Shown: positions 1 to 64,000 of the stretch, in pieces
How the letters are laid out: the number at the start of each line of letters is the position of its first letter
Numbering within the stretch: position 1 is the first letter of the stretch
DNA from: Escherichia phage vB_EcoM_ESCO9
Sequence record: OM386654.1
Strand: one strand, 5' to 3'
DNA: 64,000 nucleotides
The notes under the pieces: model-generated
What the model was told of the DNA's origin: nothing
Database searches by the model: none
Seen by the model: only the letters and a program-made list of their open reading frames with translations
Program-made: the position numbers and the translations under genes

Positions 1-947
1 TGGGTTGCCGTAGCTTCTTGTCATACTATGCAACAGAGCAAGGTGAAAAATATGATGGTCGTTTCAACTTAGGCGTAGTTTCTTTAAACTTACCTATCAT
101 TGCAGCAGAGTCCCGTGAAAAGGGCATCTTATTTACTGAACTGTTGGAACAACATATGGAGATGGCGTATAAGGCACATATGCTACGTGTTAACCGTATT
201 AGACATACCAAAGCATCTCAAAACCCTACATTGTTTATGGAAGGGGCTTTAGCTCGACTAGAAGCTAATGAAGAGATTGGTAAACTATTCGAAGGTGGTT
301 ATGCCTCTATTAGTATCGGTTATGTAGGTTTAGCAGAAGCTATGGAGATTTTATACCCAGGTAACACCAATCCAAAAGCAATGGGTAAAAACATCCTTCA
401 ATATATGAAGGATATCTGTGGCACATTTAAAGAACGTTCTGGTTTAGCTTTTAGTTTGTATGGAACACCAGCAGAATCCTTGTGCTATAAATTTGCCAAA
501 GCATTAAATGATCGCTATCCTGGTTCTATTGATCGTGACTACTTGACAAACTCTTTCCATCAACCTGTGTGGATGCACACTACCCCGTTCCAAAAGTGGG
601 ATTATGAGGAAGGTTTTGCACAAATCAGTAATGGTGGGAACATAGGCTATGTAGAAACACCAAACCTTAAAAATAACTTGCAAGCACTGGAAACCCTTGT
701 AGATTATGCCTACAACAAAATTCCTTATTTTGGCGTGAACCAACCTGTAGATCAGTGTTTCAAATGTGGTTTTCATGGTGAATTTAAGGCAACAGCTAAA
801 GGCTTCGAGTGTCCAATTTGTGGCAATCATGAGGAAGAATCTATATCTGTAATCAGAAGAGTGTCAGGATACCTGTCTGCCCCTAACTCTCGCCCTTATA
901 ATAAAGGTAAAATGCAAGAGGTATTAGAAAGGGAGAAACATTTTTGA
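1..947 (+). CDS. nrdD: Anaerobic ribonucleoside-triphosphate reductase NrdD, C-terminal part (gene starts upstream of window)
   Basis: Open frame runs to window start; C-terminal Zn-ribbon CFKCGFHGEF...CPICGN and glycyl-radical loop RVSGYLSAP typical of class III RNR. Confidence 0.85.
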   Translation, partial: GCRSFLSYYATEQGEKYDGRFNLGVVSLNLPIIAAESREKGILFTELLEQHMEMAYKAHMLRVNRIRHTKASQNPTLFMEGALARLEANEEIGKLFEGGYASISIGYVGLAEAMEILYPGNTNPKAMGKNILQYMKDICGTFKERSGLAFSLYGTPAESLCYKFAKALNDRYPGSIDRDYLTNSFHQPVWMHTTPFQKWDYEEGFAQISNGGNIGYVETPNLKNNLQALETLVDYAYNKIPYFGVNQPVDQCFKCGFHGEFKATAKGFECPICGNHEEESISVIRRVSGYLSAPNSRPYNKGKMQEVLEREKHF

Positions 948-1414
948 ATTACGCCGGATATGAACCTGTTGACATGCTCAACGGTGATGGTGTAAGATGC
1001 TCTTTGTGGGTGAGCGGTTGTAGCCACGGTTGCCGTGGCTGCTTTAACCAGAAAGCCTGGTCGTATAACTACGGACAAGAGTTCACTACTGAAACATTAG
1101 ATCTTATCTTGAAAGATTTATCTCGACCTTTCATTAAAGGATTAACAGTTTTAGGTGGTGAACCTCTTGACAAAGAGAACATTGACACTGTAGAGTATGT
1201 TCTTGAGAAGGTAAGAGATTGTTTTGGAAACAAAAAAGATATTGTCTTATATACAGGATATCTTTTTGAAGAAATTCCAGAAAAAATTAAAAAACTGGTT
1301 GACATAGTGATAGATGGTAAGTATGATATGAATCAACCAACAACGAAACGTTATAGAGGCTCAGATAATCAACGAATGTGGGTTAAGAAAGACAACATTT
1401 GGGAATCTGACTAA
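944..1414 (+). CDS. nrdG: Anaerobic RNR activating protein NrdG (radical SAM)
   Basis: N-terminus MNYAGYEPVDMLNGDGVRCSLWVSGCSHGCRGCFN matches NrdG pattern with CxxxCxxC cluster; TTG start overlaps nrdD stop, GGGAG RBS upstream. Confidence 0.8.
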   Translation: MNYAGYEPVDMLNGDGVRCSLWVSGCSHGCRGCFNQKAWSYNYGQEFTTETLDLILKDLSRPFIKGLTVLGGEPLDKENIDTVEYVLEKVRDCFGNKKDIVLYTGYLFEEIPEKIKKLVDIVIDGKYDMNQPTTKRYRGSDNQRMWVKKDNIWESD

Positions 1415-1434
1415 ATTAAATAGAGGAGAAAACT

Positions 1435-2595
1435 ATGTTTACAGTATTCGGCAATCAAATCTTTCTGCGTCAGAAATCTGGTACAGATATTGAAGAAATT
1501 CCAGCAGGAACTTTTGGTGTAGGTGTTACTCAAAGTGGTGAGTTCTTCCTGTATCCTAAAAACGATATGGAAGTCCCTTCAGTAACATACGGTGATACTG
1601 ATGATAAATCAGAACGTATTATCAAAACGTTCCTTAGCCGCAAAGGTAAAAACACAGGTGTTCTCCTTGAAGGTACGAAAGGTAGCGGTAAAACTTTGCA
1701 AGCTAAAATGCTGTCTTCTGCTCTTCGTGAAATGGGTATTCCTACTATTTCTATCGGTAGTGCTTTTAATGGTGAAGGCTTTATCAATTTTATGTCTAAA
1801 ATCACACAACCTGTGATGATTATGATCGATGAATTTGATAAACTGTATGCTGAAAAAGATGCACAAGATGGTTTGCTTACCCTGCTGGATGGTGTTGGTG
1901 GCTACGACAAACTGTTTGTATTGACTAAAAATGATGGTTATGTATCAGAATTTTTGCGTAATCGTCCTAGCCGTATTTTCTACAGTTTTAGCTATAAGAA
2001 ACTACCTAAAGCTACTATGGATGATTATCTGGCTAAAAATCTGGAGAACAAAGCCTTCTTACCAGATTTTGAAACGCTTTATAATCTCTCCGTGGATTTG
2101 AACTTTGATATTGTTCAGTCATTAGTAGAAGAACTTAACCGTTACCCTAATGACAAATTCTCTGATGCACTTGCATTGATGGGTATCAGTATTACTGAAC
2201 ACCGCTATGCTGCAAAAGAGGTTAAACTTCTGAAAGTTAACGGTGTAGATCGTACAGGAGATGTTTCGTCAGATACCGATATTGACGGTATGACAGCACA
2301 AGGTTTGTTTAGCGGTAATCGTTATGTTGTAGCTGTAGACCATAAACTAGGTGAAGAGCATCTTCCTGAAATGGAAGGGATTGTTACCGTAGAAGATAAA
2401 GATGAAGAAGGTGATTACTACTGGGGTGTAGACCGTATCTTGCTAACGTATGATGAAAAACACATTCGTACAATGGGTGGTGACGGCTATCACTTTATGT
2501 TCACCGATGATAAAGGTAACAACATTGAAGTTGTTATTAAAAACAAAGAACGTAAAAACTACACAGAGTATGTGTTTGGTGGTCGTTCTTACTAA
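1435..2595 (+). CDS. P-loop ATPase (AAA-like), function unknown
   Basis: Walker A GTKGSGKT and Walker B-like MIMIDEFD; RBS GAGGAG; followed by GAAA-loop hairpin. Confidence 0.5.
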   Translation: MFTVFGNQIFLRQKSGTDIEEIPAGTFGVGVTQSGEFFLYPKNDMEVPSVTYGDTDDKSERIIKTFLSRKGKNTGVLLEGTKGSGKTLQAKMLSSALREMGIPTISIGSAFNGEGFINFMSKITQPVMIMIDEFDKLYAEKDAQDGLLTLLDGVGGYDKLFVLTKNDGYVSEFLRNRPSRIFYSFSYKKLPKATMDDYLAKNLENKAFLPDFETLYNLSVDLNFDIVQSLVEELNRYPNDKFSDALALMGISITEHRYAAKEVKLLKVNGVDRTGDVSSDTDIDGMTAQGLFSGNRYVVAVDHKLGEEHLPEMEGIVTVEDKDEEGDYYWGVDRILLTYDEKHIRTMGGDGYHFMFTDDKGNNIEVVIKNKERKNYTEYVFGGRSY

Positions 2596-2603
2596 GTGAT
2601 AAA

Positions 2604-2628
2604 AGGAGGCGAAAGCCTCCTTTATTTA
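2604..2628 (+). terminator. Stem-loop (AGGAGGC-GAAA-GCCTCCT) followed by T-rich run
   Basis: Perfect 7-bp stem, GNRA-type loop, TTATTTAT downstream of ATPase stop. Confidence 0.45.
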
Positions 2629-2629
2629 T

Positions 2630-2833
2630 ATGGAGGGTATTATGGATCATTATTTTGTTTTTAAAGATAAAGTTGATACCGCAGGTGGTCACGTTGCTAA
2701 AAATGATCGTGACATTAAAGAAGTATTAGGAGATCTGATTAACATTTTAGAACAAAAAGAGTTGCTTTTAGATAAGGATATTGCTAGACTTCTTGGTGTG
2801 GGGATAAGTGACATACAAAGATTACCATTCTAA
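2630..2833 (+). CDS. Hypothetical protein (67 aa)
   Basis: ORF in co-directional gene array; no recognisable motif. Confidence 0.3.
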   Translation: MEGIMDHYFVFKDKVDTAGGHVAKNDRDIKEVLGDLINILEQKELLLDKDIARLLGVGISDIQRLPF

Positions 2834-2845
2834 AGGGGGAAGAAA

Positions 2846-3001
2846 ATGCTTACAGATGATGAATATAAAGCTATCCAAGAAAAACTAACGGAGCTTGAAA
2901 TTCTTGCTGTCAATATTAAAGATCAATCACATGCTGGAAAGTTACTACATCAAGAGATCAATAAAATTAAGCAGATGATATTCTTTTGGACGGAGGATTA
3001 A
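2846..3001 (+). CDS. Small hypothetical protein (51 aa), not in ORF track
   Basis: ATG preceded by strong RBS AAGGGGGAAG; fills otherwise empty gap; stop overlaps next gene region. Confidence 0.3.
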   Translation: MLTDDEYKAIQEKLTELEILAVNIKDQSHAGKLLHQEINKIKQMIFFWTED

Positions 3002-3003
3002 AA

Positions 3004-3660
3004 ATGACTGTTAAGCATATTTCTTTTGATGTATGGAATACTCTTATTACTGCTAATCCTTTGTATGCAGAAGAACGCAACAAGGTTATTGCCGAGTATG
3101 CCTCTTGTTCTGAGGCAGAAGCAGCTACTGTTTATAAAGAGGTAAAAACTCTCTTAGATTTAAAAGCAGAAAAAGGCATTTGTGGAACGTCTAAGGATGC
3201 TTGGGTAACACTTTCTACTCGTTTGAACATTGATCTTGACAAAGTGGATGGGTTAAAAAGAGATTGTTTGGCAATGTTTATAAAACATCCTCCAACATTG
3301 AATCCTGAACTTTGCAAGAAGTTGGAAGAGCTAAGTTCAACCTACTCTTTGAGTATTAAGAGCAATACTAATTTTGTACCAGGTAGTTTCTTAGCTGTAT
3401 ATTCTGGTTTAACAAAATTACCATTCGACTTTATGCATTTTTCTGACGAGTTTTGCTTGTGTAAACCAGATCCTAGGTTTTTTAAACTCTCTTTTGATGA
3501 AATGGTGACGTTTGATCTCGCACCAGAGGAGATTTTACACGTTGGAGATAGTTTGATTTATGATGGAAAAGCTGTTGACATAGGGATGAAGTTCTGTCAT
3601 ATTATTAATCCAGAAGACTTGTTGGCTAAACTTAAAAAAGAGGAACTTATTAATGCGTAA
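3004..3660 (+). CDS. HAD-superfamily hydrolase/phosphatase-like protein
   Basis: FDVWNTL N-terminal motif, CKPDPRFF (HAD motif III KP-D-P) and GDSLIYD (motif IV); RBS GGAGG. Confidence 0.6.
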   Translation: MTVKHISFDVWNTLITANPLYAEERNKVIAEYASCSEAEAATVYKEVKTLLDLKAEKGICGTSKDAWVTLSTRLNIDLDKVDGLKRDCLAMFIKHPPTLNPELCKKLEELSSTYSLSIKSNTNFVPGSFLAVYSGLTKLPFDFMHFSDEFCLCKPDPRFFKLSFDEMVTFDLAPEEILHVGDSLIYDGKAVDIGMKFCHIINPEDLLAKLKKEELINA

Positions 3661-4510
3661 TCAAATTCAACATTTTGCTAATACTTTTACTAACCTGAAG
3701 GAAGCAAAATTTAACATTGCAGATTATTCCAAACTAAAGTTTGGTAGTAACCAGGCAGCAAAAAGAATGGGGCGCATTCTGGCTGAAAGTTTCTTTTCTA
3801 AGTATGAAGAACGACTGGTAAATGAAAGTTTTGTTGTTATTCCATCTCCATATAACTATGTGAAAAATGCAGCTACAGTGTTATCTGAACATTTTGTAGA
3901 TCACCTCAACTACCTAATCTCTATCAAAGGTGGTAAACCAGTGGAGTGGGATATCGTTCATCGTAAAGTGAGCTATATCAATGATTATGGATTTCTTAGC
4001 AAAGAAGATCGTAAGGCTTTGATCGATGGTGACACTTTCTCTATCAATCGTGATTTCTGGGGTAATAAAACTCTGATTTTCATTGATGATGTTAATATTA
4101 CAGGAACGCACGAAGAAAAACTTATTGAAATTTTAGACAAAGAAGGTGTTGAAAACGATACGTTTTTCCTGTACTTTGCAAAGTATGAAGGTACAGAAGC
4201 CAACACCGAAGCTGCACTTAACTTCAACTATATCAATAACCTGGCAGCTTTTATTAAGATGATTAAGCAAGAAACTGATGCTAAATGTTTGGTTCGTCCT
4301 ATTAAGTATCTAATGAGTCAAAGCGAAGTTGATTTTAAAATTGCACTTTCACAGCTTCCTTTGTATTATGTAGAACAACTGTTCTTTGGTTGCCTTGCAG
4401 AAGGCTACAATAACATTGAAAAATATAAAGAGAACTTTGATTTTCTACGTCAATTTTTTGAAAGCAACATTATCAATAAATCTAATGTTAAAGGGGATTA
4501 TTATGTCTAA
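3653..4510 (+). CDS. Phosphoribosyltransferase (PRTase)-domain protein
   Basis: PRPP-binding type motif LIFIDDVNITGTHEE; start overlaps HAD stop (translational coupling). Confidence 0.55.
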   Translation: MRNQIQHFANTFTNLKEAKFNIADYSKLKFGSNQAAKRMGRILAESFFSKYEERLVNESFVVIPSPYNYVKNAATVLSEHFVDHLNYLISIKGGKPVEWDIVHRKVSYINDYGFLSKEDRKALIDGDTFSINRDFWGNKTLIFIDDVNITGTHEEKLIEILDKEGVENDTFFLYFAKYEGTEANTEAALNFNYINNLAAFIKMIKQETDAKCLVRPIKYLMSQSEVDFKIALSQLPLYYVEQLFFGCLAEGYNNIEKYKENFDFLRQFFESNIINKSNVKGDYYV

Positions 4511-5219
4511 TAAAGTAATGACTTTCGGAGATCCTATCACCAATATTACAGAAAAAGATTTTGGGCGTGTAGCAACAGATAAAGATGGTGTCTTAAGAAT
4601 TCGTGTACAAGGTATTACAGCACAGGATGAATATGCTGTGTATGTTTCAGGTCTTAACTATATTGATGATCGCATTACACAAAACTTTGCACTGATCGGT
4701 GGTGTAGAGAAAATGTACTGGGAAGATGAAATTGTAACAAGTTATCCAGCAGGTATCATTGAGGTATACGGTGATCTTTTAGCAGCAGCCGAGAGAGGCG
4801 ATATAGACGCTATAGCACACTGCTGTAACTGTTTTTGCACTATGGGTAGTGGTATTGCACCAAAAATTAAAAGTAAGTGGCCTGGGGCGTTTAAAGCAGA
4901 CTGTGCCACTAAACGTGGTGATTATAAAAAATTAGGTACGTTTACCAAGTATACAGAAAACAATTTGACAATTTATAATTTATATGGACAATATGGTTAT
5001 AGTCGTCGTGAGGAAGGCAAGCGTGACCTGAATTATGAAGCTATCTATAATGCGTTAGATAGTATGGGAGACGATGTTGTATCTTCAGGCGGTAAAATTG
5101 TAGGTTTACCAATGCTTGGTTGTGGTTTGGCTGGAGGTTCTTGGAATATTGTAAAACTTATGATCGAAGAAACTCTAGTAAACAAAGGTTTAAATGTAAT
5201 TGTTTACAAACTGAAATAA
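4503..5219 (+). CDS. Macro-domain-like protein (ADP-ribose binding/processing)
   Basis: DAIAHCCNC...GSGIA and LPMLGCGLAGG resemble macro-domain phosphate-binding loops; start ATG 4503 overlaps PRTase stop; RBS AAAGGGGA. Confidence 0.45.
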   Translation: MSNKVMTFGDPITNITEKDFGRVATDKDGVLRIRVQGITAQDEYAVYVSGLNYIDDRITQNFALIGGVEKMYWEDEIVTSYPAGIIEVYGDLLAAAERGDIDAIAHCCNCFCTMGSGIAPKIKSKWPGAFKADCATKRGDYKKLGTFTKYTENNLTIYNLYGQYGYSRREEGKRDLNYEAIYNALDSMGDDVVSSGGKIVGLPMLGCGLAGGSWNIVKLMIEETLVNKGLNVIVYKLK

Positions 5220-5228
5220 GGAGAAAGT

Positions 5229-5435
5229 ATGGCAGGTGTTTTAGCAGTATTAGGTTGTTTTATTGTTGTGTTCTTGATTGTGTTAATCCCTAGTTGGCTA
5301 CTGCTTTTAGCATACAATTATATGATTGACATTATCGGCTTAGACTGGCATCATGTTCCTGTAACGTTTTGGAGTGTAGTCTGTGTGACGTTCATTCTTG
5401 CGGTACTCCGTGGTATCTTTCAATCTAACAAATAA
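5229..5435 (+). CDS. Small membrane protein (68 aa, 2 predicted TM helices)
   Basis: Hydrophobic stretches VLAVLGCFIVVFLIVLIPSWLLLLAY and VTFWSVVCVTFILAVL; RBS AAGGAGAAAG. Confidence 0.4.
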   Translation: MAGVLAVLGCFIVVFLIVLIPSWLLLLAYNYMIDIIGLDWHHVPVTFWSVVCVTFILAVLRGIFQSNK

Positions 5436-5449
5436 GAGAGGATCTTTAT

Positions 5450-5698
5450 ATGCGTAAAGTAAATGTTGAAGTGCTTGAAAAATTTATAAACACCCGTGAT
5501 TGTACTATCGGCAAGGTTTACGAGGCTATTCTCATTGAAGATGGGGATGAAGTTCCTGCCCCGTATCATGCCTTTAACGGTCAGGTTAGCAAAGTGGAAG
5601 GTGGTCTTGCTATTTGCTTTATTGATGATGTAGGTGATGCTGTAGCTTTCCCTATCATTAACAAAGAAGATAAACTTAAAATTACAGAACTGAACTAG
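5450..5698 (+). CDS. Hypothetical protein (82 aa)
   Basis: ORF with RBS GAGAGGATC upstream; no recognised motif. Confidence 0.4.
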   Translation: MRKVNVEVLEKFINTRDCTIGKVYEAILIEDGDEVPAPYHAFNGQVSKVEGGLAICFIDDVGDAVAFPIINKEDKLKITELN

Positions 5699-5726
5699 TT
5701 GACTTTCTTTAAAAACAGTTTATAGT
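5699..5726 (+). promoter_or_regulatory. Sigma70-like promoter candidate (TTGACT-16-TATAGT) upstream of terC-like gene
   Basis: Near-consensus -35 and -10 hexamers with 16-nt spacer. Confidence 0.35.
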
Positions 5727-5738
5727 ATAAGATATAGA

Positions 5739-5757
5739 GCGGAGGATTGTCCTCCGC
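5739..5757 (+). other. Stem-loop in putative 5' UTR of terC-like gene (GCGGAGG-ATTGT-CCTCCGC), no U-tract
   Basis: Perfect 7-bp inverted repeat between promoter candidate and RBS GAGGAG. Confidence 0.35.
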
Positions 5758-5775
5758 ATTAAAGAGGAGATAAGA

Positions 5776-6753
5776 ATGCAACTGGGTTTCCCAATTATTG
5801 ATGTGGTTGTTTTAGTGGGTATTTTAGTGTTGTCGATTTGTATTGATTTCTTTGGCCACAGAGAAAACAAAGAAATTTCATTTAAATCTGCAATTGGTTG
5901 GTCAATTTTTTGGATTGGGGTATCATTAGCCTACTATGGTTTTGTATACTTCCAGCACGGTGCTGATTTTGCGAGCTTGTTCTTGAGTGGGTATGTGTTG
6001 GAGAAATCTCTTTCTGTAGATAACTTAGTAGTATTTGTGGCAGTATTCGCAAGTTTTGGTATTAAAAGCACACACTTGCAACACAAGATTCTACTTTGGG
6101 GTATTGCAGGTGCGATTGTCTTCCGAGGTGTGTTTGTAGCAGTAGGCACTTACTTGTTGAGTTTGGGTTGGTATGTTAATATCTTCTTCGGTGCTGTCAT
6201 CCTTTTCTGTGCGGCTAAAATGGTATTCGCTGGAGATAATGATGCAGAAGTTGATTACTCTAAACACTGGGCTACTCGCATTGTTCGTAAGCTGTTCCCT
6301 GTATCTGATCAGATGGATGGTGAGAAGTTCTTCACAATCAAAAATGGTGTTCGTGTAGCAACTCCGGCTCTGGTTTGTGTGTTTGTAATGGAAATGGTTG
6401 ACGTAATCTTTGCAGTAGACTCTGTTCCAGCAGTAATTGCAGTGACACAAGAACCTCTGCTGGTGTTCTCTTCGATGCTCTGTGCAATCTTAGGTTTACG
6501 TGCTCTGTTCTTTGTTCTTAGTGTTGCACTGAAGTATTTGGTTCATCTGGAGAAAGCAGTTATCGTAGTCCTGGTATTTGTGGGTGTAAAACTGATGTAT
6601 CATCCGTTTGCAGAAACTCTGCACGCAAAAGTGAGTTTCCTGCCAGCACACATTGATCCGACGATCAGTATGTATATTGTGTTAGGTACTCTTGGGTTGG
6701 GTGTTATTGCAAGTTTAATCTTCCCTGAAAAAGAAGACCAGACTGTTGCTTAA
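5776..6753 (+). CDS. terC: TerC-family integral membrane protein
   Basis: Multi-TM protein with duplicated TerC signature: LEKSLSVDNLVVFVAVF and EMVDVIFAVDSVPAVIAVT. Confidence 0.8.
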   Translation: MQLGFPIIDVVVLVGILVLSICIDFFGHRENKEISFKSAIGWSIFWIGVSLAYYGFVYFQHGADFASLFLSGYVLEKSLSVDNLVVFVAVFASFGIKSTHLQHKILLWGIAGAIVFRGVFVAVGTYLLSLGWYVNIFFGAVILFCAAKMVFAGDNDAEVDYSKHWATRIVRKLFPVSDQMDGEKFFTIKNGVRVATPALVCVFVMEMVDVIFAVDSVPAVIAVTQEPLLVFSSMLCAILGLRALFFVLSVALKYLVHLEKAVIVVLVFVGVKLMYHPFAETLHAKVSFLPAHIDPTISMYIVLGTLGLGVIASLIFPEKEDQTVA

Positions 6754-6760
6754 TTCATTA

Positions 6761-6782
6761 AGCCCCTTCGGGGGCTTTGTTG
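6761..6782 (+). terminator. Intrinsic terminator (AGCCCC-TTCG-GGGGCT + T-run)
   Basis: UUCG tetraloop hairpin followed by TTTGTTG just after terC-like stop. Confidence 0.5.
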
Positions 6783-6985
6783 AGGTGATCTGATGGTAGT
6801 TTTACGTGTTCTTTGGATTCTGTTTGAAAATATTTGTTTTGCTTTAGGGTTATTTTGTTTGATTTTTATCTTGACAACATACATTGATAACCATACAATT
6901 ACTATCAACAGGAACGGAGAACAGATGTATTGTTTCTCTAGGGATTTTAAAAATTGTGTTGAGACTTTAAATGAGAGGGTTACAA

Positions 6986-7576
6986 ATGAAAAACATTAAA
7001 TCTTTTATTGTTGCAGTTGTTTTAGGTAGTGCATTGCTGGTAGGTTGTGATGATTCTGAAAATGTACAAAATCAACGTTACCAACAAACACCAAATCAGA
7101 TGGTAGATGAACAATATGTAAATCAGCCTGCACCTCAAGTTGTTCAAGCAGCACCTGCACAACCTTCAACAGTTGTTGTGCAAGGAGGCGGCAGTGGTTC
7201 TTCTGGTGTAGGTGAGTTTGCTACAGGTATGCTTCTTGGTCATATGTTGAGTGGTAATAGTGGCGGTGGTGGTTATAGAGATGGTGGTAGCAGCACAACA
7301 ATTATTAATAACAACGCTGCTCCTACAACTAACAGTAAAGCATATACAACACAAAAGCATAGTTTTTATGATAAACAAGGAAATACATATACAACCACTA
7401 AACAAAACACAATTAAGCAGCAAAGTGTACAAACGTATTCACGCCCATCAACAACAAAAGTGAATAGTGATTACTCTGCTCGTAAGTCTTACTCAAGCCC
7501 TATTAGCTCTTATAGTAAGTCTTCGAAAAGTTATTCTTCGTCGAAACGTAGTTTTAGTAGCTCACGTCGTCGTTAA
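6986..7576 (+). CDS. Putative lipoprotein, Gly/Ser/Thr-rich
   Basis: Signal peptide with lipobox LLVGC; low-complexity S/T/G-rich mature region; RBS GAGAGG. Confidence 0.5.
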   Translation: MKNIKSFIVAVVLGSALLVGCDDSENVQNQRYQQTPNQMVDEQYVNQPAPQVVQAAPAQPSTVVVQGGGSGSSGVGEFATGMLLGHMLSGNSGGGGYRDGGSSTTIINNNAAPTTNSKAYTTQKHSFYDKQGNTYTTTKQNTIKQQSVQTYSRPSTTKVNSDYSARKSYSSPISSYSKSSKSYSSSKRSFSSSRRR

Positions 7577-7611
7577 TAATTTAATACAGATTAAATAAGA
7601 AGGAGAAACAG

Positions 7612-8463
7612 ATGAAACTAGAAGTTGGTAAAGTATATCGCCTGGAAGGTTGGATCTTTAATCAAGAAATCCTTGAGAAGAATAAAGATGGTTTTGAGTT
7701 TGTTGGTACTACCAAGGAAAGTATGCACGATGACGAATACTGTAAATTCGTTGGTAAAAATACAGGTCAAGAACAATTTTGCTTTAAGAGCGCAATCGGG
7801 GACTATGCTTCTGTAATGCCAACACCAGAAAAGACTTCGAAGCAATATACTGTCTTTGGTGTAAAACTTGAAGAACTTGTAGAACACCCACGTTTTGAAG
7901 AGTTCAAGGTTGCTGCAATGCGCAAGCATTCTGAAATTAAAATACATAATTTGTTTGATTTAGAAGATCGGTTTGATATCTTTATGTATGATCGCAGGGA
8001 AAAGCATTTTGATGCAACGACTTCAAAATTTGCTGCAACAGAGGATATTAAAATCCTTGATGTTGATACCTTTCTTGAGAGTGTATCGTTTGTATTCATT
8101 CCTAAATACAAAAAACGTAGTGATCATAAACGTGTGAAAGGAACTCCTCGTAAGAAACGTACTGTAAACAAAGCAACTTTGCACTTCACTTCTGGTGATA
8201 AATATACTCTCAAAGGGTTTGAAAGTGTTTTATATGATGCTGGAACAGGTAATATCAAGTTTATCATTAAGGCAACCTACAAAGGTACGGTATTGCACGA
8301 AGAGGCTGTTACACTACCTGTATTCGATATCTCTCGTGTTGAGGTACGGGGTGTTAAAGAGTCCTTCGATCTGGATTTCTTAACTACTAATGCTACTGGT
8401 TATGTTAATCTGGAAGCAGATGGAGCATTTATTACTACAAATTATTTAGATATGTTTGTTTAA
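7612..8463 (+). CDS. Hypothetical protein (283 aa)
   Basis: Long ORF with RBS AAGGAGAAA; no motif recognised. Confidence 0.45.
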   Translation: MKLEVGKVYRLEGWIFNQEILEKNKDGFEFVGTTKESMHDDEYCKFVGKNTGQEQFCFKSAIGDYASVMPTPEKTSKQYTVFGVKLEELVEHPRFEEFKVAAMRKHSEIKIHNLFDLEDRFDIFMYDRREKHFDATTSKFAATEDIKILDVDTFLESVSFVFIPKYKKRSDHKRVKGTPRKKRTVNKATLHFTSGDKYTLKGFESVLYDAGTGNIKFIIKATYKGTVLHEEAVTLPVFDISRVEVRGVKESFDLDFLTTNATGYVNLEADGAFITTNYLDMFV

Positions 8464-8531
8464 TACTTAATTTGTGTTATGATGGTGGTACAGAGGTATC
8501 ACCATCTACTAAAGAATATGGAGGAAATTGA

Positions 8532-9635
8532 ATGTCCAGTCCTTTTATCAGTGCCGTAAAAAGCAAACCGTCTGAAATGAGTGTATTCACGGCAACAACA
8601 GAAAAAAGTAAGTCTTTGTTTGCTCCAAGTGCTATGGATGCAAGCCCTGTATATGCCCCTGCTGTTGCACGACCTGTACAAATGCTGCCTCCAATGTCTC
8701 GTGAAGAGATTGAACAGGTTGGTGCTGATGCAGGACTTACTCTTCGTAACCTTAATGCTGAAGTGCTTAAACACCAGCGTTCATCTCAGGGAGATGAAAT
8801 GAGTGAACGTTTAACTGCACTTATTAAGCAAGCAAAGCAACTTGATCCTAACTCTATTAAACAATCTAAAGGCTTAGGTAAACTAGTTAAGAAAGTATTA
8901 GGTATGAAAGAAGATTTGTTTGGTGAATTTGACACCATCAATAATCGTATTGAAGGTTTGGTAAAGACACTACAAACAGACTTGAAAAAAGAAGAAGATT
9001 CTTTACGATATCTGCAACGTTTAGAAGAGGCTATTGCAAAATATGCTCTTAGCTTAAACAGGGATATAGAGCTTCTAACAGCTACTTATGAAAAAGAAGA
9101 AGTTCGCCTTAATACACTACCTGAAAATGAAGTAGAAGAGCGTCAACGTACTCGTGACACTATGGATCTGCTTGAAATTCGTATTGCAGATCTGAAAGCC
9201 TTACGTTTACTGTGCGTTCAGATGGGGCCACGTGTACAAAGTATGCAGAAAGTATCTGCAAGTTTGATGCGATCAGCCCGTAATATTGTGAATAATGTTA
9301 TTCCTGCTTACTCTGCAAACTTTTCTATGTATATTGAAAGTCTACGCCAGAAGAAAGCAGCCGATACGCAGAACAATGTACTGAATGAATTTAATGCTGC
9401 TATTGCAATGGGTAGTGATCTGGCTGCACAAAACCAGATTGAAGCTACACAACTTGCTAATCGTCAAGTATTGGATATTGAAACATTGCGTCGTGATCAA
9501 GAAAACTTAGTTAAAATGTTGGAAGAAACTAACCGAATCAACACTGAAGCCCGTGCTGCTCGTATTGATTACATTCAAGAAGTGCAATCTCTTGAAGATG
9601 GTATGATTCAAACTGTTAAACGTGGTCTACTTTAA
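8532..9635 (+). CDS. Coiled-coil protein, candidate TelA/KlaA-like toxic-anion-resistance family member
   Basis: 367-aa predominantly helical/coiled-coil protein; assignment rests mainly on size, composition and position between terC-like and terD-like genes. Confidence 0.35.
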   Translation: MSSPFISAVKSKPSEMSVFTATTEKSKSLFAPSAMDASPVYAPAVARPVQMLPPMSREEIEQVGADAGLTLRNLNAEVLKHQRSSQGDEMSERLTALIKQAKQLDPNSIKQSKGLGKLVKKVLGMKEDLFGEFDTINNRIEGLVKTLQTDLKKEEDSLRYLQRLEEAIAKYALSLNRDIELLTATYEKEEVRLNTLPENEVEERQRTRDTMDLLEIRIADLKALRLLCVQMGPRVQSMQKVSASLMRSARNIVNNVIPAYSANFSMYIESLRQKKAADTQNNVLNEFNAAIAMGSDLAAQNQIEATQLANRQVLDIETLRRDQENLVKMLEETNRINTEARAARIDYIQEVQSLEDGMIQTVKRGLL

Positions 9636-9648
9636 GGAGAAATATATT

Positions 9649-9855
9649 ATGAATATTAAAATTTACAAACTGTCTGGTTCTATGATTGCTGTTCAGTATG
9701 ACAATGAAGATCGTTATGTTCTCCTCCAGGATGCTTGGTTAGATGATCCTAATGTATTCACTGTCCTGCGAGAACTACGTTCTGTCTATACCTATTCTTC
9801 TAAAGATGGTTTTGACAATTCAACGATGGAATTGGTAAAAGAGGAGAATGTGTAA
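9649..9855 (+). CDS. Hypothetical protein (68 aa)
   Basis: ATG with RBS AAGGAGAAA. Confidence 0.4.
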   Translation: MNIKIYKLSGSMIAVQYDNEDRYVLLQDAWLDDPNVFTVLRELRSVYTYSSKDGFDNSTMELVKEENV

Positions 9856-10055
9856 TGAGTAAAGATATTCACTTAACTCGTGAAGAATTGCAAACCATTA
9901 TGGAAGATGCTTTCATTGATGGTTGGAAACAAGGTCAAGAATCAGATTGGTATGATGCCGAAGATTTTTTGTATTATCATATGACTGCACCTGTAGACGA
10001 GCAAACACACTCTGAAACAACTTTGGCTTTAATTGATCTTAAGGCTGGTGTATAA
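9855..10055 (+). CDS. Hypothetical protein (66 aa)
   Basis: ATG with RBS GAGGAG, start overlaps previous stop. Confidence 0.4.
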   Translation: MSKDIHLTREELQTIMEDAFIDGWKQGQESDWYDAEDFLYYHMTAPVDEQTHSETTLALIDLKAGV

Positions 10056-10618
10056 TGGGGTGTTTTAGTTTCTTGTGCAAAGAGTCTGGTAATGCTGCTC
10101 TTTCTACCTCTTTCGATGGCTCTCCTTGCTACCTATTTCTTTTGAAAGGTGGTAAGGTTGTCGAAGAGATGTATGGGAATTATGATAGCTATGGTAGTGT
10201 TTTCTCTAACGAAGAAGATAAACATGGCAATCGTAAAAGATTTAAGTGGTCTATGCCTTGGGAAGAAGTTTGTAATTTGATGTTCTCTTCCGATCTTGGA
10301 GATGGGATTGCTCTAGTATTAGAAGAGCACTTTACAGGCGAGATCCCAACAGAAAGATCTGAAGAAGACCCTAACCAGGGTTGGGGTGATGGGGAAGAAG
10401 ATCCAGATTGCTTCTTCAGCACTGAAAATAATAAATTTAAACGTGTTGACAATCCTTACCACAAAGTGCATAATACTTGCATTGAGACAGAAGAAGACTC
10501 AAAGCTAGAAATTGAAGATGATTTAGTTGTAACTATCTCTTTAAACGAGTTGCAAAAAATCACTAGAGAGGCTTTCTATTTAGGTTGGAAAGTAGGTAAA
10601 GGAGGAGATAGTGCTTAA
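10055..10618 (+). CDS. Hypothetical acidic protein (187 aa)
   Basis: ORF in coupled array; Asp/Glu-rich. Confidence 0.4.
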   Translation: MGCFSFLCKESGNAALSTSFDGSPCYLFLLKGGKVVEEMYGNYDSYGSVFSNEEDKHGNRKRFKWSMPWEEVCNLMFSSDLGDGIALVLEEHFTGEIPTERSEEDPNQGWGDGEEDPDCFFSTENNKFKRVDNPYHKVHNTCIETEEDSKLEIEDDLVVTISLNELQKITREAFYLGWKVGKGGDSA

Positions 10619-10880
10619 ATTTAATATCAAAGACGACAAATCAGATGAACCTAAATGTTTTGGAGAACTTGACGTAGGTGATACATTTGTATATTATGTT
10701 GCCTATCAAGATTCTGGTTTAGATACATTCAGAAATTTAGTGTTTATTAAGGTTAATACAAACCAAGCAATGTGTCTGAACGGTTCGCAAAGAGGTCAAC
10801 TTAGCTGTATTTCGTATGATACAGAAATGGTAGAAGTGGATTTAGAAGTTACTAACATTACACTCAGAAAGGAGAAATAA
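10611..10880 (+). CDS. Hypothetical protein (89 aa)
   Basis: GTG start with RBS AGGAGGAG. Confidence 0.4.
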   Translation: MLKFNIKDDKSDEPKCFGELDVGDTFVYYVAYQDSGLDTFRNLVFIKVNTNQAMCLNGSQRGQLSCISYDTEMVEVDLEVTNITLRKEK

Positions 10881-10881
10881 T

Positions 10882-11676
10882 ATGTCCAATAAAATCAGTC
10901 TTAAAAAACGTCAAGAAACTCTTACCGTATCTCTGCGTAAGAAAAAGATTAACGATGTTGTTCTTCGTGTCGGTAGTGCCTTAGATATTTCGGGTAGTAT
11001 GTGTGAGCTGTATCGTGATGGCACTGTTAGTGATTTTGTAGGTAAACTGCTGCCGTTTGGTATGAAGTTTGATGATAATGCACAGATTGACATGTGGGCT
11101 TTCAATAGTTCTTCTTTTGAACTGCCTCCTGCAACGGCTGATGTATATGATGATTATGTCGGCTCTTGTATGTCTAATGTTTGCATCAATGGTGGTACAG
11201 CTTATGCCCCAGTAATGCAAGAGATCTATGATACATACTTCGGTAGTGTACCTATGAAAAATATTACACGCGAAGTCGTTGAGTATGAAGAAGTTCCGGC
11301 TAAGGGTTTCCTTGCTAAACTAACTGGTAAAAAAGAACGTGTAGAAGTTACACGTACTGTTGTAGAACAGGTTGTAGATACTGATGCACAAGTTGATCGT
11401 ACTCCTGCAATGATTTTCTTCCAAACTGACGGGGAGAACATGGATACTTCAGCAGTACGTAGTTTGCTGAACAAACACCGCAACACTCCTGTTTACTGGT
11501 TTATGGTTGGTGTAGGCAATGCAAACTTTAAATTCCTGAAAGACTTGGCAAAAGAATACGATAATGTTGATTTTATCGGTATTGCAGATTTGTCCTTGTC
11601 TGACGAAGAACTTTACGATAAACTGCTATCCGAAGAGTTTGGTGAGTGGGTTAAAAAATTTGGAGCAAAAGCGTAA
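10882..11676 (+). CDS. vWA-domain protein (TerY-like) with TerD-like N-terminal segment
   Basis: MIDAS motifs LDISGSM, GGTAYAP and FFQTDGENMD; N-terminus MSNKISLKKRQETLTVSL resembles TerD N-terminus. Confidence 0.55.
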   Translation: MSNKISLKKRQETLTVSLRKKKINDVVLRVGSALDISGSMCELYRDGTVSDFVGKLLPFGMKFDDNAQIDMWAFNSSSFELPPATADVYDDYVGSCMSNVCINGGTAYAPVMQEIYDTYFGSVPMKNITREVVEYEEVPAKGFLAKLTGKKERVEVTRTVVEQVVDTDAQVDRTPAMIFFQTDGENMDTSAVRSLLNKHRNTPVYWFMVGVGNANFKFLKDLAKEYDNVDFIGIADLSLSDEELYDKLLSEEFGEWVKKFGAKA

Positions 11677-11683
11677 AAAACGC

Positions 11684-11711
11684 TTGACTTTGTAGAAAAG
11701 ATTAGTAAAAT
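11684..11711 (+). promoter_or_regulatory. Sigma70-like promoter candidate (TTGACT-16-TAAAAT) upstream of terD
   Basis: Consensus-like hexamers, 16-nt spacer, about 40 nt upstream of terD start. Confidence 0.4.
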
Positions 11712-11748
11712 AGACAACGTAAATTAACAACAAAGGAGATAATAAATT

Positions 11749-12345
11749 ATGACTCAGAAAATTTCCCTGAAAAAAGGTTCTAGCGAAAAAGTTTCTCTGA
11801 AAAAGATTGCACCAGCACTGAAACGCATTCGTCTGGAATTCTCTTGGAAATCTAACGAAAAACTGGATCTGGATGTTAGTGCTCTGATTTGCCGACACAA
11901 TGCATCTGGTCTGCCGGAACTGTTGTCTCCTCGCCACCTGGTGTGCTACGCGCAGAAATTTGATCCTGAACGTTCTACTTTTGCAGGTGAAGATGTTCGT
12001 GATGGTGTAGGACAGATGGAGCAGATTGATGTTACACTGGATAATATCTCTGCTGAAGCACAGGAAATTGCATTCGTAATTACTATTGATGACGAAACGG
12101 GTAAGAAACGCCTTGGTCACGCTACCGAAGGTTTCCTTAAAATCTTCGATGATGAACGTAATGTTGAACTGCTGGATTTTGACTTCTTGGCTCCAGAACT
12201 TGCAGGTAATACCATTTGCCACGTTGCCTCCCTGGTGCGGGAAGATAGCGAATGGAAACTGAAAGCATATGGTGTAGGTAAAGCTGGACTTGACATTTAT
12301 GATGTAGTTAAAGCGTTTGGCGCTGGCGACGATTGGTTCGAGTAA
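11749..12345 (+). CDS. terD: TerD-family protein
   Basis: ISLKKG...KVSLKK, LDLDVSALIC, FVITIDD, EWKLKAYGVG align in order with the TerD family pattern as recalled from E. coli TerD. Confidence 0.85.
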   Translation: MTQKISLKKGSSEKVSLKKIAPALKRIRLEFSWKSNEKLDLDVSALICRHNASGLPELLSPRHLVCYAQKFDPERSTFAGEDVRDGVGQMEQIDVTLDNISAEAQEIAFVITIDDETGKKRLGHATEGFLKIFDDERNVELLDFDFLAPELAGNTICHVASLVREDSEWKLKAYGVGKAGLDIYDVVKAFGAGDDWFE

Positions 12346-12354
12346 TAAATCATA

Positions 12355-12378
12355 GCGCCCTTCGGGGCGCATATTTTA
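12355..12378 (+). terminator. Intrinsic terminator (GCGCCC-TTCG-GGGCGC + AT/T-run)
   Basis: UUCG tetraloop hairpin immediately after terD stop. Confidence 0.5.
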
Positions 12379-12397
12379 AATAGAAGAGGAGAAAACA

Positions 12398-13000
12398 ATG
12401 GGTATTACTTTAGAAGGTCAAAAACTTATTCGTAGCGGTAATTTTCTTGTGGATATTGACAACAATGAAGATTATGCTTTAGAAGTTAGTGATGTACTGT
12501 TTAATGCTTTGCAGTCTGGTTTCAATTTTGAAGTTTATGAAGTAATCCGTGGAACTAAACTCAGAGATACCCTTGGATCAACTAGTGATGTTTATTCGGC
12601 AATCTGGCAATATTTCGGGTTAATGGATGGTAAGACATACCTTACTGATAGTTATTCTGAAGATGTTGTTTATCTTGATATGGAAGAGTTTCGTCGTCTG
12701 TTCAAAAATGAAGAAAATGAAGAAGAGGGTGAACTTTTTGAAGGAATTACTCTCGAAGGTAATGTTGAAATTGTGTATAAAGCAGGAAAAACATTCCACT
12801 TGCGCGAAAACGGTAAAGCAAAAGTTGATTTTGTAAACAAGACAGTAACAACTGAACATAATTATCTTAAAGATGGTCAACCAGCTTTTGAACGTGTAAC
12901 AATTAAATTTAAAGTATTGTCTGCACTAATTACGGATCAAGAACGTATTGATTTTGTAGAAGATGGTGTAGTAACTCATACGAAGGTCTACAACATCTAA
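12398..13000 (+). CDS. Hypothetical protein (200 aa)
   Basis: ORF with RBS AGAGGAG. Confidence 0.45.
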   Translation: MGITLEGQKLIRSGNFLVDIDNNEDYALEVSDVLFNALQSGFNFEVYEVIRGTKLRDTLGSTSDVYSAIWQYFGLMDGKTYLTDSYSEDVVYLDMEEFRRLFKNEENEEEGELFEGITLEGNVEIVYKAGKTFHLRENGKAKVDFVNKTVTTEHNYLKDGQPAFERVTIKFKVLSALITDQERIDFVEDGVVTHTKVYNI

Positions 13001-13010
13001 CAGGGTGTAA

Positions 13011-13029
13011 GAGGGGGATAATCCCCCTC
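13011..13029 (+). other. Stem-loop GAGGGGGA-TAA-TCCCCCTC (no U-tract)
   Basis: Perfect 8-bp inverted repeat after the 12398-13000 gene. Confidence 0.35.
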
Positions 13030-13032
13030 AAC

Positions 13033-13061
13033 TTGCAAAACAGCCTCTTCTGTGTTACAAT
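13033..13061 (+). promoter_or_regulatory. Sigma70-like promoter candidate (TTGCAA-17-TACAAT)
   Basis: Hexamers with 17-nt spacer upstream of cell wall hydrolase gene. Confidence 0.35.
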
Positions 13062-13092
13062 AAAAGTTCGTTTAACAAAATAGGAGGCAAGT

Positions 13093-13602
13093 TTGTCAAT
13101 AAAAACCTTTGTCGCAATTGCGTTACTATCCTTAACTGCTTTTACATTTACACCTGTCGTGGCGCAAGCCGAAGCTGCAAACGTAAAAACTGCTAAAGTA
13201 GTTCACAAGTGTACAAAGCGTGATAGTAAAGAAAATCTATTAGCTTGTGCAATCTATGCAGAAAGTCGTAATCAAGGAAAGCGCGGTATGTCTGCTGTTG
13301 GTAATGTAGTATTAAATAGGGCTAGAGATTCATATTTCCCTGATACTATAAAAGAAGTTTTGTTTCAAAAAGGACAATTCTCTTACACAAAGACATTCAA
13401 CGTTATGGAACGTGATAAGTGGAAGGAAGCTAAGGCTATAGCAGAACGTCTGCTTTATCTCGATACGCATTTTCCAGAATTACGAATTGCATTAGATATT
13501 ACAAAAGGAGCATTATACTTTAAAAAATCTACAATAAGAGCACACTGGGAAAAAGATATGGTTCTAGTGTACCGCTACAAAGAACATCAATTCTATCGCT
13601 AA
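13093..13602 (+). CDS. Secreted cell-wall hydrolase, SleB/Hydrolase_2-like
   Basis: N-terminal signal peptide (…FTPVVAQAEAANV); motif CAIYAESRNQG...GNVVLNRA...FSYTK typical of SleB-type cell wall hydrolases; TTG start with RBS AGGAGG. Confidence 0.6.
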   Translation: MSIKTFVAIALLSLTAFTFTPVVAQAEAANVKTAKVVHKCTKRDSKENLLACAIYAESRNQGKRGMSAVGNVVLNRARDSYFPDTIKEVLFQKGQFSYTKTFNVMERDKWKEAKAIAERLLYLDTHFPELRIALDITKGALYFKKSTIRAHWEKDMVLVYRYKEHQFYR

Positions 13603-13612
13603 GGAGATATAG

Positions 13613-13891
13613 ATGAAAGATGGCGTTATCGTTGCAAGTTATCTTGTTATTGGTCTTACAGAAGAGGATGTACATTACATTAGGAAACATTTAGAACAGT
13701 TTGCAATGATGTTCATCGAAGACGAAGACAATATGGATGTTTATTCAATTGAAATGATCAATGATAACGTCTATCCTTGTATAGCTTTACGAGTCGATGA
13801 AGATGTTTGGGAACGTTTTTCACGTAGTCACGATAATGTTGAATGTTCTATGGTTATGTCACAAAACAACATACTGGGAGTGTTACACTGA
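13613..13891 (+). CDS. Hypothetical protein (92 aa)
   Basis: ORF with RBS AAGGAG. Confidence 0.4.
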   Translation: MKDGVIVASYLVIGLTEEDVHYIRKHLEQFAMMFIEDEDNMDVYSIEMINDNVYPCIALRVDEDVWERFSRSHDNVECSMVMSQNNILGVLH

Positions 13892-14121
13892 TGGCTGATG
13901 TTATTGAGGTTAACTTTAAAACAAAAAAGAAAGTTGATAAGTATACAATCTTAAAAAATATTTGCGTTGTGTGCTTCAATTCTGTAATATATGACTCACG
14001 TAAGGGCGAAAATGAAAATGAACCTTACATCCAGATTTCTAAAGGTAAAGGGCAGTGTATCTGCAAAAACTGTGCTGTAGCAATTAAGGAGGTTGTAGAT
14101 GAAAACCATTGGGATCAATGA
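13891..14121 (+). CDS. Hypothetical small Cys-rich protein (possible zinc ribbon)
   Basis: ATG 13891 overlaps previous stop (ATGA); CVVC...CICKNC pattern. Confidence 0.35.
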   Translation: MADVIEVNFKTKKKVDKYTILKNICVVCFNSVIYDSRKGENENEPYIQISKGKGQCICKNCAVAIKEVVDENHWDQ

Positions 14122-14293
14122 TACTGGTGAAGTTGTAAAATCTTGGGATGATCTTAGTGGTATCCCTACAGATAAGCTGATTAAACTGCGTGATGTTTGT
14201 CGTGATCATCTTAATGAAACATATAAAGAGTATATGGAAGCACGAGATCACAGTTTAGCTATCCAAATGGAACTCGCAAAACGTAATCAATAG
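14099..14293 (+). CDS. Hypothetical protein (64 aa)
   Basis: ORF with RBS AAGGAGG. Confidence 0.35.
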   Translation: MKTIGINDTGEVVKSWDDLSGIPTDKLIKLRDVCRDHLNETYKEYMEARDHSLAIQMELAKRNQ

Positions 14294-14350
14294 GTAAAAC
14301 CATTTGGACTTTTTAGTCTAAAAATGCTAAAGTAATAATACGGAGGGAGT

Positions 14351-14914
14351 ATGATATTTCACATAACTCCCTATCTTTCTGGAGATATTGGAAAAGGTAT
14401 CAATGACACAATAAGTGTCTTACCAGAAGATAGTTGGATTTGCCTAAGAGACATTGATACAATGTTTCTTCTTCCAGAACAACCTGCTTGGCTGGAATCA
14501 ATTGTCCGTTCAAATCCTGATTTTGATGTTCTTGGTGCATCTTGTAACAGATTGGGATCAACATATCAATTATTTAATAATGAAAGAAGTGAAGATCCGA
14601 ATATATTACACCACATTGAGATTGCAAAAAGAGCACATCTAGAATGGGGAAACTCAATAGAGGAAGTACCTACAGATGCTATCTTAGCAGGATTCTTTCT
14701 TCTCTTTCGTAAGAGTCTGTGGAATGAAATTCCTTTTGAGGAAAGATCAATACAGTTTGATATAATTTTCTCTAAAGCATTGCACGCTAACAATAAAAGG
14801 CTAGGTTTACTACGTGGGTTATATTTATTTCACACATACCGTTTAGGTAATGATGATCCTAGAAAAGCTGTTTCACACCTTTTACATTGTCAAGACATGA
14901 ATAAAATTATTTAA
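14351..14914 (+). CDS. Hypothetical protein, possibly glycosyltransferase-related
   Basis: 187-aa ORF with RBS GGAGGGAG directly upstream of three GT-like genes; no firm motif. Confidence 0.35.
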   Translation: MIFHITPYLSGDIGKGINDTISVLPEDSWICLRDIDTMFLLPEQPAWLESIVRSNPDFDVLGASCNRLGSTYQLFNNERSEDPNILHHIEIAKRAHLEWGNSIEEVPTDAILAGFFLLFRKSLWNEIPFEERSIQFDIIFSKALHANNKRLGLLRGLYLFHTYRLGNDDPRKAVSHLLHCQDMNKII

Positions 14915-14923
14915 GGAGTTATT

Positions 14924-15610
14924 TTGGAAAATACAAAAATTGGTGTTGGTGTTATTACTGTAGGTAAGCGTCCTCTTAAAGATTATCTTGTGACTGATCC
15001 TAGTGCTACTTTTGTTGTACAGTATGATCGGGAACGAAAAGGTGTTGCATATGCTCGTAATGAACTGATGAAAAAGTTTTATGATGAAGGATATGATTAC
15101 TGGTTTATTTTTGATGATGATTGCTATCCTGTTGTTCAAGGTTGGGAAACATATTTTGTAAAACAGGCGAAGGAAAATGGTTGGGATTTCTTTGGTATGC
15201 CTGAATACTTTAAAGATAAAGTAAAAGGTATTGAAGGGGAAGTGGTTATTTGGGAGCTAGGAATGTGCCAGTTTGGTATGTATTCCCGTGCAGTTATTGA
15301 GAAAGCTGGCTATTTCCGCTCATACACCCACGGCTATGGGTATGAAGATGCAGAGTGGATTCATCGCGTCCCACTGGCAGGTTTGAACCGAGGTATTCAA
15401 GGCGTACCATGTCCTATTCGAATTATGGCGTTTATCCATCCTGATGATGTATTTGGAGACAATCCTTTACCTTTTGCGAATCTGTCAAAAGAAGAGAAAG
15501 AACAGGGGATTGGTGTAAACTGGGAACAATATAAACAATCCCTGGAGGATCTTCGCAATGGTAAAACTTTTATCTCTTATGAGGAGGCTCAAAAATATGG
15601 TAAATCCTAA
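14924..15610 (+). CDS. Putative glycosyltransferase (GT-A-like, DxD-type)
   Basis: Acidic motif FIFDDDCYP resembling DxD nucleotide-sugar-binding motif; TTG start with RBS AAGGAG. Confidence 0.4.
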   Translation: MENTKIGVGVITVGKRPLKDYLVTDPSATFVVQYDRERKGVAYARNELMKKFYDEGYDYWFIFDDDCYPVVQGWETYFVKQAKENGWDFFGMPEYFKDKVKGIEGEVVIWELGMCQFGMYSRAVIEKAGYFRSYTHGYGYEDAEWIHRVPLAGLNRGIQGVPCPIRIMAFIHPDDVFGDNPLPFANLSKEEKEQGIGVNWEQYKQSLEDLRNGKTFISYEEAQKYGKS

Positions 15611-16571
15611 TACTCCTGTACTTAAGTGTGATAATAAGTTAGGCAGTGGTTGTGATTACCATCGTATTGTAATGCCATTTGCTGGAAATACGTTTAAACC
15701 TAAGAAAGACGTTTTAGTTTTTAATAGAGTGTATTCTCGTGGATCAGACGAAGTTAAACGCCTGAAGGCACAAGGTGTTAAGATTATTGTTGATTTAGAT
15801 GATTTTTATTCGCTTAATCCTGAACATTATATGGCTGGCGTATTTACTAATCACTCAAAGACTATTGTAGAGATGATTAAGTTAGCAGATGTGGTTACTG
15901 TAACAACAGAATACCTAGCTTACAAAATTCGTCATTTAAATCGTAATGTTGTCGTTATTAGAAACGCACTACCTTACGACGAAGGTCAATTTACTTTGAC
16001 AAAAGACCGTTATTCTGACACGCCTATTATTTGGGCGGGAGGAGCAAGCCATGAACCTGATTTATCTCTTGTAGCTAATACATTTGATGATACGCTATTG
16101 ACAATTGCAGGGTATGAAGTGTATCCTTCTGCACCTGTTGGAAATAATAGTCAGTATCTAACTACTGCGGAGTGGGTTAAAGTAAAACGTAAAATTCCAA
16201 ATGCACAGTATAAACCAGCTATTAAAAATTTAGGTGAGTATATGTCTGTGTATGACGGTCACAGTATTGCAATTGCTCCTCTGGTAGATAATGACTTCAA
16301 CAACTGTAAAAGCAATTTGAAGATTTTGGAAGCAGGTGCAAAGGGTCTTCCTATTATCTGTTCTCCTGTGCTGCCGTACTTCAATCCGGTAGATGCAAAG
16401 GCTGTTATCTATGCAGACTCTAAAGCATCTTGGCATTATAAAGTTGTCAAGCTAATGAGGAACCCTAGATACACAGAAGATCGTGGTATGATGCTTGCAG
16501 AACACGTTCGTCTTAATTATAATCTTGCAGATGCTAATGAACTGCGTCGTCAAGTTATTGAAAGTCTTTAA
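15597..16571 (+). CDS. Putative GT-B fold glycosyltransferase (paralog 1)
   Basis: C-terminal motif KSNLKILEAGAKGLPIICSP resembles the GT-B E-x7-E/LEAxAxGxP sugar-donor motif; RBS GAGGAGG. Confidence 0.5.
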   Translation: MVNPNTPVLKCDNKLGSGCDYHRIVMPFAGNTFKPKKDVLVFNRVYSRGSDEVKRLKAQGVKIIVDLDDFYSLNPEHYMAGVFTNHSKTIVEMIKLADVVTVTTEYLAYKIRHLNRNVVVIRNALPYDEGQFTLTKDRYSDTPIIWAGGASHEPDLSLVANTFDDTLLTIAGYEVYPSAPVGNNSQYLTTAEWVKVKRKIPNAQYKPAIKNLGEYMSVYDGHSIAIAPLVDNDFNNCKSNLKILEAGAKGLPIICSPVLPYFNPVDAKAVIYADSKASWHYKVVKLMRNPRYTEDRGMMLAEHVRLNYNLADANELRRQVIESL

Positions 16572-16582
16572 TAAGGAGCTAT

Positions 16583-17527
16583 ATGCCTAATATTATTCTT
16601 GACACACGCGGAAATGAAAAGTATAGTGTATGTGATTTTCATAGAATCATTTTGCCATATAAACGCAAACTGACCATTAATCCTAAGCATAATATTTTTG
16701 TGTTCAATGGAGTACCAACACGTGGAAAGCCAGGTTTCCTGGCTCTTAAACAACTTGGGTTTAAATTGGTAATGGATCTGGATGATTCTTTAATTATTCC
16801 TGAAGGGCATATGCTTGAAGGATTATTTGAAAATCAAATCCGAGATGACCTAAAATGGTTCCTTGAAAGAAGTGATCTTGTAACTACAACAACTCCGGCA
16901 TTAAAGGTTGAATTAAGCCAATACAATGATAATGTACATATTGTGCCTAACGGACTACCTTTTGATGAAGGACAGTTTGTTCTTACTAAAGATCGTTATT
17001 CTAAAAGTCCACTGGTTTGGGCGGGAAGTGAAACACATAAACATGATTTAGCAATTCTTCCTGATTTTGGTAAAGATTTAACTTTATGTGGATTTCGTAG
17101 AGATCACGAAGAGTTAAGTAGTGCTCAATGGTTGCAAATTAAAGAAAATATTCAACCAGATTGTGTTTATGAAGGTATTCGTCCTTATGAGTGTTATATG
17201 GAAGCATACGATGGTCATCAAATCTCCATAGCTCCATTAGTAAATAATCATTTTAATAATGCCAAAAGTAATTTAAAAATTCTTGAAGCTGGTGCTAAAG
17301 GTTTGCCACTCGTTTGTTCGCCACGAGAGAACTATTATACTGAAGAATTTAAAGATCTAATCTTCTTTGCTGATTCAGTTAAAGAGTGGAAAGATATTGT
17401 AGAATACTTAATCGAATCCCCTGATGTTTGTATTGAGAAAGGATTGGCTCTTGCTAAGTATGTAAGAGATAACTACAATATTGATGATTTAAATGAAACC
17501 CGCAGACTGCTTATCGAGGATTTATAA
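16583..17527 (+). CDS. Putative GT-B fold glycosyltransferase (paralog 2)
   Basis: Clear paralog of 15597-16571 (shared FVFNGV/DLDD, LTKDRYS, DGHxISIAPLVNN.FNN.KSNLKILEAGAKGLP blocks); RBS AAGGAG. Confidence 0.5.
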   Translation: MPNIILDTRGNEKYSVCDFHRIILPYKRKLTINPKHNIFVFNGVPTRGKPGFLALKQLGFKLVMDLDDSLIIPEGHMLEGLFENQIRDDLKWFLERSDLVTTTTPALKVELSQYNDNVHIVPNGLPFDEGQFVLTKDRYSKSPLVWAGSETHKHDLAILPDFGKDLTLCGFRRDHEELSSAQWLQIKENIQPDCVYEGIRPYECYMEAYDGHQISIAPLVNNHFNNAKSNLKILEAGAKGLPLVCSPRENYYTEEFKDLIFFADSVKEWKDIVEYLIESPDVCIEKGLALAKYVRDNYNIDDLNETRRLLIEDL

Positions 17528-17796
17528 TGCACACTTTTGATTTTGAGTATAAACAAGATAATAAAGAACCTATTATTGTTGAAGTAGATTACTATTATGA
17601 AGAACCTAACCCTTTCTCACGAGAAAGTGATTGGGATTATTATGGTGGTCTTATTGTTGATGGTATTAGGTTTTATTCTGGTACAAAAGACCTTTTTGAT
17701 ATAGATATTTCCCCATCGGAAATTGTTTACCAATTTAAGAAACATATGGAAGATTTGGAAATGCAATATATTATGGAGACAAACGAATCATTTTAG
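17527..17796 (+). CDS. Hypothetical protein (89 aa)
   Basis: ATG overlapping previous stop. Confidence 0.4.
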   Translation: MHTFDFEYKQDNKEPIIVEVDYYYEEPNPFSRESDWDYYGGLIVDGIRFYSGTKDLFDIDISPSEIVYQFKKHMEDLEMQYIMETNESF

Positions 17797-17808
17797 TAGG
17801 AGAATCCT

Positions 17809-19581
17809 GTGTCTTATGTTGTAAATAAATATGGGTATAACATTGATCTAAGTCAAGAAGGACATACTGGGTGTCCTCGTTGTATGAAAGGAGGGCGTGA
17901 TCGATCACAAAACAATTTGATGGTATATGGCTTAGATGCCGATGAAGACCATCGAGGCGCACATTGTTTTTCTTGTGGCTTTACTATCCCTGATCAAAAA
18001 TGGTTAAATGCACACGGCGAAGAAATTGAAGAGGAGGATATCTTGGGTAGTGAGTTTAATCCAGAAGTACATGATAAACTAAAAGCCAGCACTGGAACTA
18101 ATCCAAAAGGTTATCGCGGTATTCGTGAAGATATCTCTAAGCCTTTCGGTGTACGTTATATGTACGATGAAGCTACTGGCGAAGTAATTTCAACACTATA
18201 CCCTACAACTAAAGATTACAATATTGCTGGGTATAAACAACGTATCGATCCAAAAGATTTCTCACATCCTATCGGTGAAACAGGAAAGGATTGTGATCTT
18301 TTTGGGGAGTTTAAATATCGTAACCACAGCGGTACTATTCTAATCGTTGGTGGTGAACACGATATGCTGGCTGCAACACAGATGCTAAAAGATTATAACA
18401 AGGGTGGTAAATATCCTGTTCCTGCTGTAGTATCTGGTACTTGTGGCGAAACATCTCTGCATAAGCAGCTTCAACATCGTTATAAATTCTTAGATCAATT
18501 TAAAAAGATTGTTCTATGTATGGATAATGATGAAGCTGGACGTGCAGCAGTTGAGAAATGTGTTAAAATCTTACCACGTAATAAAGTTTACGTGATGGAA
18601 CTAACGGATGTTAAAGATCCTAACCAGGCACTAGTAGAAGGAAAAATTGATCATTTTATTGATCGCTTTTTCAAAGCTAAACTGTACACACCTGCTGGTG
18701 TTTACGCTTCTAACGTACTATATGAAGCAGCCTTGGAATGCCTGGAAGCTAAAATGATCACCCTTCCTCCATTCATGCGTGTTGCTTCGAATATGTTAGG
18801 TGGAGGCTTGGTAGAAGAAGAAATTACTGTTATACTTGCAAAAACAAGTATCGGTAAGACACTGTTGGTTAACGAGATTACGAAACACATTATTCTTGCA
18901 CACCCAGAACATACTCTTGGTATTTTATCTTTGGAGGCAACGTATAAGAAGTATTCTCGTAACTTACTGTCTTCATTCTTGCATATCCCTCTTCACCGTA
19001 AAACGAAAGAAGAGAAGGAAAAGATTTTAAAAGATAATGAAGAAAAGATTCGTGATTTTTACGAACGAGAAGATGGAACACCACGTTTCTATGTTTGTGA
19101 TGATCGTGGAGCTAACGTAGATGTGATTAAAGAGAAGGTTCTGGAAATGATTATTTATTTCGGAGTAACCATTCTTGTTATCGACCCTTATTCTGACTTG
19201 CTTTCTGGTATGGACGTGTCACAACAAGAGGAACTTGCGACGTGGCTGAAACGCATTATGAAAGAGTATGCAATAACCATTGTTGTAATTTCACACGTTA
19301 AAAAGTCTTCTAACAATAGTAATGAACATATTGTAGAAGATGATGCAATGGGTAGTAGCTTCCTTGCTAAAGGTGCTGGTATCACAATTGCGCTGGAGCG
19401 TGATAAACAAGCTGAAGATCCTATGGAACGTAACCGCACATATTGCTACATTCTAAAGAACCGTGAGTTCTCAGAGACTGGTGCAGCAGGTAGTTTCTTC
19501 TATGAGATTAAAACAGCTACACTTCACGATTACGATCAATACACAAGTAACCCAGAGAATATTCCTGATGGTTCTTATTAA
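17809..19581 (+). CDS. DNA primase-helicase (Zn-ribbon/TOPRIM primase fused to DnaB-like helicase, T7 gp4-type)
   Basis: N-terminal CPRC...CFSCGF zinc ribbon; central acidic TOPRIM-like region; C-terminal P-loop LAKTSIGKT and Walker B LVIDPYSD; GTG start with RBS AGGAG. Confidence 0.7.
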   Translation: MSYVVNKYGYNIDLSQEGHTGCPRCMKGGRDRSQNNLMVYGLDADEDHRGAHCFSCGFTIPDQKWLNAHGEEIEEEDILGSEFNPEVHDKLKASTGTNPKGYRGIREDISKPFGVRYMYDEATGEVISTLYPTTKDYNIAGYKQRIDPKDFSHPIGETGKDCDLFGEFKYRNHSGTILIVGGEHDMLAATQMLKDYNKGGKYPVPAVVSGTCGETSLHKQLQHRYKFLDQFKKIVLCMDNDEAGRAAVEKCVKILPRNKVYVMELTDVKDPNQALVEGKIDHFIDRFFKAKLYTPAGVYASNVLYEAALECLEAKMITLPPFMRVASNMLGGGLVEEEITVILAKTSIGKTLLVNEITKHIILAHPEHTLGILSLEATYKKYSRNLLSSFLHIPLHRKTKEEKEKILKDNEEKIRDFYEREDGTPRFYVCDDRGANVDVIKEKVLEMIIYFGVTILVIDPYSDLLSGMDVSQQEELATWLKRIMKEYAITIVVISHVKKSSNNSNEHIVEDDAMGSSFLAKGAGITIALERDKQAEDPMERNRTYCYILKNREFSETGAAGSFFYEIKTATLHDYDQYTSNPENIPDGSY

Positions 19582-19591
19582 GGAGAGAAAT

Positions 19592-19987
19592 ATGAAAGAC
19601 AACGAAAATATCCTTTATGGGGTATCCCCTTCTGCGTTAGGGTATGATTATACGAAAACTGTTGCTAAGTTTAAATTTCAAGATGGATCGGAGTTAGAAC
19701 CATACGGTTATGCTTATGGTGAACATTTGTGGTTTGAGGATGGTTGCCTATACCTTCTCATTCAAACTACCAGTGGTTTTGTGGGAGAGCTTGTAGATCG
19801 TATGCTGAAAAATGTTAGTGATAAAGTTGTTCTTGATATCGCTAGTAAGGATGAAAACATTAATAACATTGTTTCCACTTTTAATGGTTTGACAGGCACT
19901 GTTAAAATTGAACGTGTAGGCTTGAGAAATACCAATGGTGTCCCTAATTGCCTTATTAAAGTACAACTAAGTGCTGACAATAAATAA
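19592..19987 (+). CDS. Hypothetical protein (131 aa)
   Basis: ATG with RBS AGGAGAG; in-frame upstream extension in ORF track overlaps primase and is unlikely. Confidence 0.45.
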   Translation: MKDNENILYGVSPSALGYDYTKTVAKFKFQDGSELEPYGYAYGEHLWFEDGCLYLLIQTTSGFVGELVDRMLKNVSDKVVLDIASKDENINNIVSTFNGLTGTVKIERVGLRNTNGVPNCLIKVQLSADNK

Positions 19988-19991
19988 CAAG

Positions 19992-20010
19992 AAGGGGCGA
20001 AAGCCCCTTT
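19992..20010 (+). terminator. Stem-loop AAGGGGC-GAAA-GCCCCTT
   Basis: GNRA-loop hairpin between genes; weak T-run. Confidence 0.4.
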
Positions 20011-20077
20011 ACAAAACAATTAATTTGTGGTACAGTATTAACAAATTAAGACTTTAGAAATATTTTAAGGAGGGAGA

Positions 20078-22657
20078 ATGGGAGCTTTTACTTTCGACAT
20101 TGAAAGTAACAACTTGCTTAATGACGAAAGTGTAGATTACTTGGCAAGTCCATATCGTTTAAAAGATAGTTTTGCAATGCACTGTATTGTGTGCGAAAGT
20201 CATGATACTGGAGAGATTATTGCTTTCCATGATGGTGATAAATATCTTTTCGATGGTCGTCCGTATATTGAGACTGACGGAAAGTATGAATACCGACTGG
20301 AGGAATATGAGCATTTAGAATATACCCATTTCCCTCTTAAAGATTTTCCTGATTTTGTAAATGGAACAGGTAAATTTAAAGGTAATTCAAACTATAAAAT
20401 TACCAAAGTAGTTGGACATAACATCATTAACTTTGACTTACTGGCAATTAAATTATTTTTTAAACTCAACTACAGTATTAAGTACAATACTTGGGGTAAT
20501 AGTAACATTGAAATTTGTGATACTATGATCTTAAGTAAGACACTAAACCCTGATCGCTTCGGTGGTCATAGTCTGGCAGAGTTATCTAAGAAAGCTGGAG
20601 GGGATGTTAAAATTGATTTTAGAAAAAACATCCCTGAAACTGAAAGATTTAAAACATTTGCAGCAGATATGCTGTATTACTGTATTTACGATAACAAAGC
20701 TAACACCGCAGTGTTCCGTTATTTGATGGAAGAGTGGGGTGATTATAATAAGTGGTCTGAACCATTTAACTTAGAACAACGTGTAGCTGATATTATTACA
20801 CGTCAAGAGCACCGTGGCTTTGCTTTCAATATGAAGCAAGCAGAAGATAATATTCGTGATCTGGATGCTCGAATGGAAGCATGTCGTTTAGAGGCAGAAC
20901 CTGTGCTACCTCCTAAACCTGCTACTAAAGGTTATTTGAAATCATTCATTCCACCTAAACTACAGTTTAAAAAGAATGGTGAACCTTCAAGTAACATGAT
21001 AAAGTTTGCAGAGAAACATTCTGGTGAACTTGTACAAAAAGAAGATGGTTGGTGGTTATTTGCATTAGGTAAAGAGTTTAAACTGCCTATTCCAGCAGAA
21101 GAACCTATTTGTGATCCTACAGTACCTGCTACTTTAGACGACACTACACATATTAAAAATTGGTTAGTTGGTTTAGGTTGGAGTCCATCTGAATATAAAG
21201 ATAAAGATATCACTCTTAAATCTGGCACTAAGATTAAGAAAGATGAAGCACAAATGGAGAAAGCTATTCGTGACTATGTTGATCAAACATTAGCATCTAA
21301 CTTCTGCCAGGATAGATGTGATCATCTGGAGTGCACACCAGAAACTTTGGAATGGAAACTAAGAGATCGTATTGCTAAAGCTAAAGGTCGTGGTGTTAAG
21401 GTGCTTACTAACCCTTCCTTTACAAAAGGGCAAGAGAAGGATATTTGTCCTAACTTGGAAGCACTAGGTGAAAAGTTTCCTTATGCTACGCAGATTGTGC
21501 AGTATCTTACGTATAAACATCGTAGAAACTCTATTCTAGGCGGTGGTGCTGATTGGGAAGAGGATGAAGAGGATTACGATAAAGGTTATCTGGCGGCAGT
21601 AAGGGCTGATGGTCGTATACCGACTCCTGCTGCAACGTGTGATGCAGCTACGTCTCGTATGAAACATAGGTTAGTAGCAAATATCCCACGTGTAACATCT
21701 CTGTACGGATATGAAATGCGTAACTTATTTGGTGTAGAAGTTCCAAAATACTTCCAAATTGGTTATGACTTTGATTCTCTTGAGGCAAAAATAGAATCAC
21801 ACTACTGTTGGCGGTACGAGCAGGAACCACATGAATATTGTAATGCTCTATTATTGGAAAAACCTAATGATGTTCATACAATGATGGCTCGACGTATTTC
21901 TGACACTATTGGTCGTAAGTTTGAACGAAGCCCTGCTAAATCTGTTAAGTATGGTATTACTTATGGTGCTCAAGCTGCAAAAGTAGCAAAAACTATAGGT
22001 AGTGATATGTATACAGGACAGCTTGTATACGATGCTTTCTGGGAAGCTGCAAAACCTCTTGCGCTTCTTAAAGAACGTCTGCATGATTTTTGGGTTAAAA
22101 CAGGTAAGAAATACATTCTTGGTATTGATGGTAGGAAAGTACCTACACGATCTGCACACGCAATACTTAACTCTCTGTTCCAGAGTGGTGGTGTTATTTG
22201 TGCAAAAAGAGCAATGGTTATCTACGACGATCTTATCGAAGAAGAAGGATTAGCTGTTGACTTTTTTGTTGATGACTGGAAAAATAAGTCATTCGTTCAA
22301 CAAATGATTGCATATCACGATGAAGCACAGCTTGAAGTAACTCGTGATCTGGTGCATTTTAAATGGTTCTCTAAAGAATCTTTAGGTTGGACTCAAGTTG
22401 ATGATCCAGAAGAACAAAAGAAAATTGATAAAGAATGTTTGGATAAGGTTAATGCCTGGAAAGAAGAGGAAGAGAAACGTACTGGCAAGATTTGGGCTAA
22501 CGTACATGAATCTCCGAAAGGTGGTTGGTTTACAGCCTACAGTCGTGCTGGAGAATTAGCATCTATCGCTGTTAATAAAGCTGGTGAGTATTACAATCTT
22601 AATGTACCTCTCACTGCTGGTTACGATGTTGGTAGTTCATGGTCAACTTGTCACTGA
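20078..22657 (+). CDS. DNA polymerase, family A (Pol I-like) with N-terminal 3'-5' exonuclease region
   Basis: Motif B-like RRISDTIGRKFERSPAKSVKYGITYGAQ and motif C YHDEAQLEV; 859 aa; RBS AAGGAGGGAG. Confidence 0.8.
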   Translation: MGAFTFDIESNNLLNDESVDYLASPYRLKDSFAMHCIVCESHDTGEIIAFHDGDKYLFDGRPYIETDGKYEYRLEEYEHLEYTHFPLKDFPDFVNGTGKFKGNSNYKITKVVGHNIINFDLLAIKLFFKLNYSIKYNTWGNSNIEICDTMILSKTLNPDRFGGHSLAELSKKAGGDVKIDFRKNIPETERFKTFAADMLYYCIYDNKANTAVFRYLMEEWGDYNKWSEPFNLEQRVADIITRQEHRGFAFNMKQAEDNIRDLDARMEACRLEAEPVLPPKPATKGYLKSFIPPKLQFKKNGEPSSNMIKFAEKHSGELVQKEDGWWLFALGKEFKLPIPAEEPICDPTVPATLDDTTHIKNWLVGLGWSPSEYKDKDITLKSGTKIKKDEAQMEKAIRDYVDQTLASNFCQDRCDHLECTPETLEWKLRDRIAKAKGRGVKVLTNPSFTKGQEKDICPNLEALGEKFPYATQIVQYLTYKHRRNSILGGGADWEEDEEDYDKGYLAAVRADGRIPTPAATCDAATSRMKHRLVANIPRVTSLYGYEMRNLFGVEVPKYFQIGYDFDSLEAKIESHYCWRYEQEPHEYCNALLLEKPNDVHTMMARRISDTIGRKFERSPAKSVKYGITYGAQAAKVAKTIGSDMYTGQLVYDAFWEAAKPLALLKERLHDFWVKTGKKYILGIDGRKVPTRSAHAILNSLFQSGGVICAKRAMVIYDDLIEEEGLAVDFFVDDWKNKSFVQQMIAYHDEAQLEVTRDLVHFKWFSKESLGWTQVDDPEEQKKIDKECLDKVNAWKEEEEKRTGKIWANVHESPKGGWFTAYSRAGELASIAVNKAGEYYNLNVPLTAGYDVGSSWSTCH

Positions 22658-22684
22658 CATCTCTTTGATTTTAAAGGAGTTTTT

Positions 22685-23281
22685 ATGCTTACCGTATATG
22701 GTGAAGGTATTAATGATTTGGAAGGCGAGAGTACGCTACCTGGTAGTAAGAAACTAACGCCGCATTATATGAAATGGATGGCTATGTTGGGGAGGTGTTA
22801 CTCCCCTTGTCAACAAGAACGTGATCCTTGTTATAATGGGGTGACGGTTTGTGAAGAATGGAAACTGTTCTCCAATTTCTACTCTTGGTTGCAAACTTGG
22901 GATAACTGGGAAAACTTAGAACTTGATAAAGATATTATAGGAGGGAGAGTTTACTCTCCCGATACCTGTCTTTTAGTAACAGGAGATCTTAACAAGTTCT
23001 TAGCTTATAGAGTAAGTAAAAGATCTCATGGGACTATGGTAGGATGTAGTTACGAAAAAGATCGTAAAAAGTATAAAGCCCATATTCAACGTGATGGACG
23101 TGTTATAACACTGGGACGTTTTAATACTGAAATTGAAGCGCATCTTTGTTGGTTGAAGGCTAAGGCAGAACAGCTTACAAAATTCTTTGAAACTGAAGAT
23201 GAAAGAGTTGTTCCACATCTTAAAGCACTATATAATGAAATGCTTGAGCATGTAGAACAACACAAAGAGTGGACACGATAG
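22685..23281 (+). CDS. AP2-domain protein, possible HNH/homing-endonuclease-like
   Basis: YKAHIQRDGRVITLGRFNTEIEAHLCW resembles AP2 DNA-binding domains found in phage homing endonucleases; Cys/His-rich N-terminal half. Confidence 0.4.
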   Translation: MLTVYGEGINDLEGESTLPGSKKLTPHYMKWMAMLGRCYSPCQQERDPCYNGVTVCEEWKLFSNFYSWLQTWDNWENLELDKDIIGGRVYSPDTCLLVTGDLNKFLAYRVSKRSHGTMVGCSYEKDRKKYKAHIQRDGRVITLGRFNTEIEAHLCWLKAKAEQLTKFFETEDERVVPHLKALYNEMLEHVEQHKEWTR

Positions 23282-23289
23282 GAGAAAAT

Positions 23290-23883
23290 ATGAATATTGA
23301 AGATCAAAAAGTACGAGCTTTAGAAGTATTACGTATGTGCCAACTGGTAGATCCGTTTGCAATTGTAGCTGGCGGCGCTGTACGTGACTGGCGATTAGAG
23401 AAACCTGCGCAAGATATTGACATTTACTTGCGTATGCCTAACCACAATACACTCGTGCTAGTAGAGAAGTTTTTGATGTTGGGTGTTGGTGCACGTAATG
23501 TTAAACAACTTACTAAGCAAACAGAACACACTTATGCCGAACTACCACATTTGAAATGGGTATTTGAAGCATACTATAAAGACCTTAAGTTTAACTTTAT
23601 GATCATGGAAGAAGGTGTACGCAGTGAAATCGTATGGAACTTTGATGTAGCTATTTGCCTGTGTTACTGGGATGGTCAAAATTATGTATATCATCCAGAT
23701 TTTGAATTTGCACTGAAAACTAATATTTGTACTATTAATCACCGCTACACAGGTAAAGAAGCACACGTCCGTAAAATGGCAGAACGTTTCCCTATGTTCC
23801 GCTTTGTAAAAGACGTTTTCATTCCCAAAGAACCAGAAGTACGTACACTGGATTCATTTAACAACGAAGAATTTAAGATTTAA
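23290..23883 (+). CDS. Nucleotidyltransferase, polymerase-beta/CCA-adding-enzyme head-domain-like
   Basis: GGAVRDW...DIDIY matches the GGxVRD...DxD head motif of class II tRNA nucleotidyltransferases/poly(A) polymerases; only ~200 aa (no obvious body/tail domains). Confidence 0.5.
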   Translation: MNIEDQKVRALEVLRMCQLVDPFAIVAGGAVRDWRLEKPAQDIDIYLRMPNHNTLVLVEKFLMLGVGARNVKQLTKQTEHTYAELPHLKWVFEAYYKDLKFNFMIMEEGVRSEIVWNFDVAICLCYWDGQNYVYHPDFEFALKTNICTINHRYTGKEAHVRKMAERFPMFRFVKDVFIPKEPEVRTLDSFNNEEFKI

Positions 23884-23886
23884 GTG

Positions 23887-23916
23887 TTGACAAACATTAT
23901 AATTATGTGTTATTAT
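23887..23916 (+). promoter_or_regulatory. Sigma70-like promoter candidate (TTGACA-18-TATTAT)
   Basis: Consensus -35, acceptable -10, upstream of 23927 ORF. Confidence 0.35.
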
Positions 23917-23926
23917 TAGGACTTGA

Positions 23927-24325
23927 ATGACAGATAATCGTTCTAAAATCTTAGTCGAGACGTTCTACAGTAGAGAAACTAATCGTCTTGAGCTAACTAA
24001 AAAAGATGTTGAACCTCAAGATAATACCTTTTTTATTCAAATACTATGTCTCTTTGGTGGATACAATCGTTTAACAGTGAGAGTAGAAAACAAAGAGATA
24101 TCTGAAACCACTATCACAAAACGTGAACTAATGCTACTACAGGATACAATACGAGATGTTTTGGATAATCCTGGAAAAGCAAAAGTAATTAACCTTGGTG
24201 GAGAAAAGATACAAATCCTCCATTTCGAAAGTGGTGAAATAGGATTTGGTATTGGTCTTGGTAAATACCTGTTGGAAGAAACTGACGCTACTCTTTTACG
24301 AGAGTTTTGTGTTAAAGTAATGTAA
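23927..24325 (+). CDS. Hypothetical protein (132 aa)
   Basis: ORF after promoter candidate. Confidence 0.4.
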   Translation: MTDNRSKILVETFYSRETNRLELTKKDVEPQDNTFFIQILCLFGGYNRLTVRVENKEISETTITKRELMLLQDTIRDVLDNPGKAKVINLGGEKIQILHFESGEIGFGIGLGKYLLEETDATLLREFCVKVM

Positions 24326-24341
24326 TTATAGAGGAGAATTT

Positions 24342-25289
24342 ATGCCAGTAATTAATTCTGAAATCGATCGTCGTACTAAAAAAGAAGCATTCTGGGCTGA
24401 AGGTATCGTTGAATATGTCAAACTAGATAAGTTTGATGAAATGAAAGTCTCTTATATTAAGGTTGCAGGTCAGCCAGATAAGAAAATTGAATCAACTCAC
24501 AAAGCATCCCTGCTTATTAAAGAGAAAGGTGCTGGTGCTGATGATAAAGGTGTTTGGGTTAGCCTAGGTGAAGTTAAACTGCACCCAGAACATGAAAACC
24601 TGCAAGTTAAAGATGGTGATAAGTGGATTACTATCGAAAAAGGTGTAGAAGTAACTATGGATGTTAAACCTTCCGAATGGAATGGCAAAACATACTACAA
24701 CTCCTCTAAAGGTAAAATCACTGTTCTTTCAACAGAAGGTGTTCAGCAAGCACAATCTTCTTCAAAAGGTGGAAATAAGCCATCTAATAACGAAGGTAGC
24801 AAGCCTAACTACAAAAAACGTGATACCGTAGGGATTGAAACAGGACACGCTGTAAACGGCGCTCTGGAGCTTCTACGTGCTGGTGTGAAAGGTGATGCTT
24901 TCGACTTGGCTGGTGTGGTACAATCTGCAACTGTTAATCTGAAAGCAGAAATTGCTAAAGATCGTGGCGTTGATGTGACTGACTATGATCTTGGTGCTTC
25001 AGTTGGACACGCAATTCTTAACGCTTGTCGTGATCATACAGGTAAAACTGTAACGGCAGAAGAGATTATTGAAGCTGCTCGTGAAGTTCTTGCTTTGTCT
25101 GATAAAGTAGCTGCTGCTATCCGTGGAATGTCTACCCCAGTACAAGAAGTTAAGAAAGAAACTAAAAAAGTAGAGAAAAAAGAGCCAGCACCGAAAGAAC
25201 CAGAACCTGTTGTTCAAGATTTCGATGATGATATCCCATTTGCTCCTATTGGTTTGCAGTATGGTCGAAATTTCCTGCACTGTTTCTAA
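24342..25289 (+). CDS. Hypothetical protein (315 aa), possible DNA-binding protein
   Basis: ORF with RBS GAGGAG in replication module; C-terminal acidic tail (DFDDDIPF) reminiscent of SSB-type tails but no firm motif. Confidence 0.4.
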   Translation: MPVINSEIDRRTKKEAFWAEGIVEYVKLDKFDEMKVSYIKVAGQPDKKIESTHKASLLIKEKGAGADDKGVWVSLGEVKLHPEHENLQVKDGDKWITIEKGVEVTMDVKPSEWNGKTYYNSSKGKITVLSTEGVQQAQSSSKGGNKPSNNEGSKPNYKKRDTVGIETGHAVNGALELLRAGVKGDAFDLAGVVQSATVNLKAEIAKDRGVDVTDYDLGASVGHAILNACRDHTGKTVTAEEIIEAAREVLALSDKVAAAIRGMSTPVQEVKKETKKVEKKEPAPKEPEPVVQDFDDDIPFAPIGLQYGRNFLHCF

Positions 25290-25312
25290 TAGTTAAATAT
25301 TGTGTGAATATA

Positions 25313-25337
25313 AGGAGCCTAACGGCTCCTTTTCTTT
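25313..25337 (+). terminator. Intrinsic terminator (AGGAGCC-TAAC-GGCTCCT + TTTCTTT)
   Basis: Perfect 7-bp stem followed by T-run. Confidence 0.5.
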
Positions 25338-25349
25338 GAAGGAGATATA

Positions 25350-26081
25350 ATGAGCGAATTTGTAAACAACACCGCATTAAACTACCTGCAAACCCTCGAA
25401 AGCAATAGTGTAGATTTGATTCTTACTGACCCACCATATGCTATTTCTCGTGACACAAATTTTCAGTCTGGAGAGCCTACTGGAAAAGATACGGATAGAT
25501 TCCGTGTATCTTACAACTTCGGTGATTGGGATGTTGTAGATATTCCTTACTTTAAAGAAGTATTCAAAGAAGCCTACAGGGTGCTTAGAAAAGGTGGTAC
25601 TTGCATAGTTTGGTATGATATCTGGAAGATCCAGGAACTACGTGAAATCCTTGAACCGCTTGGTTTTCGTATGTTCCGTACCATCGAATGGATTAAAACA
25701 AACCCTGTACCCATCAACAGTGGTGTTAACTACCTTAGTAACGCTAAAGAGATGGCTATTGTTTGTGTTAAAGGTTCGAAACCAACCTTCAATGCTTCCT
25801 ACCATAAGGGTGTGTTTGAGTATCCTATCTATCAAGGAGCAGATCGTTTTCATCCAACACAAAAACACTTGACTTTGTTTTGTGACCTTATTAATATACA
25901 CACCAACGAAGGAGATGTAGTCTTAGACTTCTTCTCTGGAAGTGCAACAACACAAGTTGCGGCACTTTTAACAGGTAGAGAATACTTAGGCTGTGAAGCC
26001 GATGTAAATATTTTTAAGCAAGCGGAGGAACGACTAAATGAGTACACTGAACAGCAAAATCACCCTGAAAGCACTGATTAA
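25350..26081 (+). CDS. DNA methyltransferase, beta-class amino-MTase (N6-adenine or N4-cytosine)
   Basis: Motif IV DPPY (LILTDPPYAI) precedes motif I-like VLDFFSGSATT; no adjacent restriction endonuclease recognised. Confidence 0.75.
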   Translation: MSEFVNNTALNYLQTLESNSVDLILTDPPYAISRDTNFQSGEPTGKDTDRFRVSYNFGDWDVVDIPYFKEVFKEAYRVLRKGGTCIVWYDIWKIQELREILEPLGFRMFRTIEWIKTNPVPINSGVNYLSNAKEMAIVCVKGSKPTFNASYHKGVFEYPIYQGADRFHPTQKHLTLFCDLINIHTNEGDVVLDFFSGSATTQVAALLTGREYLGCEADVNIFKQAEERLNEYTEQQNHPESTD

Positions 26082-26469
26082 CAATGGTATGAACCTGGAC
26101 TCTGGTCTGTCTCCAAAGATTTCTATGGCACGACTGGAACAAGTTACTGGTCTTCGTCAAGTAAGTAATGGCGGTAAGATTATTCGTGATGACGCTGTAC
26201 CTTTTAATAAGTTTCAGATTGAACGTCATTACGATCCTGTAACTGCAAGCCTCACTGGTGTAACTTTCTCAGGTTATCGTACTGCCGGATACCAGCGTAA
26301 AGTTGTAGCTGAACGTATTAAGAGTCGCAAACAGAAAATTGCGACATTGAAGAAACTGGTAGAGAAAGATGTTTCAGAACTTCTTAACCTGTATGAAACT
26401 CTTGAGACAAAAGGTGAAGATCATAAACTCTTCTCTAAAGAAGATGTAAGCGTAATTTTCACTGATTAA
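26038..26469 (+). CDS. Hypothetical protein (143 aa)
   Basis: ATG overlapping MTase 3' end; RBS GGAGGAACG. Confidence 0.4.
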   Translation: MSTLNSKITLKALINNGMNLDSGLSPKISMARLEQVTGLRQVSNGGKIIRDDAVPFNKFQIERHYDPVTASLTGVTFSGYRTAGYQRKVVAERIKSRKQKIATLKKLVEKDVSELLNLYETLETKGEDHKLFSKEDVSVIFTD

Positions 26470-26473
26470 GATA

Positions 26474-26506
26474 AAAGAAAAGGAGCCTAATGGCTCCTTT
26501 TTGTTT
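26474..26506. terminator. Bidirectional intrinsic terminator at convergent junction (A-run, AAGGAGCC-TAAT-GGCTCCTT, T-run)
   Basis: Perfect 8-bp stem flanked by A-tract and T-tract between last plus-strand gene and first minus-strand gene. Confidence 0.6.
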
Positions 26507-28391
26507 ATGTAACATTGACTGTAAATCTGACAAGAGGTGATAACACGTCATTATCAGCATCATAGTGTGCAACATCAAACACTGTTGTACCTGCTGCAAA
26601 TCCATATTGTTCAACCTGATCTGCATAAGTAAATGTGTAAGTGTTAGTATCCAGGGTTTGTTCTGTAAGAATTGCTGCTGTGAGGACGTTTACATTTCGG
26701 AAGTAATGTTTAGTATATCCTGCTGGTTCCCAAGAGACAATTGCATCTTGGTTAGCTTGTCTTACAGCGGCTCCTCCTGTTGGAACAGACATATCAACCC
26801 AAACAGGTGACGCTGATGTTAAGTCTGTACCGTCTGCTGCCGATTTAGCAAGTTTTGTAGCTGCTGTTTGATATACAGAAGAAATATAATGGATACGACC
26901 ATCAATACCTTCTTCATAAACATAACCACTGTAACGTTCAGCACCATCTACCCAAGAACCAATTATAACATCATCACGTGCTGTAGAGATGGTTCTTTGT
27001 ACATTTCTGTACTTCTGCCAATCCACACCATTAACTTCTACACCATATAAATAAGAACGTCCTAGGATCTGCCAAACAATTTTTGCTTGAGAAGCAGGAA
27101 CTATTGTACGCATCTTATCAAAGATAGCTATCGTAGCATCATGGTAACGTGTAGTGTTACTGTACCTACCTGCAACAGTCGAAGATGCTGATACAGCATC
27201 ATTTTCACCTTGTCCCCAAATAATTGCTTTAACCTTACTTGCATAAGGTGTGACTTTAGTGATAAAGTTAGTTAAGCATGGCCCATCTGCTGTGTTATCC
27301 AGATCATACCAGTAGTTGTCTGGTGTTCCTGTTCCGGCTTTATCATCTGCATATTTATCTGCTGCTGATGATCCAGAAGCTGCATTTAACGGAAGAACTT
27401 CAGCATTTGCTAAACCACGTTGCGTAGCATATGCATTACGGGCTGTTGTGCTACTCATTGCTGCTTTATTTGCACCAGATAGTTCTGTAAAGTGTGCATT
27501 TACGTTATCTTGTCCAGCAAAGACAATAACTTCTTTAATGAATGAATCATCTGTAGCTATTGAGCTATTAAAGATAACGGCTGCTGCTTTGGTGCTCTTA
27601 ACGCTAATTTTAAGGTATGTTGGAGCAAACCCATAAAGAGGAATAGAGTCAGAGATATCAAAGTAGGCGTAAGTATTTGTGGTTGTTGTAGTCCACTGGA
27701 CACTATTATCACTTAAATCTAATACTTCTACAGTATAAGTATCACCATCTAGCGGATCAGTTACATCCCAAGCAACACGAACGTCTCCATAACTGTTTGC
27801 CACGGCTGTTACATTAGAAATAACAGGAATAGCATTAACACCTAAATAAGAACTATCAGAGGCCACAACTGTTCCTTGATACGTTGCAGTACAACCTATA
27901 CGGCAATTACCATCTTTAAGAGCAGTTATTAATCCTGTAGGGCTTACAGTAGCTACTTCTGGATCTGTTGTGGTGTACGTAATTACCATGTCTGGAAGAT
28001 CTTTAGCACCTTCTGGACTGATTGTAGCAACCAACTGTTGAGTAGTGCCTACATCCATAGCTGATAGACTTTCAGTGTACACGCTTAATTCTGAAGCATA
28101 ACCACCAGATTGATCAGTTAAGACAGCACCTAAATTATTTTTAGCTGTCATTATTGCATCAAAACCACCTTCGGCAACAAACTCCATCATACCACTATTA
28201 TCTATAACCATTTTGGTATTATCTGAAGATGAAAAAGCTATATCAAATAACGCACCATCTTCCGGTGAAACTGTGTATGTCAGTTGCTTTTTACTACCAA
28301 CTATTGCAATACCAATAGAGGAAGTGGTTATAGATGTAGCTGTTACTACTGAAGCTGATGTTGTTGACATAAATAAAGGAATAGGATACAT
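26505..28391 (-). CDS. Tail fiber/structural protein with Ig-like (Big_2-type) domain and possible SGNH/SASA-type carbohydrate esterase domain
   Basis: TYTTTDPEVATVSPTGLITALKDGNCRIGCTATYQG resembles Big_2; AIIWGQGENDA resembles sialate-O-acetylesterase-type motif; position at start of late structural block. Confidence 0.45.
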   Translation of the reverse strand: MYPIPLFMSTTSASVVTATSITTSSIGIAIVGSKKQLTYTVSPEDGALFDIAFSSSDNTKMVIDNSGMMEFVAEGGFDAIMTAKNNLGAVLTDQSGGYASELSVYTESLSAMDVGTTQQLVATISPEGAKDLPDMVITYTTTDPEVATVSPTGLITALKDGNCRIGCTATYQGTVVASDSSYLGVNAIPVISNVTAVANSYGDVRVAWDVTDPLDGDTYTVEVLDLSDNSVQWTTTTTNTYAYFDISDSIPLYGFAPTYLKISVKSTKAAAVIFNSSIATDDSFIKEVIVFAGQDNVNAHFTELSGANKAAMSSTTARNAYATQRGLANAEVLPLNAASGSSAADKYADDKAGTGTPDNYWYDLDNTADGPCLTNFITKVTPYASKVKAIIWGQGENDAVSASSTVAGRYSNTTRYHDATIAIFDKMRTIVPASQAKIVWQILGRSYLYGVEVNGVDWQKYRNVQRTISTARDDVIIGSWVDGAERYSGYVYEEGIDGRIHYISSVYQTAATKLAKSAADGTDLTSASPVWVDMSVPTGGAAVRQANQDAIVSWEPAGYTKHYFRNVNVLTAAILTEQTLDTNTYTFTYADQVEQYGFAAGTTVFDVAHYDADNDVLSPLVRFTVNVT

Positions 28392-28410
28392 TTAATCTCC
28401 TTAAATAATA

Positions 28411-28426
28411 AGCCCCCGAAGGGGCT
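28411..28426. other. Stem-loop AGCCCC-CGAA-GGGGCT between tail fiber genes
   Basis: Perfect 6-bp inverted repeat; T-run on plus side. Confidence 0.35.
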
Positions 28427-28430
28427 TTGA

Positions 28431-30392
28431 TTATGTGCGTTTAGCAACAATAGCATCTACGTAATCGCCAACACCACAATATGTTAGTTGTAGTATTGTT
28501 ACTCCGTTAGGATCTGTATTAATATCACTAGAACCAATTACTTTGTAAGATGGATCTAAAGTAACAGTACGACCTCCAGTGGCATCTTGGATAAGATAAA
28601 CTATTGCAGAGAATGGTTTAGGTTTTGTGCTATCTTCGACACCAGGCCATGCTTTTATAGTAGAGTTACCAGTAAGATTCAACACATTCATGTTATGTGT
28701 TCCTGGAGGTGTCCAGTCACCTGTAACAGAGTTGTTGGTGTATGCTGTAACCTCTATAAAATTAGTTGTTACTTTTGTTGGAACTATATCTTGACCATCT
28801 ACAGAACTAGTGAGTTCTTCCCATGCTCCATCTTTACGAGCATAGATCTTACCGTCACTAGGTGCATCTGTGATGCTAGGCAGTGTACCTTGAGAAGTCC
28901 AGGCAGTTGCAGATGTTTTTAAGAACACCTCACCAGTGGAGATATTAAAGGCATAATCACCTTGTTTACCATCACTAGAAATTGGATCTGTTGTTTTAAC
29001 AATCCAAGTTGCACCGTCTGTACCGTTAGTACCAGCGTCACCTTTTTCACCCTTATCACCTTTCAAACTACCCATATCTACATATTCAGCAGTTTGAGTT
29101 TGTTCATCATAGGTGTAAATGTAAAGATGACCTGTATCTTCCGTCAGATAAGCATCACCGTAATTGGCTGTAGGAGGAAGTGCACTTGCAGACGCAACGT
29201 GTCCTTTTGCAGTGATTGGAGTACCAGCTAAACGACCAACATTTGTCCACTGTGTGGCTCCTTGCAACCAAACCCAAAGTTCATTATTGATCAGATAACC
29301 ATCACCATCTTCTCCAGTTTGTGGTAGTTCAGAAGTGTCAGTCAGAATATCAATAATTGTCAACCCTGCACCAGTTGGCCCCGTCAAGCCTTGTATACCC
29401 TGCTCACCTTGATCACCCTTGTCTCCCTTATCACCTTTTTCTCCTTTCAGAGAGGCAATATATTCATCAATAGTACCAACGTTACCAGCATTTAACCAGA
29501 CTTGATAAGCAGAATCACCAGTGTTACCCTTATCTCCTTTGTCGCCTTTATCTCCTTTTGGCCCCACTATAGCGCCCATATTGATCCATTCTACACCGTT
29601 TGACACGTATAGATATGTACCAATACTCCATGCTTGAGATGTGTTTCCAGGAGATGCAGAAGGAAGATCTGAAACAGAATTAGCTGCACCTTGGTAATCA
29701 AAACCATTAGCATTATTACCTGGTACACCTTGTGGCCCCTCTGGGCCAGGTTCCCCTTTATCACCTTTAATTGAAGCAAGATAATCTAGTTCTGTACCTT
29801 CATTTCCTGCTGCAAGCCATACTTCATAAGCAGATTTACCTTCTGGCCCCTGTGAGTTTACTTTTCTCCAAGCAGTGCCATCCCAAGCATACATATTCTC
29901 GCCTACAATCCATGCGTCACCTGCATTGTTTCCAGTTGTAGGTAATTGGTTGGTATTAGACAGCGTTCCTAATAGCTTTAATGGAGCACCTGGATCGCCT
30001 TTTAAAGAAGCCAACCACTCTGCCTCAGTACCTTGGAAACCATTGTCTACGGCAATCTGGTAAGCTGATTTACCAGCTTCTGGAATGGACTCTCTAAGAT
30101 CTTCAATTTCAGCTTCAATAGCATCTAATTCTGATTCTATTTGAGCAATGTCATCTGCATTACCCACATTTTTCCAAGCTGTATCTGAAATCCCTCCAGT
30201 AGATGTAGGAGTAGAGTTAGCAGGTACAACTTTAGGTAGAGAACCTTTCCACTGATAGTAGTTACCGTCAGTTTCAAAGAGCAATGCTTCACGAGCATCT
30301 CTTAAGGTAAAACCACTTGCAAAACTTCTACGCTTTCTATAGCGAGACTCTACCATGTCTGCAATGGCACTATTTGGACGTGTTAAAATCAC
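28431..30392 (-). CDS. Tail fiber protein with collagen-like Gly-X-Y repeats
   Basis: Multiple GxY tracts (GPKGDKGDKGDKG, KGEKGDKGDKGDQGEQGIQGLTGPTG, KGDKGEKGDAGTNG) and a thrice-repeated SAYxVW...LASxKG module. Confidence 0.6.
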   Translation of the reverse strand: MILTRPNSAIADMVESRYRKRRSFASGFTLRDAREALLFETDGNYYQWKGSLPKVVPANSTPTSTGGISDTAWKNVGNADDIAQIESELDAIEAEIEDLRESIPEAGKSAYQIAVDNGFQGTEAEWLASLKGDPGAPLKLLGTLSNTNQLPTTGNNAGDAWIVGENMYAWDGTAWRKVNSQGPEGKSAYEVWLAAGNEGTELDYLASIKGDKGEPGPEGPQGVPGNNANGFDYQGAANSVSDLPSASPGNTSQAWSIGTYLYVSNGVEWINMGAIVGPKGDKGDKGDKGNTGDSAYQVWLNAGNVGTIDEYIASLKGEKGDKGDKGDQGEQGIQGLTGPTGAGLTIIDILTDTSELPQTGEDGDGYLINNELWVWLQGATQWTNVGRLAGTPITAKGHVASASALPPTANYGDAYLTEDTGHLYIYTYDEQTQTAEYVDMGSLKGDKGEKGDAGTNGTDGATWIVKTTDPISSDGKQGDYAFNISTGEVFLKTSATAWTSQGTLPSITDAPSDGKIYARKDGAWEELTSSVDGQDIVPTKVTTNFIEVTAYTNNSVTGDWTPPGTHNMNVLNLTGNSTIKAWPGVEDSTKPKPFSAIVYLIQDATGGRTVTLDPSYKVIGSSDINTDPNGVTILQLTYCGVGDYVDAIVAKRT

Positions 30393-30410
30393 TTTACTAC
30401 TCCTTTTATA

Positions 30411-30428
30411 AAGGGGCTTTCGCCCCTT
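30411..30428. other. Stem-loop AAGGGGC-TTTC-GCCCCTT
   Basis: Perfect 7-bp inverted repeat between two minus-strand fiber genes, T-run on plus side. Confidence 0.35.
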
Positions 30429-30433
30429 TTTAA

Positions 30434-32848
30434 TTAAGCATTATTGACAGTAACAAAAGTAACAGGGTTCAGAGCTTTAATTTGTGTATTCTCTGCTGTA
30501 GGTGTTACAATTGGATCTGCAATATCTATTGTGTACAAACTATTTGTCACATATGTAGCACGTGCTATAGTTGTCACAAGATCGCCGCCATTTGCACCTG
30601 CACCTGGAATAACAATCTTAGTACCTGCTGCTTTAGCGTAGCCATTACTAGCCCAGTTTAAAGCATTAGACTGTAGATAGGTTTGACCTGTAACAGTTGC
30701 TTTTATTTTCTCGTTGGCACTAAAGAAAGCACCACCTACTGTAACAACATGTTTTTTACCGCTTGCACAATGAATAACTGTTCCAGTAGGGAATTCACGC
30801 CCACCTGGGAATTCATCATAAGCTGTAAAATATTGTTCAGAGATAGTAGTTAAAACTGGCCCACGATGACCTGTTCCATCAACAGCAGTTGGAACACCAA
30901 AGTTATTTCCAACCTGATCGCAACGATCCGTGTAGATTTTAGCAAAAGAAACTGTTGTTTCATCTCCGCTAAGTGCTGTACATCCTACCCACTTCATATA
31001 CGTGAATTGGCTGCGAGTATAGAAACCGCCACCACTTCCTTCTCCGCTTCCGTGTTGACCAATAAAGTCAATACTACGGCAACGAATATTATTAAAGGTA
31101 GAGCTAGATGGTAGCCCACGCCATTTAAAAACATTACAATTGATATTACTAACAATTGTAGAGTTTTCCCAGTCATCTGATCCAGATGTTGCAATCTCAA
31201 TTGAAGATTCTGGAATATCCAAATTCTTAATTGTAAAGTTAATTGGTGGCCCCGCATATCTTCCACTGTTAACACCCCAGTCAATAAAGACCATGCGTGT
31301 TGAAACAGACGGATCATTAAGCAGATAACCAGTTAAACCATCAACTTCAAAATCTTGGCATCCGTATAATGCAACACCACAAGTAGTTAAACCTGTACCT
31401 GTTGAAACTGCTGTGTTAGGATAAACTTCATTATCACGTATTGTGAAGTTTTTACCCATTTCAACGTGTAAACATTGACGGCAATTGTAAACCCTATTCC
31501 CAACGATACTGAAATTACGTACATATTGTGAATCAGGAACATCAACACCATATGGGCCACTACCTGCTACACCAATACCAATACCCCAGTTTGCACCTTG
31601 TCCAGAAGCATCTACGTTAGCAATGTGGTTATTCTCGATAATCAAACCTTCAGTGTAGTGTTTTTGAACTACGTTAAGTTCAATAGCATCACCTTTAATA
31701 TCGTGAATATAGTTGTTAGAGTAACGCCCGTAGGTCATTACTTCTCCAGTACCTTGTTGCAGGATCGCATATTTACAACCATACATTTCGTTGTAACTGA
31801 AGTCCAACGTACCTTCACTTGTCATTGCTTGCATTAAGAATGCTGCTGTAGATGTTGCGTTGGAGAAGATATTACGATAGAATCGGCAATCGCCACCTAA
31901 CATCTTAACATAACATTTTTCAAAGCGAACGTTTTCCATCCAACAGGACACAGTAGAAATCATTGTTCCACCGTTACCAGTGAATGTACCACCATACCAA
32001 CGAATACCAGACATAGCAATTGAGCTTGTGAATCTATAATTCTTATCTGCACGTACTTGAATGTTATTCGTGTTAGCGAAAGTAATGGTTTTTAAAATTG
32101 CTTGGGTATCATCGGTAACTCCATCACCAATTGCACCAAACTGCTCAGGCGTTACAAAGTATTGAGCTTGTAACAGGTTGCCTCCAGATGGAAGACCAAC
32201 CATTGCTGCACCAGTGGTAGATGACAAAAGGTTTTTCTCTACGTAAGAAGTAGAGGCTGTTGTTTTACCAATAAAAGCAAACAATTTGTTAGGTAGACCA
32301 GTAGACGGATCTAAACCTAATGGTTCTGCCAGAATAATTTTACTATCTTTGATAGTAAATGCTTCACCTTGAATCTGAATTACACCGTTAATGGTGACAA
32401 TAGCATTATCAAAGATATAAGGAGGACTGATTTCTGTTTCATATCCTGTAGCACCTTTAAAATACCAAGGATACACATCTGAAGCTAACTGTTCAGTTTT
32501 AAGAGCGTACAGAGTCCAGTTACTATCTCCTACAGGTGTACCCTGCATAGGTACAGGGTTAGCAGTAGTGGCAGATGGGGCATAATAGTATCCACTCAAG
32601 ATACCGTTTTCAAAATAACGTAACTGGTTAAATACAGTTTCAGTTGATCCTGCTGACCAAGCAACAGGACTCTTAAAGAAGAAGTTATCAACAAGTGCTT
32701 TACGCAGTGTAGGTATTAAACCTGTTTCGGTTTCTACAGTTGCTGTAGCATCCCCATTAATAACATCATGCATCTGGTTAGACGAGAATATAACCAGATC
32801 AACACCTTGTTCTAGTGTCGTAGCAGGATATGTTGGAAAATTCGCCAT
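30434..32848 (-). CDS. Tailspike-like protein, probable right-handed beta-helix (pectate-lyase fold) domain
   Basis: 804 aa; repetitive N/G/T-rich segments (NNYIHDIKGDAIELN, VGNRVYNC) typical of parallel beta-helix repeats. Confidence 0.5.
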   Translation of the reverse strand: MANFPTYPATTLEQGVDLVIFSSNQMHDVINGDATATVETETGLIPTLRKALVDNFFFKSPVAWSAGSTETVFNQLRYFENGILSGYYYAPSATTANPVPMQGTPVGDSNWTLYALKTEQLASDVYPWYFKGATGYETEISPPYIFDNAIVTINGVIQIQGEAFTIKDSKIILAEPLGLDPSTGLPNKLFAFIGKTTASTSYVEKNLLSSTTGAAMVGLPSGGNLLQAQYFVTPEQFGAIGDGVTDDTQAILKTITFANTNNIQVRADKNYRFTSSIAMSGIRWYGGTFTGNGGTMISTVSCWMENVRFEKCYVKMLGGDCRFYRNIFSNATSTAAFLMQAMTSEGTLDFSYNEMYGCKYAILQQGTGEVMTYGRYSNNYIHDIKGDAIELNVVQKHYTEGLIIENNHIANVDASGQGANWGIGIGVAGSGPYGVDVPDSQYVRNFSIVGNRVYNCRQCLHVEMGKNFTIRDNEVYPNTAVSTGTGLTTCGVALYGCQDFEVDGLTGYLLNDPSVSTRMVFIDWGVNSGRYAGPPINFTIKNLDIPESSIEIATSGSDDWENSTIVSNINCNVFKWRGLPSSSTFNNIRCRSIDFIGQHGSGEGSGGGFYTRSQFTYMKWVGCTALSGDETTVSFAKIYTDRCDQVGNNFGVPTAVDGTGHRGPVLTTISEQYFTAYDEFPGGREFPTGTVIHCASGKKHVVTVGGAFFSANEKIKATVTGQTYLQSNALNWASNGYAKAAGTKIVIPGAGANGGDLVTTIARATYVTNSLYTIDIADPIVTPTAENTQIKALNPVTFVTVNNA

Positions 32849-33189
32849 TAATTTTTGTCCTTACTTTGTGTGCGCTTCGTAATCTCCTCTAACATTAATT
32901 GAACAGGAGCATTTTTTAAATCCATTATTTTTTCAATCTTCTGTTCTAAGGCAGTGTTATTTGCCATTAATGTAGAGTTGATCTGGTTAAGCATTTGAGC
33001 AAGTTCTGCTTTGGTAGCATAAGTGGATTCAACAAACACCAACTTCTTTTCTAGTTCGCGGTATTTGTCTTCCATTTTATCCAAATCACTTGCCATATCA
33101 TCTATCTTCTGTTTGAAGACCACCCAGATTACGCCAATAAGAGGGATAATCGCCTCTTTAGCGATATCCCATACTTCTGTTAGCTCCAT
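32848..33189 (-). CDS. Hypothetical protein with one TM helix and coiled coil (113 aa)
   Basis: IIPLIGVIWVVF hydrophobic helix then charged coiled-coil. Confidence 0.4.
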   Translation of the reverse strand: MELTEVWDIAKEAIIPLIGVIWVVFKQKIDDMASDLDKMEDKYRELEKKLVFVESTYATKAELAQMLNQINSTLMANNTALEQKIEKIMDLKNAPVQLMLEEITKRTQSKDKN

Positions 33190-33198
33190 ACATTGCCC

Positions 33199-33750
33199 CT
33201 ATTTCTTAGGTCTTGTAGGCCAAGTTATATTAGGTGCATCTTCAACGTTAATTTGAATTAATGTTGCACGATAGAGTTTAACTTTTCCTAACCAATCTTT
33301 TTGTTCTTCAGATAAACCTTGTAATTCCTCTAAATCTTGAATCGCAGACACTTGATTCGTAGCCCAAGTTAGCTCCTTTTCTAACTTAAGAGTAGCATCT
33401 TCAATAGCAAGATTATTGTGAGGAACAAACTTACCTTCAACATATTGCCAAGAGCCAATATTACTTTCATCTTCTATTTTATCTGGTACATTATATGTAA
33501 CTAAAATAGATTGTCCGGCAGGGAAATAGGTAGTAACATCTTTAGTAGCACCACGTACAATATTATTATCATCTAAGGTAATAAAATAAGCGTCGGGATA
33601 TTCTACCATCAAAGTTTTTTGAAGCTGATACCAGTCGTTACCATCTTTGTCTTGCAAAAAACCACCACCAACAGAAAGATAAAGAATATTTTCTTCTGTT
33701 AATTCTGGTTCATACAATTCAAAACCTGTAAAAATAACGTCTTTTTTCAT
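33199..33750 (-). CDS. Hypothetical tail-associated protein (183 aa)
   Basis: ORF within fiber gene cluster. Confidence 0.35.
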   Translation of the reverse strand: MKKDVIFTGFELYEPELTEENILYLSVGGGFLQDKDGNDWYQLQKTLMVEYPDAYFITLDDNNIVRGATKDVTTYFPAGQSILVTYNVPDKIEDESNIGSWQYVEGKFVPHNNLAIEDATLKLEKELTWATNQVSAIQDLEELQGLSEEQKDWLGKVKLYRATLIQINVEDAPNITWPTRPKK

Positions 33751-33759
33751 AGACTCTCC

Positions 33760-34743
33760 TTACGAAACGTTGGTTACTGTTATCCAGCTACCATTAATAT
33801 AATATTGTAGCGGGGCTGACCAATACCAAGCACCACGAAGTTCTTTCTTGTCACCAAAACCCCAACCTGTGATCACGTGACCAGCATAGAAACGAGACTC
33901 AGACACACCAGCTTGGATACGTGTTCCAAGACGGATAGCAGACACAACAGAAGAAACTCTATTGTTAATGCTATTAATTTGGCCTTGCAAGTTACTATTA
34001 ACGTTGTTAATATTATTTTGCAGTGTGCTTTGCAATGAGTTTAGTCTGGAGTTAAGATAATCTAATCTTACAAGAGCATTACCATTACCAGTATCTTGAC
34101 CAGAATTAGAGCGAGGGTTGTCTATTAAAACATAACCTGCATCATATAAACGGACTGCACAAGATGTTCCTCCAGTCGATGGGTTCATTCTATAAATATA
34201 GAGTTGACCACCTGCACCTGGTTCAGAGGACATATTACCTACTGTTTGTCCGTTGTAGTTTCTAAAAAATAATGTTGCAGGATCTGTAGCACCTGTACCA
34301 CAAGTGTAAATATCACCTGCATAGATAGCACCACCATTATCACGCTTAACAAGAACATTCCCTACAACTTGGTTTGATGTTGCGTCTGTAATGTTAGCTG
34401 ATAAGTGATTATGGCTGTTATCTACGACTTGAATAGATAATGTTACAGCAGCATTACCATTCCATGTAACTTCACCTGTAGCATCACCTGCCATTGTAAT
34501 TTTAGTACCGACTATAGGAAGATATGTAGTAGGCAATGTTGGGAAGAATTCATCTTGCATATAGCGAATCCAAGACCCAATATTGTTTAAGATCCAGTTC
34601 ATTTCTTCACAAGTCATAATCTGACCAAAGTCCATACCAACATTACGGATGGTTTCTTTTGGTCTAATCTTGTTTGTGTTTCCCGTTCCTGGGAGGGTTA
34701 CTGTTTGTGTCGCCCAGTCAGGGTAGTATTGTGGCTTTGCCAT
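33760..34743 (-). CDS. Tail fiber protein (327 aa)
   Basis: N/Q/S-rich coiled segment (NINNVNSNLQGQINSINN) typical of fiber shafts. Confidence 0.45.
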   Translation of the reverse strand: MAKPQYYPDWATQTVTLPGTGNTNKIRPKETIRNVGMDFGQIMTCEEMNWILNNIGSWIRYMQDEFFPTLPTTYLPIVGTKITMAGDATGEVTWNGNAAVTLSIQVVDNSHNHLSANITDATSNQVVGNVLVKRDNGGAIYAGDIYTCGTGATDPATLFFRNYNGQTVGNMSSEPGAGGQLYIYRMNPSTGGTSCAVRLYDAGYVLIDNPRSNSGQDTGNGNALVRLDYLNSRLNSLQSTLQNNINNVNSNLQGQINSINNRVSSVVSAIRLGTRIQAGVSESRFYAGHVITGWGFGDKKELRGAWYWSAPLQYYINGSWITVTNVS

Positions 34744-34756
34744 TAAGAGTAACTCC

Positions 34757-35386
34757 TTATTCTATTTGAGCTATCAGCATAGTCATTCGCCCTGTATCAT
34801 CTCCTTCAGCCTCTGTGTAAAGAGAACCTAAACCACCTATACCATGAGGTGGAGTTGTGGCATAATAGGAAGTGAAACCAAAGGCTGCACCAGCTTTCGC
34901 ACCTAAGCGATAACTACTTAGGATCGGGAAAACGTTAAGTAACTGTGCTACTGCCTGATCGGATTGTAGACACAAATTATAAAAGAATACGTCGAATGTT
35001 TTATTTAATCCAACGTATGTATTGATCGTTTCTTTTTCTGTTCCTGTAAAACGAGCGAACATATCAATGATATCATCTCGCGTACCAGAAGACGCAACAC
35101 GATAAGCCCTGATTTTTAATATTGTACGATACTCTTCATCTGTAGCACCATTTCTTTCCATCCCCATCTCTTCACCAATAAGATCTAAATACTTACCAGT
35201 TGCAGTAGAGATTAAGCGGTGTTTGGCAAGATAGATCATTGCCTGATCTATCTTTTGTTTTTCGCTAGAAATGATATAGAGTAGTTTGACAATGTTCGGA
35301 GAAGATTTAAAATCTTCAATCAGTAGGTCTTTAACATCTTCATTGATACTATCCCACGTTGTCACATGGTCAACACTCACTGCCAT
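34757..35386 (-). CDS. Baseplate-associated protein (209 aa)
   Basis: Position adjacent to baseplate J-like gene. Confidence 0.35.
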   Translation of the reverse strand: MAVSVDHVTTWDSINEDVKDLLIEDFKSSPNIVKLLYIISSEKQKIDQAMIYLAKHRLISTATGKYLDLIGEEMGMERNGATDEEYRTILKIRAYRVASSGTRDDIIDMFARFTGTEKETINTYVGLNKTFDVFFYNLCLQSDQAVAQLLNVFPILSSYRLGAKAGAAFGFTSYYATTPPHGIGGLGSLYTEAEGDDTGRMTMLIAQIE

Positions 35387-35388
35387 TT

Positions 35389-36876
35389 TTAGACTCCGTA
35401 CTCGTAGGAAATATTATCAAGGTCAAAGGATGGTACAACATTGTACGCTGGAGTGATATCTCCCTCATTATATTTACTGTCATCCTCAGTATTAAGTTTA
35501 ACATAAACACGGAGAGAAGTCAAGCGTCCGAACGCAAGTGCAGAATAAATTACACCTTTTATCTGATCGTTAGTTACTGTTGACCCTAGCTCAAAATAAG
35601 CCTGTAAGTTTGCAAGAGCAGAAACAATATTTTCCCTTTCTGTTGTACTTAGCACACTACCATTGCCAGTTTGATACACCAGTTTAAGTGAATATTCAGC
35701 ATTGTCACCAGGAGAAAAACGAATTACTTCTTGACCGCCATCTTCTGTTACGATAGTAATTGCTGTTGTACCATAGGTTAAGGTGTTAATAGGCTTAGTA
35801 TTATAAATAACCTGTGCAACTTCTTCTGCTGTACCACCATACACAATAGTCTGGAATGTCATAGCTGGAGCATGTTCCTGATCATGTAATGTAGGGTTAT
35901 CATAAATCTTAACCTTTGTCACACCATCTGTCAGTAGCAGGGCTTTAACAATAGCAGCACGAGTAGCAGCATTAGCTTCATCCATATTATCATTGAAACG
36001 AGAACGGAATTCTGCATCTGTTTCAACATCTGTACCTGGAGAGAATGGATAGAAGTTACCTGTATCTAAAAAGCCTGTAAACGTTGAAGAAATACCTGTG
36101 ATACTTTCTGTACCTACTGGATTATAACCAACGTCTGAACACGTAACTGGAATTTCACTCCATTTTGTACCAATTGCAATAGATGCGTAAAATTTCACTG
36201 GTGTTACTAGACCTATTGGGTTAACATTATCTTCTGGATTATAACCCATATAAACATTACTAGCATCATTCCATACTAAAGCACGATCTGTTGTTGATAC
36301 GTTAGCTTTAATGAAATTCGTGAGATCTAAAATAAAGTTTGTATTGCTAGGACTTAATGTTTTACTGTTAAGACCACCATCAATAGCACTTTGAATGTAG
36401 AAAGTAATAGAAGTTTCACCAGAAGCTGTTGCGTTTGCTTTAGAAATGGTGTATGCTCCAATCTTAGCATTCAACATTGTTGGTGCACTGACATAATATG
36501 TCAAATCGTTATCGGCATTAAAATAAACATCTGTGCTTAGTTCATAAGTCCAAGCTGCCTTATTGTTAGATTTAACATAAGCATAACCACTACCAGCAGA
36601 AGCAGCTTTACGATAAAAACCTCTTTTAGAGAAGATTTCATCAAGGTAAATACCTTCTGCACCATCTAAGGTTTGGGTATTGTAAACACCTTGCATACCT
36701 TCCCAAAGGGTGTAATCTGTATATGCAATAATACGAAACAGTTGACCAAAGACAGTATCTTCAGATGTAGCTGTATCTGCACCGAAAGTGTTTTTCAATG
36801 CTGTCATATAATTATTTAAAATATCATCAAACGTTGGAATTACAAAACCAGCATCTGTTAAACCATAATCTGCCAT
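35389..36876 (-). CDS. Baseplate wedge protein (gpJ-like), tentative
   Basis: 495 aa; size and position in baseplate cluster. Confidence 0.4.
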   Translation of the reverse strand: MADYGLTDAGFVIPTFDDILNNYMTALKNTFGADTATSEDTVFGQLFRIIAYTDYTLWEGMQGVYNTQTLDGAEGIYLDEIFSKRGFYRKAASAGSGYAYVKSNNKAAWTYELSTDVYFNADNDLTYYVSAPTMLNAKIGAYTISKANATASGETSITFYIQSAIDGGLNSKTLSPSNTNFILDLTNFIKANVSTTDRALVWNDASNVYMGYNPEDNVNPIGLVTPVKFYASIAIGTKWSEIPVTCSDVGYNPVGTESITGISSTFTGFLDTGNFYPFSPGTDVETDAEFRSRFNDNMDEANAATRAAIVKALLLTDGVTKVKIYDNPTLHDQEHAPAMTFQTIVYGGTAEEVAQVIYNTKPINTLTYGTTAITIVTEDGGQEVIRFSPGDNAEYSLKLVYQTGNGSVLSTTERENIVSALANLQAYFELGSTVTNDQIKGVIYSALAFGRLTSLRVYVKLNTEDDSKYNEGDITPAYNVVPSFDLDNISYEYGV

Positions 36877-37121
36877 TAGTTATCCTCCTTATCAGGGGCA
36901 GGTGATCTGCCCCAACGTAAATCTATTAAATTCTTCATTAGTCTGGATGGTGTGATCATAAAAACAAAAGCCCAGCCCATCCATTCAGGAATTTCTTTAT
37001 CAATTCCCAAATAAATAAACATACTGGACATAACAATCATACCAATAGCATTCCAAACTTTAGTAGAACTGACTTTATTATCAGGATATGTACAGAACAT
37101 ACCTATTAAAAATTTTCTCAT
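36876..37121 (-). CDS. Small membrane protein with two TM helices (holin-like topology)
   Basis: VWNAIGMIVMSSMFIYLGI and WMGWAFVFMITP hydrophobic segments; charged C-terminus. Confidence 0.35.
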   Translation of the reverse strand: MRKFLIGMFCTYPDNKVSSTKVWNAIGMIVMSSMFIYLGIDKEIPEWMGWAFVFMITPSRLMKNLIDLRWGRSPAPDKEDN

Positions 37122-37630
37122 GGTGCGTTCTCATTACTTTTTAAATCACGATATACAGCTAATTCCCCAAGGTCTACAGAACCCGCTGAATGCACAAGTA
37201 CAGCAGCACTAAGACTAATGGCAGTAGTACCTGGGGCAATATCAGCAGGTAGGGAAAGCGGGGTTTCTGTTACCAACTTGCATCTATATAAAACGTTGGA
37301 GATGTAGTTGTGGACCCTTCAATCGATATTTGTCCTGTTGAAGCATTAATGGTGGCCATTGCCATGCCAAATGAAACGCCATCAGCAGTGAACGGTACAG
37401 GGACATTTTTGGTTACTTTTGGTCTGCACCACCTTGGCAGCGTTGGAATTATCATAACTTGGTATTTTTGTAATCGACTGTAGAGTAAGGTCAGTGGCTA
37501 AAACCACTCCAGTGTCAGTAAGAAAGTTGGAAACTGTGCTTTTAACAGTCTTATCAGGTTGGTCTAAAACCAGGTAATCTGAACCATTAACTTTTGATGT
37601 TTCGGGTAAATTAGTAATTGTAGTTGACAT
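37119..37630 (-). pseudogene. Tail-fiber-related gene apparently disrupted by two frameshifts
   Basis: Three consecutive overlapping reading frames (37630-37382, 37455-37270, ~37280-37118) each encode protein-like sequence; first segment shares N-terminal motif with 42683-43156 gene. Confidence 0.35.
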
Positions 37631-37638
37631 TTTTACTC

Positions 37639-39798
37639 CTATATATAAAATTTTTGTGTTGTTACTAAATCTTCTCCAGATTTAGTGGCTAATGTAATTC
37701 CACTTATGGTGGCAATCGTAACATTTACCTGTTTAAGAGTGATATCTTGCAAATAGCAATTCAAAGGCACATTACCCATATAAAAAACTTGGGATTTTGA
37801 ATTAAGAACAGTTATTGAATCATGCATTATTTGTGGATAAGCCCATATGTATTGATATAAACCAACAAACTTCTGGTCATTCAATACAATATTACCTATA
37901 ATCATTTTCCACAAATATGTCCTATAGTTTGATTCAGGATCAAAGCCATATAATGGTGCTAGAGTTGCATCTGGAACAAACCCTGCAAGATAATGTATCT
38001 TATCATAACTAAAACCTAGTTGCTCATTAGGTATTGTGATAGCGTCAAAAGATCTTTCCATCTTACCTTCCAACAACCAATCATAACATTCTGAACAATA
38101 AAAATCAAAGTTTTCTGGGATATAATAATCTTTAGGGAAGTTAACAAATTCCATCATACCGTTACCTAAGATGGATGGTACAAATGGTAACAATGTAACT
38201 TTTGCCCCAGGATATGCTAATCTAGTATCTGTTGCAAATTTAGCAACACGCAGTCCTAATGTTTTAGATAGGAATGCATAATATTCATCATATGGTGTAC
38301 CAGTTTTATAATTCTTAACTGTACCAACATCTTGTGCATATAATCCAGTTTCATTATTAAATGCAACTTTGGTTGTATAATCATAAATACACGGTAGATT
38401 GGTAGCTGTATTATACCACCACCACGGTTCACCAACCTGAATAATAACCGGAAGATCATTAGCAGCGGATATAGAAGCTATCTTATTTATTACACCTTGT
38501 AAATAATTCATCCCTTCATCAATTGAAGGAGATAAAACATAACTTGGTGGCTCATAACCTGTAGCAGCCAGATCATCATTCCAAGTATGTTGTACCCATT
38601 CTACAGGACACACTGTACTCATAAGTTCAAAACTTAAGGAGTTCATTACTGTGTAGCCCATAGCTTTTGCATTAGCGTGGAAGTTATCAAACCAGGCTTC
38701 TGTTGCTGGGTTTAAATATTCTGTTCTGTTCAAAGCCCATTTATTAGAGCCAGCGTCCCAACTAAATTGATAATAATGTGACATACCATTATAGTGGTTA
38801 ATCATATCCCTATAACCTAATCTGTAGGTGTTAGAAATAACTCGCTCTGGGGTAAGGTTATACATATCATCATAAGATGTACACATTCTTATGGTGTGTG
38901 CTGGAACATTTAAATTACCCATATTCATCATACTATAACCCGTATCAGGTTCCAGTATGGTAAACTTAAAGGAAAGATCCTCATTGTCTACAGGAATAAT
39001 ATCTTCAATTTCTTGATACCTTGTGGAGATCAAGGAGAAGAACATATTATCTATCTGTGTAGTGTCAACAACAATATCATTTTCTGGCCCAGATTTTAAA
39101 TTTGAGAAATCTAATTTTATTGTTGCTGTTTTACCATCCTCTGAAACTTCTTCTGCATAAAAGTTTAGAGATACATAATGAACTGTTTCATCCTTCAGTG
39201 TCACTGTTAAGGATGGCAATAATTTTTCTTCTTTTAATCCAGGAACACCTTGACTAAGTTCCATTTTAAACCAAAGTTTCTCTTTACTTAAGTCAGAATG
39301 TTCTTGGTAGCCTAATCCTTTGTGATCATATTTATCGTAAGTTGACCAAATAATCCCAGCAAGACCAGCCACTGTCCTATTAACCATTCTTGCTGTGAAA
39401 GAATCACCATTAGAGATAATAGAACAACTTTCTGTTGCTTGAGAATCTATTGTCCAAAACTTAGGATCAAACATTCTAGACTTCACAACAGGCCAAGTTA
39501 GCGGGGTTGTATTCGATTGATCAGTCGTAATAACACAACGAATTTCTTCATTGATCATCATGTTATTTTGACTTATGCTAGTAATCTCAAGAGTAAAATA
39601 AAGATCTAAAGAGTTTGCCGGACGTTCATATACATCAACCACTACAGTAGCAGAATCTGCATCAGAAGGGAACGTTACTGTTCCCTGTTTAGCTACATAA
39701 TCTCTACCAGCGACCGCCGTTCCATCGACGGTCTTATAGCTGAATGAACTGGCATTTACTCTCGTATTTCGAGTTACAGTAAAAATAGCCTGTTTCAT
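37639..39798 (-). CDS. Tail/baseplate protein with N-terminal Calx-beta-like domain
   Basis: FSYKTVDGTAVAGRDYVAKQGTVTFPSDADSATVVVDV resembles Calx-beta motif. Confidence 0.45.
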   Translation of the reverse strand: MKQAIFTVTRNTRVNASSFSYKTVDGTAVAGRDYVAKQGTVTFPSDADSATVVVDVYERPANSLDLYFTLEITSISQNNMMINEEIRCVITTDQSNTTPLTWPVVKSRMFDPKFWTIDSQATESCSIISNGDSFTARMVNRTVAGLAGIIWSTYDKYDHKGLGYQEHSDLSKEKLWFKMELSQGVPGLKEEKLLPSLTVTLKDETVHYVSLNFYAEEVSEDGKTATIKLDFSNLKSGPENDIVVDTTQIDNMFFSLISTRYQEIEDIIPVDNEDLSFKFTILEPDTGYSMMNMGNLNVPAHTIRMCTSYDDMYNLTPERVISNTYRLGYRDMINHYNGMSHYYQFSWDAGSNKWALNRTEYLNPATEAWFDNFHANAKAMGYTVMNSLSFELMSTVCPVEWVQHTWNDDLAATGYEPPSYVLSPSIDEGMNYLQGVINKIASISAANDLPVIIQVGEPWWWYNTATNLPCIYDYTTKVAFNNETGLYAQDVGTVKNYKTGTPYDEYYAFLSKTLGLRVAKFATDTRLAYPGAKVTLLPFVPSILGNGMMEFVNFPKDYYIPENFDFYCSECYDWLLEGKMERSFDAITIPNEQLGFSYDKIHYLAGFVPDATLAPLYGFDPESNYRTYLWKMIIGNIVLNDQKFVGLYQYIWAYPQIMHDSITVLNSKSQVFYMGNVPLNCYLQDITLKQVNVTIATISGITLATKSGEDLVTTQKFYI

Positions 39799-39806
39799 TA
39801 TTTTCC

Positions 39807-42683
39807 TTATTTGGTTACATCAACACTAATATCATTCATAGTTAGAACAGTTAGTGTTGGTATGTTACTATTATCCAAAATTGGTAAAGCGTTTTGAGGG
39901 TTTAGTTTACGATACAAGGCATATAAACCAAAACCACGTAATAGTTCTCCAGCATGGAAACCAAAGAACATTCCGTTATCTGAATCTGGGCGTGGTGCAA
40001 CACTCCAGCAACCATTCATCGGATGGTTAGGGGAAAGCACAATATAGTTTTGCTGAATCAGATCAAAACATCTGTCTGCTACAATACCAATGTTTGGAAT
40101 TTGTGAATCATAACCTGCCAAGCCCATGATTGAACAACCAGCCATAAACAGTGCAGACATATGACTAGTAAAGTCATCAATAGGTGCAAGAACTGTACCA
40201 TCTGGGTTAAAGATAGTTGGTGTTCTTCCATCATTATTGTCTTGGAACCATTTAAGGTAGTTGATCCAATTTTTACAAACAGTTACTAGTTTTTCAGGAG
40301 GTGTTTCTCCTCTTTGTACAAGTTCGTATACAGTATGACAAGCACAGTAGAATGCACGAGCTTCATAACCATCCCACGCTTTTTCATTCCAGTGTTTCAT
40401 TGTAAACGTATTAGGTTCACCGTATTTTCTTGCATCCCAACGATCCCACACATATGCTTGTGCCATAGGCCCAGGCATCACAGGATCAAACGTGTTATAA
40501 AACCACATTTGAGCATCATACAAGAAATCAATACTGTTGTTTAAACGTGTCCAATCAATATCCCTACCTGCGAAACAGTATAAGGAAGGATACTGGTATC
40601 CTGGGTATGGAATACCACGCCATCCATCGTATAATGCAGTGTTTGGGTCACTGATATTAGAGAATGGAATTATTCCTGGTGTGTAATTAAGACTATTTAA
40701 CTTATAGTCAATAATAGTACAATCACCTAACTTAGCAGTATGAGGACTTGAAGCCTGTACAGTAATACGGAAGTACATGGTATAATCATCACCAGAAGAT
40801 GACGAATATCTTTCAGGTACATCGTTAATACAATAGAAATCTATTGTTCCTGTTAAACCATTGACAGGAGCCGTATCAAGAACTAAATTTACCTGATCTA
40901 CAGCAGTAAGATTTATTGCTGAAGGTTTAGGATCTGTTTCTGGATGATTAGGCTGGTAAGCACTTAACTTAAAAGCAGAGGCTGATAAAGTCTTCGTACT
41001 CCATGCCCCTTGCGTTTTAGGCAGCATAGCCCACCATCTCCAACCTTGATCATCCGTGATAGTCATGTTAAAGTCATCTTCATATGTTCTATATGTAATA
41101 GACTTAACATTAGCTTTTGATGTAGGAGTTAACCAAAAACCAACAGTAACACCACCATCCGTATCCATTGATGCAGTAACAATCTGGTCATTATTAGTTC
41201 CAGCAATACCTGTTACATACTTATATTGTACCACAGTATTGTCACCCCAGTCAACAATAATTCGCGGATCTGCGATAATATATGTTCCACCACTAGGAGG
41301 GGTACTTCTCATAAAGCTGGATAGTGGAATATCCATGCTTGTCATATTAGCTGTACCTAGTGGTAAGCCACAGCGGTAAGTTACTGTGTTATTTTCATCT
41401 TTGGTCTTACTTAATTCCAACTCTGGACGGAAAAGAATACCATGTCCTGCGTCATCTACACCTTGAAACTGGACTCGTAACTTAGAGTTCTGATCAACTT
41501 TAAACCAAATGGCTTGCTGTTCTAATGTTGTTTGAGCAGCAACATCTTGTCTAATAACAATATAGCCTAAAGTATCTCTTGAATATTTAGGTATTGCTGT
41601 AGATGGATACGAATAATCGTAAGAGATGCCATCTGTAAACGGGATAGTTGCATATGTAGACTTACGGAAGAATTTATCAAACATATCAATGTTTGAGTAA
41701 TCTTGACACACTAACAGTGAAGACTGCCAGCATAGCCAATATTTTCTTTCTCCTGTAATTTGGTACATCAGGTAATTAGCATCACACCACCAAGTTTCAG
41801 CATCTGACGCATTATCCTGAAAGCCCATTTCTACCGGAACGTTAACTGGTCTGTTATGCCACATAGTGTTACGCTCCATTAAATAACCACCGTGTTCAAC
41901 AGGGTTACAAGTCGCGTAGTTAAATTTATATGTACCGTTTACAGAAGTATTTTTTAGTTGAACTGTTCCGTATTGAGATGTTGGAAAACCTTCTTCTAAG
42001 ATATTCCCATCCCAGTCAACTTTACGTCCTAGACGATCAATGATCCAATCAACATCCCATTGATCTCCCTTCTTAGACCAATCTGTTGTACCATCTGCAT
42101 TAACAGCATACACTGTAGCGTTTACAGAGTTCCATCCTAGATTACCATTAAAAGCAAACCATGCTTTGTCAAGGTATTCTCCCCAATGAGGAGCACCATG
42201 AGGAATAACTGTTCTGCCGTTAGTCCACGTCATTAAGCTACCCTTAAAACCTCCGTGTGTAGGGTAGCCATCATCTGTAAGAGGATAGTGCGCAAGACGT
42301 GGTTCTTTACCGTTAATAATCCAGTTAGGGCGATATTTTGCTGGCGGATCTGGGATAGGTTGACCACCAAAGAAGTAATCTATATAGGCTTGCCAATATT
42401 TTTTAGCAGAGTCTAAATACTTTGTATCGCCGGAAGCCAGGTATGCATAAGCGCAACCAAGAATAAGCACGGATTGACCTTCTGTTGTAGCATCCCCGTT
42501 TGGTTGCCCTTCTTGAGCAGTCCAGTTTATAAAGTGTCTGTTATTAGCTAGAACGTTTTGTGGGTTTAATACATAGTGTTGCACTGTAGGATCTACAGTT
42601 AAACCTGTATTACGATCTAAGAACTGAATATGTCCATCGATCAGTTGAAAAACATTGTCAATTCTGTGCTTAATTCTTGACAT
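39807..42683 (-). CDS. Large tail/baseplate-associated protein (958 aa), possible carbohydrate-active domain
   Basis: Size and position; aromatic-rich segments; no definitive motif. Confidence 0.45.
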   Translation of the reverse strand: MSRIKHRIDNVFQLIDGHIQFLDRNTGLTVDPTVQHYVLNPQNVLANNRHFINWTAQEGQPNGDATTEGQSVLILGCAYAYLASGDTKYLDSAKKYWQAYIDYFFGGQPIPDPPAKYRPNWIINGKEPRLAHYPLTDDGYPTHGGFKGSLMTWTNGRTVIPHGAPHWGEYLDKAWFAFNGNLGWNSVNATVYAVNADGTTDWSKKGDQWDVDWIIDRLGRKVDWDGNILEEGFPTSQYGTVQLKNTSVNGTYKFNYATCNPVEHGGYLMERNTMWHNRPVNVPVEMGFQDNASDAETWWCDANYLMYQITGERKYWLCWQSSLLVCQDYSNIDMFDKFFRKSTYATIPFTDGISYDYSYPSTAIPKYSRDTLGYIVIRQDVAAQTTLEQQAIWFKVDQNSKLRVQFQGVDDAGHGILFRPELELSKTKDENNTVTYRCGLPLGTANMTSMDIPLSSFMRSTPPSGGTYIIADPRIIVDWGDNTVVQYKYVTGIAGTNNDQIVTASMDTDGGVTVGFWLTPTSKANVKSITYRTYEDDFNMTITDDQGWRWWAMLPKTQGAWSTKTLSASAFKLSAYQPNHPETDPKPSAINLTAVDQVNLVLDTAPVNGLTGTIDFYCINDVPERYSSSSGDDYTMYFRITVQASSPHTAKLGDCTIIDYKLNSLNYTPGIIPFSNISDPNTALYDGWRGIPYPGYQYPSLYCFAGRDIDWTRLNNSIDFLYDAQMWFYNTFDPVMPGPMAQAYVWDRWDARKYGEPNTFTMKHWNEKAWDGYEARAFYCACHTVYELVQRGETPPEKLVTVCKNWINYLKWFQDNNDGRTPTIFNPDGTVLAPIDDFTSHMSALFMAGCSIMGLAGYDSQIPNIGIVADRCFDLIQQNYIVLSPNHPMNGCWSVAPRPDSDNGMFFGFHAGELLRGFGLYALYRKLNPQNALPILDNSNIPTLTVLTMNDISVDVTK

Positions 42684-43156
42684 TAAATCACTCCTGCCAT
42701 CACTAAACTACCTATCCAGGTAGCTCCATTATCATAACTAACAAATTCAAAAATATCTGTAGCTCCCTGTTTATAACTCAAAACAGGAGCGCGACCAAAA
42801 CTCCATTTAACAGATTGAGGCCACGTTACTTTATTTGCTCCACTGCCTTGACGTAGGGATAGAGTAAAGTTTTGAACAATGTTAGTTGTAACTGGAACAT
42901 TACTAAATGAAATACTGCAAGTTGGACTAGATAAAGTGGCAGAGAAATACTCTGCCGTGCTAATATCTAAAGCTAGGGTATTTGTAACAGTACCCCTTGC
43001 AGAAAGACGATTTCGTGTAACACCAGCACCCGCAAGAAGAACACGTAATGATGTTTTCTTAGTGATGCCTGATTGATCTGTTACAAAATAATCTGTGTCT
43101 GAAACAGATGTTGTTACAGGTAGATCAGACACCTTGATTGTAGTTAAATCAGCCAT
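42683..43156 (-). CDS. Small tail-fiber-related protein (157 aa)
   Basis: N-terminal motif TIKVSDLPVTTSVSDTDYFVTDQSGITKKTSL shared with 37382-37630 segment. Confidence 0.45.
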   Translation of the reverse strand: MADLTTIKVSDLPVTTSVSDTDYFVTDQSGITKKTSLRVLLAGAGVTRNRLSARGTVTNTLALDISTAEYFSATLSSPTCSISFSNVPVTTNIVQNFTLSLRQGSGANKVTWPQSVKWSFGRAPVLSYKQGATDIFEFVSYDNGATWIGSLVMAGVI

Positions 43157-43784
43157 TATTATTTGTAGCTCCCATTGTTGCTGTTATAGCATAGTTGTAA
43201 TTGGTTGCAAGACCTTTATTGGCTTCGTTAACAAGGTATTTTTCAATCAATGCCTCGTTAGACCACTCATTCCACCAAGTAGAATAAGTATCTTTAGGAA
43301 GACCAACAATGTTAATAAAGCGATAGAGTCTATTTGCAGATTCAACAATTTCAAATGCTTCACAAGTGATTGCTGCATTATCATCACCAGCTTCTGGATA
43401 AATATATTCTTCAGACGGCTGTGTACTGAATAGCGCACTAACAACTTGTTCACCAACTGTAACAGTAACGTTCATTGAGTAATACCTATCATCTCTATCA
43501 TAAGAGGAAGTGTAGGAATTAATATTATCTATATAAACATTACTTGCGATAGTTGATAAGAAAATGCGATCAACAATCTCTTTCTTCTTGGCAACACCAA
43601 TAATCTCTTGCAGATATGGAACCCCAAAATTAGAATTGAGGAACCATTCTCCACGGAAAGTTCTAAGTGTTATTCCAAGCGTCTGTGCTGCAATTTCACT
43701 TTTAGTTGTGGTTAGTGTTAAATCACCATCCACCATTACTAAATCGTTAGAACCATCAAGTTTTAAATCAAATGGTATTCCCAT
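43149..43784 (-). CDS. Baseplate protein (211 aa)
   Basis: Position in baseplate cluster. Confidence 0.4.
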   Translation of the reverse strand: MGIPFDLKLDGSNDLVMVDGDLTLTTTKSEIAAQTLGITLRTFRGEWFLNSNFGVPYLQEIIGVAKKKEIVDRIFLSTIASNVYIDNINSYTSSYDRDDRYYSMNVTVTVGEQVVSALFSTQPSEEYIYPEAGDDNAAITCEAFEIVESANRLYRFINIVGLPKDTYSTWWNEWSNEALIEKYLVNEANKGLATNYNYAITATMGATNNNG

Positions 43785-43787
43785 CTG

Positions 43788-44525
43788 TTAACCTCCATTT
43801 GGTTTGTCGGAAGTAACAGTGCTACCACCAGTTTCAACACCGCGCACAGGGTGTGTATGTGTGTGTAAACCAATGCCACCACTATCTTTCATACGACCGT
43901 CAGGTGTGATTGTTAAACCGTTTAAATTTACAGTACCACCTTTATATGTCATAGTCCCACCTTGCAGTGTAAGTTTTCCTCCTCCTGCATCAGTAAGAAC
44001 GATACTGTTTGGTGTCATATCTATTTTCATACCTTGTGTGTTGTACACAGATATATTACCGTTAGGATCAAACGAAGCGTAAGTTTGCTTATTATTTGAG
44101 ATAACAACTTTTTCAGAATCTACTTCTTCTGAAGAATCTGTAGCTGTTGCTATCTTAGGAATAAAACAGGCTGGATACAAACCACAAGGTTGAATTAATG
44201 TTCCGCTGCTGGCTGTATCTCCGTCTGTCTGGAAAGCATTCGACGGATCTCTTTCTGAAAAGACAACAACACCAATATCTCCTGCTTTAATTGGAAATGA
44301 AATTCTACCTGTACCACCACCATTTACCATAAAAGGAACATCGTGGAATGTTGGGTAATCTATTTCATCTTCAGTAGATCTGGTATTTTTTACGATAGAT
44401 TCTAAAGTTACTGTCTTAGATCCATAATCTACACCAATTACCCTTACAGGTAAAGATGTATGTACTTCCGCAACTTGCTCGTTGATTAGTCCACGGATTG
44501 CTGTTACAAAATTTAAAGCATCCAT
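43788..44525 (-). CDS. Baseplate hub/spike protein (gpV-like), tentative
   Basis: Gly-rich beta-structure-like C-terminus (GGTVNLNGLTITPDG...HTHTHP). Confidence 0.4.
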   Translation of the reverse strand: MDALNFVTAIRGLINEQVAEVHTSLPVRVIGVDYGSKTVTLESIVKNTRSTEDEIDYPTFHDVPFMVNGGGTGRISFPIKAGDIGVVVFSERDPSNAFQTDGDTASSGTLIQPCGLYPACFIPKIATATDSSEEVDSEKVVISNNKQTYASFDPNGNISVYNTQGMKIDMTPNSIVLTDAGGGKLTLQGGTMTYKGGTVNLNGLTITPDGRMKDSGGIGLHTHTHPVRGVETGGSTVTSDKPNGG

Positions 44526-44527
44526 TT

Positions 44528-45538
44528 CTAGCCCTTCTTAATAATTGCAGATACAGATACAGACTCTACTTCAGTTGTCCAGTCTTTACCTTCCCTATCA
44601 CCTGTATGAACAACAGACACCACCTTAAAACCACCATCGTAGTTATGGCTCTTGAGCCAAACAGTTTTTTCTGGTAAGATAGCACCGTTCATTTCACATC
44701 TGAACTTAACACCATCTGTAGGCTTTTTAGCTTTCTTAGAAGATTTAGTTACTTTTTGTGTCGGTTTAATATCGTTGTGGAAAGGTTCTGGACTACCAAT
44801 TAAACCTGTTTCTGCACTAATATATGCGCATCTTGCACTAGACATTTGTGATCTTGGTGTCACGTAAACAGATCCATCTTGTATCGACACATTGTGATCA
44901 ATACCTTTACAGATACTTTCTAAGTAATGTGATGTGTTACCACACATAGCTGTTGCAGATGATAAAGTTTTCTCTGTGTCTACGTGAATATTACCTTCTG
45001 TAGTACCTAAATCTTTAACTAAGTCTTTAACAACCTTACTTACTTTTGTACCTTTCGGATAACTTCGGCTTGTCCTTGCTTCGGAGATGTTAATACCACC
45101 ATCCAGACAATGTAACACTGTACGTCTGTCTGTATTGTTAAAAGTATCACTCACCCATTGCACCGTTCCCTTAAAGATCATAATTAACTCTTGACCTTCA
45201 TAACCTACTGCCAAAGCAACAGCCAAGTTGTTACGAATACCTTTGTTAATATAATTAACAGTATCATCACTTAGGTTATAAATAGTTATCTCGGCTTGAT
45301 TAGGATCTTTATTATTATCTTTTCTTATTGTGAAAGATATTTGGTGCTCCGTAATAACATACAAATTAGGGGTTGATTTTTTAGCATCCCCTAGTTTAGT
45401 ATCTAAGTCTACTGTAGATTTGAAAGAGGAATTTTTTGTCCTTTTTTCTTTAGTATTAGTAGCTGTACCTATTAATAGTTTGTATGCTCTGTTTAGATTG
45501 GGTGCAGGAGCTTTTGTGTAATTTCTTTCTTCTGCCAT
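44528..45538 (-). CDS. Baseplate/tail protein (336 aa)
   Basis: Position between spike and tape measure. Confidence 0.4.
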   Translation of the reverse strand: MAEERNYTKAPAPNLNRAYKLLIGTATNTKEKRTKNSSFKSTVDLDTKLGDAKKSTPNLYVITEHQISFTIRKDNNKDPNQAEITIYNLSDDTVNYINKGIRNNLAVALAVGYEGQELIMIFKGTVQWVSDTFNNTDRRTVLHCLDGGINISEARTSRSYPKGTKVSKVVKDLVKDLGTTEGNIHVDTEKTLSSATAMCGNTSHYLESICKGIDHNVSIQDGSVYVTPRSQMSSARCAYISAETGLIGSPEPFHNDIKPTQKVTKSSKKAKKPTDGVKFRCEMNGAILPEKTVWLKSHNYDGGFKVVSVVHTGDREGKDWTTEVESVSVSAIIKKG

Positions 45539-45554
45539 TTAAAAACTCCTTTTA

Positions 45555-45974
45555 TCATGCTTGATATGGAAGAGCGTCGATATAAACCAAAGCAAATCTT
45601 TTATCTACACCTGTGTCATAGTAATTAGGTCTACCGTTTATTTTAACAGTATCTACCAAATAGAGTTGACCATCCGGCACAGATTCTATATACTTATATG
45701 GTTCTAGAAGATCTAAACCATTGGTTACTTTAAAAGTTACACTAGGATTGTCTCCTGATAATCCTAATTGCATTTGCCACGCTTGATCTCTTGTGTTCCA
45801 TCTCAAACGTATATCATAATCTACTCCATCGAGAGTTACTGTATATGTTTGGTCTGGGTACTGTTCTGTAGGTAAGTACCAAGAATAATAACCTAAATTT
45901 CGATCAATAAATACTGCATTGTAGCCACTATTAGATGTGCTTCTACTGATCTTTGAATAAGATGAAATAGCCAA
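45555..45974 (-). CDS. Hypothetical tail protein (139 aa)
   Basis: ORF in tail cluster. Confidence 0.4.
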   Translation of the reverse strand: MAISSYSKISRSTSNSGYNAVFIDRNLGYYSWYLPTEQYPDQTYTVTLDGVDYDIRLRWNTRDQAWQMQLGLSGDNPSVTFKVTNGLDLLEPYKYIESVPDGQLYLVDTVKINGRPNYYDTGVDKRFALVYIDALPYQA

Positions 45975-45985
45975 AAATTTTCTCC

Positions 45986-46696
45986 TTATTTTTTACCATC
46001 TGCACTGTGATCACTAAGATGTTCTGTACCAGTTGCTTTCCCTGTTCTTGCATCCAAATCAGCATCTGGACTAGTACCTTTCTTGTTTTTAACACCTGTA
46101 TTCTTATTTGGTTTTGTCTTAAGTGCAATAGCATTTGTTTCCCCGTAAGAAACTAATCTTACTTGTTCAAATTCCAAGTCAAATTGCATTGCATATTCTG
46201 TTTGATATTCATATGATATGCCTTTCAAAATAACATTCTCATACACCTTATGTTCTGTTATTAAAATAATAGGCTGTCTTTCATCAAATATTTTATCTAA
46301 GTAAGTAATTGCTTGACTGATACGAGTACCGTTAACACCAGCACTATATAGCATATCTCGCATTAATCTTACAGGTGTCTCTGTAATCATTCCTGATAAA
46401 GAGAAAGTATTATTCTTAACTTGAACGTGATCCGATACATTAGCACCATTTTCTACAGGATAGCTAGTAACATCTGCTTGACGTTTTACACCGATATTTG
46501 GAACAGCATCAAAAACTATAGCTTGGTAGTTTTGAATATATTGATCACTTGCACTATTGTAAACACTTGCTAAAATACAAAAACCATTCTCCCCTTTCAC
46601 AGTAGAGGCAGAGTTATTTGTGTTTTTTGTAGAATTTATATCTTGTTCCGCTTTATAAACCGCTTGAACGTGTTGTTCTGGAGTGTTTGCTGCCAT
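45986..46696 (-). CDS. Hypothetical tail protein (236 aa)
   Basis: ORF downstream of tape measure. Confidence 0.4.
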   Translation of the reverse strand: MAANTPEQHVQAVYKAEQDINSTKNTNNSASTVKGENGFCILASVYNSASDQYIQNYQAIVFDAVPNIGVKRQADVTSYPVENGANVSDHVQVKNNTFSLSGMITETPVRLMRDMLYSAGVNGTRISQAITYLDKIFDERQPIILITEHKVYENVILKGISYEYQTEYAMQFDLEFEQVRLVSYGETNAIALKTKPNKNTGVKNKKGTSPDADLDARTGKATGTEHLSDHSADGKK

Positions 46697-46780
46697 ATAA
46701 TTTTACCTCTTAATGTGATAAGAAACATTCTCCCTTATCACTCATTTTATCACGAAAAACAACTCTTTGTCAAGACAAAT

Positions 46781-46805
46781 AAAAAGCCCCGCCGAAGCGA
46801 GGCTT
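46781..46805 (-). terminator. Intrinsic terminator on minus strand after tape measure gene (GCCUCGC-UUCG-GCGGGGC + U-tract)
   Basis: Hairpin with G-U pair and UUCG loop followed on the minus strand by TTTTTATTT. Confidence 0.5.
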
Positions 46806-46811
46806 TATGCA

Positions 46812-48791
46812 TTAACCACCAGTAGAAGATTGTCCACTGCTTAACTGAAGAGTTAAACCTTGTGAGAAGTTACTAAAACTGGTATTCATTGTCGCATCTA
46901 GATAATTACTAAAACCATAGCCATCTGGAATAACATTAATCTGGAATGCGTTATCTGGGATAACAACCGTATTCTCTACACTTAATGGTACTGGAACACC
47001 TTGGCGTGGTGTTAGCATAGATGCTGTTAAATCAGGTCTATTGTAACCGATACTAGAAGCACTTGGGTTTAAGGCACTAGTTAAGAAACTACTATCAAAG
47101 TCACCTAAAGGTTGATTTTCAGGTTTATATTGATCTCTTCCAATAGGCCAATAAGCCCAAGGATTACCACCAACCTGTGCATCGTACCCATACTGCGTAC
47201 CATTATAATAATCTCTTACAGCTTCTTTAGTATTGTTTTTTGGCCCAACCTTATTTGAAAAATCAAGGAAATATTTCGCAATTTTTGCAAGGCTACTTAC
47301 AATACTACCAGACATTTCACCAAGACCACGAGCAGCTTCTTGGAAAGTTTTCATATTCTCTGCAAAATCTGGTGCAGATTTTAAACCATCCATGAATCCT
47401 ATAAGTAAGTTATTGGTAAAACCTTCTCCTGCTGCACTAATTTGTGCTCTTAGCTTAACAAAATCTTGTGCTGCTTTGATGTTTTCATCGTTAAGAGTTG
47501 CTCCTGAATTTTTTAACATATCCAAGACTTTCATGTACTCTTTACCGTTATCCAAAAACATACGTTGGTAGTGCATTAAGTCATCACCAAGGTTTTCCAT
47601 CAAACGACCAATTTGCGCGGAGTTCATTCCTCTTTTTTGACCTTCATTAACAAGTGCTTGAACAAAGTCTAAAGGTCTGTTCTGGAATTTAGCAACGTCT
47701 TCTTTTGACCAACCAAATTGGTTCATGATTTCATTAATACCACTATCTCCACCTTTCCATTTACCTGATTTTTCATCAAATTCAGAGTGGAGTACAGTAT
47801 TACCTAAACGTTCACGAACGTCTTTAATATTGTCAATGGCTTTAATAATGCTGGCAGAGTCTACACCGTTCATCTCACCCCAAGTACGCATTGTTAAAAT
47901 TGCATTAGGGTTTACCTGTACGTTCTGACCACCTTTACTAACCATATTAATACGTTCTGCCGCAGTTGTGATACTTTCAGCTATTTTGCTTATACCTTGA
48001 TATAAACCAGCACCTAAAAGAGCAGCACCAAACATAGCAGGGTTAAGAGCAATAGCAGCATTACCTACACCAGATAGCTTACGTTGTCTATCTCGTTGTC
48101 TTGCTTCTTTCTCTCTTCTTTGCTGACGTTCGAAATCCTTTCTTTCTCTTTCTCGGATACGCTGTCTTCTTTTATCTTCTGCTTCTTGCAGACGGGCAAT
48201 TCTACGTCTAGCTCTCTCTTCATCAAGAAGTTGTGCATTCTTCTCTCTATGAGATCTGCGTAGTTCTTCTAACTGTCTAGCCAAAGTATTATTCATTTGT
48301 TGGCTAGTGATTACACCTTTACGATAAAGTTCAACAGTTTCTTCTACAATCTTTTTAGATTTTTCTAGAATTCTGCTGTCTGCTTTTGTAAAAGGCATAG
48401 CTTTAAAACTAAAATCGTCTTGCTTCATATTAGCAAGTGCTGCACGTTTAGCGGCGGCTTCTGCGGCTCTTTCCTCTGGTGTCTTACGTCCTCCAGAAGA
48501 TCCAGAACCACCTCTACCACTTCCTCCTTTTCCACCACCACTTGAACCTCCGGTTGGTGGGATTGGTGGAGGATTACCGCCGCCAAGACCTGACATTTGC
48601 TGCCTTATTCTTTTAGCATACTCTTCCATACTTTTAAACTGACGACGCATTTTAGTCATATTTAAAGATGGTTCAATAGATTCTGTAAAAGTTTTAAGGT
48701 TTTTAATTGCGTCTTTAGTATTTTTTAAACTGTCTTTATCTACAGTAAACGTTACTGTATTCTTAATCTTGGAAGTGTTAATTTCTAACAA
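46812..48791 (-). CDS. Tail tape measure protein
   Basis: 659 aa; Gly-rich tract (GGGNPPPIPPTGGSSGGGKGGSGRGG) and Arg/Glu coiled-coil region; position after tail assembly chaperones. Confidence 0.6.
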   Translation of the reverse strand: MLEINTSKIKNTVTFTVDKDSLKNTKDAIKNLKTFTESIEPSLNMTKMRRQFKSMEEYAKRIRQQMSGLGGGNPPPIPPTGGSSGGGKGGSGRGGSGSSGGRKTPEERAAEAAAKRAALANMKQDDFSFKAMPFTKADSRILEKSKKIVEETVELYRKGVITSQQMNNTLARQLEELRRSHREKNAQLLDEERARRRIARLQEAEDKRRQRIRERERKDFERQQRREKEARQRDRQRKLSGVGNAAIALNPAMFGAALLGAGLYQGISKIAESITTAAERINMVSKGGQNVQVNPNAILTMRTWGEMNGVDSASIIKAIDNIKDVRERLGNTVLHSEFDEKSGKWKGGDSGINEIMNQFGWSKEDVAKFQNRPLDFVQALVNEGQKRGMNSAQIGRLMENLGDDLMHYQRMFLDNGKEYMKVLDMLKNSGATLNDENIKAAQDFVKLRAQISAAGEGFTNNLLIGFMDGLKSAPDFAENMKTFQEAARGLGEMSGSIVSSLAKIAKYFLDFSNKVGPKNNTKEAVRDYYNGTQYGYDAQVGGNPWAYWPIGRDQYKPENQPLGDFDSSFLTSALNPSASSIGYNRPDLTASMLTPRQGVPVPLSVENTVVIPDNAFQINVIPDGYGFSNYLDATMNTSFSNFSQGLTLQLSSGQSSTGG

Positions 48792-48810
48792 GGGTAATCC
48801 TCCGTATTAC

Positions 48811-49038
48811 TTATGAATCTGGAATTAATTTTTTCATAGCCGTATCCAGTTCTCTTATTGTTCTCTGTTGACCACGTTTAATATCCGCATCTTTAACGTG
48901 AAGATCTTGTACATAATCTTCGAATGTTAAATATTCATAAATTTTAAGTAGATAATCTACACCATAATTATCTAACGAGGACAAGGTTTCGGAGGTATTC
49001 TTAATTACCTTACAAAGAATTACTTCATACCATGTCAA
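48811..49038 (-). CDS. Tail assembly chaperone-like small protein (75 aa)
   Basis: Position between tube/chaperone and tape measure. Confidence 0.35.
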   Translation of the reverse strand: MTWYEVILCKVIKNTSETLSSLDNYGVDYLLKIYEYLTFEDYVQDLHVKDADIKRGQQRTIRELDTAMKKLIPDS

Positions 49039-49085
49039 GCTAAGGGTTTGTGAGGCAATTTCAATTGCTGATTTAATTGCCGGAC

Positions 49086-49568
49086 TTAACTCTTCGCTAG
49101 AGTCTCTATTCCTTGAAATTGGGTCAACAGTTTTCCGAAACCTCGTTTGAAAAAAGGGGCATAGTTCACCTCAAGAACTTTTGCAGCTAAGTCAACAACT
49201 AATTCTGGGTGAGCAAAAAACAATTCATCAAAATTATCGGAAACACTGTGACCTGCTTCTGTGTAAACTTCATCTAAAATTTTACGTAAGAATGCGGCTA
49301 AGTTTTTTTCTTCCAGACCACTGAATAACTGGATCAGCGCCATAGCAATACGAGCTTCTAGATCTTCATCTGCTGACATAAGAGCAGTATTATACATTGT
49401 CATAGGAACAGCTAGTACACTACCTAGTTCTGGAATCCTTTCAAAAACTTTAGTTGGACTCCACTTGAGAACTCTAAATTTTACACTGCGTCCTTCATCC
49501 AGATCAATTTCAACCATTACTTCTGGACGAGCAAATTTTGCAATAGTATTATCTTTTTGTTGTTCCAT
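49086..49568 (-). CDS. Tail assembly chaperone (160 aa), tentative
   Basis: Acidic protein immediately upstream of tape measure. Confidence 0.4.
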   Translation of the reverse strand: MEQQKDNTIAKFARPEVMVEIDLDEGRSVKFRVLKWSPTKVFERIPELGSVLAVPMTMYNTALMSADEDLEARIAMALIQLFSGLEEKNLAAFLRKILDEVYTEAGHSVSDNFDELFFAHPELVVDLAAKVLEVNYAPFFKRGFGKLLTQFQGIETLAKS

Positions 49569-49585
49569 TATTTCCTCTCTCTTTA

Positions 49586-49612
49586 AAAATAAAGGGCATT
49601 TCTGCCCTTTTT
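49586..49612 (-). terminator. Intrinsic terminator after tail tube gene (AAGGGCA-GAAA-TGCCCTT with flanking A/T runs)
   Basis: Perfect 7-bp hairpin immediately downstream of tube stop, U-tract on minus strand. Confidence 0.5.
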
Positions 49613-49613
49613 A

Positions 49614-50093
49614 TTACTGAATAGTTAGAGCACTAATAGAGTTAAGTGCGTTAACACCAACACCTACAGTAGAACGAAGTAGGCTTGCATCTTTAAGACC
49701 AATTACCCATTGGTTTTCTTGAATAGTTTCACCAATAGTATCGTCCGGTTGGCTTTGAATCCAACCAATTGTGCTGATATAATATCCGCGAGGGTCTTCT
49801 AGATATACGCTAAATGCTACTTGACGAGTAGAATACATCGTTTGTGCATAAGCAGCAAGAACTTCGTTTGCTGGGGAAGTACGTTGCAGTGACATTGTTA
49901 GCGTACCTAAGCGGTTACGACTAAGCGCCAAGGAAACGTCACCATCAGTACCTGAATATGGGTTGATGATATCGTTAGTTTTGTTAATAACAATTTTGGT
50001 ATCTGCGGCGAAACCCCAAGGTTCCCAACCACCCAAAGACAGGATTACTTGAGAAGGATCATAGGCCATTACGCCAGTAAGCATTTTATCCAA
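49614..50093 (-). CDS. Tail tube protein
   Basis: 159 aa ORF directly downstream of sheath gene. Confidence 0.5.
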   Translation of the reverse strand: MDKMLTGVMAYDPSQVILSLGGWEPWGFAADTKIVINKTNDIINPYSGTDGDVSLALSRNRLGTLTMSLQRTSPANEVLAAYAQTMYSTRQVAFSVYLEDPRGYYISTIGWIQSQPDDTIGETIQENQWVIGLKDASLLRSTVGVGVNALNSISALTIQ

Positions 50094-50125
50094 AGTGGAT
50101 CTCCTTTTATACTACTTTTCATATA

Positions 50126-50150
50126 AGCGGGGTTGCCCCCGCTGCTTTTA
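50126..50150. other. Stem-loop AGCGGGG-TTGC-CCCCGCT between sheath and tube genes
   Basis: Perfect 7-bp inverted repeat; T-run only on plus side. Confidence 0.35.
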
Positions 50151-50151
50151 A

Positions 50152-51558
50152 TTATGAAGATACAGTAGAGCTATTGGAATTCTGGCTATTTGCAGTGCGG
50201 TTCGTCAGAACGTTTACCTGCACTTTAACATAGTGGAAGAATCCAGCATATACGTATTCAATAACCATACCATCAACCAAACGTGCATTGATTTGAGCAT
50301 CAGTCATATCTGCACGAGATGGGATATAGATAGTAGGTTTAAGGCTTACCAGAAGTCCTGTTTCCTCTGAAGTTACTACCTCATTGGCAATAGAACCATT
50401 GTTAATACCTACTTGGATTGGGTTTGCAGTAACAGCCTGACGAATCAAAGCAAGACCAGCAGAAGTTGCTCTAACACCGCTACCAAGCATAGATTGCTGT
50501 TTAAATAGAGTGAACAGAGATTCTTCTACGCGAGCTTTGAACCACAGAGCGTGTACCACATAGTCAACATAGAAACCACTAACCATGAAACCATCACGGT
50601 AGAACAGAACACCGTGTTCTTTACGGTAAATATTACCATTCTGTTGAACGATAAAGTTTTCTGCTGTCTGACCAAGTTTTTCAATCTCGATACCAACAAG
50701 GGTTTTACCATGCAGGGTAGTAGTACCTGGTGTTGCAGAGCAGATAGAACCAACTACAGCAGCCTCTGGGAACACTGTATCAGCGTTAGTCATCCACAAT
50801 GCCATACAAGTGTTATTGTAGCCCATATCACCTAAGCGTTCTAGAATGTTATCTTCTTCTTTAGTTAGAACACCTGGTTGCGAGGTAGAGAAGAAATACA
50901 CTTTATCATGCTCTTCTACATAACCTGCTAGATCGATAATATCTTGTTCTGCGTGAGAATCAGATAGTAACCAGAACCAACTGTTTTCATAATCTGCAAT
51001 TTTAGTAATATCTTCTAAGATATCATTTGCATATTCTACTTTAGTTGTGAATCCTGAACTATCCATAGTAGCGTATTTACCTGCAACTGGGGTTACAGTG
51101 ATAACACTACCATCATTTGATACAGTGAAGAATTCTTTATACACTGTGTCTGCGTTGATCATTTCTGTTAAACCAACAACAATCTCTTGCGCAGTTGCAG
51201 TATCATCGGCAACAAACTTGAAGTCCTTGCTTTTTGAATTTGCTTTAATAGTGATAACGTAAGTTGCACTATCTTCAACTACTGGAGTTAGAGTCGTTTT
51301 AGAAACATCACGCTTACCGACGATAACTTGTTCTGGTGCGAACAGACCGTCAAATAGTAGTTTTGCCATTTTATAAGCTGGATCGGCAGTGCCAAAACCT
51401 GCTTGCAGAAGTGCGTCTGAAGAAGTGAAATAATCTACAAGATTGCCAGTAACGTTATGCCCTGTAAGAATTAGAGGGATATCAAACTGTGTTTCACTAA
51501 TTGAAGTAGCACCGTAGGTAAGGGTTACGGAAACTACCTTATCACGAAAAGTTGCCAT
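50152..51558 (-). CDS. Tail sheath protein
   Basis: 468 aa ORF upstream of tube; sheath-tube-chaperone-tape measure order. Confidence 0.55.
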   Translation of the reverse strand: MATFRDKVVSVTLTYGATSISETQFDIPLILTGHNVTGNLVDYFTSSDALLQAGFGTADPAYKMAKLLFDGLFAPEQVIVGKRDVSKTTLTPVVEDSATYVITIKANSKSKDFKFVADDTATAQEIVVGLTEMINADTVYKEFFTVSNDGSVITVTPVAGKYATMDSSGFTTKVEYANDILEDITKIADYENSWFWLLSDSHAEQDIIDLAGYVEEHDKVYFFSTSQPGVLTKEEDNILERLGDMGYNNTCMALWMTNADTVFPEAAVVGSICSATPGTTTLHGKTLVGIEIEKLGQTAENFIVQQNGNIYRKEHGVLFYRDGFMVSGFYVDYVVHALWFKARVEESLFTLFKQQSMLGSGVRATSAGLALIRQAVTANPIQVGINNGSIANEVVTSEETGLLVSLKPTIYIPSRADMTDAQINARLVDGMVIEYVYAGFFHYVKVQVNVLTNRTANSQNSNSSTVSS

Positions 51559-51578
51559 TTATGCTCCTGTTAGAAACT

Positions 51579-52280
51579 TTATTCCAATGAATTATCCGTT
51601 GGGATATACTTAATTAATGATCCATCATCAGTCGTCGTAAAGTAATAAGTTTTACTTCTGTGAGCAACAATGTAAATCTTATCCAAAGGAAGATCTATTG
51701 GAGTAGGATCATCGTAATCATCTCTGAACGAATGAATGTTCATATTAATTGCTTCAATTTCGGTAGTTACTAAATCCTCAATAACCATCGTAGTATTGAA
51801 TGTAAGAAATATTCTCGCTCTTTGTTCAGTTTTATCTCCATCCAGAACAGTGTTAGCCTGTGCAACATTTGTTGCAGATAAGAAGCTAATACCTTTGGAA
51901 TAAAGATACTGGTATTTTAATTCATCTGCACCACGAAGTGCCGCAAGAACATAACTTAAAAGTGTCATGGGTCTTCCTCTAAAAGCCATAAGTTCTATTT
52001 CATACTTATTGTCCATTAGATAGGAAAACGCATCTTCACTAAAAGAATATTTTTGTGACCAACCACCTGAATCATCAGATGATACAATACGTAATGTCAG
52101 ATATGGGGTTGTTGGTTTAACAAATGGTTTATCCATAGCATAAACCGGAAGCCCCACTAGTCTTTGTAAGAACTTAGCGATATTTAATAATATCGTATTT
52201 TCATACAATTCAATTTGTTCATAGATATTAGCCAAAATTACCACCCTCCTCAGAATATGAATAGGTGTTATTCTGGTCAT
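51579..52280 (-). CDS. Head-tail joining/tail completion protein (233 aa), tentative
   Basis: Position between head genes and sheath. Confidence 0.35.
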   Translation of the reverse strand: MTRITPIHILRRVVILANIYEQIELYENTILLNIAKFLQRLVGLPVYAMDKPFVKPTTPYLTLRIVSSDDSGGWSQKYSFSEDAFSYLMDNKYEIELMAFRGRPMTLLSYVLAALRGADELKYQYLYSKGISFLSATNVAQANTVLDGDKTEQRARIFLTFNTTMVIEDLVTTEIEAINMNIHSFRDDYDDPTPIDLPLDKIYIVAHRSKTYYFTTTDDGSLIKYIPTDNSLE

Positions 52281-52644
52281 CTAGAATAGCAACACAATGT
52301 GTGTGTATTAAGAAAGATGTTCTTGTCCAGTCTTTCAAAGAATAAATGGAAAACCATTGTCCATCTATTAGTATTTGGTCAGATAATTGATCTGATCCTT
52401 GCTGGATGCCTCTGATTTCTGTTTTTGTCCAGAAGCTATATTGTGCCTTAGATCTGTATCCTTCTGGCAGTGCTTGAAGTGTTCTACCTGATATTGGTTG
52501 CAAACTTGCAGCCTCTATTGTAAAGTCTTCGTATGCTACTGTATTACCCATATTGGAAATTGGCGAATCAGGATCTTGAACATAGGTTCTTTTACGACCC
52601 TGATACGTTGTAAGATCAAGGAGAGTAAATTGGTCTAATAGCAT
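52228..52644 (-). CDS. Hypothetical head-tail protein (138 aa)
   Basis: ORF; 3' end overlaps next gene start. Confidence 0.35.
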   Translation of the reverse strand: MLLDQFTLLDLTTYQGRKRTYVQDPDSPISNMGNTVAYEDFTIEAASLQPISGRTLQALPEGYRSKAQYSFWTKTEIRGIQQGSDQLSDQILIDGQWFSIYSLKDWTRTSFLIHTHCVAILDDQNNTYSYSEEGGNFG

Positions 52645-52688
52645 TGTATCTCCTTTTTAGTATACATCAAAAACAGACTTATTGCAAG

Positions 52689-53177
52689 TTATTTTTTAGA
52701 ACGACCCTTCTTGATTTCTGATTCAATACTGTTAATTAAGTGTCCAGTATCAATAAGAATATGAGAAGAGTAGTTACCTTTATCTCTACGGATTTTAATA
52801 GTCACAGGAGATAGTGGTCTATAACGTTGCAGAGCAATCGCTTTAGCAATAGATTCTCGTGAAACTTTTGCAATAGGTTCAAAGGCAGCTAAACCCCTTC
52901 CACGAAGTAAATAATTTCTAAACACTTCATCAAAATGTTTAGGTATTTCTTTGCTGGCGTGGACTGCACCATCTGTTAAAAACGGACGTGCAGGAGTATT
53001 GTTTGTTTCATTACCAAATTGTTGTATGGCAGCAATTGCAGGGATAGTGAGATCTGATTCTGGATGGCGAACAGCAGTAAGAAAACCAGCATCTATTTCT
53101 ATATTATCCAGAGCCAGCATTTTACTAAAATATTCATCTAACGACATATCATCGCCACGTTTGATCTCACATTTCAT
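52689..53177 (-). CDS. Hypothetical head-tail protein (162 aa)
   Basis: ORF in connector region. Confidence 0.35.
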   Translation of the reverse strand: MKCEIKRGDDMSLDEYFSKMLALDNIEIDAGFLTAVRHPESDLTIPAIAAIQQFGNETNNTPARPFLTDGAVHASKEIPKHFDEVFRNYLLRGRGLAAFEPIAKVSRESIAKAIALQRYRPLSPVTIKIRRDKGNYSSHILIDTGHLINSIESEIKKGRSKK

Positions 53178-53725
53178 TATTTATCCCTTCTGTAGTAACC
53201 AATGGGGCCATAGTTTCTGGCATACTTGATATTTCTCGTGTGTCGATCTACACTGCCAACACCACCTAAACCATTTACTGAATTAGGATCACTGTTGACA
53301 CGATCAATTTCACGAGCATCAACACCACCAACTAATACTTTACTCGTTACACCTCTACCAGAAGTACAACCAGGTATCATCATATCACCATCAAGATATC
53401 CTTTATAGATATTTTCCCAAGGTGAGATGTATTCTGTCTGTCCAGTACCAAAGGTTACTTCAACCTGTACTTCGCCAACTTTCTCTTTTCTAGAAAGAGC
53501 ACCACCTGTCTGTGTATTATGATTTAGTACGTCTGTATTCCACAAATATTCAAGTACAGAGATCAGACTGTTCCACAATACGGCACATTTATTGGCATCA
53601 TCATTTCCTAGCACATCTATCCACGTTTGAATGATCTGTTCAATCATTGCATCAGGAAGCGTTTCTTGTGAAGGATTAAACACCAATATGCGGATCATAG
53701 GTACAAGGTCACTAGCTACAAGCAT
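53177..53725 (-). CDS. Hypothetical head-tail protein (182 aa)
   Basis: ORF in connector region. Confidence 0.35.
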   Translation of the reverse strand: MLVASDLVPMIRILVFNPSQETLPDAMIEQIIQTWIDVLGNDDANKCAVLWNSLISVLEYLWNTDVLNHNTQTGGALSRKEKVGEVQVEVTFGTGQTEYISPWENIYKGYLDGDMMIPGCTSGRGVTSKVLVGGVDAREIDRVNSDPNSVNGLGGVGSVDRHTRNIKYARNYGPIGYYRRDK

Positions 53726-53737
53726 GTAAACCTCCTG

Positions 53738-54106
53738 TTACTTTTTAGTGCGCTGTGCACGTTTCTTTGCTGGTGTGTCTACTGCTTTAACTTCAATTTT
53801 ATCTTGCGTTTTTAATTCTACAGGGGCATAATCTTCATAGCTAACGAGATAGTAGCCAGGATGTTCTTCACTTCCGAAAGGATGAACCTGAATCCCTGTC
53901 TCTTCACGTAGACGAACTAAGAAGTGAATAAAGTTACCGCCAAGGGCTACTCTACCATCTGTAGTATAGAATGACATAGGTGGAGCAACACTAAGTGTCT
54001 TACCTGCATCTAAGGCAGGAGATAGTGAAGCAAAATCCATAATCATTTCATGGTAGCTAAAATATGTTTTCAGTACAGCGTTACCCATAATCGTGTTTCC
54101 TCTCAT
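53738..54106 (-). CDS. Hypothetical head completion protein (122 aa)
   Basis: ORF immediately downstream of capsid gene terminator. Confidence 0.35.
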   Translation of the reverse strand: MRGNTIMGNAVLKTYFSYHEMIMDFASLSPALDAGKTLSVAPPMSFYTTDGRVALGGNFIHFLVRLREETGIQVHPFGSEEHPGYYLVSYEDYAPVELKTQDKIEVKAVDTPAKKRAQRTKK

Positions 54107-54124
54107 TGTTAGTGGGACACATAA

Positions 54125-54158
54125 TAAAAAAGCCCACCCGCAAGGGGCAGGCTTTTTA
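54125..54158 (-). terminator. Intrinsic terminator after major capsid gene
   Basis: GC-rich imperfect hairpin (GCCTGCCCC-TTGC-GGGTGGGC on minus strand) followed by TTTTTTATTAT. Confidence 0.5.
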
Positions 54159-54173
54159 GAATCCCGTTAAGGA

Positions 54174-55175
54174 TTAAGCAGTAGTCAGTTTAACTACCAG
54201 TTCTGGACGGGTATTAACCGCCAGCAGGGAGAATTCAGACTGTAGCTGTACAGTGCGGTGTTCAGATACCATAAAGGTATACAGATCACGAGCAACAGTG
54301 TTAGCCAGTTCTGGAGTATCCGCTGGAGCATAGTGCGCCTGGAACATATCTGGAATACCCATTGGCAGAACAAACGCTTCACCAGCAGGGATGTTACCGT
54401 GGATATCTTCGATGTAGGTTACACCATTCCATTCGAATACCTGAACGTCCATATTACCGCTTAGGCGGTCACGCAGAAGGTTCGGAGTACCTTGGAAGTA
54501 TTGATAAGCCTGGCGAACAAACGGAGAGTTAACCAGAGAAGCAAAGAACTCACGAGAGCACAGAGCAACGATACGAGTAGCGGTAGAACCGTCTTGTTTC
54601 TGATCGATGATGTATGCACGAGCTTCTTTCTCAATGGTAGCAGCCGGAGAAACAGTAGTAGAAGCGAAATCTACAGATACTGATTTCTGGGTAGCACCCC
54701 ATTCGGTGTACCAGTTGTATGCAGAGTTAGCTGCACCACCAACACCATTGTATGCACGACCCATTACTGCTTCTGCAAAGATTTTTTCTTTAGTTTTTGC
54801 AACATCACGCAGGATTTGAGTCATATAGCGGTTAACAACTTCCGCTTCGGTACGCAGGTTATCATTGATGCCACCCATAGCGAAGCTACGGAAGGATTGA
54901 ATATCCTGTGCCTTAATGTTCTTATCCAGAGGGAAGAACGGAATACGGAAGACTTTAACGCTTGGAGCGTCCATAGTCAGGAAGTTACGCTCACCACCAC
55001 GTTCACGTGCTGGGATCAGACCATCTGCATTTTTCTGTCTGCCAATTTCGATAGCAGTGGTAGCATGATACTGAACATCAAACAGGTTCAGACTTGCGAT
55101 AAGTGTATCAGGAGTTTCTTGTAGCTCAATCATTGGGCTAAAGTCAACAACCTGATCTAAGATAATAGCTGGCAT
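54174..55175 (-). CDS. Major capsid protein (tentative)
   Basis: 333 aa ORF downstream of scaffold/decoration genes, followed by strong terminator; order portal-scaffold-capsid. Confidence 0.55.
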   Translation of the reverse strand: MPAIILDQVVDFSPMIELQETPDTLIASLNLFDVQYHATTAIEIGRQKNADGLIPARERGGERNFLTMDAPSVKVFRIPFFPLDKNIKAQDIQSFRSFAMGGINDNLRTEAEVVNRYMTQILRDVAKTKEKIFAEAVMGRAYNGVGGAANSAYNWYTEWGATQKSVSVDFASTTVSPAATIEKEARAYIIDQKQDGSTATRIVALCSREFFASLVNSPFVRQAYQYFQGTPNLLRDRLSGNMDVQVFEWNGVTYIEDIHGNIPAGEAFVLPMGIPDMFQAHYAPADTPELANTVARDLYTFMVSEHRTVQLQSEFSLLAVNTRPELVVKLTTA

Positions 55176-55196
55176 GTATAAATCTCCTATTAAAAA

Positions 55197-55589
55197 TTAA
55201 GAAGTGAAAACAACTTTTTCAGTCAGTTTCAGATCGTGAGTTTCCAGTGCTGCAACGCCAGCGTCATCAATCAGATCACCACTCTTGTAGTAAACTGCAT
55301 AACGGTTGAGAGTCAGGTCACGTACACCAACAACTGCGGTGAAAGTGTCACCTACTGCAACATCATCGATCCCGAACAGTGCGTCAGTCCACAGCAGAAC
55401 TTTAACAGCTTCACCAGCAGAAGCAGCTTCTGTGTTGTCAGCTTTCAGTACAGAACCAATTTTCATGGTTGCAGTTTTAACCAGGTTCACTTCACGAACA
55501 CAGTGACCTAGGTCAGAACTAAATACTCCACCCAGAACAAGGTGTCCAAATTCCTGGCGGTAGTTTGATAAAGAAATTCCAGTTGCCAT
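55197..55589 (-). CDS. Capsid accessory/decoration protein (tentative)
   Basis: 130 aa ORF between scaffold and capsid genes. Confidence 0.3.
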   Translation of the reverse strand: MATGISLSNYRQEFGHLVLGGVFSSDLGHCVREVNLVKTATMKIGSVLKADNTEAASAGEAVKVLLWTDALFGIDDVAVGDTFTAVVGVRDLTLNRYAVYYKSGDLIDDAGVAALETHDLKLTEKVVFTS

Positions 55590-55607
55590 TAATTAAATCT
55601 CCTTAGA

Positions 55608-63567: not shown

Positions 63568-64000
63568 ATAAATTACTTCAGTGTTACCACAAAGTGACGA
63601 ACTGCTTTTCGTGCAGCAGAAGCCAGAGGCTTAGCATACTTAAGTTCATCTTTTTCCATTATAAATTCTCTTTTAAATGAAAATGCAGGACTTATTGGCA
63701 TTGCCTGCGCAAGCCCTCAAGGGGAACATAGGTTTTTGTATATTTAACGACCAGGATAACCATAAACCCGTCATCATTCACATTCAAGAGGTACACCATA
63801 AAACTGCCGGGGTCTTAAAACTATAATGATTCGCAAATCATTAATCAGACAGTTCGATGGCTCCTCGATTTTAGCTCACACTAAGGCAGTGAATCTCCAA
63901 TAAACTAAAAAATCACTTAAAAAGAACCGCTAGAGTTTGAAGGAGAAAACCATGAGCGAAAAGAGAAATTTTCTCTAGCGATTCCATTTAAATAATCTTG

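Follow-up and report, generated by a model that had tools for sequence, protein, structure and literature searches.

A minimal class II-type nucleotidyltransferase in the replication module of a phi92-like phage

Introduction

To our knowledge, all characterised class II nucleotidyltransferases extend an RNA 3'-OH. Their catalytic cores carry motifs A–E, of which motif D (EDxxR) acts as an amino-acid template for CTP and ATP, and the D and R of this motif proved irreplaceable in selection experiments (PMC11784652). Ribose is recognized by the RRD of motif B, and between motif A and the loop bacterial poly(A) polymerases (PAPs) bear a further signature, [LIV][LIV]G[RK][RK]Fx[LIV]h[HQL][LIV] (PMC2910056). 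An excess of PAP I kills E. coli: mature tRNAs become polyadenylated and their aminoacylation is blocked (PMC3561954).

Several small proteins have been likened to these enzymes. Gp22 of Klebsiella phage fHe-Kpn01 (182 aa) is toxic in E. coli and resembles CCA-adding enzymes by HHpred (PMC7291057). In the Autographiviridae, small genes annotated 'tRNA nucleotidyltransferase' lie between primase/helicase and polymerase; their distribution correlates with the host (37 of 46 Pectobacterium phages versus 60 of more than 500 others), and the authors left the function of these genes open (PMC7693777). The MenT/AbiEii toxins are small nucleotidyltransferases that extend tRNA acceptor ends and thereby shut down translation (PMC10435456, PMC11541572). 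Structural genomics has yielded the structure (2LA3) of a stand-alone S. pneumoniae protein of 191 aa, NP_344798.1, labelled 'CCA-adding enzyme head domain', and full-length Cca proteins are encoded by Cronobacter phage CR9 (gp217), Avunavirus 24-2-1 and jumbo phages.

Here we describe a 197-aa nucleotidyltransferase, hereafter the NTase, encoded in a 64,000-nucleotide stretch of the genome of Escherichia phage vB_EcoM_ESCO9 (OM386654.1), hereafter the window. Identical proteins have already been deposited under generic annotation and the family is catalogued (PHROG 1614, PF26128); our literature search turned up no functional work on phi92 gene 158, ICP1 ORF223, PF26128 or 2LA3. What is new here is that the enzyme label fails, that the protein is a distinct minimal class II variant, and that it belongs to a big, apparently phage-restricted family whose home is the T7-type replisome module.

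Results

The source phage belongs to the phi92-like myoviruses (Justusliebigvirus, Stephanstirmvirinae). Over the 1.8 kb surrounding the NTase gene, it shares 99.2% identity with Escherichia phage VEcB and 95–99% with ~50 further records. The gene corresponds to phi92 gene 158 and to VEcB gp203, and near-identical proteins (98.5–100% identity) are found in dozens of phi92-like phages. Its open frame spans 23269..23883 on the + strand. We take the ATG at 23290 as the real start and favour it over the upstream GTG at 23269 because it is preceded by a Shine-Dalgarno sequence, AGGAG, which overlaps the TAG stop (23279-23281) of the upstream HNH gene (Table 1). The RefSeq product name is 'nucleotidyltransferase', and the rV5-like homolog is entered in several GenBank records as 'putative tRNA nucleotidyl transferase / poly(A) polymerase'. 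The predicted pI of the window NTase is 6.3 and the family median is 6.1, both near-neutral.

Table 1. Positions of the NTase gene, its motifs and the surrounding features in the window
Feature	Position	Strand	Remarks
Primase-helicase, T7 gp4-type (Toprim_2 + DnaB_C)	17809..19581	+	Pfam; upstream of NTase
Family A DNA polymerase, 859 aa	20078..22657	+	Pfam DNA_pol_A; RefSeq 'DNA polymerase I'
HNH homing endonuclease	22685..23281	+	PHROG 953, 8.5e-74; between polymerase and NTase
Shine-Dalgarno AGGAG	23280..23284	+	5 nt 5' of ATG 23290; read from sequence
NTase CDS, 197 aa	23290..23883 (incl. stop codon)	+	Minimal class II-type nucleotidyltransferase
Motif A, residues 28-46: GGAVRDWRLEKPAQDIDIY	23371..23427	+	Helical-turn GG and metal-binding D42, D44
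Degenerate motif B position, residues 117-127: NFDVAICLCYW	23638..23670	+	Counterpart of RRDxTINA
gp204, 132 aa, PHROG 16560	23927..24325	+	Downstream neighbour of NTase
SSB-like protein, PHROG 4477	24342..25289	+	DFDDDIPF near C terminus
Six tRNA genes	62852..63567	-	ARAGORN, Rfam; discriminator + CCA encoded

A preliminary description of this DNA had pointed to a GGAVRD...DIDIY motif, and this is indeed present at residues 28–46 of the product (G28-G29-A-V-R32-D33 and D42-I-D44-I-Y46). By column statistics, G28, G29, D42 and D44 are invariant in 260 of 260 relatives that are otherwise only ~26% identical, and R32, D33 and W34 are each conserved in at least 90% of them. The spacing GGxxRD-x8-DxD is common to 239 of the 260 relatives, the window NTase, E. 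coli Cca and PcnB, and thus the motif does not arise by chance. Outside it, no segment aligns by sequence with the class II enzymes of the PDB. Elsewhere the family conserves a set of residues peculiar to itself: Q6, Y82, Q/N102, W126, K128, F138, Y153, K162 and F167-P168. No third catalytic carboxylate is conserved in the 260 relatives, and the strand likely to bear it carries Q/N102 (Q in 236 of 260). This lack, together with the loss of motifs B and D described below, would suit a catalytically dead scaffold or regulator, a former nucleotidyltransferase that binds only nucleotide or a partner. We consider that very improbable, given that the Asp pair and the GG turn of motif A are invariant over such divergent sequences and that the toxicity of Gp22 (PMC7291057) fits an active enzyme.

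An AF2 model built from an alignment of 104 relatives reached a pLDDT of 90 and a pTM of 0.83. When this model was compared with the PDB by Foldseek, the first 42 places were all occupied by class II enzymes, namely CCA-adding and A-adding enzymes together with E. coli poly(A) polymerase I, over alignments of 150–199 columns. Other Pol-beta branches came behind (TENT5B, 8.1; Pol X, 7.3; aminoglycoside NTase, 7.3; MenT1, 6.5; CD-NTase, 6.1). At the level of sequence profiles, the Pfam model of the PolyA_pol head (PF01743) scored 19.1 bits, under its gathering score of 23 (E 0.0017), over residues 26–81 only, and the 104-sequence NTase profile matched solved CCA-adding enzymes over ~50 residues around motif A (E 0.019). 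PHROG 1614 ('nucleotidyltransferase') matches the full length of the protein (2e-34, residues 7–193), and PF26128 is a precomputed label on a 99%-identical public protein and on many relatives. The spacing of motif A and the fold matches of the model support assigning the NTase to the head domain of the class II (CCA-adding/poly(A) polymerase) branch, and bear out the earlier reading of a stand-alone class II head. That reading had also held that neck, body and tail are all lacking. Body and tail are absent, but the first neck helix (residues ~158–166) is seemingly kept, according to the AF2 model and a relaxed profile alignment, and the protein ends ~30 residues later.

Small size and the generic hG[GS]...DxD signature of the whole superfamily would also be expected of an MNT-type antitoxin, a MenT/AbiEii-type toxin or a CD-NTase acting with a cognate partner. 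The class II fold matches and the lack of a partner gene effectively refute this, and we give it almost no credence. No MNT structure appears among the top fold matches and no HEPN gene is adjacent, the neighbours being the HNH gene and the PHROG 16560 gene. The case that the preliminary description had named as refuting, an antitoxin-type MNT branch with a cognate HEPN partner nearby, thus does not apply. We likewise found neither a CD-NTase fold with an effector gene in the operon nor a DUF1814-type NTase fold with a cognate antitoxin, the mark of MenT and AbiEii. A search of the PADLOC defence-system library gave no match for the NTase or its neighbours.

Signatures specific to CCA-adding enzymes and PAPs were counted over 260 family members; E. 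coli Cca, PcnB and the full-length phage CR9 Cca served as positive controls. The RRD of motif B is absent from the window NTase and occurs in 1 of the 260 relatives (D..RRD in none), and the EDxxR of motif D is likewise absent, with ED..R found anywhere in the protein in 10 of the 260; all three controls were positive for both. The PAP signature was detected in PcnB and neither in the window NTase nor in any of the 260 relatives, even when relaxed to G[RK][RK]F (0/260). Furthermore, there is no room for the body and tail domains, both absent, in a protein of 197 aa, compared to ~370–450 aa for CCA-adding enzymes, and the NCBIfam CCA equivalog models gave 15.0 and 13.9 bits where their cut-offs are 290 and 281.

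What has become of motifs B and D can be traced only loosely. In hhalign comparisons with single Cca or PcnB sequences, motif A alone aligned. A relaxed alignment to a Cca/PcnB profile was collinear over 200 columns, with a probability of 31% and low confidence beyond motif A; this profile is shallow, as the Cca homolog search returned close relatives only, and we use the alignment as a guide beside the regex counts. In it, N117-F118-D119-VAICL falls opposite K-R-R-D-LTINA, and G155-K156-E157-A158 opposite G-E-D-P. F118, which stands where class II motif B has its second Arg, is 93% conserved, and positions 156 and 157, aligned with motif D, are variable in the 260 relatives. Judged by its sequence, the NTase is neither a CCA-adding enzyme nor a bacterial-type PAP, since RRD, EDxxR, the PAP signature and the tRNA-measuring domains are all missing. 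The public label 'tRNA nucleotidyltransferase/poly(A) polymerase' is misleading for this protein, which has none of the sequence and domain features specific to either enzyme.

The preliminary description had linked the NTase to CCA-bearing tRNAs. All six tRNAs of the window do encode their 3'-CCA, with discriminator and CCA in the DNA, as it had said. The cluster lies ~39 kb away from the NTase gene, and of 40 related loci just 6 have tRNA genes within 8 kb of the NTase. Vibrio phage 384E50-1, whose complete genome measures 46.9 kb, encodes the NTase and has zero tRNA genes. These counts argue against linkage between NTase and tRNA genes and, with motifs B and D and the body and tail missing, the suggested connection to 3'-end repair finds no support either. 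The fallback offered in the same description, some other role in nucleotide transfer, stays a candidate.

We nevertheless weighed a role in repairing or protecting tRNA 3' ends, in which CCA would be kept or restored on phage or host tRNAs, for instance after attack by a host nuclease. The nearest folds include CCA- and A-adding enzymes, and the phage has tRNA genes and no second, canonical class II enzyme in the ~96% of a phi92-like genome that was covered (the window plus VEcB 1–50 and 76–147.7 kb). The host tRNA nucleotidyltransferase has been reported to be important for phage growth (Morse & Deutscher 1976, as cited in PMC7693777), which would also speak for such a role. Against it stand the missing RRD and EDxxR and the missing tRNA-binding body and tail, the NCBIfam scores of ~15 bits against cut-offs of 281–290, the tRNA-free carrier and the few loci with tRNA genes nearby. 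The window tRNAs, moreover, already encode CCA, and E. coli owns a repair enzyme. Where phages do carry a true CCA enzyme, it is full length and sited elsewhere: the E. coli Cca head finds 472 matching phage records, and full-length phage Cca proteins (400–415 aa, 40–66% identical to host Cca) lie outside the replication module in CR9 and Avunavirus. Among related large Klebsiella phages, some carry a full-length Cca-like gene and others the small NTase, and the two lists share no genome, a pattern that would be compatible with alternative solutions to the same problem. On balance we regard tRNA repair as rather unlikely.

A profile search of 1.84 billion representatives returned 3,259 matches at E<=1e-3, 1,227 at <=1e-10 and 239 at <=1e-30. 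These numbers are clusters at 50% identity, and the weakest matches may include canonical enzymes caught via motif A. Family members are nearly all 170–230 aa long, and ~194 cultured-phage records carry one, among them phi92, rV5-like Phapecoctavirus, ICP1, and other Vibrio, Aeromonas, Pseudanabaena and Curvibacter phages. ICP1 ORF223 is a 137-aa, head-only form. When one genome each of 185,579 prokaryotic species was scanned for [LVI]AGGAPRDW, a pattern that divergent copies would escape, nine loci were found, all on MAG contigs and several of them phage-sized. The family (PHROG 1614) is thus large and apparently restricted to phages.

What the preliminary description had overlooked is the genomic setting, a T7-type replisome module around the NTase. 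The genes in the window follow one another on one strand in the order primase-helicase, small ORF, polymerase, HNH, NTase, gp204, SSB-like protein and methyltransferase. This block is tightly spaced, and terminator-like hairpins occur only after the SSB-like gene (25312-25331) and at the block's convergent end. The HNH gene is missing at the equivalent position in phAPEC8-like phages, and homologs of the SSB-like protein in KP2025 and ESCO32 are annotated as single-stranded DNA-binding protein. gp204 is not a general partner of the NTase, being confined to phi92/rV5-like phages even after HMM iteration.

To place this arrangement in the wider family, neighbouring genes were clustered in 80 IMG/VR NTase loci and the resulting families were named by Pfam. 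The T7 gp4-type primase-helicase is the commonest neighbour (52 of 77 loci), and other recurrent neighbours are family A polymerase (38), 5'-3' exonuclease (18) and ATP-dependent ligase (13), followed by the rarer acidic-tail SSB (9), a second polymerase type (9) and also ThyX. Dereplication at 60% identity left 41 loci. In 28 of them a primase-helicase or replicative polymerase lies within 8 kb of the NTase, and in 15 one lies within two genes of it, compared to 15% for other genes there. The association outlasts rearrangement, because gene order differs among loci: we observed PrimHel-NTase-PolA, NTase-PrimHel-Pol, PolA-NTase-FEN-PrimHel, Lig-NTase-PrimHel and PrimHel-PolA-NTase-gp204-SSB.

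This setting raises the possibility of an accessory role at the replication fork, in which the NTase would act on primer or DNA 3' ends and might extend or repair RNA primers, add untemplated (d)NMPs to DNA ends, or ready tRNA-like ACCA ends for hand-off to the polymerase by a gp4-type primase. It stays beside genes for gp4-type primase-helicase, PolA, SSB, FEN and ligase despite the rearrangements, and tRNA 3' ends match the pppACCA/ACCC primers synthesised by the T7 primase. The loss of RRD would remove the known class II discrimination against dNTPs (PMC2910056), and tRNA priming in T7 DNA replication, reported in the title of a paper by Zhu et al. (PNAS 2012, cited in PMC8501957), is suggestive. 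The rV5-like (phAPEC8-like) homologs also end in DDIPW, which resembles an SSB tip. As a family trait, an SSB-like acidic/aromatic C-terminal tail did not hold up, being found in 7.3% of members versus 7.7% of control ORFs. This absence of enrichment, the patchy distribution of the family and the absence of fusions argue against a role at the fork, which seems to us unlikely on the whole.

A related reading would make the NTase a replisome-coupled terminal transferase, a catalytic core derived from a CCA enzyme that no longer discriminates between riboses or bases and acts together with the T7-type primase-helicase and polymerase. Such an enzyme could generate, lengthen or mend primer-like 3' ends (for example ACCA-type or tRNA primers), or its substrates could be replication intermediates or genome ends, to which it would add untemplated (d)NMPs. 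We think it rather improbable; if true, it would be an unrecognised enzyme component of a very common phage replication module.

Discussion

Compared with the class II CCA-, CC- and A-adding enzymes (E. coli Cca, B. stearothermophilus 1MIV and A. aeolicus 4WBY), the NTase is about half their size and lacks RRD, EDxxR, body and tail. Compared with E. coli PcnB (3AQL) it lacks the PAP signature, RRD, EDxxR and the C-terminal RNA-binding region, and it is near-neutral whereas PAP I is strongly basic. The full-length Cca proteins of phages are also phage-borne class II enzymes, but unlike the window NTase they carry RRD and EDxxR and sit outside the replication module. The stand-alone head 2LA3 is similar in size, but it is bacterial rather than from a phage, only 9% identical, and gives no sign of belonging to the same family.

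A further protein to compare is Gp22, which matches PHROG 1614 at 1.3e-39. Like the NTase it is small (182 versus 197 aa) and has the F-D variant of motif B, and its gene directly follows a family A polymerase in a primase/helicase/polymerase module. In contrast to the NTase family, Gp22 keeps an acidic residue at the position of Q/N102, and it comes from a podovirus rather than a 148-kb myovirus. Direct hhalign of Gp22 against the NTase subfamily aligned motif A only (27 columns, probability 61%). To carry the toxicity of Gp22 over to the window NTase by analogy would therefore be a stretch, because their homology rests on shared PHROG membership and motif A. The other small Autographiviridae proteins are likened to the NTase by annotation and lie beyond the reach of BLAST. 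For the MenT/AbiEii toxins a functional analogy is possible, as the relative of the NTase at PHROG level, Gp22, is toxic.

Our preferred, still tentative reading, which we hold at somewhat less than an even chance, is that the NTase tails RNA 3'-OH ends with NMPs in an untemplated manner and without CCA specificity, and that its targets are likely host RNA. RNA 3'-end tailing is the default reading because the class II enzymes extend an RNA 3'-OH and the structure closest to the model is that of PAP I. With neither the C/A template nor the tRNA ruler left, such tailing would lack CCA specificity. Host RNA fits as the target because Gp22 is toxic and PAP I overexpression provides a precedent.

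Under the tailing model, the NTase would be a catalytically competent class II-derived core, made up of the head and the first neck helix. Its metal site with the two Asp residues is intact and so is the GG-x-x-RD turn that binds the triphosphate, and it has lost the ribose-reading RRD, the base-templating EDxxR, the PAP signature and the tRNA-measuring domains. The protein would be produced together with the replication (middle) genes of the T7-type replisome modules, and would move NMPs from NTPs to RNA 3'-OH ends, likely those of host RNAs including tRNA 3' ends. The resulting tails might block aminoacylation, offer host exonucleases a toehold, or both. The outcome would be host shut-off and a supply of nucleotides during phage DNA replication, which would suit co-expression with replication and nucleotide-metabolism genes.

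Some features of the protein count against RNA tailing. Its near-neutral pI and the lack of a recognisable RNA-binding module would be unusual for an enzyme that grips RNA unaided, and full activity is not guaranteed when no third carboxylate is conserved. The replisome context is equally compatible with a role at the fork.

The target might also not be a nucleic acid at all. The NTase could AMPylate or UMPylate a protein of host or phage, or make or use up a nucleotide-derived small molecule, in signalling or counter-defence; we judge this unlikely.

The family spans coliphages, ICP1, marine vibriophages and one cyanophage, with more than 1,200 clusters at 50% identity (E<=1e-10), and it is tied into the commonest type of phage replication module, so that discovery of its substrate would fill a recurrent blank in genome maps. 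That substrate could expose a new device for host shut-off or nucleotide scavenging, or an unsuspected step in phage DNA replication. On a practical note, a 20 kDa untemplated 3'-end transferase could possibly make a handy reagent.

Gene order and transcription signals around the nucleotidyltransferase

The strongest sigma-70-like promoter match by sequence within the 9.5-kb region lies in the 43-bp gap between the stop codon of the nucleotidyltransferase (NTase) gene and the next gene, gp204 (Table). Its position suggests that gp204 and the following SSB-like gene could be transcribed from a separate start. Further downstream, the methyltransferase gene and the PHROG 20244 ORF, which are read in different frames, share 44 bases (window 26038-26081, + strand), and a terminator-like hairpin divides this block from a convergent tail-protein gene.

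Upstream of the NTase gene, an HNH homing endonuclease gene in phi92-like phages interrupts the stretch from the DNA polymerase gene to the NTase gene, whereas phAPEC8-like phages have three tiny ORFs at this position instead. In some relatives the polymerase genes are split or contain inteins, according to the KP2025 and SD2 annotations. Three public records labeled as Campylobacter phages A145, B15 and C3 (MG065645, MG065650 and MG065656) share 99% identity over this region with phi92-like or rV5-like phages of E. coli. Their host label is probably wrong or due to contamination.

Features in the window and in related loci
Feature	Location	Strand	Remarks
HNH homing endonuclease gene	window 22685-23281	+	PHROG 953, 8.5e-74
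Sigma-70-like promoter match	window 23887-23916	+	TTGACA-18-TATTAT with TG, 11/12
SSB-like protein gene	window 24342-25289	+	PHROG 4477; contains DFDDDIPF
Methyltransferase gene	window 25350-26081		
ORF after methyltransferase gene	window 26038-26469		PHROG 20244
Bidirectional terminator-like hairpin	window 26477-26502		
rV5-like NTase homologs	L001:3974-4567 (phAPEC8); L003:4001-4597 (phiWec188)		C-terminal ...DDIPW
NAMPT, ribose-phosphate pyrophosphokinase, Sir2-like protein, dTDP-rhamnose-type pathway, glycosyltransferases	VEcB, a close phi92-like relative (NC_052663), 12-50 kb; window ~12000-17500		
tRNA-like stretches	window ~62930-63020 and below 62852	-	between and after called tRNAs
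tRNA with CTA anticodon	L037:16100-16198		amber suppressor, 'Pyl' per ARAGORN

SSB-type tip motifs

The C-terminal ends of the rV5-like NTase homologs resemble the SSB C-terminal tip, whereas the window NTase ends in ...NNEEFKI. Across the NTase family, acidic/aromatic tails were not enriched (7.3%, versus 7.7% in control ORFs). The motif in the SSB-like protein exactly matches the E. coli SSB tip and is internal, being followed by 15 further residues (APIGLQYGRNFLHCF). A non-C-terminal position is unusual for an SSB tip.

Metabolic and tRNA-related genes

The NAMPT, pyrophosphokinase and Sir2-like genes, the rhamnose-type pathway and the four glycosyltransferases encoded directly upstream of the primase-helicase gene could serve to reconstitute NAD+ and to modify glycans or DNA. 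The same regions also encode a 'tRNA amidotransferase' and two small fragments of 'histidyl tRNA synthetase'.

In the tRNA-like stretches, GGTTCGATTCC resembles a T arm, and CCA follows an end that is acceptor-like. Because ARAGORN and Rfam both leave these stretches uncalled, they may represent decayed or unusual tRNAs. The first acceptor pair of tRNA-Met (window 63074-63152) is mismatched. In L037, an IMG/VR phage contig with an NTase, the CTA-anticodon tRNA adjoins a tRNA-Arg(TCT).

Follow-up and report, generated by a model that had tools for sequence, protein, structure and literature searches.

The gene at 25350 to 26081 of the window, that is, of the whole 64,000 nt stretch analyzed here from Escherichia phage vB_EcoM_ESCO9 (OM386654.1), a phi92-like Justusliebigvirus, probably belongs to a cassette derived from a restriction-modification (R-M) system. 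In this cassette it would supply an active type II beta-class N6-adenine methyltransferase with a protective role, which converts CATG to C(m6A)TG. The methylase taken alone is routine and already annotated, and Justusliebigvirus methylases have earlier been called 'orphan type II'. The new element is its disarmed partner, a small ORF of a previously uncharacterized protein family (phrog_20244 and relatives) that seems to represent the DNA-reading domain of a restriction enzyme on its own. The features of the cassette and its borders are as follows.

25312..25331, + strand: terminator-like hairpin directly 5' of the cassette (consensus scan, pattern match only)
25350..26081, + strand: predicted beta-class N6-adenine (amino) DNA methyltransferase, 243 aa (ORF with ATG start, PF01555)
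25428..25439, + strand: codons of catalytic motif IV, D27-P28-P29-Y30 (aligned to the DPPY, D29, of M1.HpyAVI)
25932..25952, + strand: codons of AdoMet-binding motif I, F195-S-G-S-A-T-T201, FxGxG type (aligned to FMGSGTT of M1.HpyAVI)
26023..26028, + strand: GGAGGA ribosome-binding site of the small ORF, within the methylase coding sequence (sequence read directly)
26038..26469, + strand: small ORF, 143 aa, phi92 gp154, phrog_20244 (ICEA-partner HMM, hhalign)
26086..26295, + strand: residues 17-86 of the small ORF, homologous to ICEA profile columns 34-100, winged-helix-like (hhalign, alignments)
26284..26412, + strand: predicted long C-terminal alpha-helix, residues 83-125, at the position of the HNH domain in full-length enzymes (AF2)
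26477..26502, both strands: terminator-like hairpin, bidirectional, separating the cassette from the convergent tail gene (consensus scan)

The methyltransferase gene and its surroundings

The original prediction, made from the sequence alone, had described the ORF as a beta-class DPPY amino-methyltransferase located in the replication module, and these assignments were confirmed. Its boundaries on the plus strand are exact (ATG start, 243 aa), with an AGGAG ribosome-binding site 5-6 nt before the ATG. The protein matches PF01555 (N6_N4_Mtase) with an E-value of 1.9e-30 (106.9 bits, gathering cut-off 26.7), the match extending over residues 21-227 and over the full length of the profile (positions 1-221 of 221), and it matches phrog_67, 'DNA methyltransferase', with 2.5e-56. 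The motif DPPY (27-30) is N-terminal and FSGSATT (195-201) is C-terminal, which is the circularly permuted order of the beta class. The nearest solved relative is M1.HpyAVI of Helicobacter pylori (PDB 5hek/5hfj, deposited as 'DpnA'), which has the same fold family and a similar length (232-240 aa) and can be aligned with the phage protein over the whole length (E 1.1e-28), DPPY, H168, FxGxG, and E216 being in register; neither protein has a separate folded TRD domain. D27, H168, F195/G197/S198/T200, and E216 are the aligned, identical counterparts of M1.HpyAVI residues that were found by mutagenesis to be needed, among them the essential D29 (PMC5173035), and every AdoMet-binding and catalytic residue of that enzyme is retained in the phage protein. 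Across 20 family members, the D, P, and P of motif IV are invariant and the last position is Y or F; F195, G197, and T200 are also invariant among the 20 homologues, and E216 and H168 are conserved. The gene is under purifying selection (dN/dS 0.04-0.09). The protein is a real and probably active DNA adenine methylase, and its product should be m6A, because it carries DPPY and its closest solved relatives (M1.HpyAVI, CcrM, MboIIA, and RsrI) are all m6A enzymes.

The methylase corresponds to phi92 gp155 and muut gp036, proteins 100% identical to it are present in phi92-like phages, and the gene already carries the label methyltransferase in more than 50 genomes, with an annotation in all phi92-like ones. 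Two more specific labels were rejected. Several GenBank records give 'type III Mod', but Mod proteins contain a central TRD and reach about 600 aa or more, compared with the 243 aa observed here; the only similarity found to a Mod chain is local and spans 32 residues (6k0w, E 0.006), and no res-like gene is adjacent. The BASEL records give 'Dam-like', that is, alpha-class D12, but there is no match to PF02086 and the motif order is reversed.

The location in the replication module is evident from the upstream genes, which encode a primase/helicase, PolA, a nucleotidyltransferase, and a protein labelled SSB in some records. Downstream of the cassette are convergent tail genes, the nearest of which occupies 26505..28391 on the minus strand. 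The glycosyltransferase cluster of the original prediction is also present: it comprises four genes (about 14351..17527) and lies 8-11 kb upstream of the methylase, with the primase/helicase and PolA genes in between. An HNH gene 2 kb upstream (22685..23281) was considered as the partner nuclease and rejected; it encodes a homing-type endonuclease (phrog_953) on a mobile insertion, and its absence from the near-identical phage muut argues that it is not the partner of the methylase. Altogether, no active cognate restriction nuclease is encoded with the methylase, as is characteristic of solitary (orphan) phage methyltransferases.

Cellular relatives and the nuclease-less partner

Homologues of the methylase in Bacteria and Archaea, which are 45-57% identical to the phage protein, have one recurrent neighbour. 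In 34 of 70 GTDB bacterial and archaeal loci, a gene of the ICEA family (PF05315, IceA/NlaIII-type HNH endonuclease) was found downstream of the methylase homologue, nearly always immediately downstream, on the same strand, and often overlapping. These neighbours were verified at E-values of 1e-25 to 1e-111, and one of them directly follows the 57%-identical homologue. About half of the cellular homologues have no ICEA neighbour, and no other recurrent partner gene was found, including across the 36 loci without ICEA. In the family tree, methylases linked to ICEA are found on all major branches, and those of phages group in a single nested clade. The characterized ICEA members NlaIII and IceA1 cut CATG (PMC2816704; PMC13340068; PMC5714182), and NlaIII is blocked by adenine methylation of CATG (bioRxiv 10.1101/2022.07.20.500824). 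In the region equivalent to the TRD of M1.HpyAVI (residues 132-165), the phage methylases and the ICEA-linked ones of cells share 44-53% identity, compared with 74-81% in the other DNA-contact loop (residues 31-61); given the divergence of the former, a shift in specificity is possible.

Biochemically characterized ICEA enzymes number only two. The CATG systems UpaP162 of Ureaplasma and M.Fnn23.I of Fusobacterium were considered as further characterized relatives and set aside, as the respective papers contain no evidence for their membership in the methylase family.

The original prediction that the methylase has no recognizable partner endonuclease applies insofar as no intact nuclease is present; it did not foresee that the next ORF, at 26038..26469, is derived from the partner. 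The small ORF overlaps the 3' end of the methylase gene by 44 nt, and the position of its ribosome-binding site inside that gene suggests coupled translation. Against a custom HMM of the cellular ICEA partners it scored 24.6 bits (E 4.2e-7 among the 560 ORFs of the window), whereas the next-best ORF of the window reached an E-value of 0.43 and the best of 2000 shuffled sequences 10.7 bits. The hhalign probability for the small ORF and ICEA was 95.8-96.6% (E 4.9e-10 at 96.6%), the HMM matches between the two profiles are reciprocal, and the motifs NG..(I/W).R.D and F/L.G are common to the small ORF and the N-terminal region of ICEA. These profile matches identify the small ORF as a homologue of the N-terminal half of an IceA/NlaIII-type restriction endonuclease. 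The HNH/Cys4 region (ICEA profile about 108-212, DHK.GR ... N.AKR.HC..C ... C.GC) has no counterpart in the 143 aa. Pfam found no meaningful family for the small ORF and its phage homologues, with no ICEA match at E <= 0.01, and the homology is visible only with the custom profile of cellular partners. Thus, the small ORF is best described as a derived, nuclease-less offshoot of PF05315 ICEA, not as a member of that family.

The small ORF is itself under purifying selection (dN/dS 0.11-0.19). Its family consists of intact frames of 125-143 aa with 25-66% identity and invariant motif residues. An exhaustive profile search was needed to delimit it, yielding about 25-30 clusters at 50% identity, across which the conservation extends down to 25-40% identity; a word-indexed protein search gave only 4. 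Similarly, an AF2 model from 4 sequences was unusable (pLDDT 53), and a confident model (pLDDT 95.2) was obtained only from an alignment of 28 sequences. A Foldseek search of this model against the PDB returned nothing significant (best E 0.23). The weak top matches were winged-helix DNA binders, and it is these matches, together with a literature prediction for related HNH enzymes, that point to a winged-helix-like fold; a viral 'ICEA1' model also matches the small-ORF model (Foldseek probability 0.96). The pair of methylase and small ORF occurs in at least nine phage contexts whose flanking genes differ, the methylase being directly upstream of the small ORF in the nine distinct contexts.

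CATG content and the proposed protective role

Of the 16 palindromes of 4 bp, none is as depleted in the window as CATG (76 observed, 212.5 expected, z -11.7). It is still depleted under a synonymous-codon shuffle (O/E 0.52, z -7.5), a codon-aware null under which CGCG and CCGG have O/E values below that of CATG. The O/E of CATG is higher in phAPEC8, a phage of the sister genus without the cassette (0.86), in E. coli K-12 (0.71), and in the cellular loci (0.72-0.77); the comparison of cellular loci with and without ICEA (0.72 vs 0.77) is uninformative. The depletion is not shared by all carriers of the cassette (L079, O/E 1.04; L080, 0.77).

The reading that we favor is that the methylase descended from the M subunit of a bacterial IceA/NlaIII-type R-M system. 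A phage ancestor would have captured the M-R gene pair, and the HNH nuclease half of the R gene would have been lost, while the N-terminal, probably DNA-reading, domain was kept together with the long helix; the resulting two-gene cassette would then have spread among unrelated phages. In the phi92-like phage, the methylase would be made with the replication genes, CATG in progeny DNA would most probably become C(m6A)TG, and the remaining approximately 1.2 CATG sites per kb would be protected from CATG-specific enzymes in the next host. In the literature, we found neither methylome nor restriction-digest data on phi92-like phages, so that we infer the target and the product, and likewise the protection of phage DNA and whatever function the small protein may have. 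For the target, the arguments are that the ICEA partner family cuts CATG and that the genome composition agrees. Protection from host restriction, which the original prediction had proposed, is still the likeliest function; the ancestry of the methylase family and the strong CATG depletion of the phage narrow it to enzymes specific for CATG (IceA/NlaIII type). The R-M systems of the BASEL study are reportedly EcoKI, EcoCFT_I, EcoRI, EcoRV, EcoCFT_II, and EcoP1_I, none of which is known to target CATG. The high susceptibility of phi92-like phages to the systems tested in that study (PMC8594841) is consistent with CATG-specific protection. A search of 72,556 plasmids for full-length ICEA gave one match, in Priestia, and thus no evidence that CATG-specific enzymes are common in E. 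coli.

Comparison with known systems shows both shared and distinct features. M1.HpyAVI is clearly divergent from the phage methylase, recognizes asymmetric sites of the GAGG type, and is part of another R-M system; the pairing of the phage methylase family with IceA-type nucleases, unlike that of M1.HpyAVI, argues for the palindromic target CATG. The endonucleases of the NlaIII and IceA1-HpyI systems belong to the same family (PF05315) that adjoins the cellular homologues of the phage methylase, their N-terminal domain is homologous to the phage small ORF, and the CATG target is probably common. The methylases of these systems, M.NlaIII and M.HpyI, are alpha-class enzymes of the D12 type, with a motif order that differs from the beta class. 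In H. pylori, iceA is located upstream of hpyIM (PMC13340068), whereas in the phage cassette M precedes R, the genes overlap, and R lacks the HNH domain. Loss of nuclease function with persistence of the methylase, as in the phage, is also seen in H. pylori, where iceA1 alleles are frameshifted (PMC13340068) and the HNH site of HpyGORF49P is broken (PMC2816704). However, those are recent, strain-specific frameshifts or pseudogenes, whereas the phage small ORF is a clean, conserved frame. Other phage orphan methylases, such as T4 or P1 Dam and the lactococcal and staphylococcal enzymes in the review by Murphy et al. 2013 (cited in PMC12210895), are likewise type II enzymes without an active cognate nuclease, presumed to be protective and thought to be R-M-derived. 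Unlike in these cases, here a remnant of R is retained, is under selection, and moves with the methylase, an arrangement beside a phage orphan methylase of which we found no description in the literature.

Alternative roles of the two genes

Alternatively, the small protein, devoid of a nuclease, might read CATG in unmethylated host DNA and serve there as a roadblock, disrupt the nucleoid, or recruit another activity. The main task of the methylase would then be to shield the phage DNA from this reader, and the pair would tell self from non-self in the manner of an R-M system instead of warding off host enzymes. We consider this rather unlikely, although the constant position of the methylase immediately 5' of the small ORF in nine contexts with differing flanks, the purifying selection on the small ORF, and its confident fold are in line with it. 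So is the Pseudoalteromonas phage J2-1, the one complete genome that encodes the small protein without such a methylase and has 0 CATG in 142 kb (336 expected); a protein that shields phage sites or inhibits a CATG nuclease would have no purpose there. In the window, CATG is absent within 25000-26600, which makes autoregulation via a nearby site unlikely. However, J2-1 is a single case, its loss of CATG may reflect host restriction, as CCGG is also absent, the CATG specificity of the isolated N-terminal domain is an assumption, and in one locus (L092) the small ORF is also found after an unrelated ORF. It is improbable that the small protein is an anti-restriction decoy, with the methylase as a second layer, which would form inactive heterodimers with IceA/NlaIII-type enzymes of the host or occupy CATG on incoming DNA until it is methylated. 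Such a role would fit the specific homology to the N-terminal part of an enzyme family whose site the phage avoids, and the long helix of the AF2 model seems suited to dimerization. In addition, no full-length ICEA nuclease was found in 50,697 phage records, and the truncated form seems restricted to phage-like contexts. Yet a decoy would serve no end in J2-1, whose genome is free of CATG, and no solved structure of the ICEA family was found that would show a dimer interface. Tentatively, the pair can be viewed as a possible new kind of R-M-derived cassette, in which a nuclease-less dimeric CATG reader either obstructs or marks unmethylated host DNA or neutralizes IceA/NlaIII-type enzymes, with escape by methylation of CATG in phi92-like phages or by its deletion in J2-1.

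Orphan methylases with regulatory roles are well known, Dam methylation in P1 being an example, and the methylase studied here is located at the end of the replication module, beside the ORF that some records call SSB. Nevertheless, an epigenetic or housekeeping role, in which the methylase marks DNA for replication, packaging, or expression timing and the small ORF is a passenger, either unrelated or in decay, is very improbable. CATG is not clustered in the window (5-15 per 8-kb bin) and is missing near the cassette, and purging throughout the genome is not expected for a regulatory site. Moreover, the conservation of the small ORF and its invariant motif residues indicate that it is not decaying. 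Hardly conceivable is the contribution to a modified-base programme with the glycosyltransferases that had been suggested alongside restriction protection. Apart from the presence of the cluster, one of its members has a sub-threshold match to PF20691 (TET-associated DNA glycosyltransferase; E 1.6e-4, 22.1 bits vs a cut-off of 27.5), and modification of DNA with dTDP-sugars in phi92-like phages has been speculated by others. However, adenine N6-methylation is chemically unrelated to the glycosylation of hydroxymethyl-pyrimidines, the methylase family is an ordinary R-M methylase family in bacteria, and the methylase moves with the small ORF, no glycosyltransferase being called within 4 kb of the cassette in L078, L079, L080, and L082. 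The high restriction sensitivity of phi92-like phages (PMC8594841) also argues against this suggestion, for which we found no support.

The proposed CATG-methylating cassette of R-M origin provides a clear example of a phage orphan methylase that goes back to an R-M pair of bacteria and still has what is left of the R gene beside it. C(m6A)TG is a concrete and cheaply testable target prediction, which tells against which host restriction systems the phage would and would not be armoured, in a genus that has an unusually broad host range and is under development for therapy. The family of small proteins is kept under selection in several phage lineages and is associated with extreme CATG avoidance. 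If the small protein is an anti-restriction factor or a discriminator of host DNA, it would represent a new mechanism in the arms race between phages and hosts, and it may be a source of a compact CATG-binding module.

The methylase gene and its genomic context

The window is 97.5–99.9% identical to phi92-like Escherichia myophages (Justusliebigvirus, Stephanstirmvirinae). The gene order in the region is four glycosyltransferases, primase/helicase, PolA, an HNH insertion, a nucleotidyltransferase, a hypothetical gene, an ORF called SSB in some records, the methylase (phi92 gp155, muut gp036) and a small ORF, 3' of which are convergent tail genes. The features considered are:

14351..17527, glycosyltransferase cluster, four genes
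25312-25331, terminator-like hairpin on one side of the methylase/small-ORF pair
25350..26081, + strand, methylase ORF, ATG start, 243 aa
26038..26469, + strand, small ORF, 143 aa, phi92 gp154, phrog_20244 (function-unknown family)
26477-26502, terminator-like hairpin on the other side of the pair

The original prediction of a beta-class methyltransferase at this location was borne out: the protein matches the whole PF01555 (N6_N4_Mtase) model in Pfam (E 1.9e-30, 106.9 bits, cut-off 26.7), and the motif order, with DPPY (residues 27-30) N-terminal of FSGSATT (195-201), is that of the beta class. An AGGAG ribosome-binding site is located 5–6 nt upstream of the ATG, and PHROG 67 (‘DNA methyltransferase’) is matched at 2.5e-56. 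The closest solved relative is M1.HpyAVI of Helicobacter pylori (5hek, E 1.1e-28), a minimal beta-class N6-adenine methyltransferase; the next, CcrM, MboIIA and RsrI, are likewise all m6A enzymes. Mutagenesis of M1.HpyAVI identified D29 and E216 as essential and H168, S198, T200 and F195 as contributing (PMC5173035). All of these align with identical residues of the phage protein, and the catalytic/cofactor residues are invariant or nearly so in 20 homologues. Together with a dN/dS of 0.04–0.09 (against orthologues about 80% identical), this conservation shows that the gene is real and indicates that the enzyme is most likely active. GenBank labels vary among ‘methyltransferase’, ‘adenine-specific’, ‘site-specific DNA-methyltransferase’, ‘Dam-like’ N6-adenine and ‘type III R-M methylation subunit’; ‘Dam-like’ and the type III label were rejected because size, motif order and neighbouring genes do not support them. 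Methylases of phi92-like phages have already been treated as orphans (BME3 paper, PMC12210895).

Several further features of these genomes were recorded. Between polA and the gene for the nucleotidyltransferase is an HNH endonuclease gene (22685-23281, phrog_953, E 8.5e-74), whose 3' end overlaps the start of the nucleotidyltransferase ORF. The insertion (22688-23202) is missing in phage muut, which is elsewhere 98–99% identical, and this suggests a mobile homing endonuclease. Also missing in muut are about 620 bp at 37122-37742. This stretch has a gene for a small membrane protein on one side and a 719-aa tail gene (− strand) on the other, and the ORFs in it are all short (61 and 82 aa). The nucleotidyltransferase (23269-23883, phrog_1614) has a weak PolyA_pol head-domain match, and its counterpart in the divergent phi92-like contigs L076 and L077 (1910-2583) a weak precomputed PF26128 (Gad2) match. 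Four unannotated records named ‘Campylobacter phage’ (MG065639, MG065645, MG065656 and MG065689; host C. jejuni) are 99% identical to phi92-like coliphages across a 3-kb region and, at about 146.4 kb, match them in genome size; they may be misnamed, or the preparations contaminated.

Ancestry of the methylase and the small ORF

The methylase has more than 5000 homologues. A cellular homologue, 57% identical, is located directly 5' of a gene of the ICEA family (PF05315), the NlaIII/IceA1 family of His-Me-finger restriction enzymes (PMC5714182). When one genome per GTDB species was scanned, 70 loci were obtained from Clostridia, Alpha-, Beta- and Gammaproteobacteria, Chloroflexota, Campylobacterota, a methanogen and others. 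An ICEA homologue follows the methylase in 34 of the 70, nearly always immediately downstream on the same strand and often with an overlap of at least 4 nt; the neighbours were verified by Pfam (E 1e-25 to 1e-111). The loci lacking ICEA had no other recurrent neighbour gene. In a neighbour-joining tree, every major branch contains ICEA-linked methylases, and the phage methylases group together in one nested clade. These neighbours and their distribution over the tree indicate that the ancestral state of the family is the M subunit of an IceA-type type II restriction-modification (R-M) system. In four ENA metagenome contigs of 140–380 kb (L002-L005), the methylase/ICEA pair is found about 3 kb upstream of JetA/JetB/JetC (Wadjet), which suggests a defence island.

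The small ORF overlaps the last 44 nt of the methylase gene and is preceded by a GGAGGA ribosome-binding site of its own. Among all 560 stop-to-stop ORFs of the window, it was the best match of an HMM trained on 33 cellular ICEA partners (24.6 bits, E 4.2e-7; next best 0.43), and 2000 shuffled versions scored at most 10.7 bits. Profile-profile comparison with ICEA gave a probability of 95.8% with seven small-ORF sequences and 96.6% (E 4.9e-10) with 28, and in the reverse search the small-ORF profile matched six full-length ICEA proteins. The alignment joins residues 17-86 to ICEA columns 34-100, with the motifs NG..(I/W).R.D and (F/L).G in common; no counterpart of the C-terminal half of ICEA (DHK.GR, N.AKR.HC..C and C.GC, the HNH and zinc site) was found in the small ORF. 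Its product is thus a predicted disarmed, nuclease-less homologue of the partner endonuclease. The original claim that the methylase has no recognisable partner endonuclease therefore holds for the HNH half, but not for the N-terminal part.

AlphaFold2 with 28 sequences yielded a confident model (pLDDT 95.2, pTM 0.73) of two helices, a beta-hairpin and a 43-residue helix. Foldseek returned no significant neighbour in the PDB; its top matches, which are weak, are to DNA-binding proteins of the winged-helix type (MarR-type regulators, the ORC1 winged-helix domain and RTP). The third match in a viral model library is a giant-virus protein annotated ‘ICEA1’ (probability 0.96). An N-terminal HTH-like domain has been proposed as the specificity determinant in related HNH restriction enzymes (PMC5714182). 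In light of this proposal and the winged-helix-like matches, the modelled protein would correspond to the DNA-reading domain of the nuclease on its own.

Homologous small ORFs directly follow the methylase in L076 and L077, and the pair also occurs in phage-like contigs amid quite different neighbours: PhoH and ClpP (L078), ThyA, DHFR and RNR (L079), RNR (L080 and L088), NT5C and ThyX (L082) or T7-like gp5.9 (L090). The small ORF homologues next to a methylase encode 128–143 aa. When 1.84 billion representative proteins were searched exhaustively with a profile, 32 matched, nearly all of them 100–143 aa long; the lone 206-aa match is probably a full-length enzyme. No truncated ICEA was present in the 70 cellular loci, and no full-length ICEA among 50,697 phage records. 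The low dN/dS of the small ORF (0.11–0.19 where estimable) argues that selection maintains it and that it is not a relic in decay.

Avoidance of CATG

CATG is the site of both characterized PF05315 members (n=2; PMC2816704; PMC13340068), and NlaIII is blocked by adenine methylation of CATG (bioRxiv 10.1101/2022.07.20.500824). Among the 16 4-bp palindromes, CATG is the most depleted in the window. The depletion persists under a codon-aware null that keeps protein sequence and codon usage, and C-ending codons precede Met codons at half the expected frequency.

Observed and expected CATG counts (O/E, observed/expected; cassette, methylase plus small ORF)
Sequence; observed / expected; O/E; z where given
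Window (64 kb); 76 / 212.5; 0.36; −11.7
Window, synonymous-codon shuffle null; 68 / 129.7; 0.52; −7.5
phAPEC8 (sister genus, without cassette); 175 / 203.9; 0.86
E. coli K-12 (50 kb); 145 / 202.9; 0.71
Cellular loci with ICEA; 727 / 1013.0; 0.72
Cellular loci without ICEA; 846 / 1100.4; 0.77
L076; 4 / 28.3; 0.14
L077; 13 / 27.1; 0.48
L078; 2 / 23.7; 0.08
L079; 24 / 23.2; 1.04
L080; 20 / 26.0; 0.77
L082; 17 / 26.7; 0.64
J2-1 whole genome (142,204 bp); 0 / 335.9; 0.00; −22

Among the other cassette carriers, the depletion is uneven (O/E 0.08 to 1.04). Pseudoalteromonas phage J2-1 (MF988720) is the only complete genome found to combine the small protein (homologue at 112975-113388) with the lack of a homologue of the beta-class methylase; it encodes an unrelated alpha-class Dam-like methylase (102108-103007). 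CCGG is also absent from J2-1 (95 expected). The depletion in the window and the lack of CATG in J2-1 indicate that phages with the small-protein family have been under unusual selection against CATG. This avoidance agrees with the target inferred from ancestry.

Predicted role of the cassette

The account that we consider somewhat more probable than its alternatives taken together is that the methylase, by forming C(m6A)TG at phage sites, protects progeny DNA from IceA/NlaIII-type enzymes. Expressed together with the replication genes, it would modify in this way the CATG sites that are left, at about 1.2 per kb; progeny DNA would then resist these enzymes and possibly other m6A-sensitive enzymes with CATG inside their sites, with site depletion as a second layer of defence. 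However, just two ICEA enzymes have been characterized, and CATG enzymes in the natural hosts are conjectural, full-length ICEA having matched once, in Priestia, among 72,556 plasmids. Moreover, in the segment corresponding to the TRD of M1.HpyAVI, the phage methylase is just 44–53% identical to ICEA-linked cellular enzymes; the other DNA-contact loop is 74–81% identical. In J2-1 the small protein is present and CATG is absent, which argues against simple shielding of phage sites by this protein, as well as against a simple inhibitor of CATG nucleases. The same genome raises the idea that on host DNA the small protein may read CATG in its unmethylated form, in which case the methylase or complete site loss would shield the phage from its own reader. 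We regard such a self-reader role as speculative and rather unlikely. In the literature, phi92-like phages were ‘exceptionally susceptible’ to the R-M systems tested (BASEL, PMC8594841), and a literature search found no methylome data on them.

The earlier interpretation was partly right, but its proposed modified-base link to the glycosyltransferases has no support: nothing ties the cluster to the methylase, whose family, cassette mobility and chemistry are all independent of it. One glycosyltransferase (14924-15610) has a sub-threshold match to PF20691 (TAGT, TET-associated DNA-base glycosyltransferase; E 1.6e-4, 22.1 bits, cut-off 27.5). This hints that the cluster may act on DNA instead of surface glycans, so that DNA-sugar modification in these phages is conceivable.

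On its own, the methylase is ordinary and already known. As far as we could find, what is new is an R-M-derived cassette in which a conserved partner apparently lacks the nuclease, together with CATG as the predicted target and an avoidance of CATG that fits it. This addition is directly testable.

Follow-up and report, generated by a model that had tools for sequence, protein, structure and literature searches.

The window analysed here is a stretch of 64,000 nucleotides from Escherichia phage vB_EcoM_ESCO9 (OM386654.1), a phi92-like myovirus (Justusliebigvirus). The open reading frame (ORF) of interest lies on the minus strand at 26505-28391, encodes 628 aa followed by a TAA stop (26505-26507), and is the orthologue of phi92 gp152+gp153. 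An AAGGAG ribosome-binding site is located 6 nt 5' of its ATG. The full-length match of the product to PHROG 32204 'tail protein' (E = 0), together with the presence of the gene in 55 phage records at 90-99% nucleotide identity, indicated a real gene rather than an ORF arising by chance. Within the minus-strand late block it comes last (3'-most), not first as originally described, and it closes the tailspike and fibre cluster. Neighbouring genes encode a colanidase-like tailspike, a collagen-like fibre with Tail_spike_N, and a gp142-like protein, which agrees with the suggestion in the initial annotation that the phage may carry multiple receptor-binding or depolymerising proteins. A terminator-like hairpin (AAGCCCCTTCGGGGGCTT, then a T-rich tail; minus strand, 28410-28427) is present between the gp151-like fibre gene and the ORF, just upstream of the latter, and is followed by the ribosome-binding site; in phAPEC8 a terminator is annotated in the same place. 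At the other end, a bidirectional intrinsic terminator at 26477-26502 is common to the ORF and the convergent plus-strand gene at 26038-26469. The Justusliebigvirus genome papers mention neither an esterase nor this gene, and cryo-EM work on phi92 assigned nothing to gp152/153.

From N to C terminus, the protein consists of a short peptide, two Big_2 Ig-like domains, an FN3 domain, an SGNH-fold domain and a second FN3 domain, all encoded on the minus strand. The N-terminal peptide (aa 1-21, MYPIPLFMSTTSASVV...; 28329-28391) is common to phAPEC8 gp086 (MFPIPIF...) and TH18 (MYPIPCF...), and is a possible virion-attachment segment. The two Ig-like domains (aa ~22-187; 27831-28328) share 62% identity with their counterparts in phAPEC8 gp086 and match Pfam PF02368 in two stretches (E 2.3e-12; 47.1 bits versus a gathering cut-off of 22.8), as expected from the Big_2-like segment first noticed in the sequence. 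The N-terminal region also matches the PHROGs 'structural protein with Ig domain' and 'major tail protein'. The first FN3-like domain (FN3a, aa ~190-279; 27555-27824) aligns with the segment of N4 gp65 that begins at residue 619 and precedes the second SGNH-like domain of that protein. In P0003, an 84% identical relative, the counterpart of FN3a (aa 189-268) matches profile A1 as a separate stretch, and the part of the profile that it matches is presumably FN3b. The SASA-type SGNH domain follows at aa ~280-530 (26802-27554), and the C-terminal FN3 domain (FN3b) occupies aa ~535-628 (26508-26789). Signals for Tail_spike_N, beta-helix, collagen or coiled coil were absent from Pfam searches of the ORF, in contrast to the neighbouring genes at 28431-30392 and 30434-32848. 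The product was initially called tail fiber-like; having no feature of a trimeric fibre, it is better described as Ig, FN3 and SGNH domains strung like beads.

Structure prediction returned an esterase-type SGNH fold, in line with the domain first proposed. AF2 modelling with a 27-sequence alignment gave a three-layer alpha/beta/alpha structure with pLDDT 94.6 and pTM 0.90, and Foldseek identified N4 gp65 (9lc0_I) as its closest solved relative (TM 0.80, E 1e-24). A single-sequence AF2 run on the full protein was unusable (pLDDT 33). Homologues were collected by a full HMMER scan, which gave 81 clusters; a word-indexed search with aa 270-628 gave two fragments. At sequence level the resulting family profile matches 2apj (E 0.0015) and 1zmb (E 0.0098), and for the distal FN3 / SGNH-like / FN3 module of the N4 gp65 type the profile E is 2e-130. 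The direct match to Pfam SASA (PF03629) is sub-threshold (E 0.019 / 0.0088; 15-16 bits versus a gathering cut-off of 24.8). Of the relatives, 19/27 match SASA at E <= 0.01 (best E 6e-13), and SASA homology of the window domain is thus supported transitively. Of the Pfam families named at the outset, Big_2 was therefore recovered above threshold and SASA was not.

The conserved blocks of the SGNH superfamily could be placed on this fold. Block III (W392-G-Q-G-E-N-D-A399; 27195-27218) lies where strand 3 passes into the next helix, and its counterparts are 'YQGESD' in 2APJ and 'HQGESD' in 1ZMB (PMC10792757). This is the WGQGENDA motif whose resemblance to SGNH/sialate-O-acetylesterase sites had been pointed out, correctly, from the sequence. 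Across the family alignment W392, G395 and D398 of this motif hardly vary, and close relatives show no variation at G395, E396 and D398. A candidate block II (A338-S-G340-S-S-A343; 27363-27380) comes directly after strand 2 and is comparable at motif level to EGGSSI of 1ZMB and SGGTAI of 2APJ. The block V region (D497-G-R-I-H501-Y502; 26886-26903) keeps the His, which sits 3 residues before the last helix; Asp497 is at His-4 where the canonical DxxH has His-3, and the position of this acid varies across the family. SASA or 'putative acetylxylan esterase-like' hydrolases (PF03629; 1ZMB, 2APJ; also NanS 3PT5) have the same block layout of GQxN, xGGSS-like, QGExD and a His before the last helix. 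The window domain differs from them in having Asp295 for Ser, a score of 16 bits against the cut-off of 24.8, the block V Asp shifted by one residue, a family-specific NYW(Y/W)D...GP insert, and flanking FN3 domains within a phage structural protein.

The most consequential of these differences concerns block I (G293-Q-D295-N-V297; 27501-27515), which in the model lies where strand 1 meets helix 1. It reads GQDNV where the family has GQSN(M), and the profile aligns 'GQSNMAG' of both 2apj and 1zmb to it, with Asp295 in the column of the Ser nucleophile. Among 86 related domains, this column is Ser in 67 and Asp in 5, with Ser and His jointly present in 58. Asp is almost confined to this myoviral clade, in which it is kept down to ~41% identity. 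A sequencing error or alignment artefact was rejected as the source of Asp295, as the alignment to GQSN relatives is ungapped, Asp is found in 5/5 Justusliebigvirus copies, and any Ser codon is two nucleotide substitutions away. GAT is the codon at 27507-27509 of the window, KMB37 and two IMG/VR contigs have the same one, and GQDN is also what the phi92 translation gives. The residues beside the block I motif offer no evident compensating Ser. Since the nucleophile is absent, canonical esterase activity is unlikely, and the initial proposal of a receptor-modifying (deacetylating) enzyme is not supported: its key catalytic residue is missing from the alignment. The phage SGNH esterase tailspikes, G7C gp63.1 (4QNL), Moo19/B2 and Possum, are trimeric, have demonstrated activity and possess a Ser-His-Asp site. 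The ORF has neither the Ser nor trimerisation or spike domains, and falls in a different SGNH subfamily.

Comparison with KMB37 gave a dN/dS of 0.10 for the SGNH domain, an estimate from only 12 substitutions, which suggests that the domain is under purifying selection and probably still functional. Between the Ser and Asp clades, 25 positions are invariant in both, and there are co-ordinated clade-specific changes (R372C, H508Q/K). This combination suggests a remodelled rather than a decaying pocket.

The gene is accessory and its alleles are mosaic. A 226-nt deletion and a 2-nt insertion break the copy in the phi92 reference, and phi92 can dispense with the gene. In KMB37 and alia the allele encodes 939 aa and includes one more domain at the C terminus; the KMB37 product is 94% identical over aa 1-628, and its additional 311 aa have no Pfam match. 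In the comparison with KMB37, FN3b has a dS of 1.15 versus 0.05-0.08 upstream, which marks a recombination break. The phAPEC8 protein gp086 (891 aa) is syntenic and has an RCC1 propeller in place of the SGNH domain. Like the window gene, the KMB37/alia and phAPEC8 alleles come last in the late cluster and encode the N-terminal peptide and the Ig pair; they differ from it by ending in an extra ~300-aa domain (...FITGLKYYD).

N4 gp65 (PDB 9LC0, 9YF4, 9YF5, 9YFT), which serves N4 as both non-contractile tail sheath and receptor-binding protein, has the same FN3 / SGNH-like / FN3 module. BLASTP alignments are collinear, with ORF aa 192-613 corresponding to gp65 619-1062 and aa 277-451 to gp65 428-603 (30% identity), and block III is WGQGENDA in the ORF and WGQGDQDA in gp65. 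The two proteins differ in that gp65 has two SGNH domains, a truncated first and a degenerate second, where the ORF has one complete domain. In addition, gp65 has NCTSP_N and a TIM barrel, whereas the ORF has the N-terminal Big_2 pair instead, and the D9-D10 domains that hold the N4 tail plug are absent from the ORF. Pfam searches found neither NCTSP_N (PF23844) nor TIM-barrel_NCTSP (PF23845) in the 26505-28391 ORF; both are present in the gp142-like ORF (minus strand, 37639-39798), ~9 kb away, together with Calx-beta and a GMSHY motif (38787-38773). In other viruses, single proteins are collinear fusions of a gp142-like protein and a homologue of ORF aa ~193-628. In P0006, aa 156-741 match the window gp142-like ORF (37% identity, E 7e-122) and aa 782-1212 match ORF aa 193-624 (40% identity, E 8e-80). 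P0008, P0011, P0014 and P0005 show the same fusion pattern, the Pfam architecture of the fused homologues is NCTSP_N plus TIM barrel, and BLASTP identity of the ORF to the distal halves of all these proteins is 35-40%. Sequence comparison thus identifies the FN3-SGNH-FN3 part of the ORF as the detached distal half of an N4 gp65-type receptor-binding protein, of which the gp142-like gene encodes the proximal half.

On balance, we consider the ORF probably to encode a putative glycan-binding pseudo-esterase and not a canonical esterase. The product would be a non-essential, probably tail-associated accessory adhesin, built as a monomer-style string of beads that runs from the N-terminal peptide through the two Big_2 Ig domains and FN3a to the SASA-type SGNH domain and FN3b. 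In its lineage the SGNH domain has lost the Ser nucleophile (Ser to Asp295) and kept the fold, blocks II-III, the His and the NYW(Y/W)D...GP motif. The former active-site cleft may then bind host surface glycans reversibly, with no deacetylation, and the predicted binding would aid initial adsorption beside the neighbouring tailspikes. Candidate ligands are acetylated or amino-sugar polymers, e.g. NGR, colanic acid or O-antigen. Among 30 representative SGNH-like structures, Asp occurs at the nucleophile position only in the OSK domain of Oskar (5A4A; GDDFM), which is a binder and not an enzyme (PMC10792757). OSK, an RNA binder, retains none of the triad, whereas the window domain keeps blocks II-III and the His and occurs in a glycan-recognition context, and there is no evolutionary link between the two beyond the superfamily. 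If this reading is correct, a phage enzyme domain has been turned into a probable binding module, which would be useful for understanding the evolution of receptor-binding modules and for binder design. The phi92-like phages are broad-host-range 'Swiss army knife' phages, and efforts to predict and engineer host range are mapping their receptor-binding proteins; this gene is a concrete candidate for NGR, colanic-acid or O-antigen binding.

A purely structural role is unlikely, although several features fit it. Under such a role the protein would be a decoration or spacer, Hoc-like or like the Ig domain of lambda gpV, and the SGNH-like domain an inert bead with no ligand; the finding would then be an ordinary one. 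The beads-on-a-string arrangement of Ig and FN3 domains, the PHROGs matches of the N-terminal region, the lambda V-like fold that the phi92 annotators saw in gp152, and the dispensability of the gene in phi92 are all consistent with this, and the terminator upstream suggests low expression. However, an inert spacer would not readily explain an SGNH module derived from receptor-binding proteins, with its pocket motifs kept and a dN/dS of ~0.1. Alleles that exchange distal domains (an RCC1 propeller, an additional C-terminal domain), with a recombination break at FN3b, show a pattern typical for proteins that interact with the host, and the position of the gene as the last of the tailspike and fibre cluster also argues against a spacer.

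The fusions raise a more specific possibility. N4 gp65 is an NfrA-binding receptor-binding protein (PMC13434306), and phi92-like phages need the NGR glycan (nfrA, nfrB, wecB) on K-12 (PMC8669472, PMC11984140). The ORF itself was rejected as the published NGR receptor-binding protein, as the GMSHY motif and the 'deacetylase-like' TIM barrel of that candidate are in the gp142-like gene at 37639-39798. Published NGR work names only gp142, and the fusions tie the 26505-28391 gene to it as the other half of an ancestral receptor-binding protein. We regard it as doubtful, though conceivable from the fusion pattern, that the two ORFs are the halves of a split gp65-type protein that jointly form an NGR recognition device. 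The Asp-for-Ser SGNH domain would then act as a dead-enzyme 'reader' of an acetylated or de-N-acetylated sugar, with its pocket remodelled by S295D, R372C and H508Q or, less likely still, as the first SGNH-fold hydrolase to use Asp for Ser. The gene is absent from the NGR-dependent Vequintavirus phages and broken in phi92, and is therefore not required for NGR use.

Compared with glycan binding by a pseudo-esterase, retention of enzymatic activity appears improbable. The protein would in this case be an active carbohydrate O-acetylesterase on the tail with an unconventional mechanism, e.g. with Asp295 as the nucleophile or as a general base with His501. Some activity of this kind is possible to predict from the SASA-type SGNH fold with His501, Gln294 and blocks II-III kept, from the conservation of Asp295, which is not random over clades 41-99% identical, and from the purifying selection on the domain. 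Odd triad variants are also found in related CE20 enzymes, but the CE20 variant is still Ser-based (PMC12313940), and in a survey of the superfamily every characterised SGNH hydrolase uses Ser, the sole structure with Asp being a non-enzyme (PMC10792757). The sister clade is informative here. TH18 and P0004 (41-49% identical) keep the Asp and have lost the oxyanion Gln of block I (GGDN), and TH18, the nearest diverged relative, has also lost the block V His (RIQY). These losses argue that the clade does not depend on catalysis, and there is no evident Ser beside the motif that could compensate.

It is very unlikely that the ORF, like N4 gp65, binds a protein receptor, the NGR exporter NfrA, for irreversible adsorption or triggering: the homology to gp65 residues 428-1062, the binding of NfrA by gp65 (PMC13434306) and the loss of infectivity of phi92-like phages on K-12 nfrA, nfrB and wecB mutants (PMC8669472) point that way, but the ORF has no D9-D10, triggering in the myovirus has been attributed to fibre III (gp147) together with an LPS-core receptor (PMC8594841, PMC13450770), and neither phi92 nor the NGR-dependent Vequintavirus has an intact copy.

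Two labels in use for the gene, 'tail carbohydrate esterase' and 'non-contractile tail sheath', are probably misleading. The first describes an esterase fold that has no nucleophile. The second, given in GenBank to an orthologue in KKE7M, is an annotation transfer and is uninformative on function: the N4 tail sheath is non-contractile, whereas the window phage is a contractile-tail myovirus in which a sheath role around a short tail does not apply. At least one of the fused homologues, P0008, is likewise encoded on a contig that also carries a contractile-sheath gene.

On balance, we favour the view that the product of the 628-aa ORF at window positions 26505-28391 (minus strand) is a putative virion accessory adhesin, with a pseudo-esterase glycan-binding module from N4 gp65-type receptor-binding proteins. 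The initial annotation had proposed a deacetylating tail enzyme on a phage with several receptor-binding or depolymerising proteins. The esterase fold and the multivalent context were upheld by our analysis, but the enzymatic role was not.

The window comes from a phi92-like myovirus (Justusliebigvirus). The ORF has an AAGGAG ribosome-binding site 6 nt before its ATG and, rather than being the first late-block gene as initially described, is the last (3'-most) of the minus-strand late block. A strong terminator-like hairpin with a T-rich tail (28427-28410, minus strand) lies between it and the gp151-like fibre gene, equivalent in place to an annotated terminator in phAPEC8, and expression of this last gene may be lower, through read-through past the hairpin. 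A bidirectional terminator (26477-26502) divides the ORF from convergent plus-strand genes. Its nucleotide identity is 99.4% to Escherichia phage muut and 90-99% to 55 records. Some orthologues are labelled 'tail carbohydrate esterase' or 'non-contractile tail sheath' in GenBank, and we found no discussion of the orthologue in Justusliebigvirus genome papers. The phi92 counterpart, gp152 plus gp153, comes after the colanidase tailspike gp150 and the fibre gp151. Both neighbours in the window matched their earlier description as a collagen fibre and a tailspike: the fibre (28431-30392, minus strand) has a Tail_spike_N (TSP1/gp66-type) N-terminus, collagen repeats and a weak fibritin-C-like segment, and the tailspike (30434-32848, minus strand) is of the colanidase type (phrog_6117, E 4.5e-270).

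Pfam confirmed the suggested Big_2 similarity in two stretches of the ORF (E 2.3e-12), and the reported WGQGENDA motif, at aa 392-399, corresponds to block III of SASA-type SGNH domains (compare YQGESD in 2APJ and HQGESD in 1ZMB; PMC10792757). Pfam SASA scored 15-16 bits against the ORF itself, under the 24.8 threshold, and matched 19 of the 27 members of the family alignment (best E 6e-13). At the sequence level, the profile of these 27 sequences picked up 2apj (E 0.0015) and 1zmb (E 0.0098), with the GQSNMAG block among the aligned segments. Single-sequence AF2 prediction gave a pLDDT of 33. A full HMMER scan of 1.84 billion representatives returned 81 clusters, and AF2 run on aligned relatives drawn from it modelled aa 270-628 at pLDDT 94.6 and pTM 0.90. 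Foldseek of this model placed N4 gp65 first (TM 0.80, E 1e-24), with CE20 and CE2 esterases, PatB and PAF-AH behind it, and identified the C-terminal ~95 aa as FN3. As in canonical SGNH enzymes, blocks I, II and III each lie at the C-terminal end of a strand (strands 1, 2 and 3; aa 287-293, 332-338 and 387-393), and the last helix begins three residues after His501. The model, the Foldseek matches and the SASA-matching relatives all support the esterase fold.

The proposed deacetylase activity is probably wrong, as the catalytic Ser is replaced by D295 in a gap-free alignment (VFAGQ-D295-NVNAHF, compared with GGQSNAxGHF in relatives). Among 86 aligned domains this column holds Ser in 67, Asp in five and Ala in four, and 58 domains combine Ser with His. 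Of the five Asp-bearing domains, four come from a myoviral clade made up of the Justusliebigvirus group (two cluster representatives), the related protein P0004 and phage TH18; P0004 and TH18 share 41-49% identity with the window protein. The remaining one is a truncated P0017 copy. The D295 codon is GAT in the window, KMB37 and two IMG/VR contigs; reaching any Ser codon would take two nucleotide changes. Translated phi92 also has GQDN. The TH18/P0004 branch has lost the block I Gln as well (GGDN), and TH18 also the His (RIQY). In a survey of SGNH-like structures, block I Ser was present in all but the OSK domain of Oskar, an RNA-binding non-enzyme with Asp at this site (PMC10792757), and CE20 enzymes, with their unusual water-mediated triad, still use the GQSNM Ser (PMC12313940). 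Together, these observations suggest that canonical serine-esterase chemistry is unlikely.

The SGNH domain has apparently not decayed, judging from a dN/dS of 0.10 against KMB37 (nine synonymous and three non-synonymous changes) and 25 positions invariant across close relatives of both the Ser and Asp types, among them G293, N296, H300, W361, G370, P371, W392, G395, E396, D398 and Y502. That the protein is an inert decoration is accordingly a minority reading, which we consider improbable. Residues kept in Ser-type proteins and altered in every Asp-type protein include S295D, R372C (codon 27276-27278, minus strand, within a conserved GPRL motif) and H508Q/K (codon 26868-26870, minus strand); Arg372 and His508 are present in 10 of 12 Ser-type sequences. 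Beside S295D, the latter two changes may represent a coordinated shift of pocket charge. An active esterase of an unconventional kind would retain the fold without the Ser, and we regard this as distinctly unlikely.

The adhesin reading draws on N4 gp65, the only strong PDB sequence match of the ORF (E 8.7e-24), which serves as major subunit of the non-contractile sheath and has long been recognised as the receptor-binding protein interacting with NfrA (PMC13434306). By BLASTP, gp65 619-1062 is collinear with aa 192-613 of the ORF, and gp65 428-603 aligns to aa 277-451. Phi92-like phages require the NGR (N4 glycan receptor) pathway (nfrA, nfrB, wecB) on K-12 (PMC8669472, PMC11984140), and their published NGR-binding candidate is the GMSHY-marked gp142 (bioRxiv 10.64898/2026.04.02.716166). 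In the window, GMSHY, a reported NGR-specific predictor, occurs at 38787-38773 (minus strand) in a 719-aa gp142-like ORF (37639-39798, minus strand; Calx-beta, NCTSP_N and TIM-barrel_NCTSP) and not in the ORF under study. We consider it very unlikely that the product of the latter binds the NfrA protein itself. Directly upstream of the gp142-like gene, a 958-aa ORF (39807-42683, minus strand) gave no Pfam match at E <= 0.01 and probably encodes a further large tail fibre or spike component.

The gp142-like ORF matches gp65 over residues 377-416 (55% identity), directly upstream of the first SGNH-like domain of gp65. Homologues of the two ORFs are joined in single proteins of other viruses. In one of these, P0006, aa 156-741 match the gp142-like ORF (37% identity, E 7e-122) and aa 782-1212 match aa 193-624 of our ORF (40% identity, E 8e-80); P0008, P0011, P0014 and P0005 show the same collinear fusion. 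The ORF thus represents the detached distal half of an N4 gp65-type receptor-binding architecture and carries an Ig pair added at its N-terminus. The fused form is not limited to podoviruses, since a contractile-sheath gene lies near P0008. Stand-alone Ser-type versions also exist, such as P0007, just ahead of a lysis cassette.

In N4, the first SGNH-like domain (aa ~430-606) of gp65 (gene at 15044-19192) covers only profile positions 10-181, keeping the Ser in 'GESQ' and carrying 'WGQGDQDA'. The absent C-terminal third, with the block V His ('GQIHF'), matches residues 12-77, at the N-terminus of gp64 (gene at 13758-15011), which is the small sheath subunit. An artificial gp65+gp64 chimera gave a single continuous match (positions 10-251, 141.5 bits; parts 110.5 and 18 bits), suggesting that this domain may be split across two subunits and completed in trans.

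The phi92 copy (NC_023693, 9001-10663) is a pseudogene, because of a 226-nt deletion over FN3a and a 2-nt insertion. The disruption accounts for 'gp152' and 'gp153' having been annotated separately, and phi92 virion structures therefore cannot show a protein of this type; gp152/153 were not placed in the recent ones. A 939-aa allele occurs in KMB37 (OR525700, 6001-8820) and alia; its additional C-terminal domain of ~311 aa (ending ...FITGLKYYD in KMB37) had no Pfam match. The syntenic phAPEC8 gp086 (5714-8389) shares the N-terminal peptide and Ig pair (62% identical) with our ORF and the extra C-terminal domain with the KMB37 allele, but has an RCC1-like propeller in place of the SGNH domain. 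Against KMB37, dS rises from 0.05-0.08 across the remainder of the gene to 1.15 in FN3b (26508-26789, minus strand), indicating that a recombination junction lies between the SGNH domain and FN3b. No full-length homologue was found in NGR-dependent Vequintavirus phages. Given the broken copy, the mosaic alleles and this absence, the gene is dispensable and does not encode 'the' NGR receptor-binding protein; its behaviour is that of an exchangeable accessory for host interaction.

The gene is also 97.7% identical in a 'Serratia phage KKP_3264' record (OK210077). Three 'Campylobacter phage A150/C3/A110a' records (MG065639, MG065656, MG065689; 146,366 bp) carry a gene 99% identical to that of E. 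coli phi92-like phages, and their host labels look doubtful.

Follow-up and report, generated by a model that had tools for sequence, protein, structure and literature searches.

What is encoded between two intact structural genes of Escherichia phage vB_EcoM_ESCO9, where three short open reading frames (ORFs) overlap or adjoin one another? A reading made from the sequence alone had taken this interval for a tail-fibre-related gene split across three reading frames by two apparent frameshifts, and had named as possible causes a decaying paralogue (pseudogene), a site of programmed frameshifting and a sequencing or assembly error in a homopolymer-containing region. The interval lies in a window of 64,000 nt of sequence record OM386654.1, to which coordinates refer unless another source is given. 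Among the options named, that of a pseudogene is borne out: with a probability of about 0.9 we take the interval for a non-functional remnant of an exchangeable tailspike cassette in the slot of phi92 gp143. Comparison with related sequences suggests that what was lost was a tailspike of 657-659 residues, composed of a Stephanstirmvirinae anchor and an SGNH-esterase body.

Reading frames of the three ORF pieces

The three pieces are indeed present between the two intact genes, all on the minus strand: piece 1 at 37382-37630 (82 aa, frame A), piece 2 at 37270-37455 (61 aa, frame B, +1 relative to piece 1) and piece 3 at 37118-37276 (52 aa, TTG start, frame A). Translation of 37100-37639 gives the frame order A, B, A; the pieces use two frames rather than three, only piece 2 departing from the frame of the others, and the remaining frame carries 17 stops. 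Nor do the two frame changes represent frameshifts. When aligned to orthologues, as had been proposed for locating the shift points, the change from A to B coincides with an out-of-frame deletion junction (deletion 1 below), and the change from B to A is the native stop of a tailspike gene, after which a fragment of a different ORF begins. The possibility that the pieces are independent small genes in related phages holds for piece 3 only, which belongs in relatives to a separate 102-residue ORF; pieces 1 and 2 belong to one tailspike. The original observation is thus partly confirmed, and its interpretation partly supported.

None of the window pieces gave a domain match in Pfam. A look-up of the exact 82-residue product of piece 1 found no other contig carrying it; hence no sibling with the same deletion is on record.

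A variable tailspike slot

The window is DNA of a Justusliebigvirus (phi92-like, Stephanstirmvirinae) phage with its structural genes on the minus strand, and a 20-kb stretch around the locus is 98.5-99.1% identical to phages PaulScherrer, AV123, alia, PD06, BME3 and VEcB. The remnant (37118-37630, minus strand) is flanked by two intact genes of the same strand, the homologues of phi92 gp142 (37639-39798, 719 aa) and gp144 (36876-37121, a small membrane protein of 81 aa, phrog_1322). In phi92 the same position between gp142 and gp144 is occupied by gp143, the endosialidase EndoN92 of 918 residues, which a cryo-EM study of 2026 inferred to be the tip of 'fibre I' on the baseplate (PMC13450770). 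Relatives with backbones ~99% identical carry tailspikes of 552, 618, 624, 705 or 749 residues in this slot, while in relatives of the muut/Eryne type it is wholly empty. The slot is a hotspot for tailspike cassette exchange, and the empty-slot relatives show that the baseplate tolerates a vacancy.

Judged as a slot-143 tailspike gene, the remnant has the expected position between the gp142 and gp144 homologues, on the same strand and with a ribosome-binding site (RBS) of its own, and it has the N-terminal anchor of ~46 residues, with 97-100% nucleotide identity to many members over 37494-37650. What it lacks is the single ORF of ~550-920 codons with a receptor-binding or enzymatic body; an ORF of 82 codons is left and the body is deleted.

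Composition of the tailspike remnant

Read from the sequence, the Shine-Dalgarno motif AGGAG of the slot tailspike gene is intact (37636-37640, minus strand); it shares nucleotides with the TAG stop that ends the gp142 homologue (37639-37641), and the same motif is annotated as the RBS of phi92 gene 143. Codons 1-46 (37493-37630, minus strand, frame A) form the conserved Stephanstirmvirinae slot-143 anchor module, MSTTITNLPETSKVNGSDYLVLDQPDKTVKSTVSNFLTDTGVVLAT, 97-100% identical at the nucleotide level to the 5' ends of phi92 gp143 and of the PD06, alia and other tailspike genes. Homology to the slot tailspike genes of those relatives ends at 37494, dozens of them sharing 37494-37650 at 97-99% identity.

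Codons 47-63 (37441-37492, minus strand), still in the native frame A, represent the start of a tailspike body of SGNH-esterase type, DLTLQSITKIPSYDNSN, and end in the retained repeat copy TTCCAACG (37441-37448), at which deletion 1 has its junction. Within this segment 37441-37480 has 92.5% identity to codons 139-152 of E. coli prophage tailspikes, and residues 40-67 of piece 1 match positions 136-163 of phrog_17606 (E = 4e-4). The 3' end of the tailspike gene follows in frame B (37273-37440, minus strand): its last 56 full codons, or 57 with the stop, encoding LPRWCRPKVTKNVPVPFTADGVSFGMAMATINASTGQISIEGSTTTSPTFYIDASW and having no start codon or RBS of their own in use. Piece 2 matches positions 696-753 of the 753 in phrog_17606 (E = 2e-36). 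With the stop included, 37270-37440 has 95.3% nucleotide identity to the 3' end of the prophage tailspike gene in locus L012 and 84.8% to that in the metagenomic phage locus L019; the native stop TAA (37270-37272, minus strand) aligns with the stops in L012, L013 and L019.

Pieces 1 and 2 accordingly belong to one family, both matching phrog_17606 in collinear order. N-proximal and C-terminal profile homology to this SGNH/GDSL-esterase family is retained in the window; the hydrolase domain itself (PF13472 region, prophage residues ~450-627) falls inside the 1613-1616-nt deletion.

Relatives in prophages and in metagenomic phages

The middle segment of the interval matches E. coli chromosomes at the extreme 3' end of P22-like prophage genes annotated 'phage tailspike protein' or 'SGNH/GDSL hydrolase', in the orientation of the window genes, and it occurs on IMG/VR prophage contigs as well. 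Nucleotide and protein searches with this segment against 50,697 phage records gave no match, and tblastn with the full tailspike body against phage records gave just distant matches (23-28% identity); the body is thus absent from the INPHARED phage genome records. Scans for the anchor/body junction found it neither as an exact pattern in IMG/VR nor as a wobble-degenerate pattern in JGI metagenomes. A word-indexed protein search with the 66-residue frame-B peptide also returned no match, a false negative of the short query: its residues are nearly identical to C-termini retrieved later by a longer one. The prophage tailspike protein matches phrog_17606 from end to end; in Pfam it has the P22 Head_binding domain (PF09008) at residues 1-113 and a weak GDSL-lipase match at residues 450-627.

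The longer query was reconstructed from the anchor and prophage residues 136-745, and was searched against 5.8 billion proteins. It retrieved five proteins of 659 residues (P0015, P0017, P0018, P0019 and P0021) with 100% query cover and 85-86% identity, which start MSTTITNLPETSKVNGSDYLVLDQPDKTVKSTVSNFLTDTGVVLATDLTLQSITKIPSYDNSNVVQAW and end STTTSPMFYIDASW (P0015, P0017 and P0019) or FYIDAVW (P0018 and P0021). They are encoded on metagenomic phage contigs of 111-152 kb, some of ~151 kb, in synteny identical to that of the window: gp141 (958 aa), gp142 (717), tailspike (659), 102-aa ORF, gp144 (80) and gp145 (495). A phmmer search of the 659-residue tailspike against PDB sequences gave no match.

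These intact orthologues lie on backbones 75-84% identical to the window, and we found no genome combining a 99% backbone with an intact version of the window's tailspike. The 3' piece in the window is nearer to the prophage genes (95%) than to the 659-residue orthologues (85%), while its 5' 190 nt are 99% identical to the orthologues; the true ancestor was therefore an unsampled mosaic. We also observed that E. coli P22-like prophage tailspike genes share a core of ~150 nt with the 3' fragment at 100% identity (37273-37440 against L012 4011-4178); the positions that differ from L012 are grouped within the final 25 nt and within 20 nt of the deletion junction. Such a pattern speaks for a temperate podovirus and a virulent myovirus having exchanged sequence recently, or else for ends that are mosaic.

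Deletion 1 between short direct repeats

Pieces 1 and 2 are joined at an imperfect 8-nt direct repeat, TTCCAACG / TTCTAACG. Compared with the intact genes, 1613 nt (prophages) or 1616 nt (L019-21) are missing, both numbers being 2 modulo 3; it is this remainder that changes the frame at the junction and produces the first apparent 'frameshift'. In all of the eight prophage tailspike genes that carry both sites, the octamer TTCTAACG occurs twice, 1613 nt apart, in the contexts '...GATAATTCTAACG|TAGTCC' and '...ACTGTTCTAACG|CTTCCGAGGTGG'. At the window junction, 'GATAATTCCAACG|CTGCCAAGGTGG', a single copy of the repeat stands and the intervening sequence is gone.

Pairwise alignments agree with this picture. 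A prophage gene gives two BLAST matches to the window, 37441-37480 and 37263-37448, which overlap by 8 nt; the latter covers the final 59 codons with their stop and a further 7 nt, and frame B is native there. From the ATG onward L019 is identical to the window at 188 of 190 nt through TTCCAACG (gene nt 183) and diverges exactly after it; in L019 TTCTAACG is found at gene nt 1799, which gives the gap of 1616 nt. Three mismatches are grouped directly 3' of the junction. Deletion between short direct repeats is typical of replication slippage or microhomology-mediated deletion.

A second junction, a half terminator and a relic ORF

After the TAA stop the window continues with CAGAAACCCCGCTT and then with TCCCTACCTGCTG. 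The former is a stub of the 3' UTR (37256-37269, minus strand), comprising the left arm and half of the loop of a terminator hairpin. In L019, PD06, PaulScherrer and BME3 the hairpin AACCCCGC-TTCG-GCGGGG stands directly after the tailspike stop; in the window its right arm is gone, and the junction of deletion 2 shows T/TT microhomology at 37256-37257. Folding gave -13 to -15.7 kcal/mol in the relatives vs -4 kcal/mol in the window, and a terminator scan predicted none at this locus. A conserved terminator-like motif ('motif three') has been described downstream of the RBP genes of Justusliebig-, Kutter- and Gamaleyavirus (Pas et al. 2023, PMC10408124).

On the other side of the junction lies the 3' end of a relic ORF (37118-37255, minus strand, frame A), ~46 codons and a stop, from an N-terminal docking domain of the CBA120-TSP1/G7C-gp63.1 type. 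It has lost the RBS, the start codon and ~56 codons at its 5' end, and in the sequence ATGA its TGA stop shares nucleotides with the ATG that opens the gp144 homologue. Positions 37100-37256 have 100% nucleotide identity to PD06, BME3 and other relatives, and the relic has 98.5% to L019. In the relatives GGGCGTAT|TCCCTACCTGCTG encodes residues ~55-60 of a 102-aa ORF; the window lacks 205 nt compared with BME3, 207 with PaulScherrer and 408 with PD06 and L019. That the relic and piece 1 share a frame is a coincidence.

PD06, BME3, PaulScherrer and L019 have the 102-residue ORF complete; in ALITA 63 aa of it are left after 5' truncation, and phi92, alia and muut lack it. It matches residues 1-95 of 4oj5, 4qnl, 5w6f and 5w6h (E from 3.7e-49 to 3.2e-22), as well as the N-termini of many tail-spike PHROGs. 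A complete docking domain would have ~95 residues and a start codon; the window keeps codons ~57-102, with no ATG or RBS. Judged by these matches, the 102-aa ORF is itself the stub of an older tailspike's docking domain.

The annotation of the small ORF deserves a remark. GenBank labels the 63-102-aa ORF 'tailspike protein' or 'tail protein' (L003 4019-4327, L016 4019-4324, L018 4019-4327, L017 4019-4210 and L019 7232-7540), and the paper on BME3 describes it as part of a two-CDS tail spike. We observed a stand-alone copy, perhaps still functional and perhaps a fossil, of the N-terminal docking domain of the CBA120 TSP1/G7C gp63.1 type, with a stop that overlaps the gp144 start.

Alternative explanations

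If the interval were a sequencing or assembly artefact, the real phage would carry an intact single ORF, broken up in the record by indels in homopolymers or by a collapse during assembly. The overlap zone does contain such runs (A4, A5), and the exact 82-residue product has no other record. Yet all of these runs, A5 at 37469, A4 at 37420 and A5 at 37410, have the same length as in the intact homologues, and what is missing compared with the intact genes is 1.6 kb and 0.2-0.4 kb, not single nucleotides; restoring single bases cannot yield a tailspike, as the catalytic body is absent. A collapse is implausible as well, since the sequence shared at the junctions, an imperfect repeat of 8 nt at one and 1-2 nt at the other, is much shorter than any k-mer used in assembly. 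We regard the error that had been proposed for this homopolymer region as very improbable. Even less credible is a decaying paralogue of the small tail protein at 42683-43156 (157 aa, phrog_9017), the homologue of phi92 gp140. The N-terminal motif that had suggested this relation is real, and this protein is the sole other window ORF that the anchor matches (E = 3e-4); the resemblance is short and weak, with 14 of 38 residues identical (37%; pairwise E = 3e-6), and is confined to an attachment motif of ~38 residues. Beyond this motif piece 1 belongs to phrog_17606, as does the whole of piece 2, and this PHROG family differs from that of the gp140 homologue; piece 3 is an N-terminal domain of the CBA120-TSP1 type, and the positional orthologues are long tailspikes.

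Programmed ribosomal frameshifting would turn the pieces into one product of ~168 residues, a short fibre or an adaptor. It is true that pieces 1 and 3 share a frame and that piece 2 is open across the gap, such that a +1 followed by a -1 shift gives a continuous sequence. However, two opposite shifts would be required, the A-to-B change needing +1, and no slippery heptamer X XXY YYZ was found in the A/B overlap zone (gene nt 134-246). Moreover, the A-to-B change falls at the deletion junction and the B-to-A change at a conserved stop followed by 3' UTR and half a terminator; the orthologues are single 659-residue ORFs with no shift, the arrangement occurs in no other phage record, and the ~168-residue product would have no receptor-binding body at all. 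A programmed site here is hardly conceivable.

Proposed origin of the remnant

The reading that we prefer is that of a pseudogene left by deletion. The sequences compared show the homologies directly, together with both junctions, the repeat and the occurrence of intact orthologues in an identical gene order; from these we infer the order and mechanism of the two deletions. The ancestor would have had the gene order gp142, a tailspike of 657-659 residues, a terminator hairpin with or without a spacer, the 102-residue relic ORF and gp144. Its tailspike would have combined the lineage-specific anchor of 46 residues with an SGNH/GDSL-esterase body related to those of P22-like prophages, fused just after the end of the prophage head-binding domain and linker (residue ~136). 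Deletion 1 would have removed ~1.6 kb (1613-1616 nt) between TTCCAACG and TTCTAACG, the whole catalytic body included, with the result that the last 57 codons follow codon 63 in the wrong frame. Deletion 2 would have extended from the hairpin loop of the terminator into the relic ORF as far as codon ~57, taking 205-408 nt. Alternatively, the second junction could date from the import of the cassette itself, as the boundary of the original illegitimate recombination, rather than from a deletion afterwards. The deletion may also be limited to a part of the phage population.

We also infer that the loss was tolerated or even favoured, the cognate surface glycan presumably being absent on the propagation host; under such conditions loss through a short-repeat deletion is to be expected, and empty-slot relatives such as muut and Eryne fit this view. 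By analogy with G7C gp63.1, the glycan targeted by the intact esterase tailspike would be O-acetylated O-antigen. As the 82-codon ORF keeps its RBS (AGGAG) and ATG, a short anchor-only peptide may be made; if so, it cannot bind or cleave a receptor.

Relation to known systems

The locus belongs to the exchangeable 'fibre I' tailspike slot of Justusliebigvirus/Stephanstirmvirinae, as described in earlier work (Schwarzer et al. 2012, cited in PMC11984140; PMC13450770). It shares with phi92 gp143 (EndoN92) the position, the RBS and the 46-residue anchor (97-99% nucleotide identity); its body, in contrast, was an SGNH esterase and not an endosialidase, and only 17 N-proximal and 57 C-terminal codons of it are left. 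With the esterase tailspikes of P22-like (Lederbergvirus-type) prophages in phrog_17606 (WP_227898968.1, WP_274461688.1) it has both body fragments in collinear order and the same stop. In the prophage proteins, however, the place of the Stephanstirmvirinae anchor is taken by the P22 Head_binding domain (PF09008), and the window lacks ~535 of their codons, the GDS(L) catalytic region included. To the 659-residue chimeric tailspikes (P0015-P0021) of metagenomic phi92-like phages the body fragments of the window are homologous and collinear.

Exchange of RBDs between temperate podoviruses and virulent myoviruses is known from Det7 and P22 (Walter et al. 2008, as cited in PMC12210895), and modular RBD exchange has also been described by Pas et al. 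2023 (PMC10408124). As in those cases, here the anchor of the lineage is conserved, the RBD was imported from another phage group and a terminator motif lies downstream; unlike them, the window keeps just a scar of the import. Conserved flanking motifs were reported to be absent from Lederberg/Uetakevirus prophage RBPs (PMC10408124); despite this, the donor-like sequences at our locus come from P22-like prophages. Finally, the 102-residue ORF of PD06, BME3, PaulScherrer and L019 matches residues 1-95 of CBA120 TSP1/TSP3/TSP4 and G7C gp63.1 (4oj5, 5w6f, 5w6h and 4qnl), but it stands alone, with no tailspike body, and the window copy is further 5'-deleted.

In practical terms, the phage should be scored as having no slot-143 (fibre I) tailspike in host-range prediction, and the three small ORFs should neither be annotated as tail-fibre genes nor be 'repaired' as frameshifts. 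The locus illustrates, cleanly and in a datable way, how tailspikes turn over in phi92-like 'Swiss-army-knife' phages and how an esterase RBD of P22-like prophages was imported into a virulent myovirus and later lost by short-repeat deletion. The feature is real and has an ordinary explanation, which opens no new question.

Possible residual roles and additional observations

A scar of this kind need not be inert. The 82-codon ORF keeps a strong RBS, a start codon and 63 native codons (anchor and linker), and a stub could therefore still be made; such a stub might cap or occupy the six fibre-I docking sites of the baseplate, and the sequences bookending the slot might serve as landing pads for recombination, roles that we consider rather unlikely. 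Were the bookends landing pads, homologous recombination would move whole tailspike cassettes between Stephanstirmvirinae genera, and the 102-residue relic would be a selected recombination element rather than junk.

Comparison of the metagenomic phage with PD06 or the window gave identities of 96-99% for the anchor, 99.2% for the spacer of 247-251 nt and 99.0% for the 102-aa relic ORF, while the adjoining core genes gp142, gp144 and gp145 are 75-80% identical (L019 5001-7540; L003 (PD06) 4019-6692; window 37118-37630). By these identities, the slot appears to be passed from one lineage to another as a whole, relic included, between bookends that are conserved.

On the plus strand at 37624-37651 we observed a sigma-70-like sequence close to the consensus, TTGACA-16-TAAAAT (11/12), which is antisense to the structural genes and straddles the tailspike start codon. 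It is probably a chance occurrence: one site was found vs 4.6 expected in shuffles.

Five records labelled 'Campylobacter phage' with C. jejuni as host, A150, A145, C3, A110a and B15 (INPHARED ids MG065639, MG065645, MG065656, MG065689 and MG065650), are ~96-98% identical to E. coli Justusliebigvirus at this locus; they are probably mislabelled or contaminant genomes.
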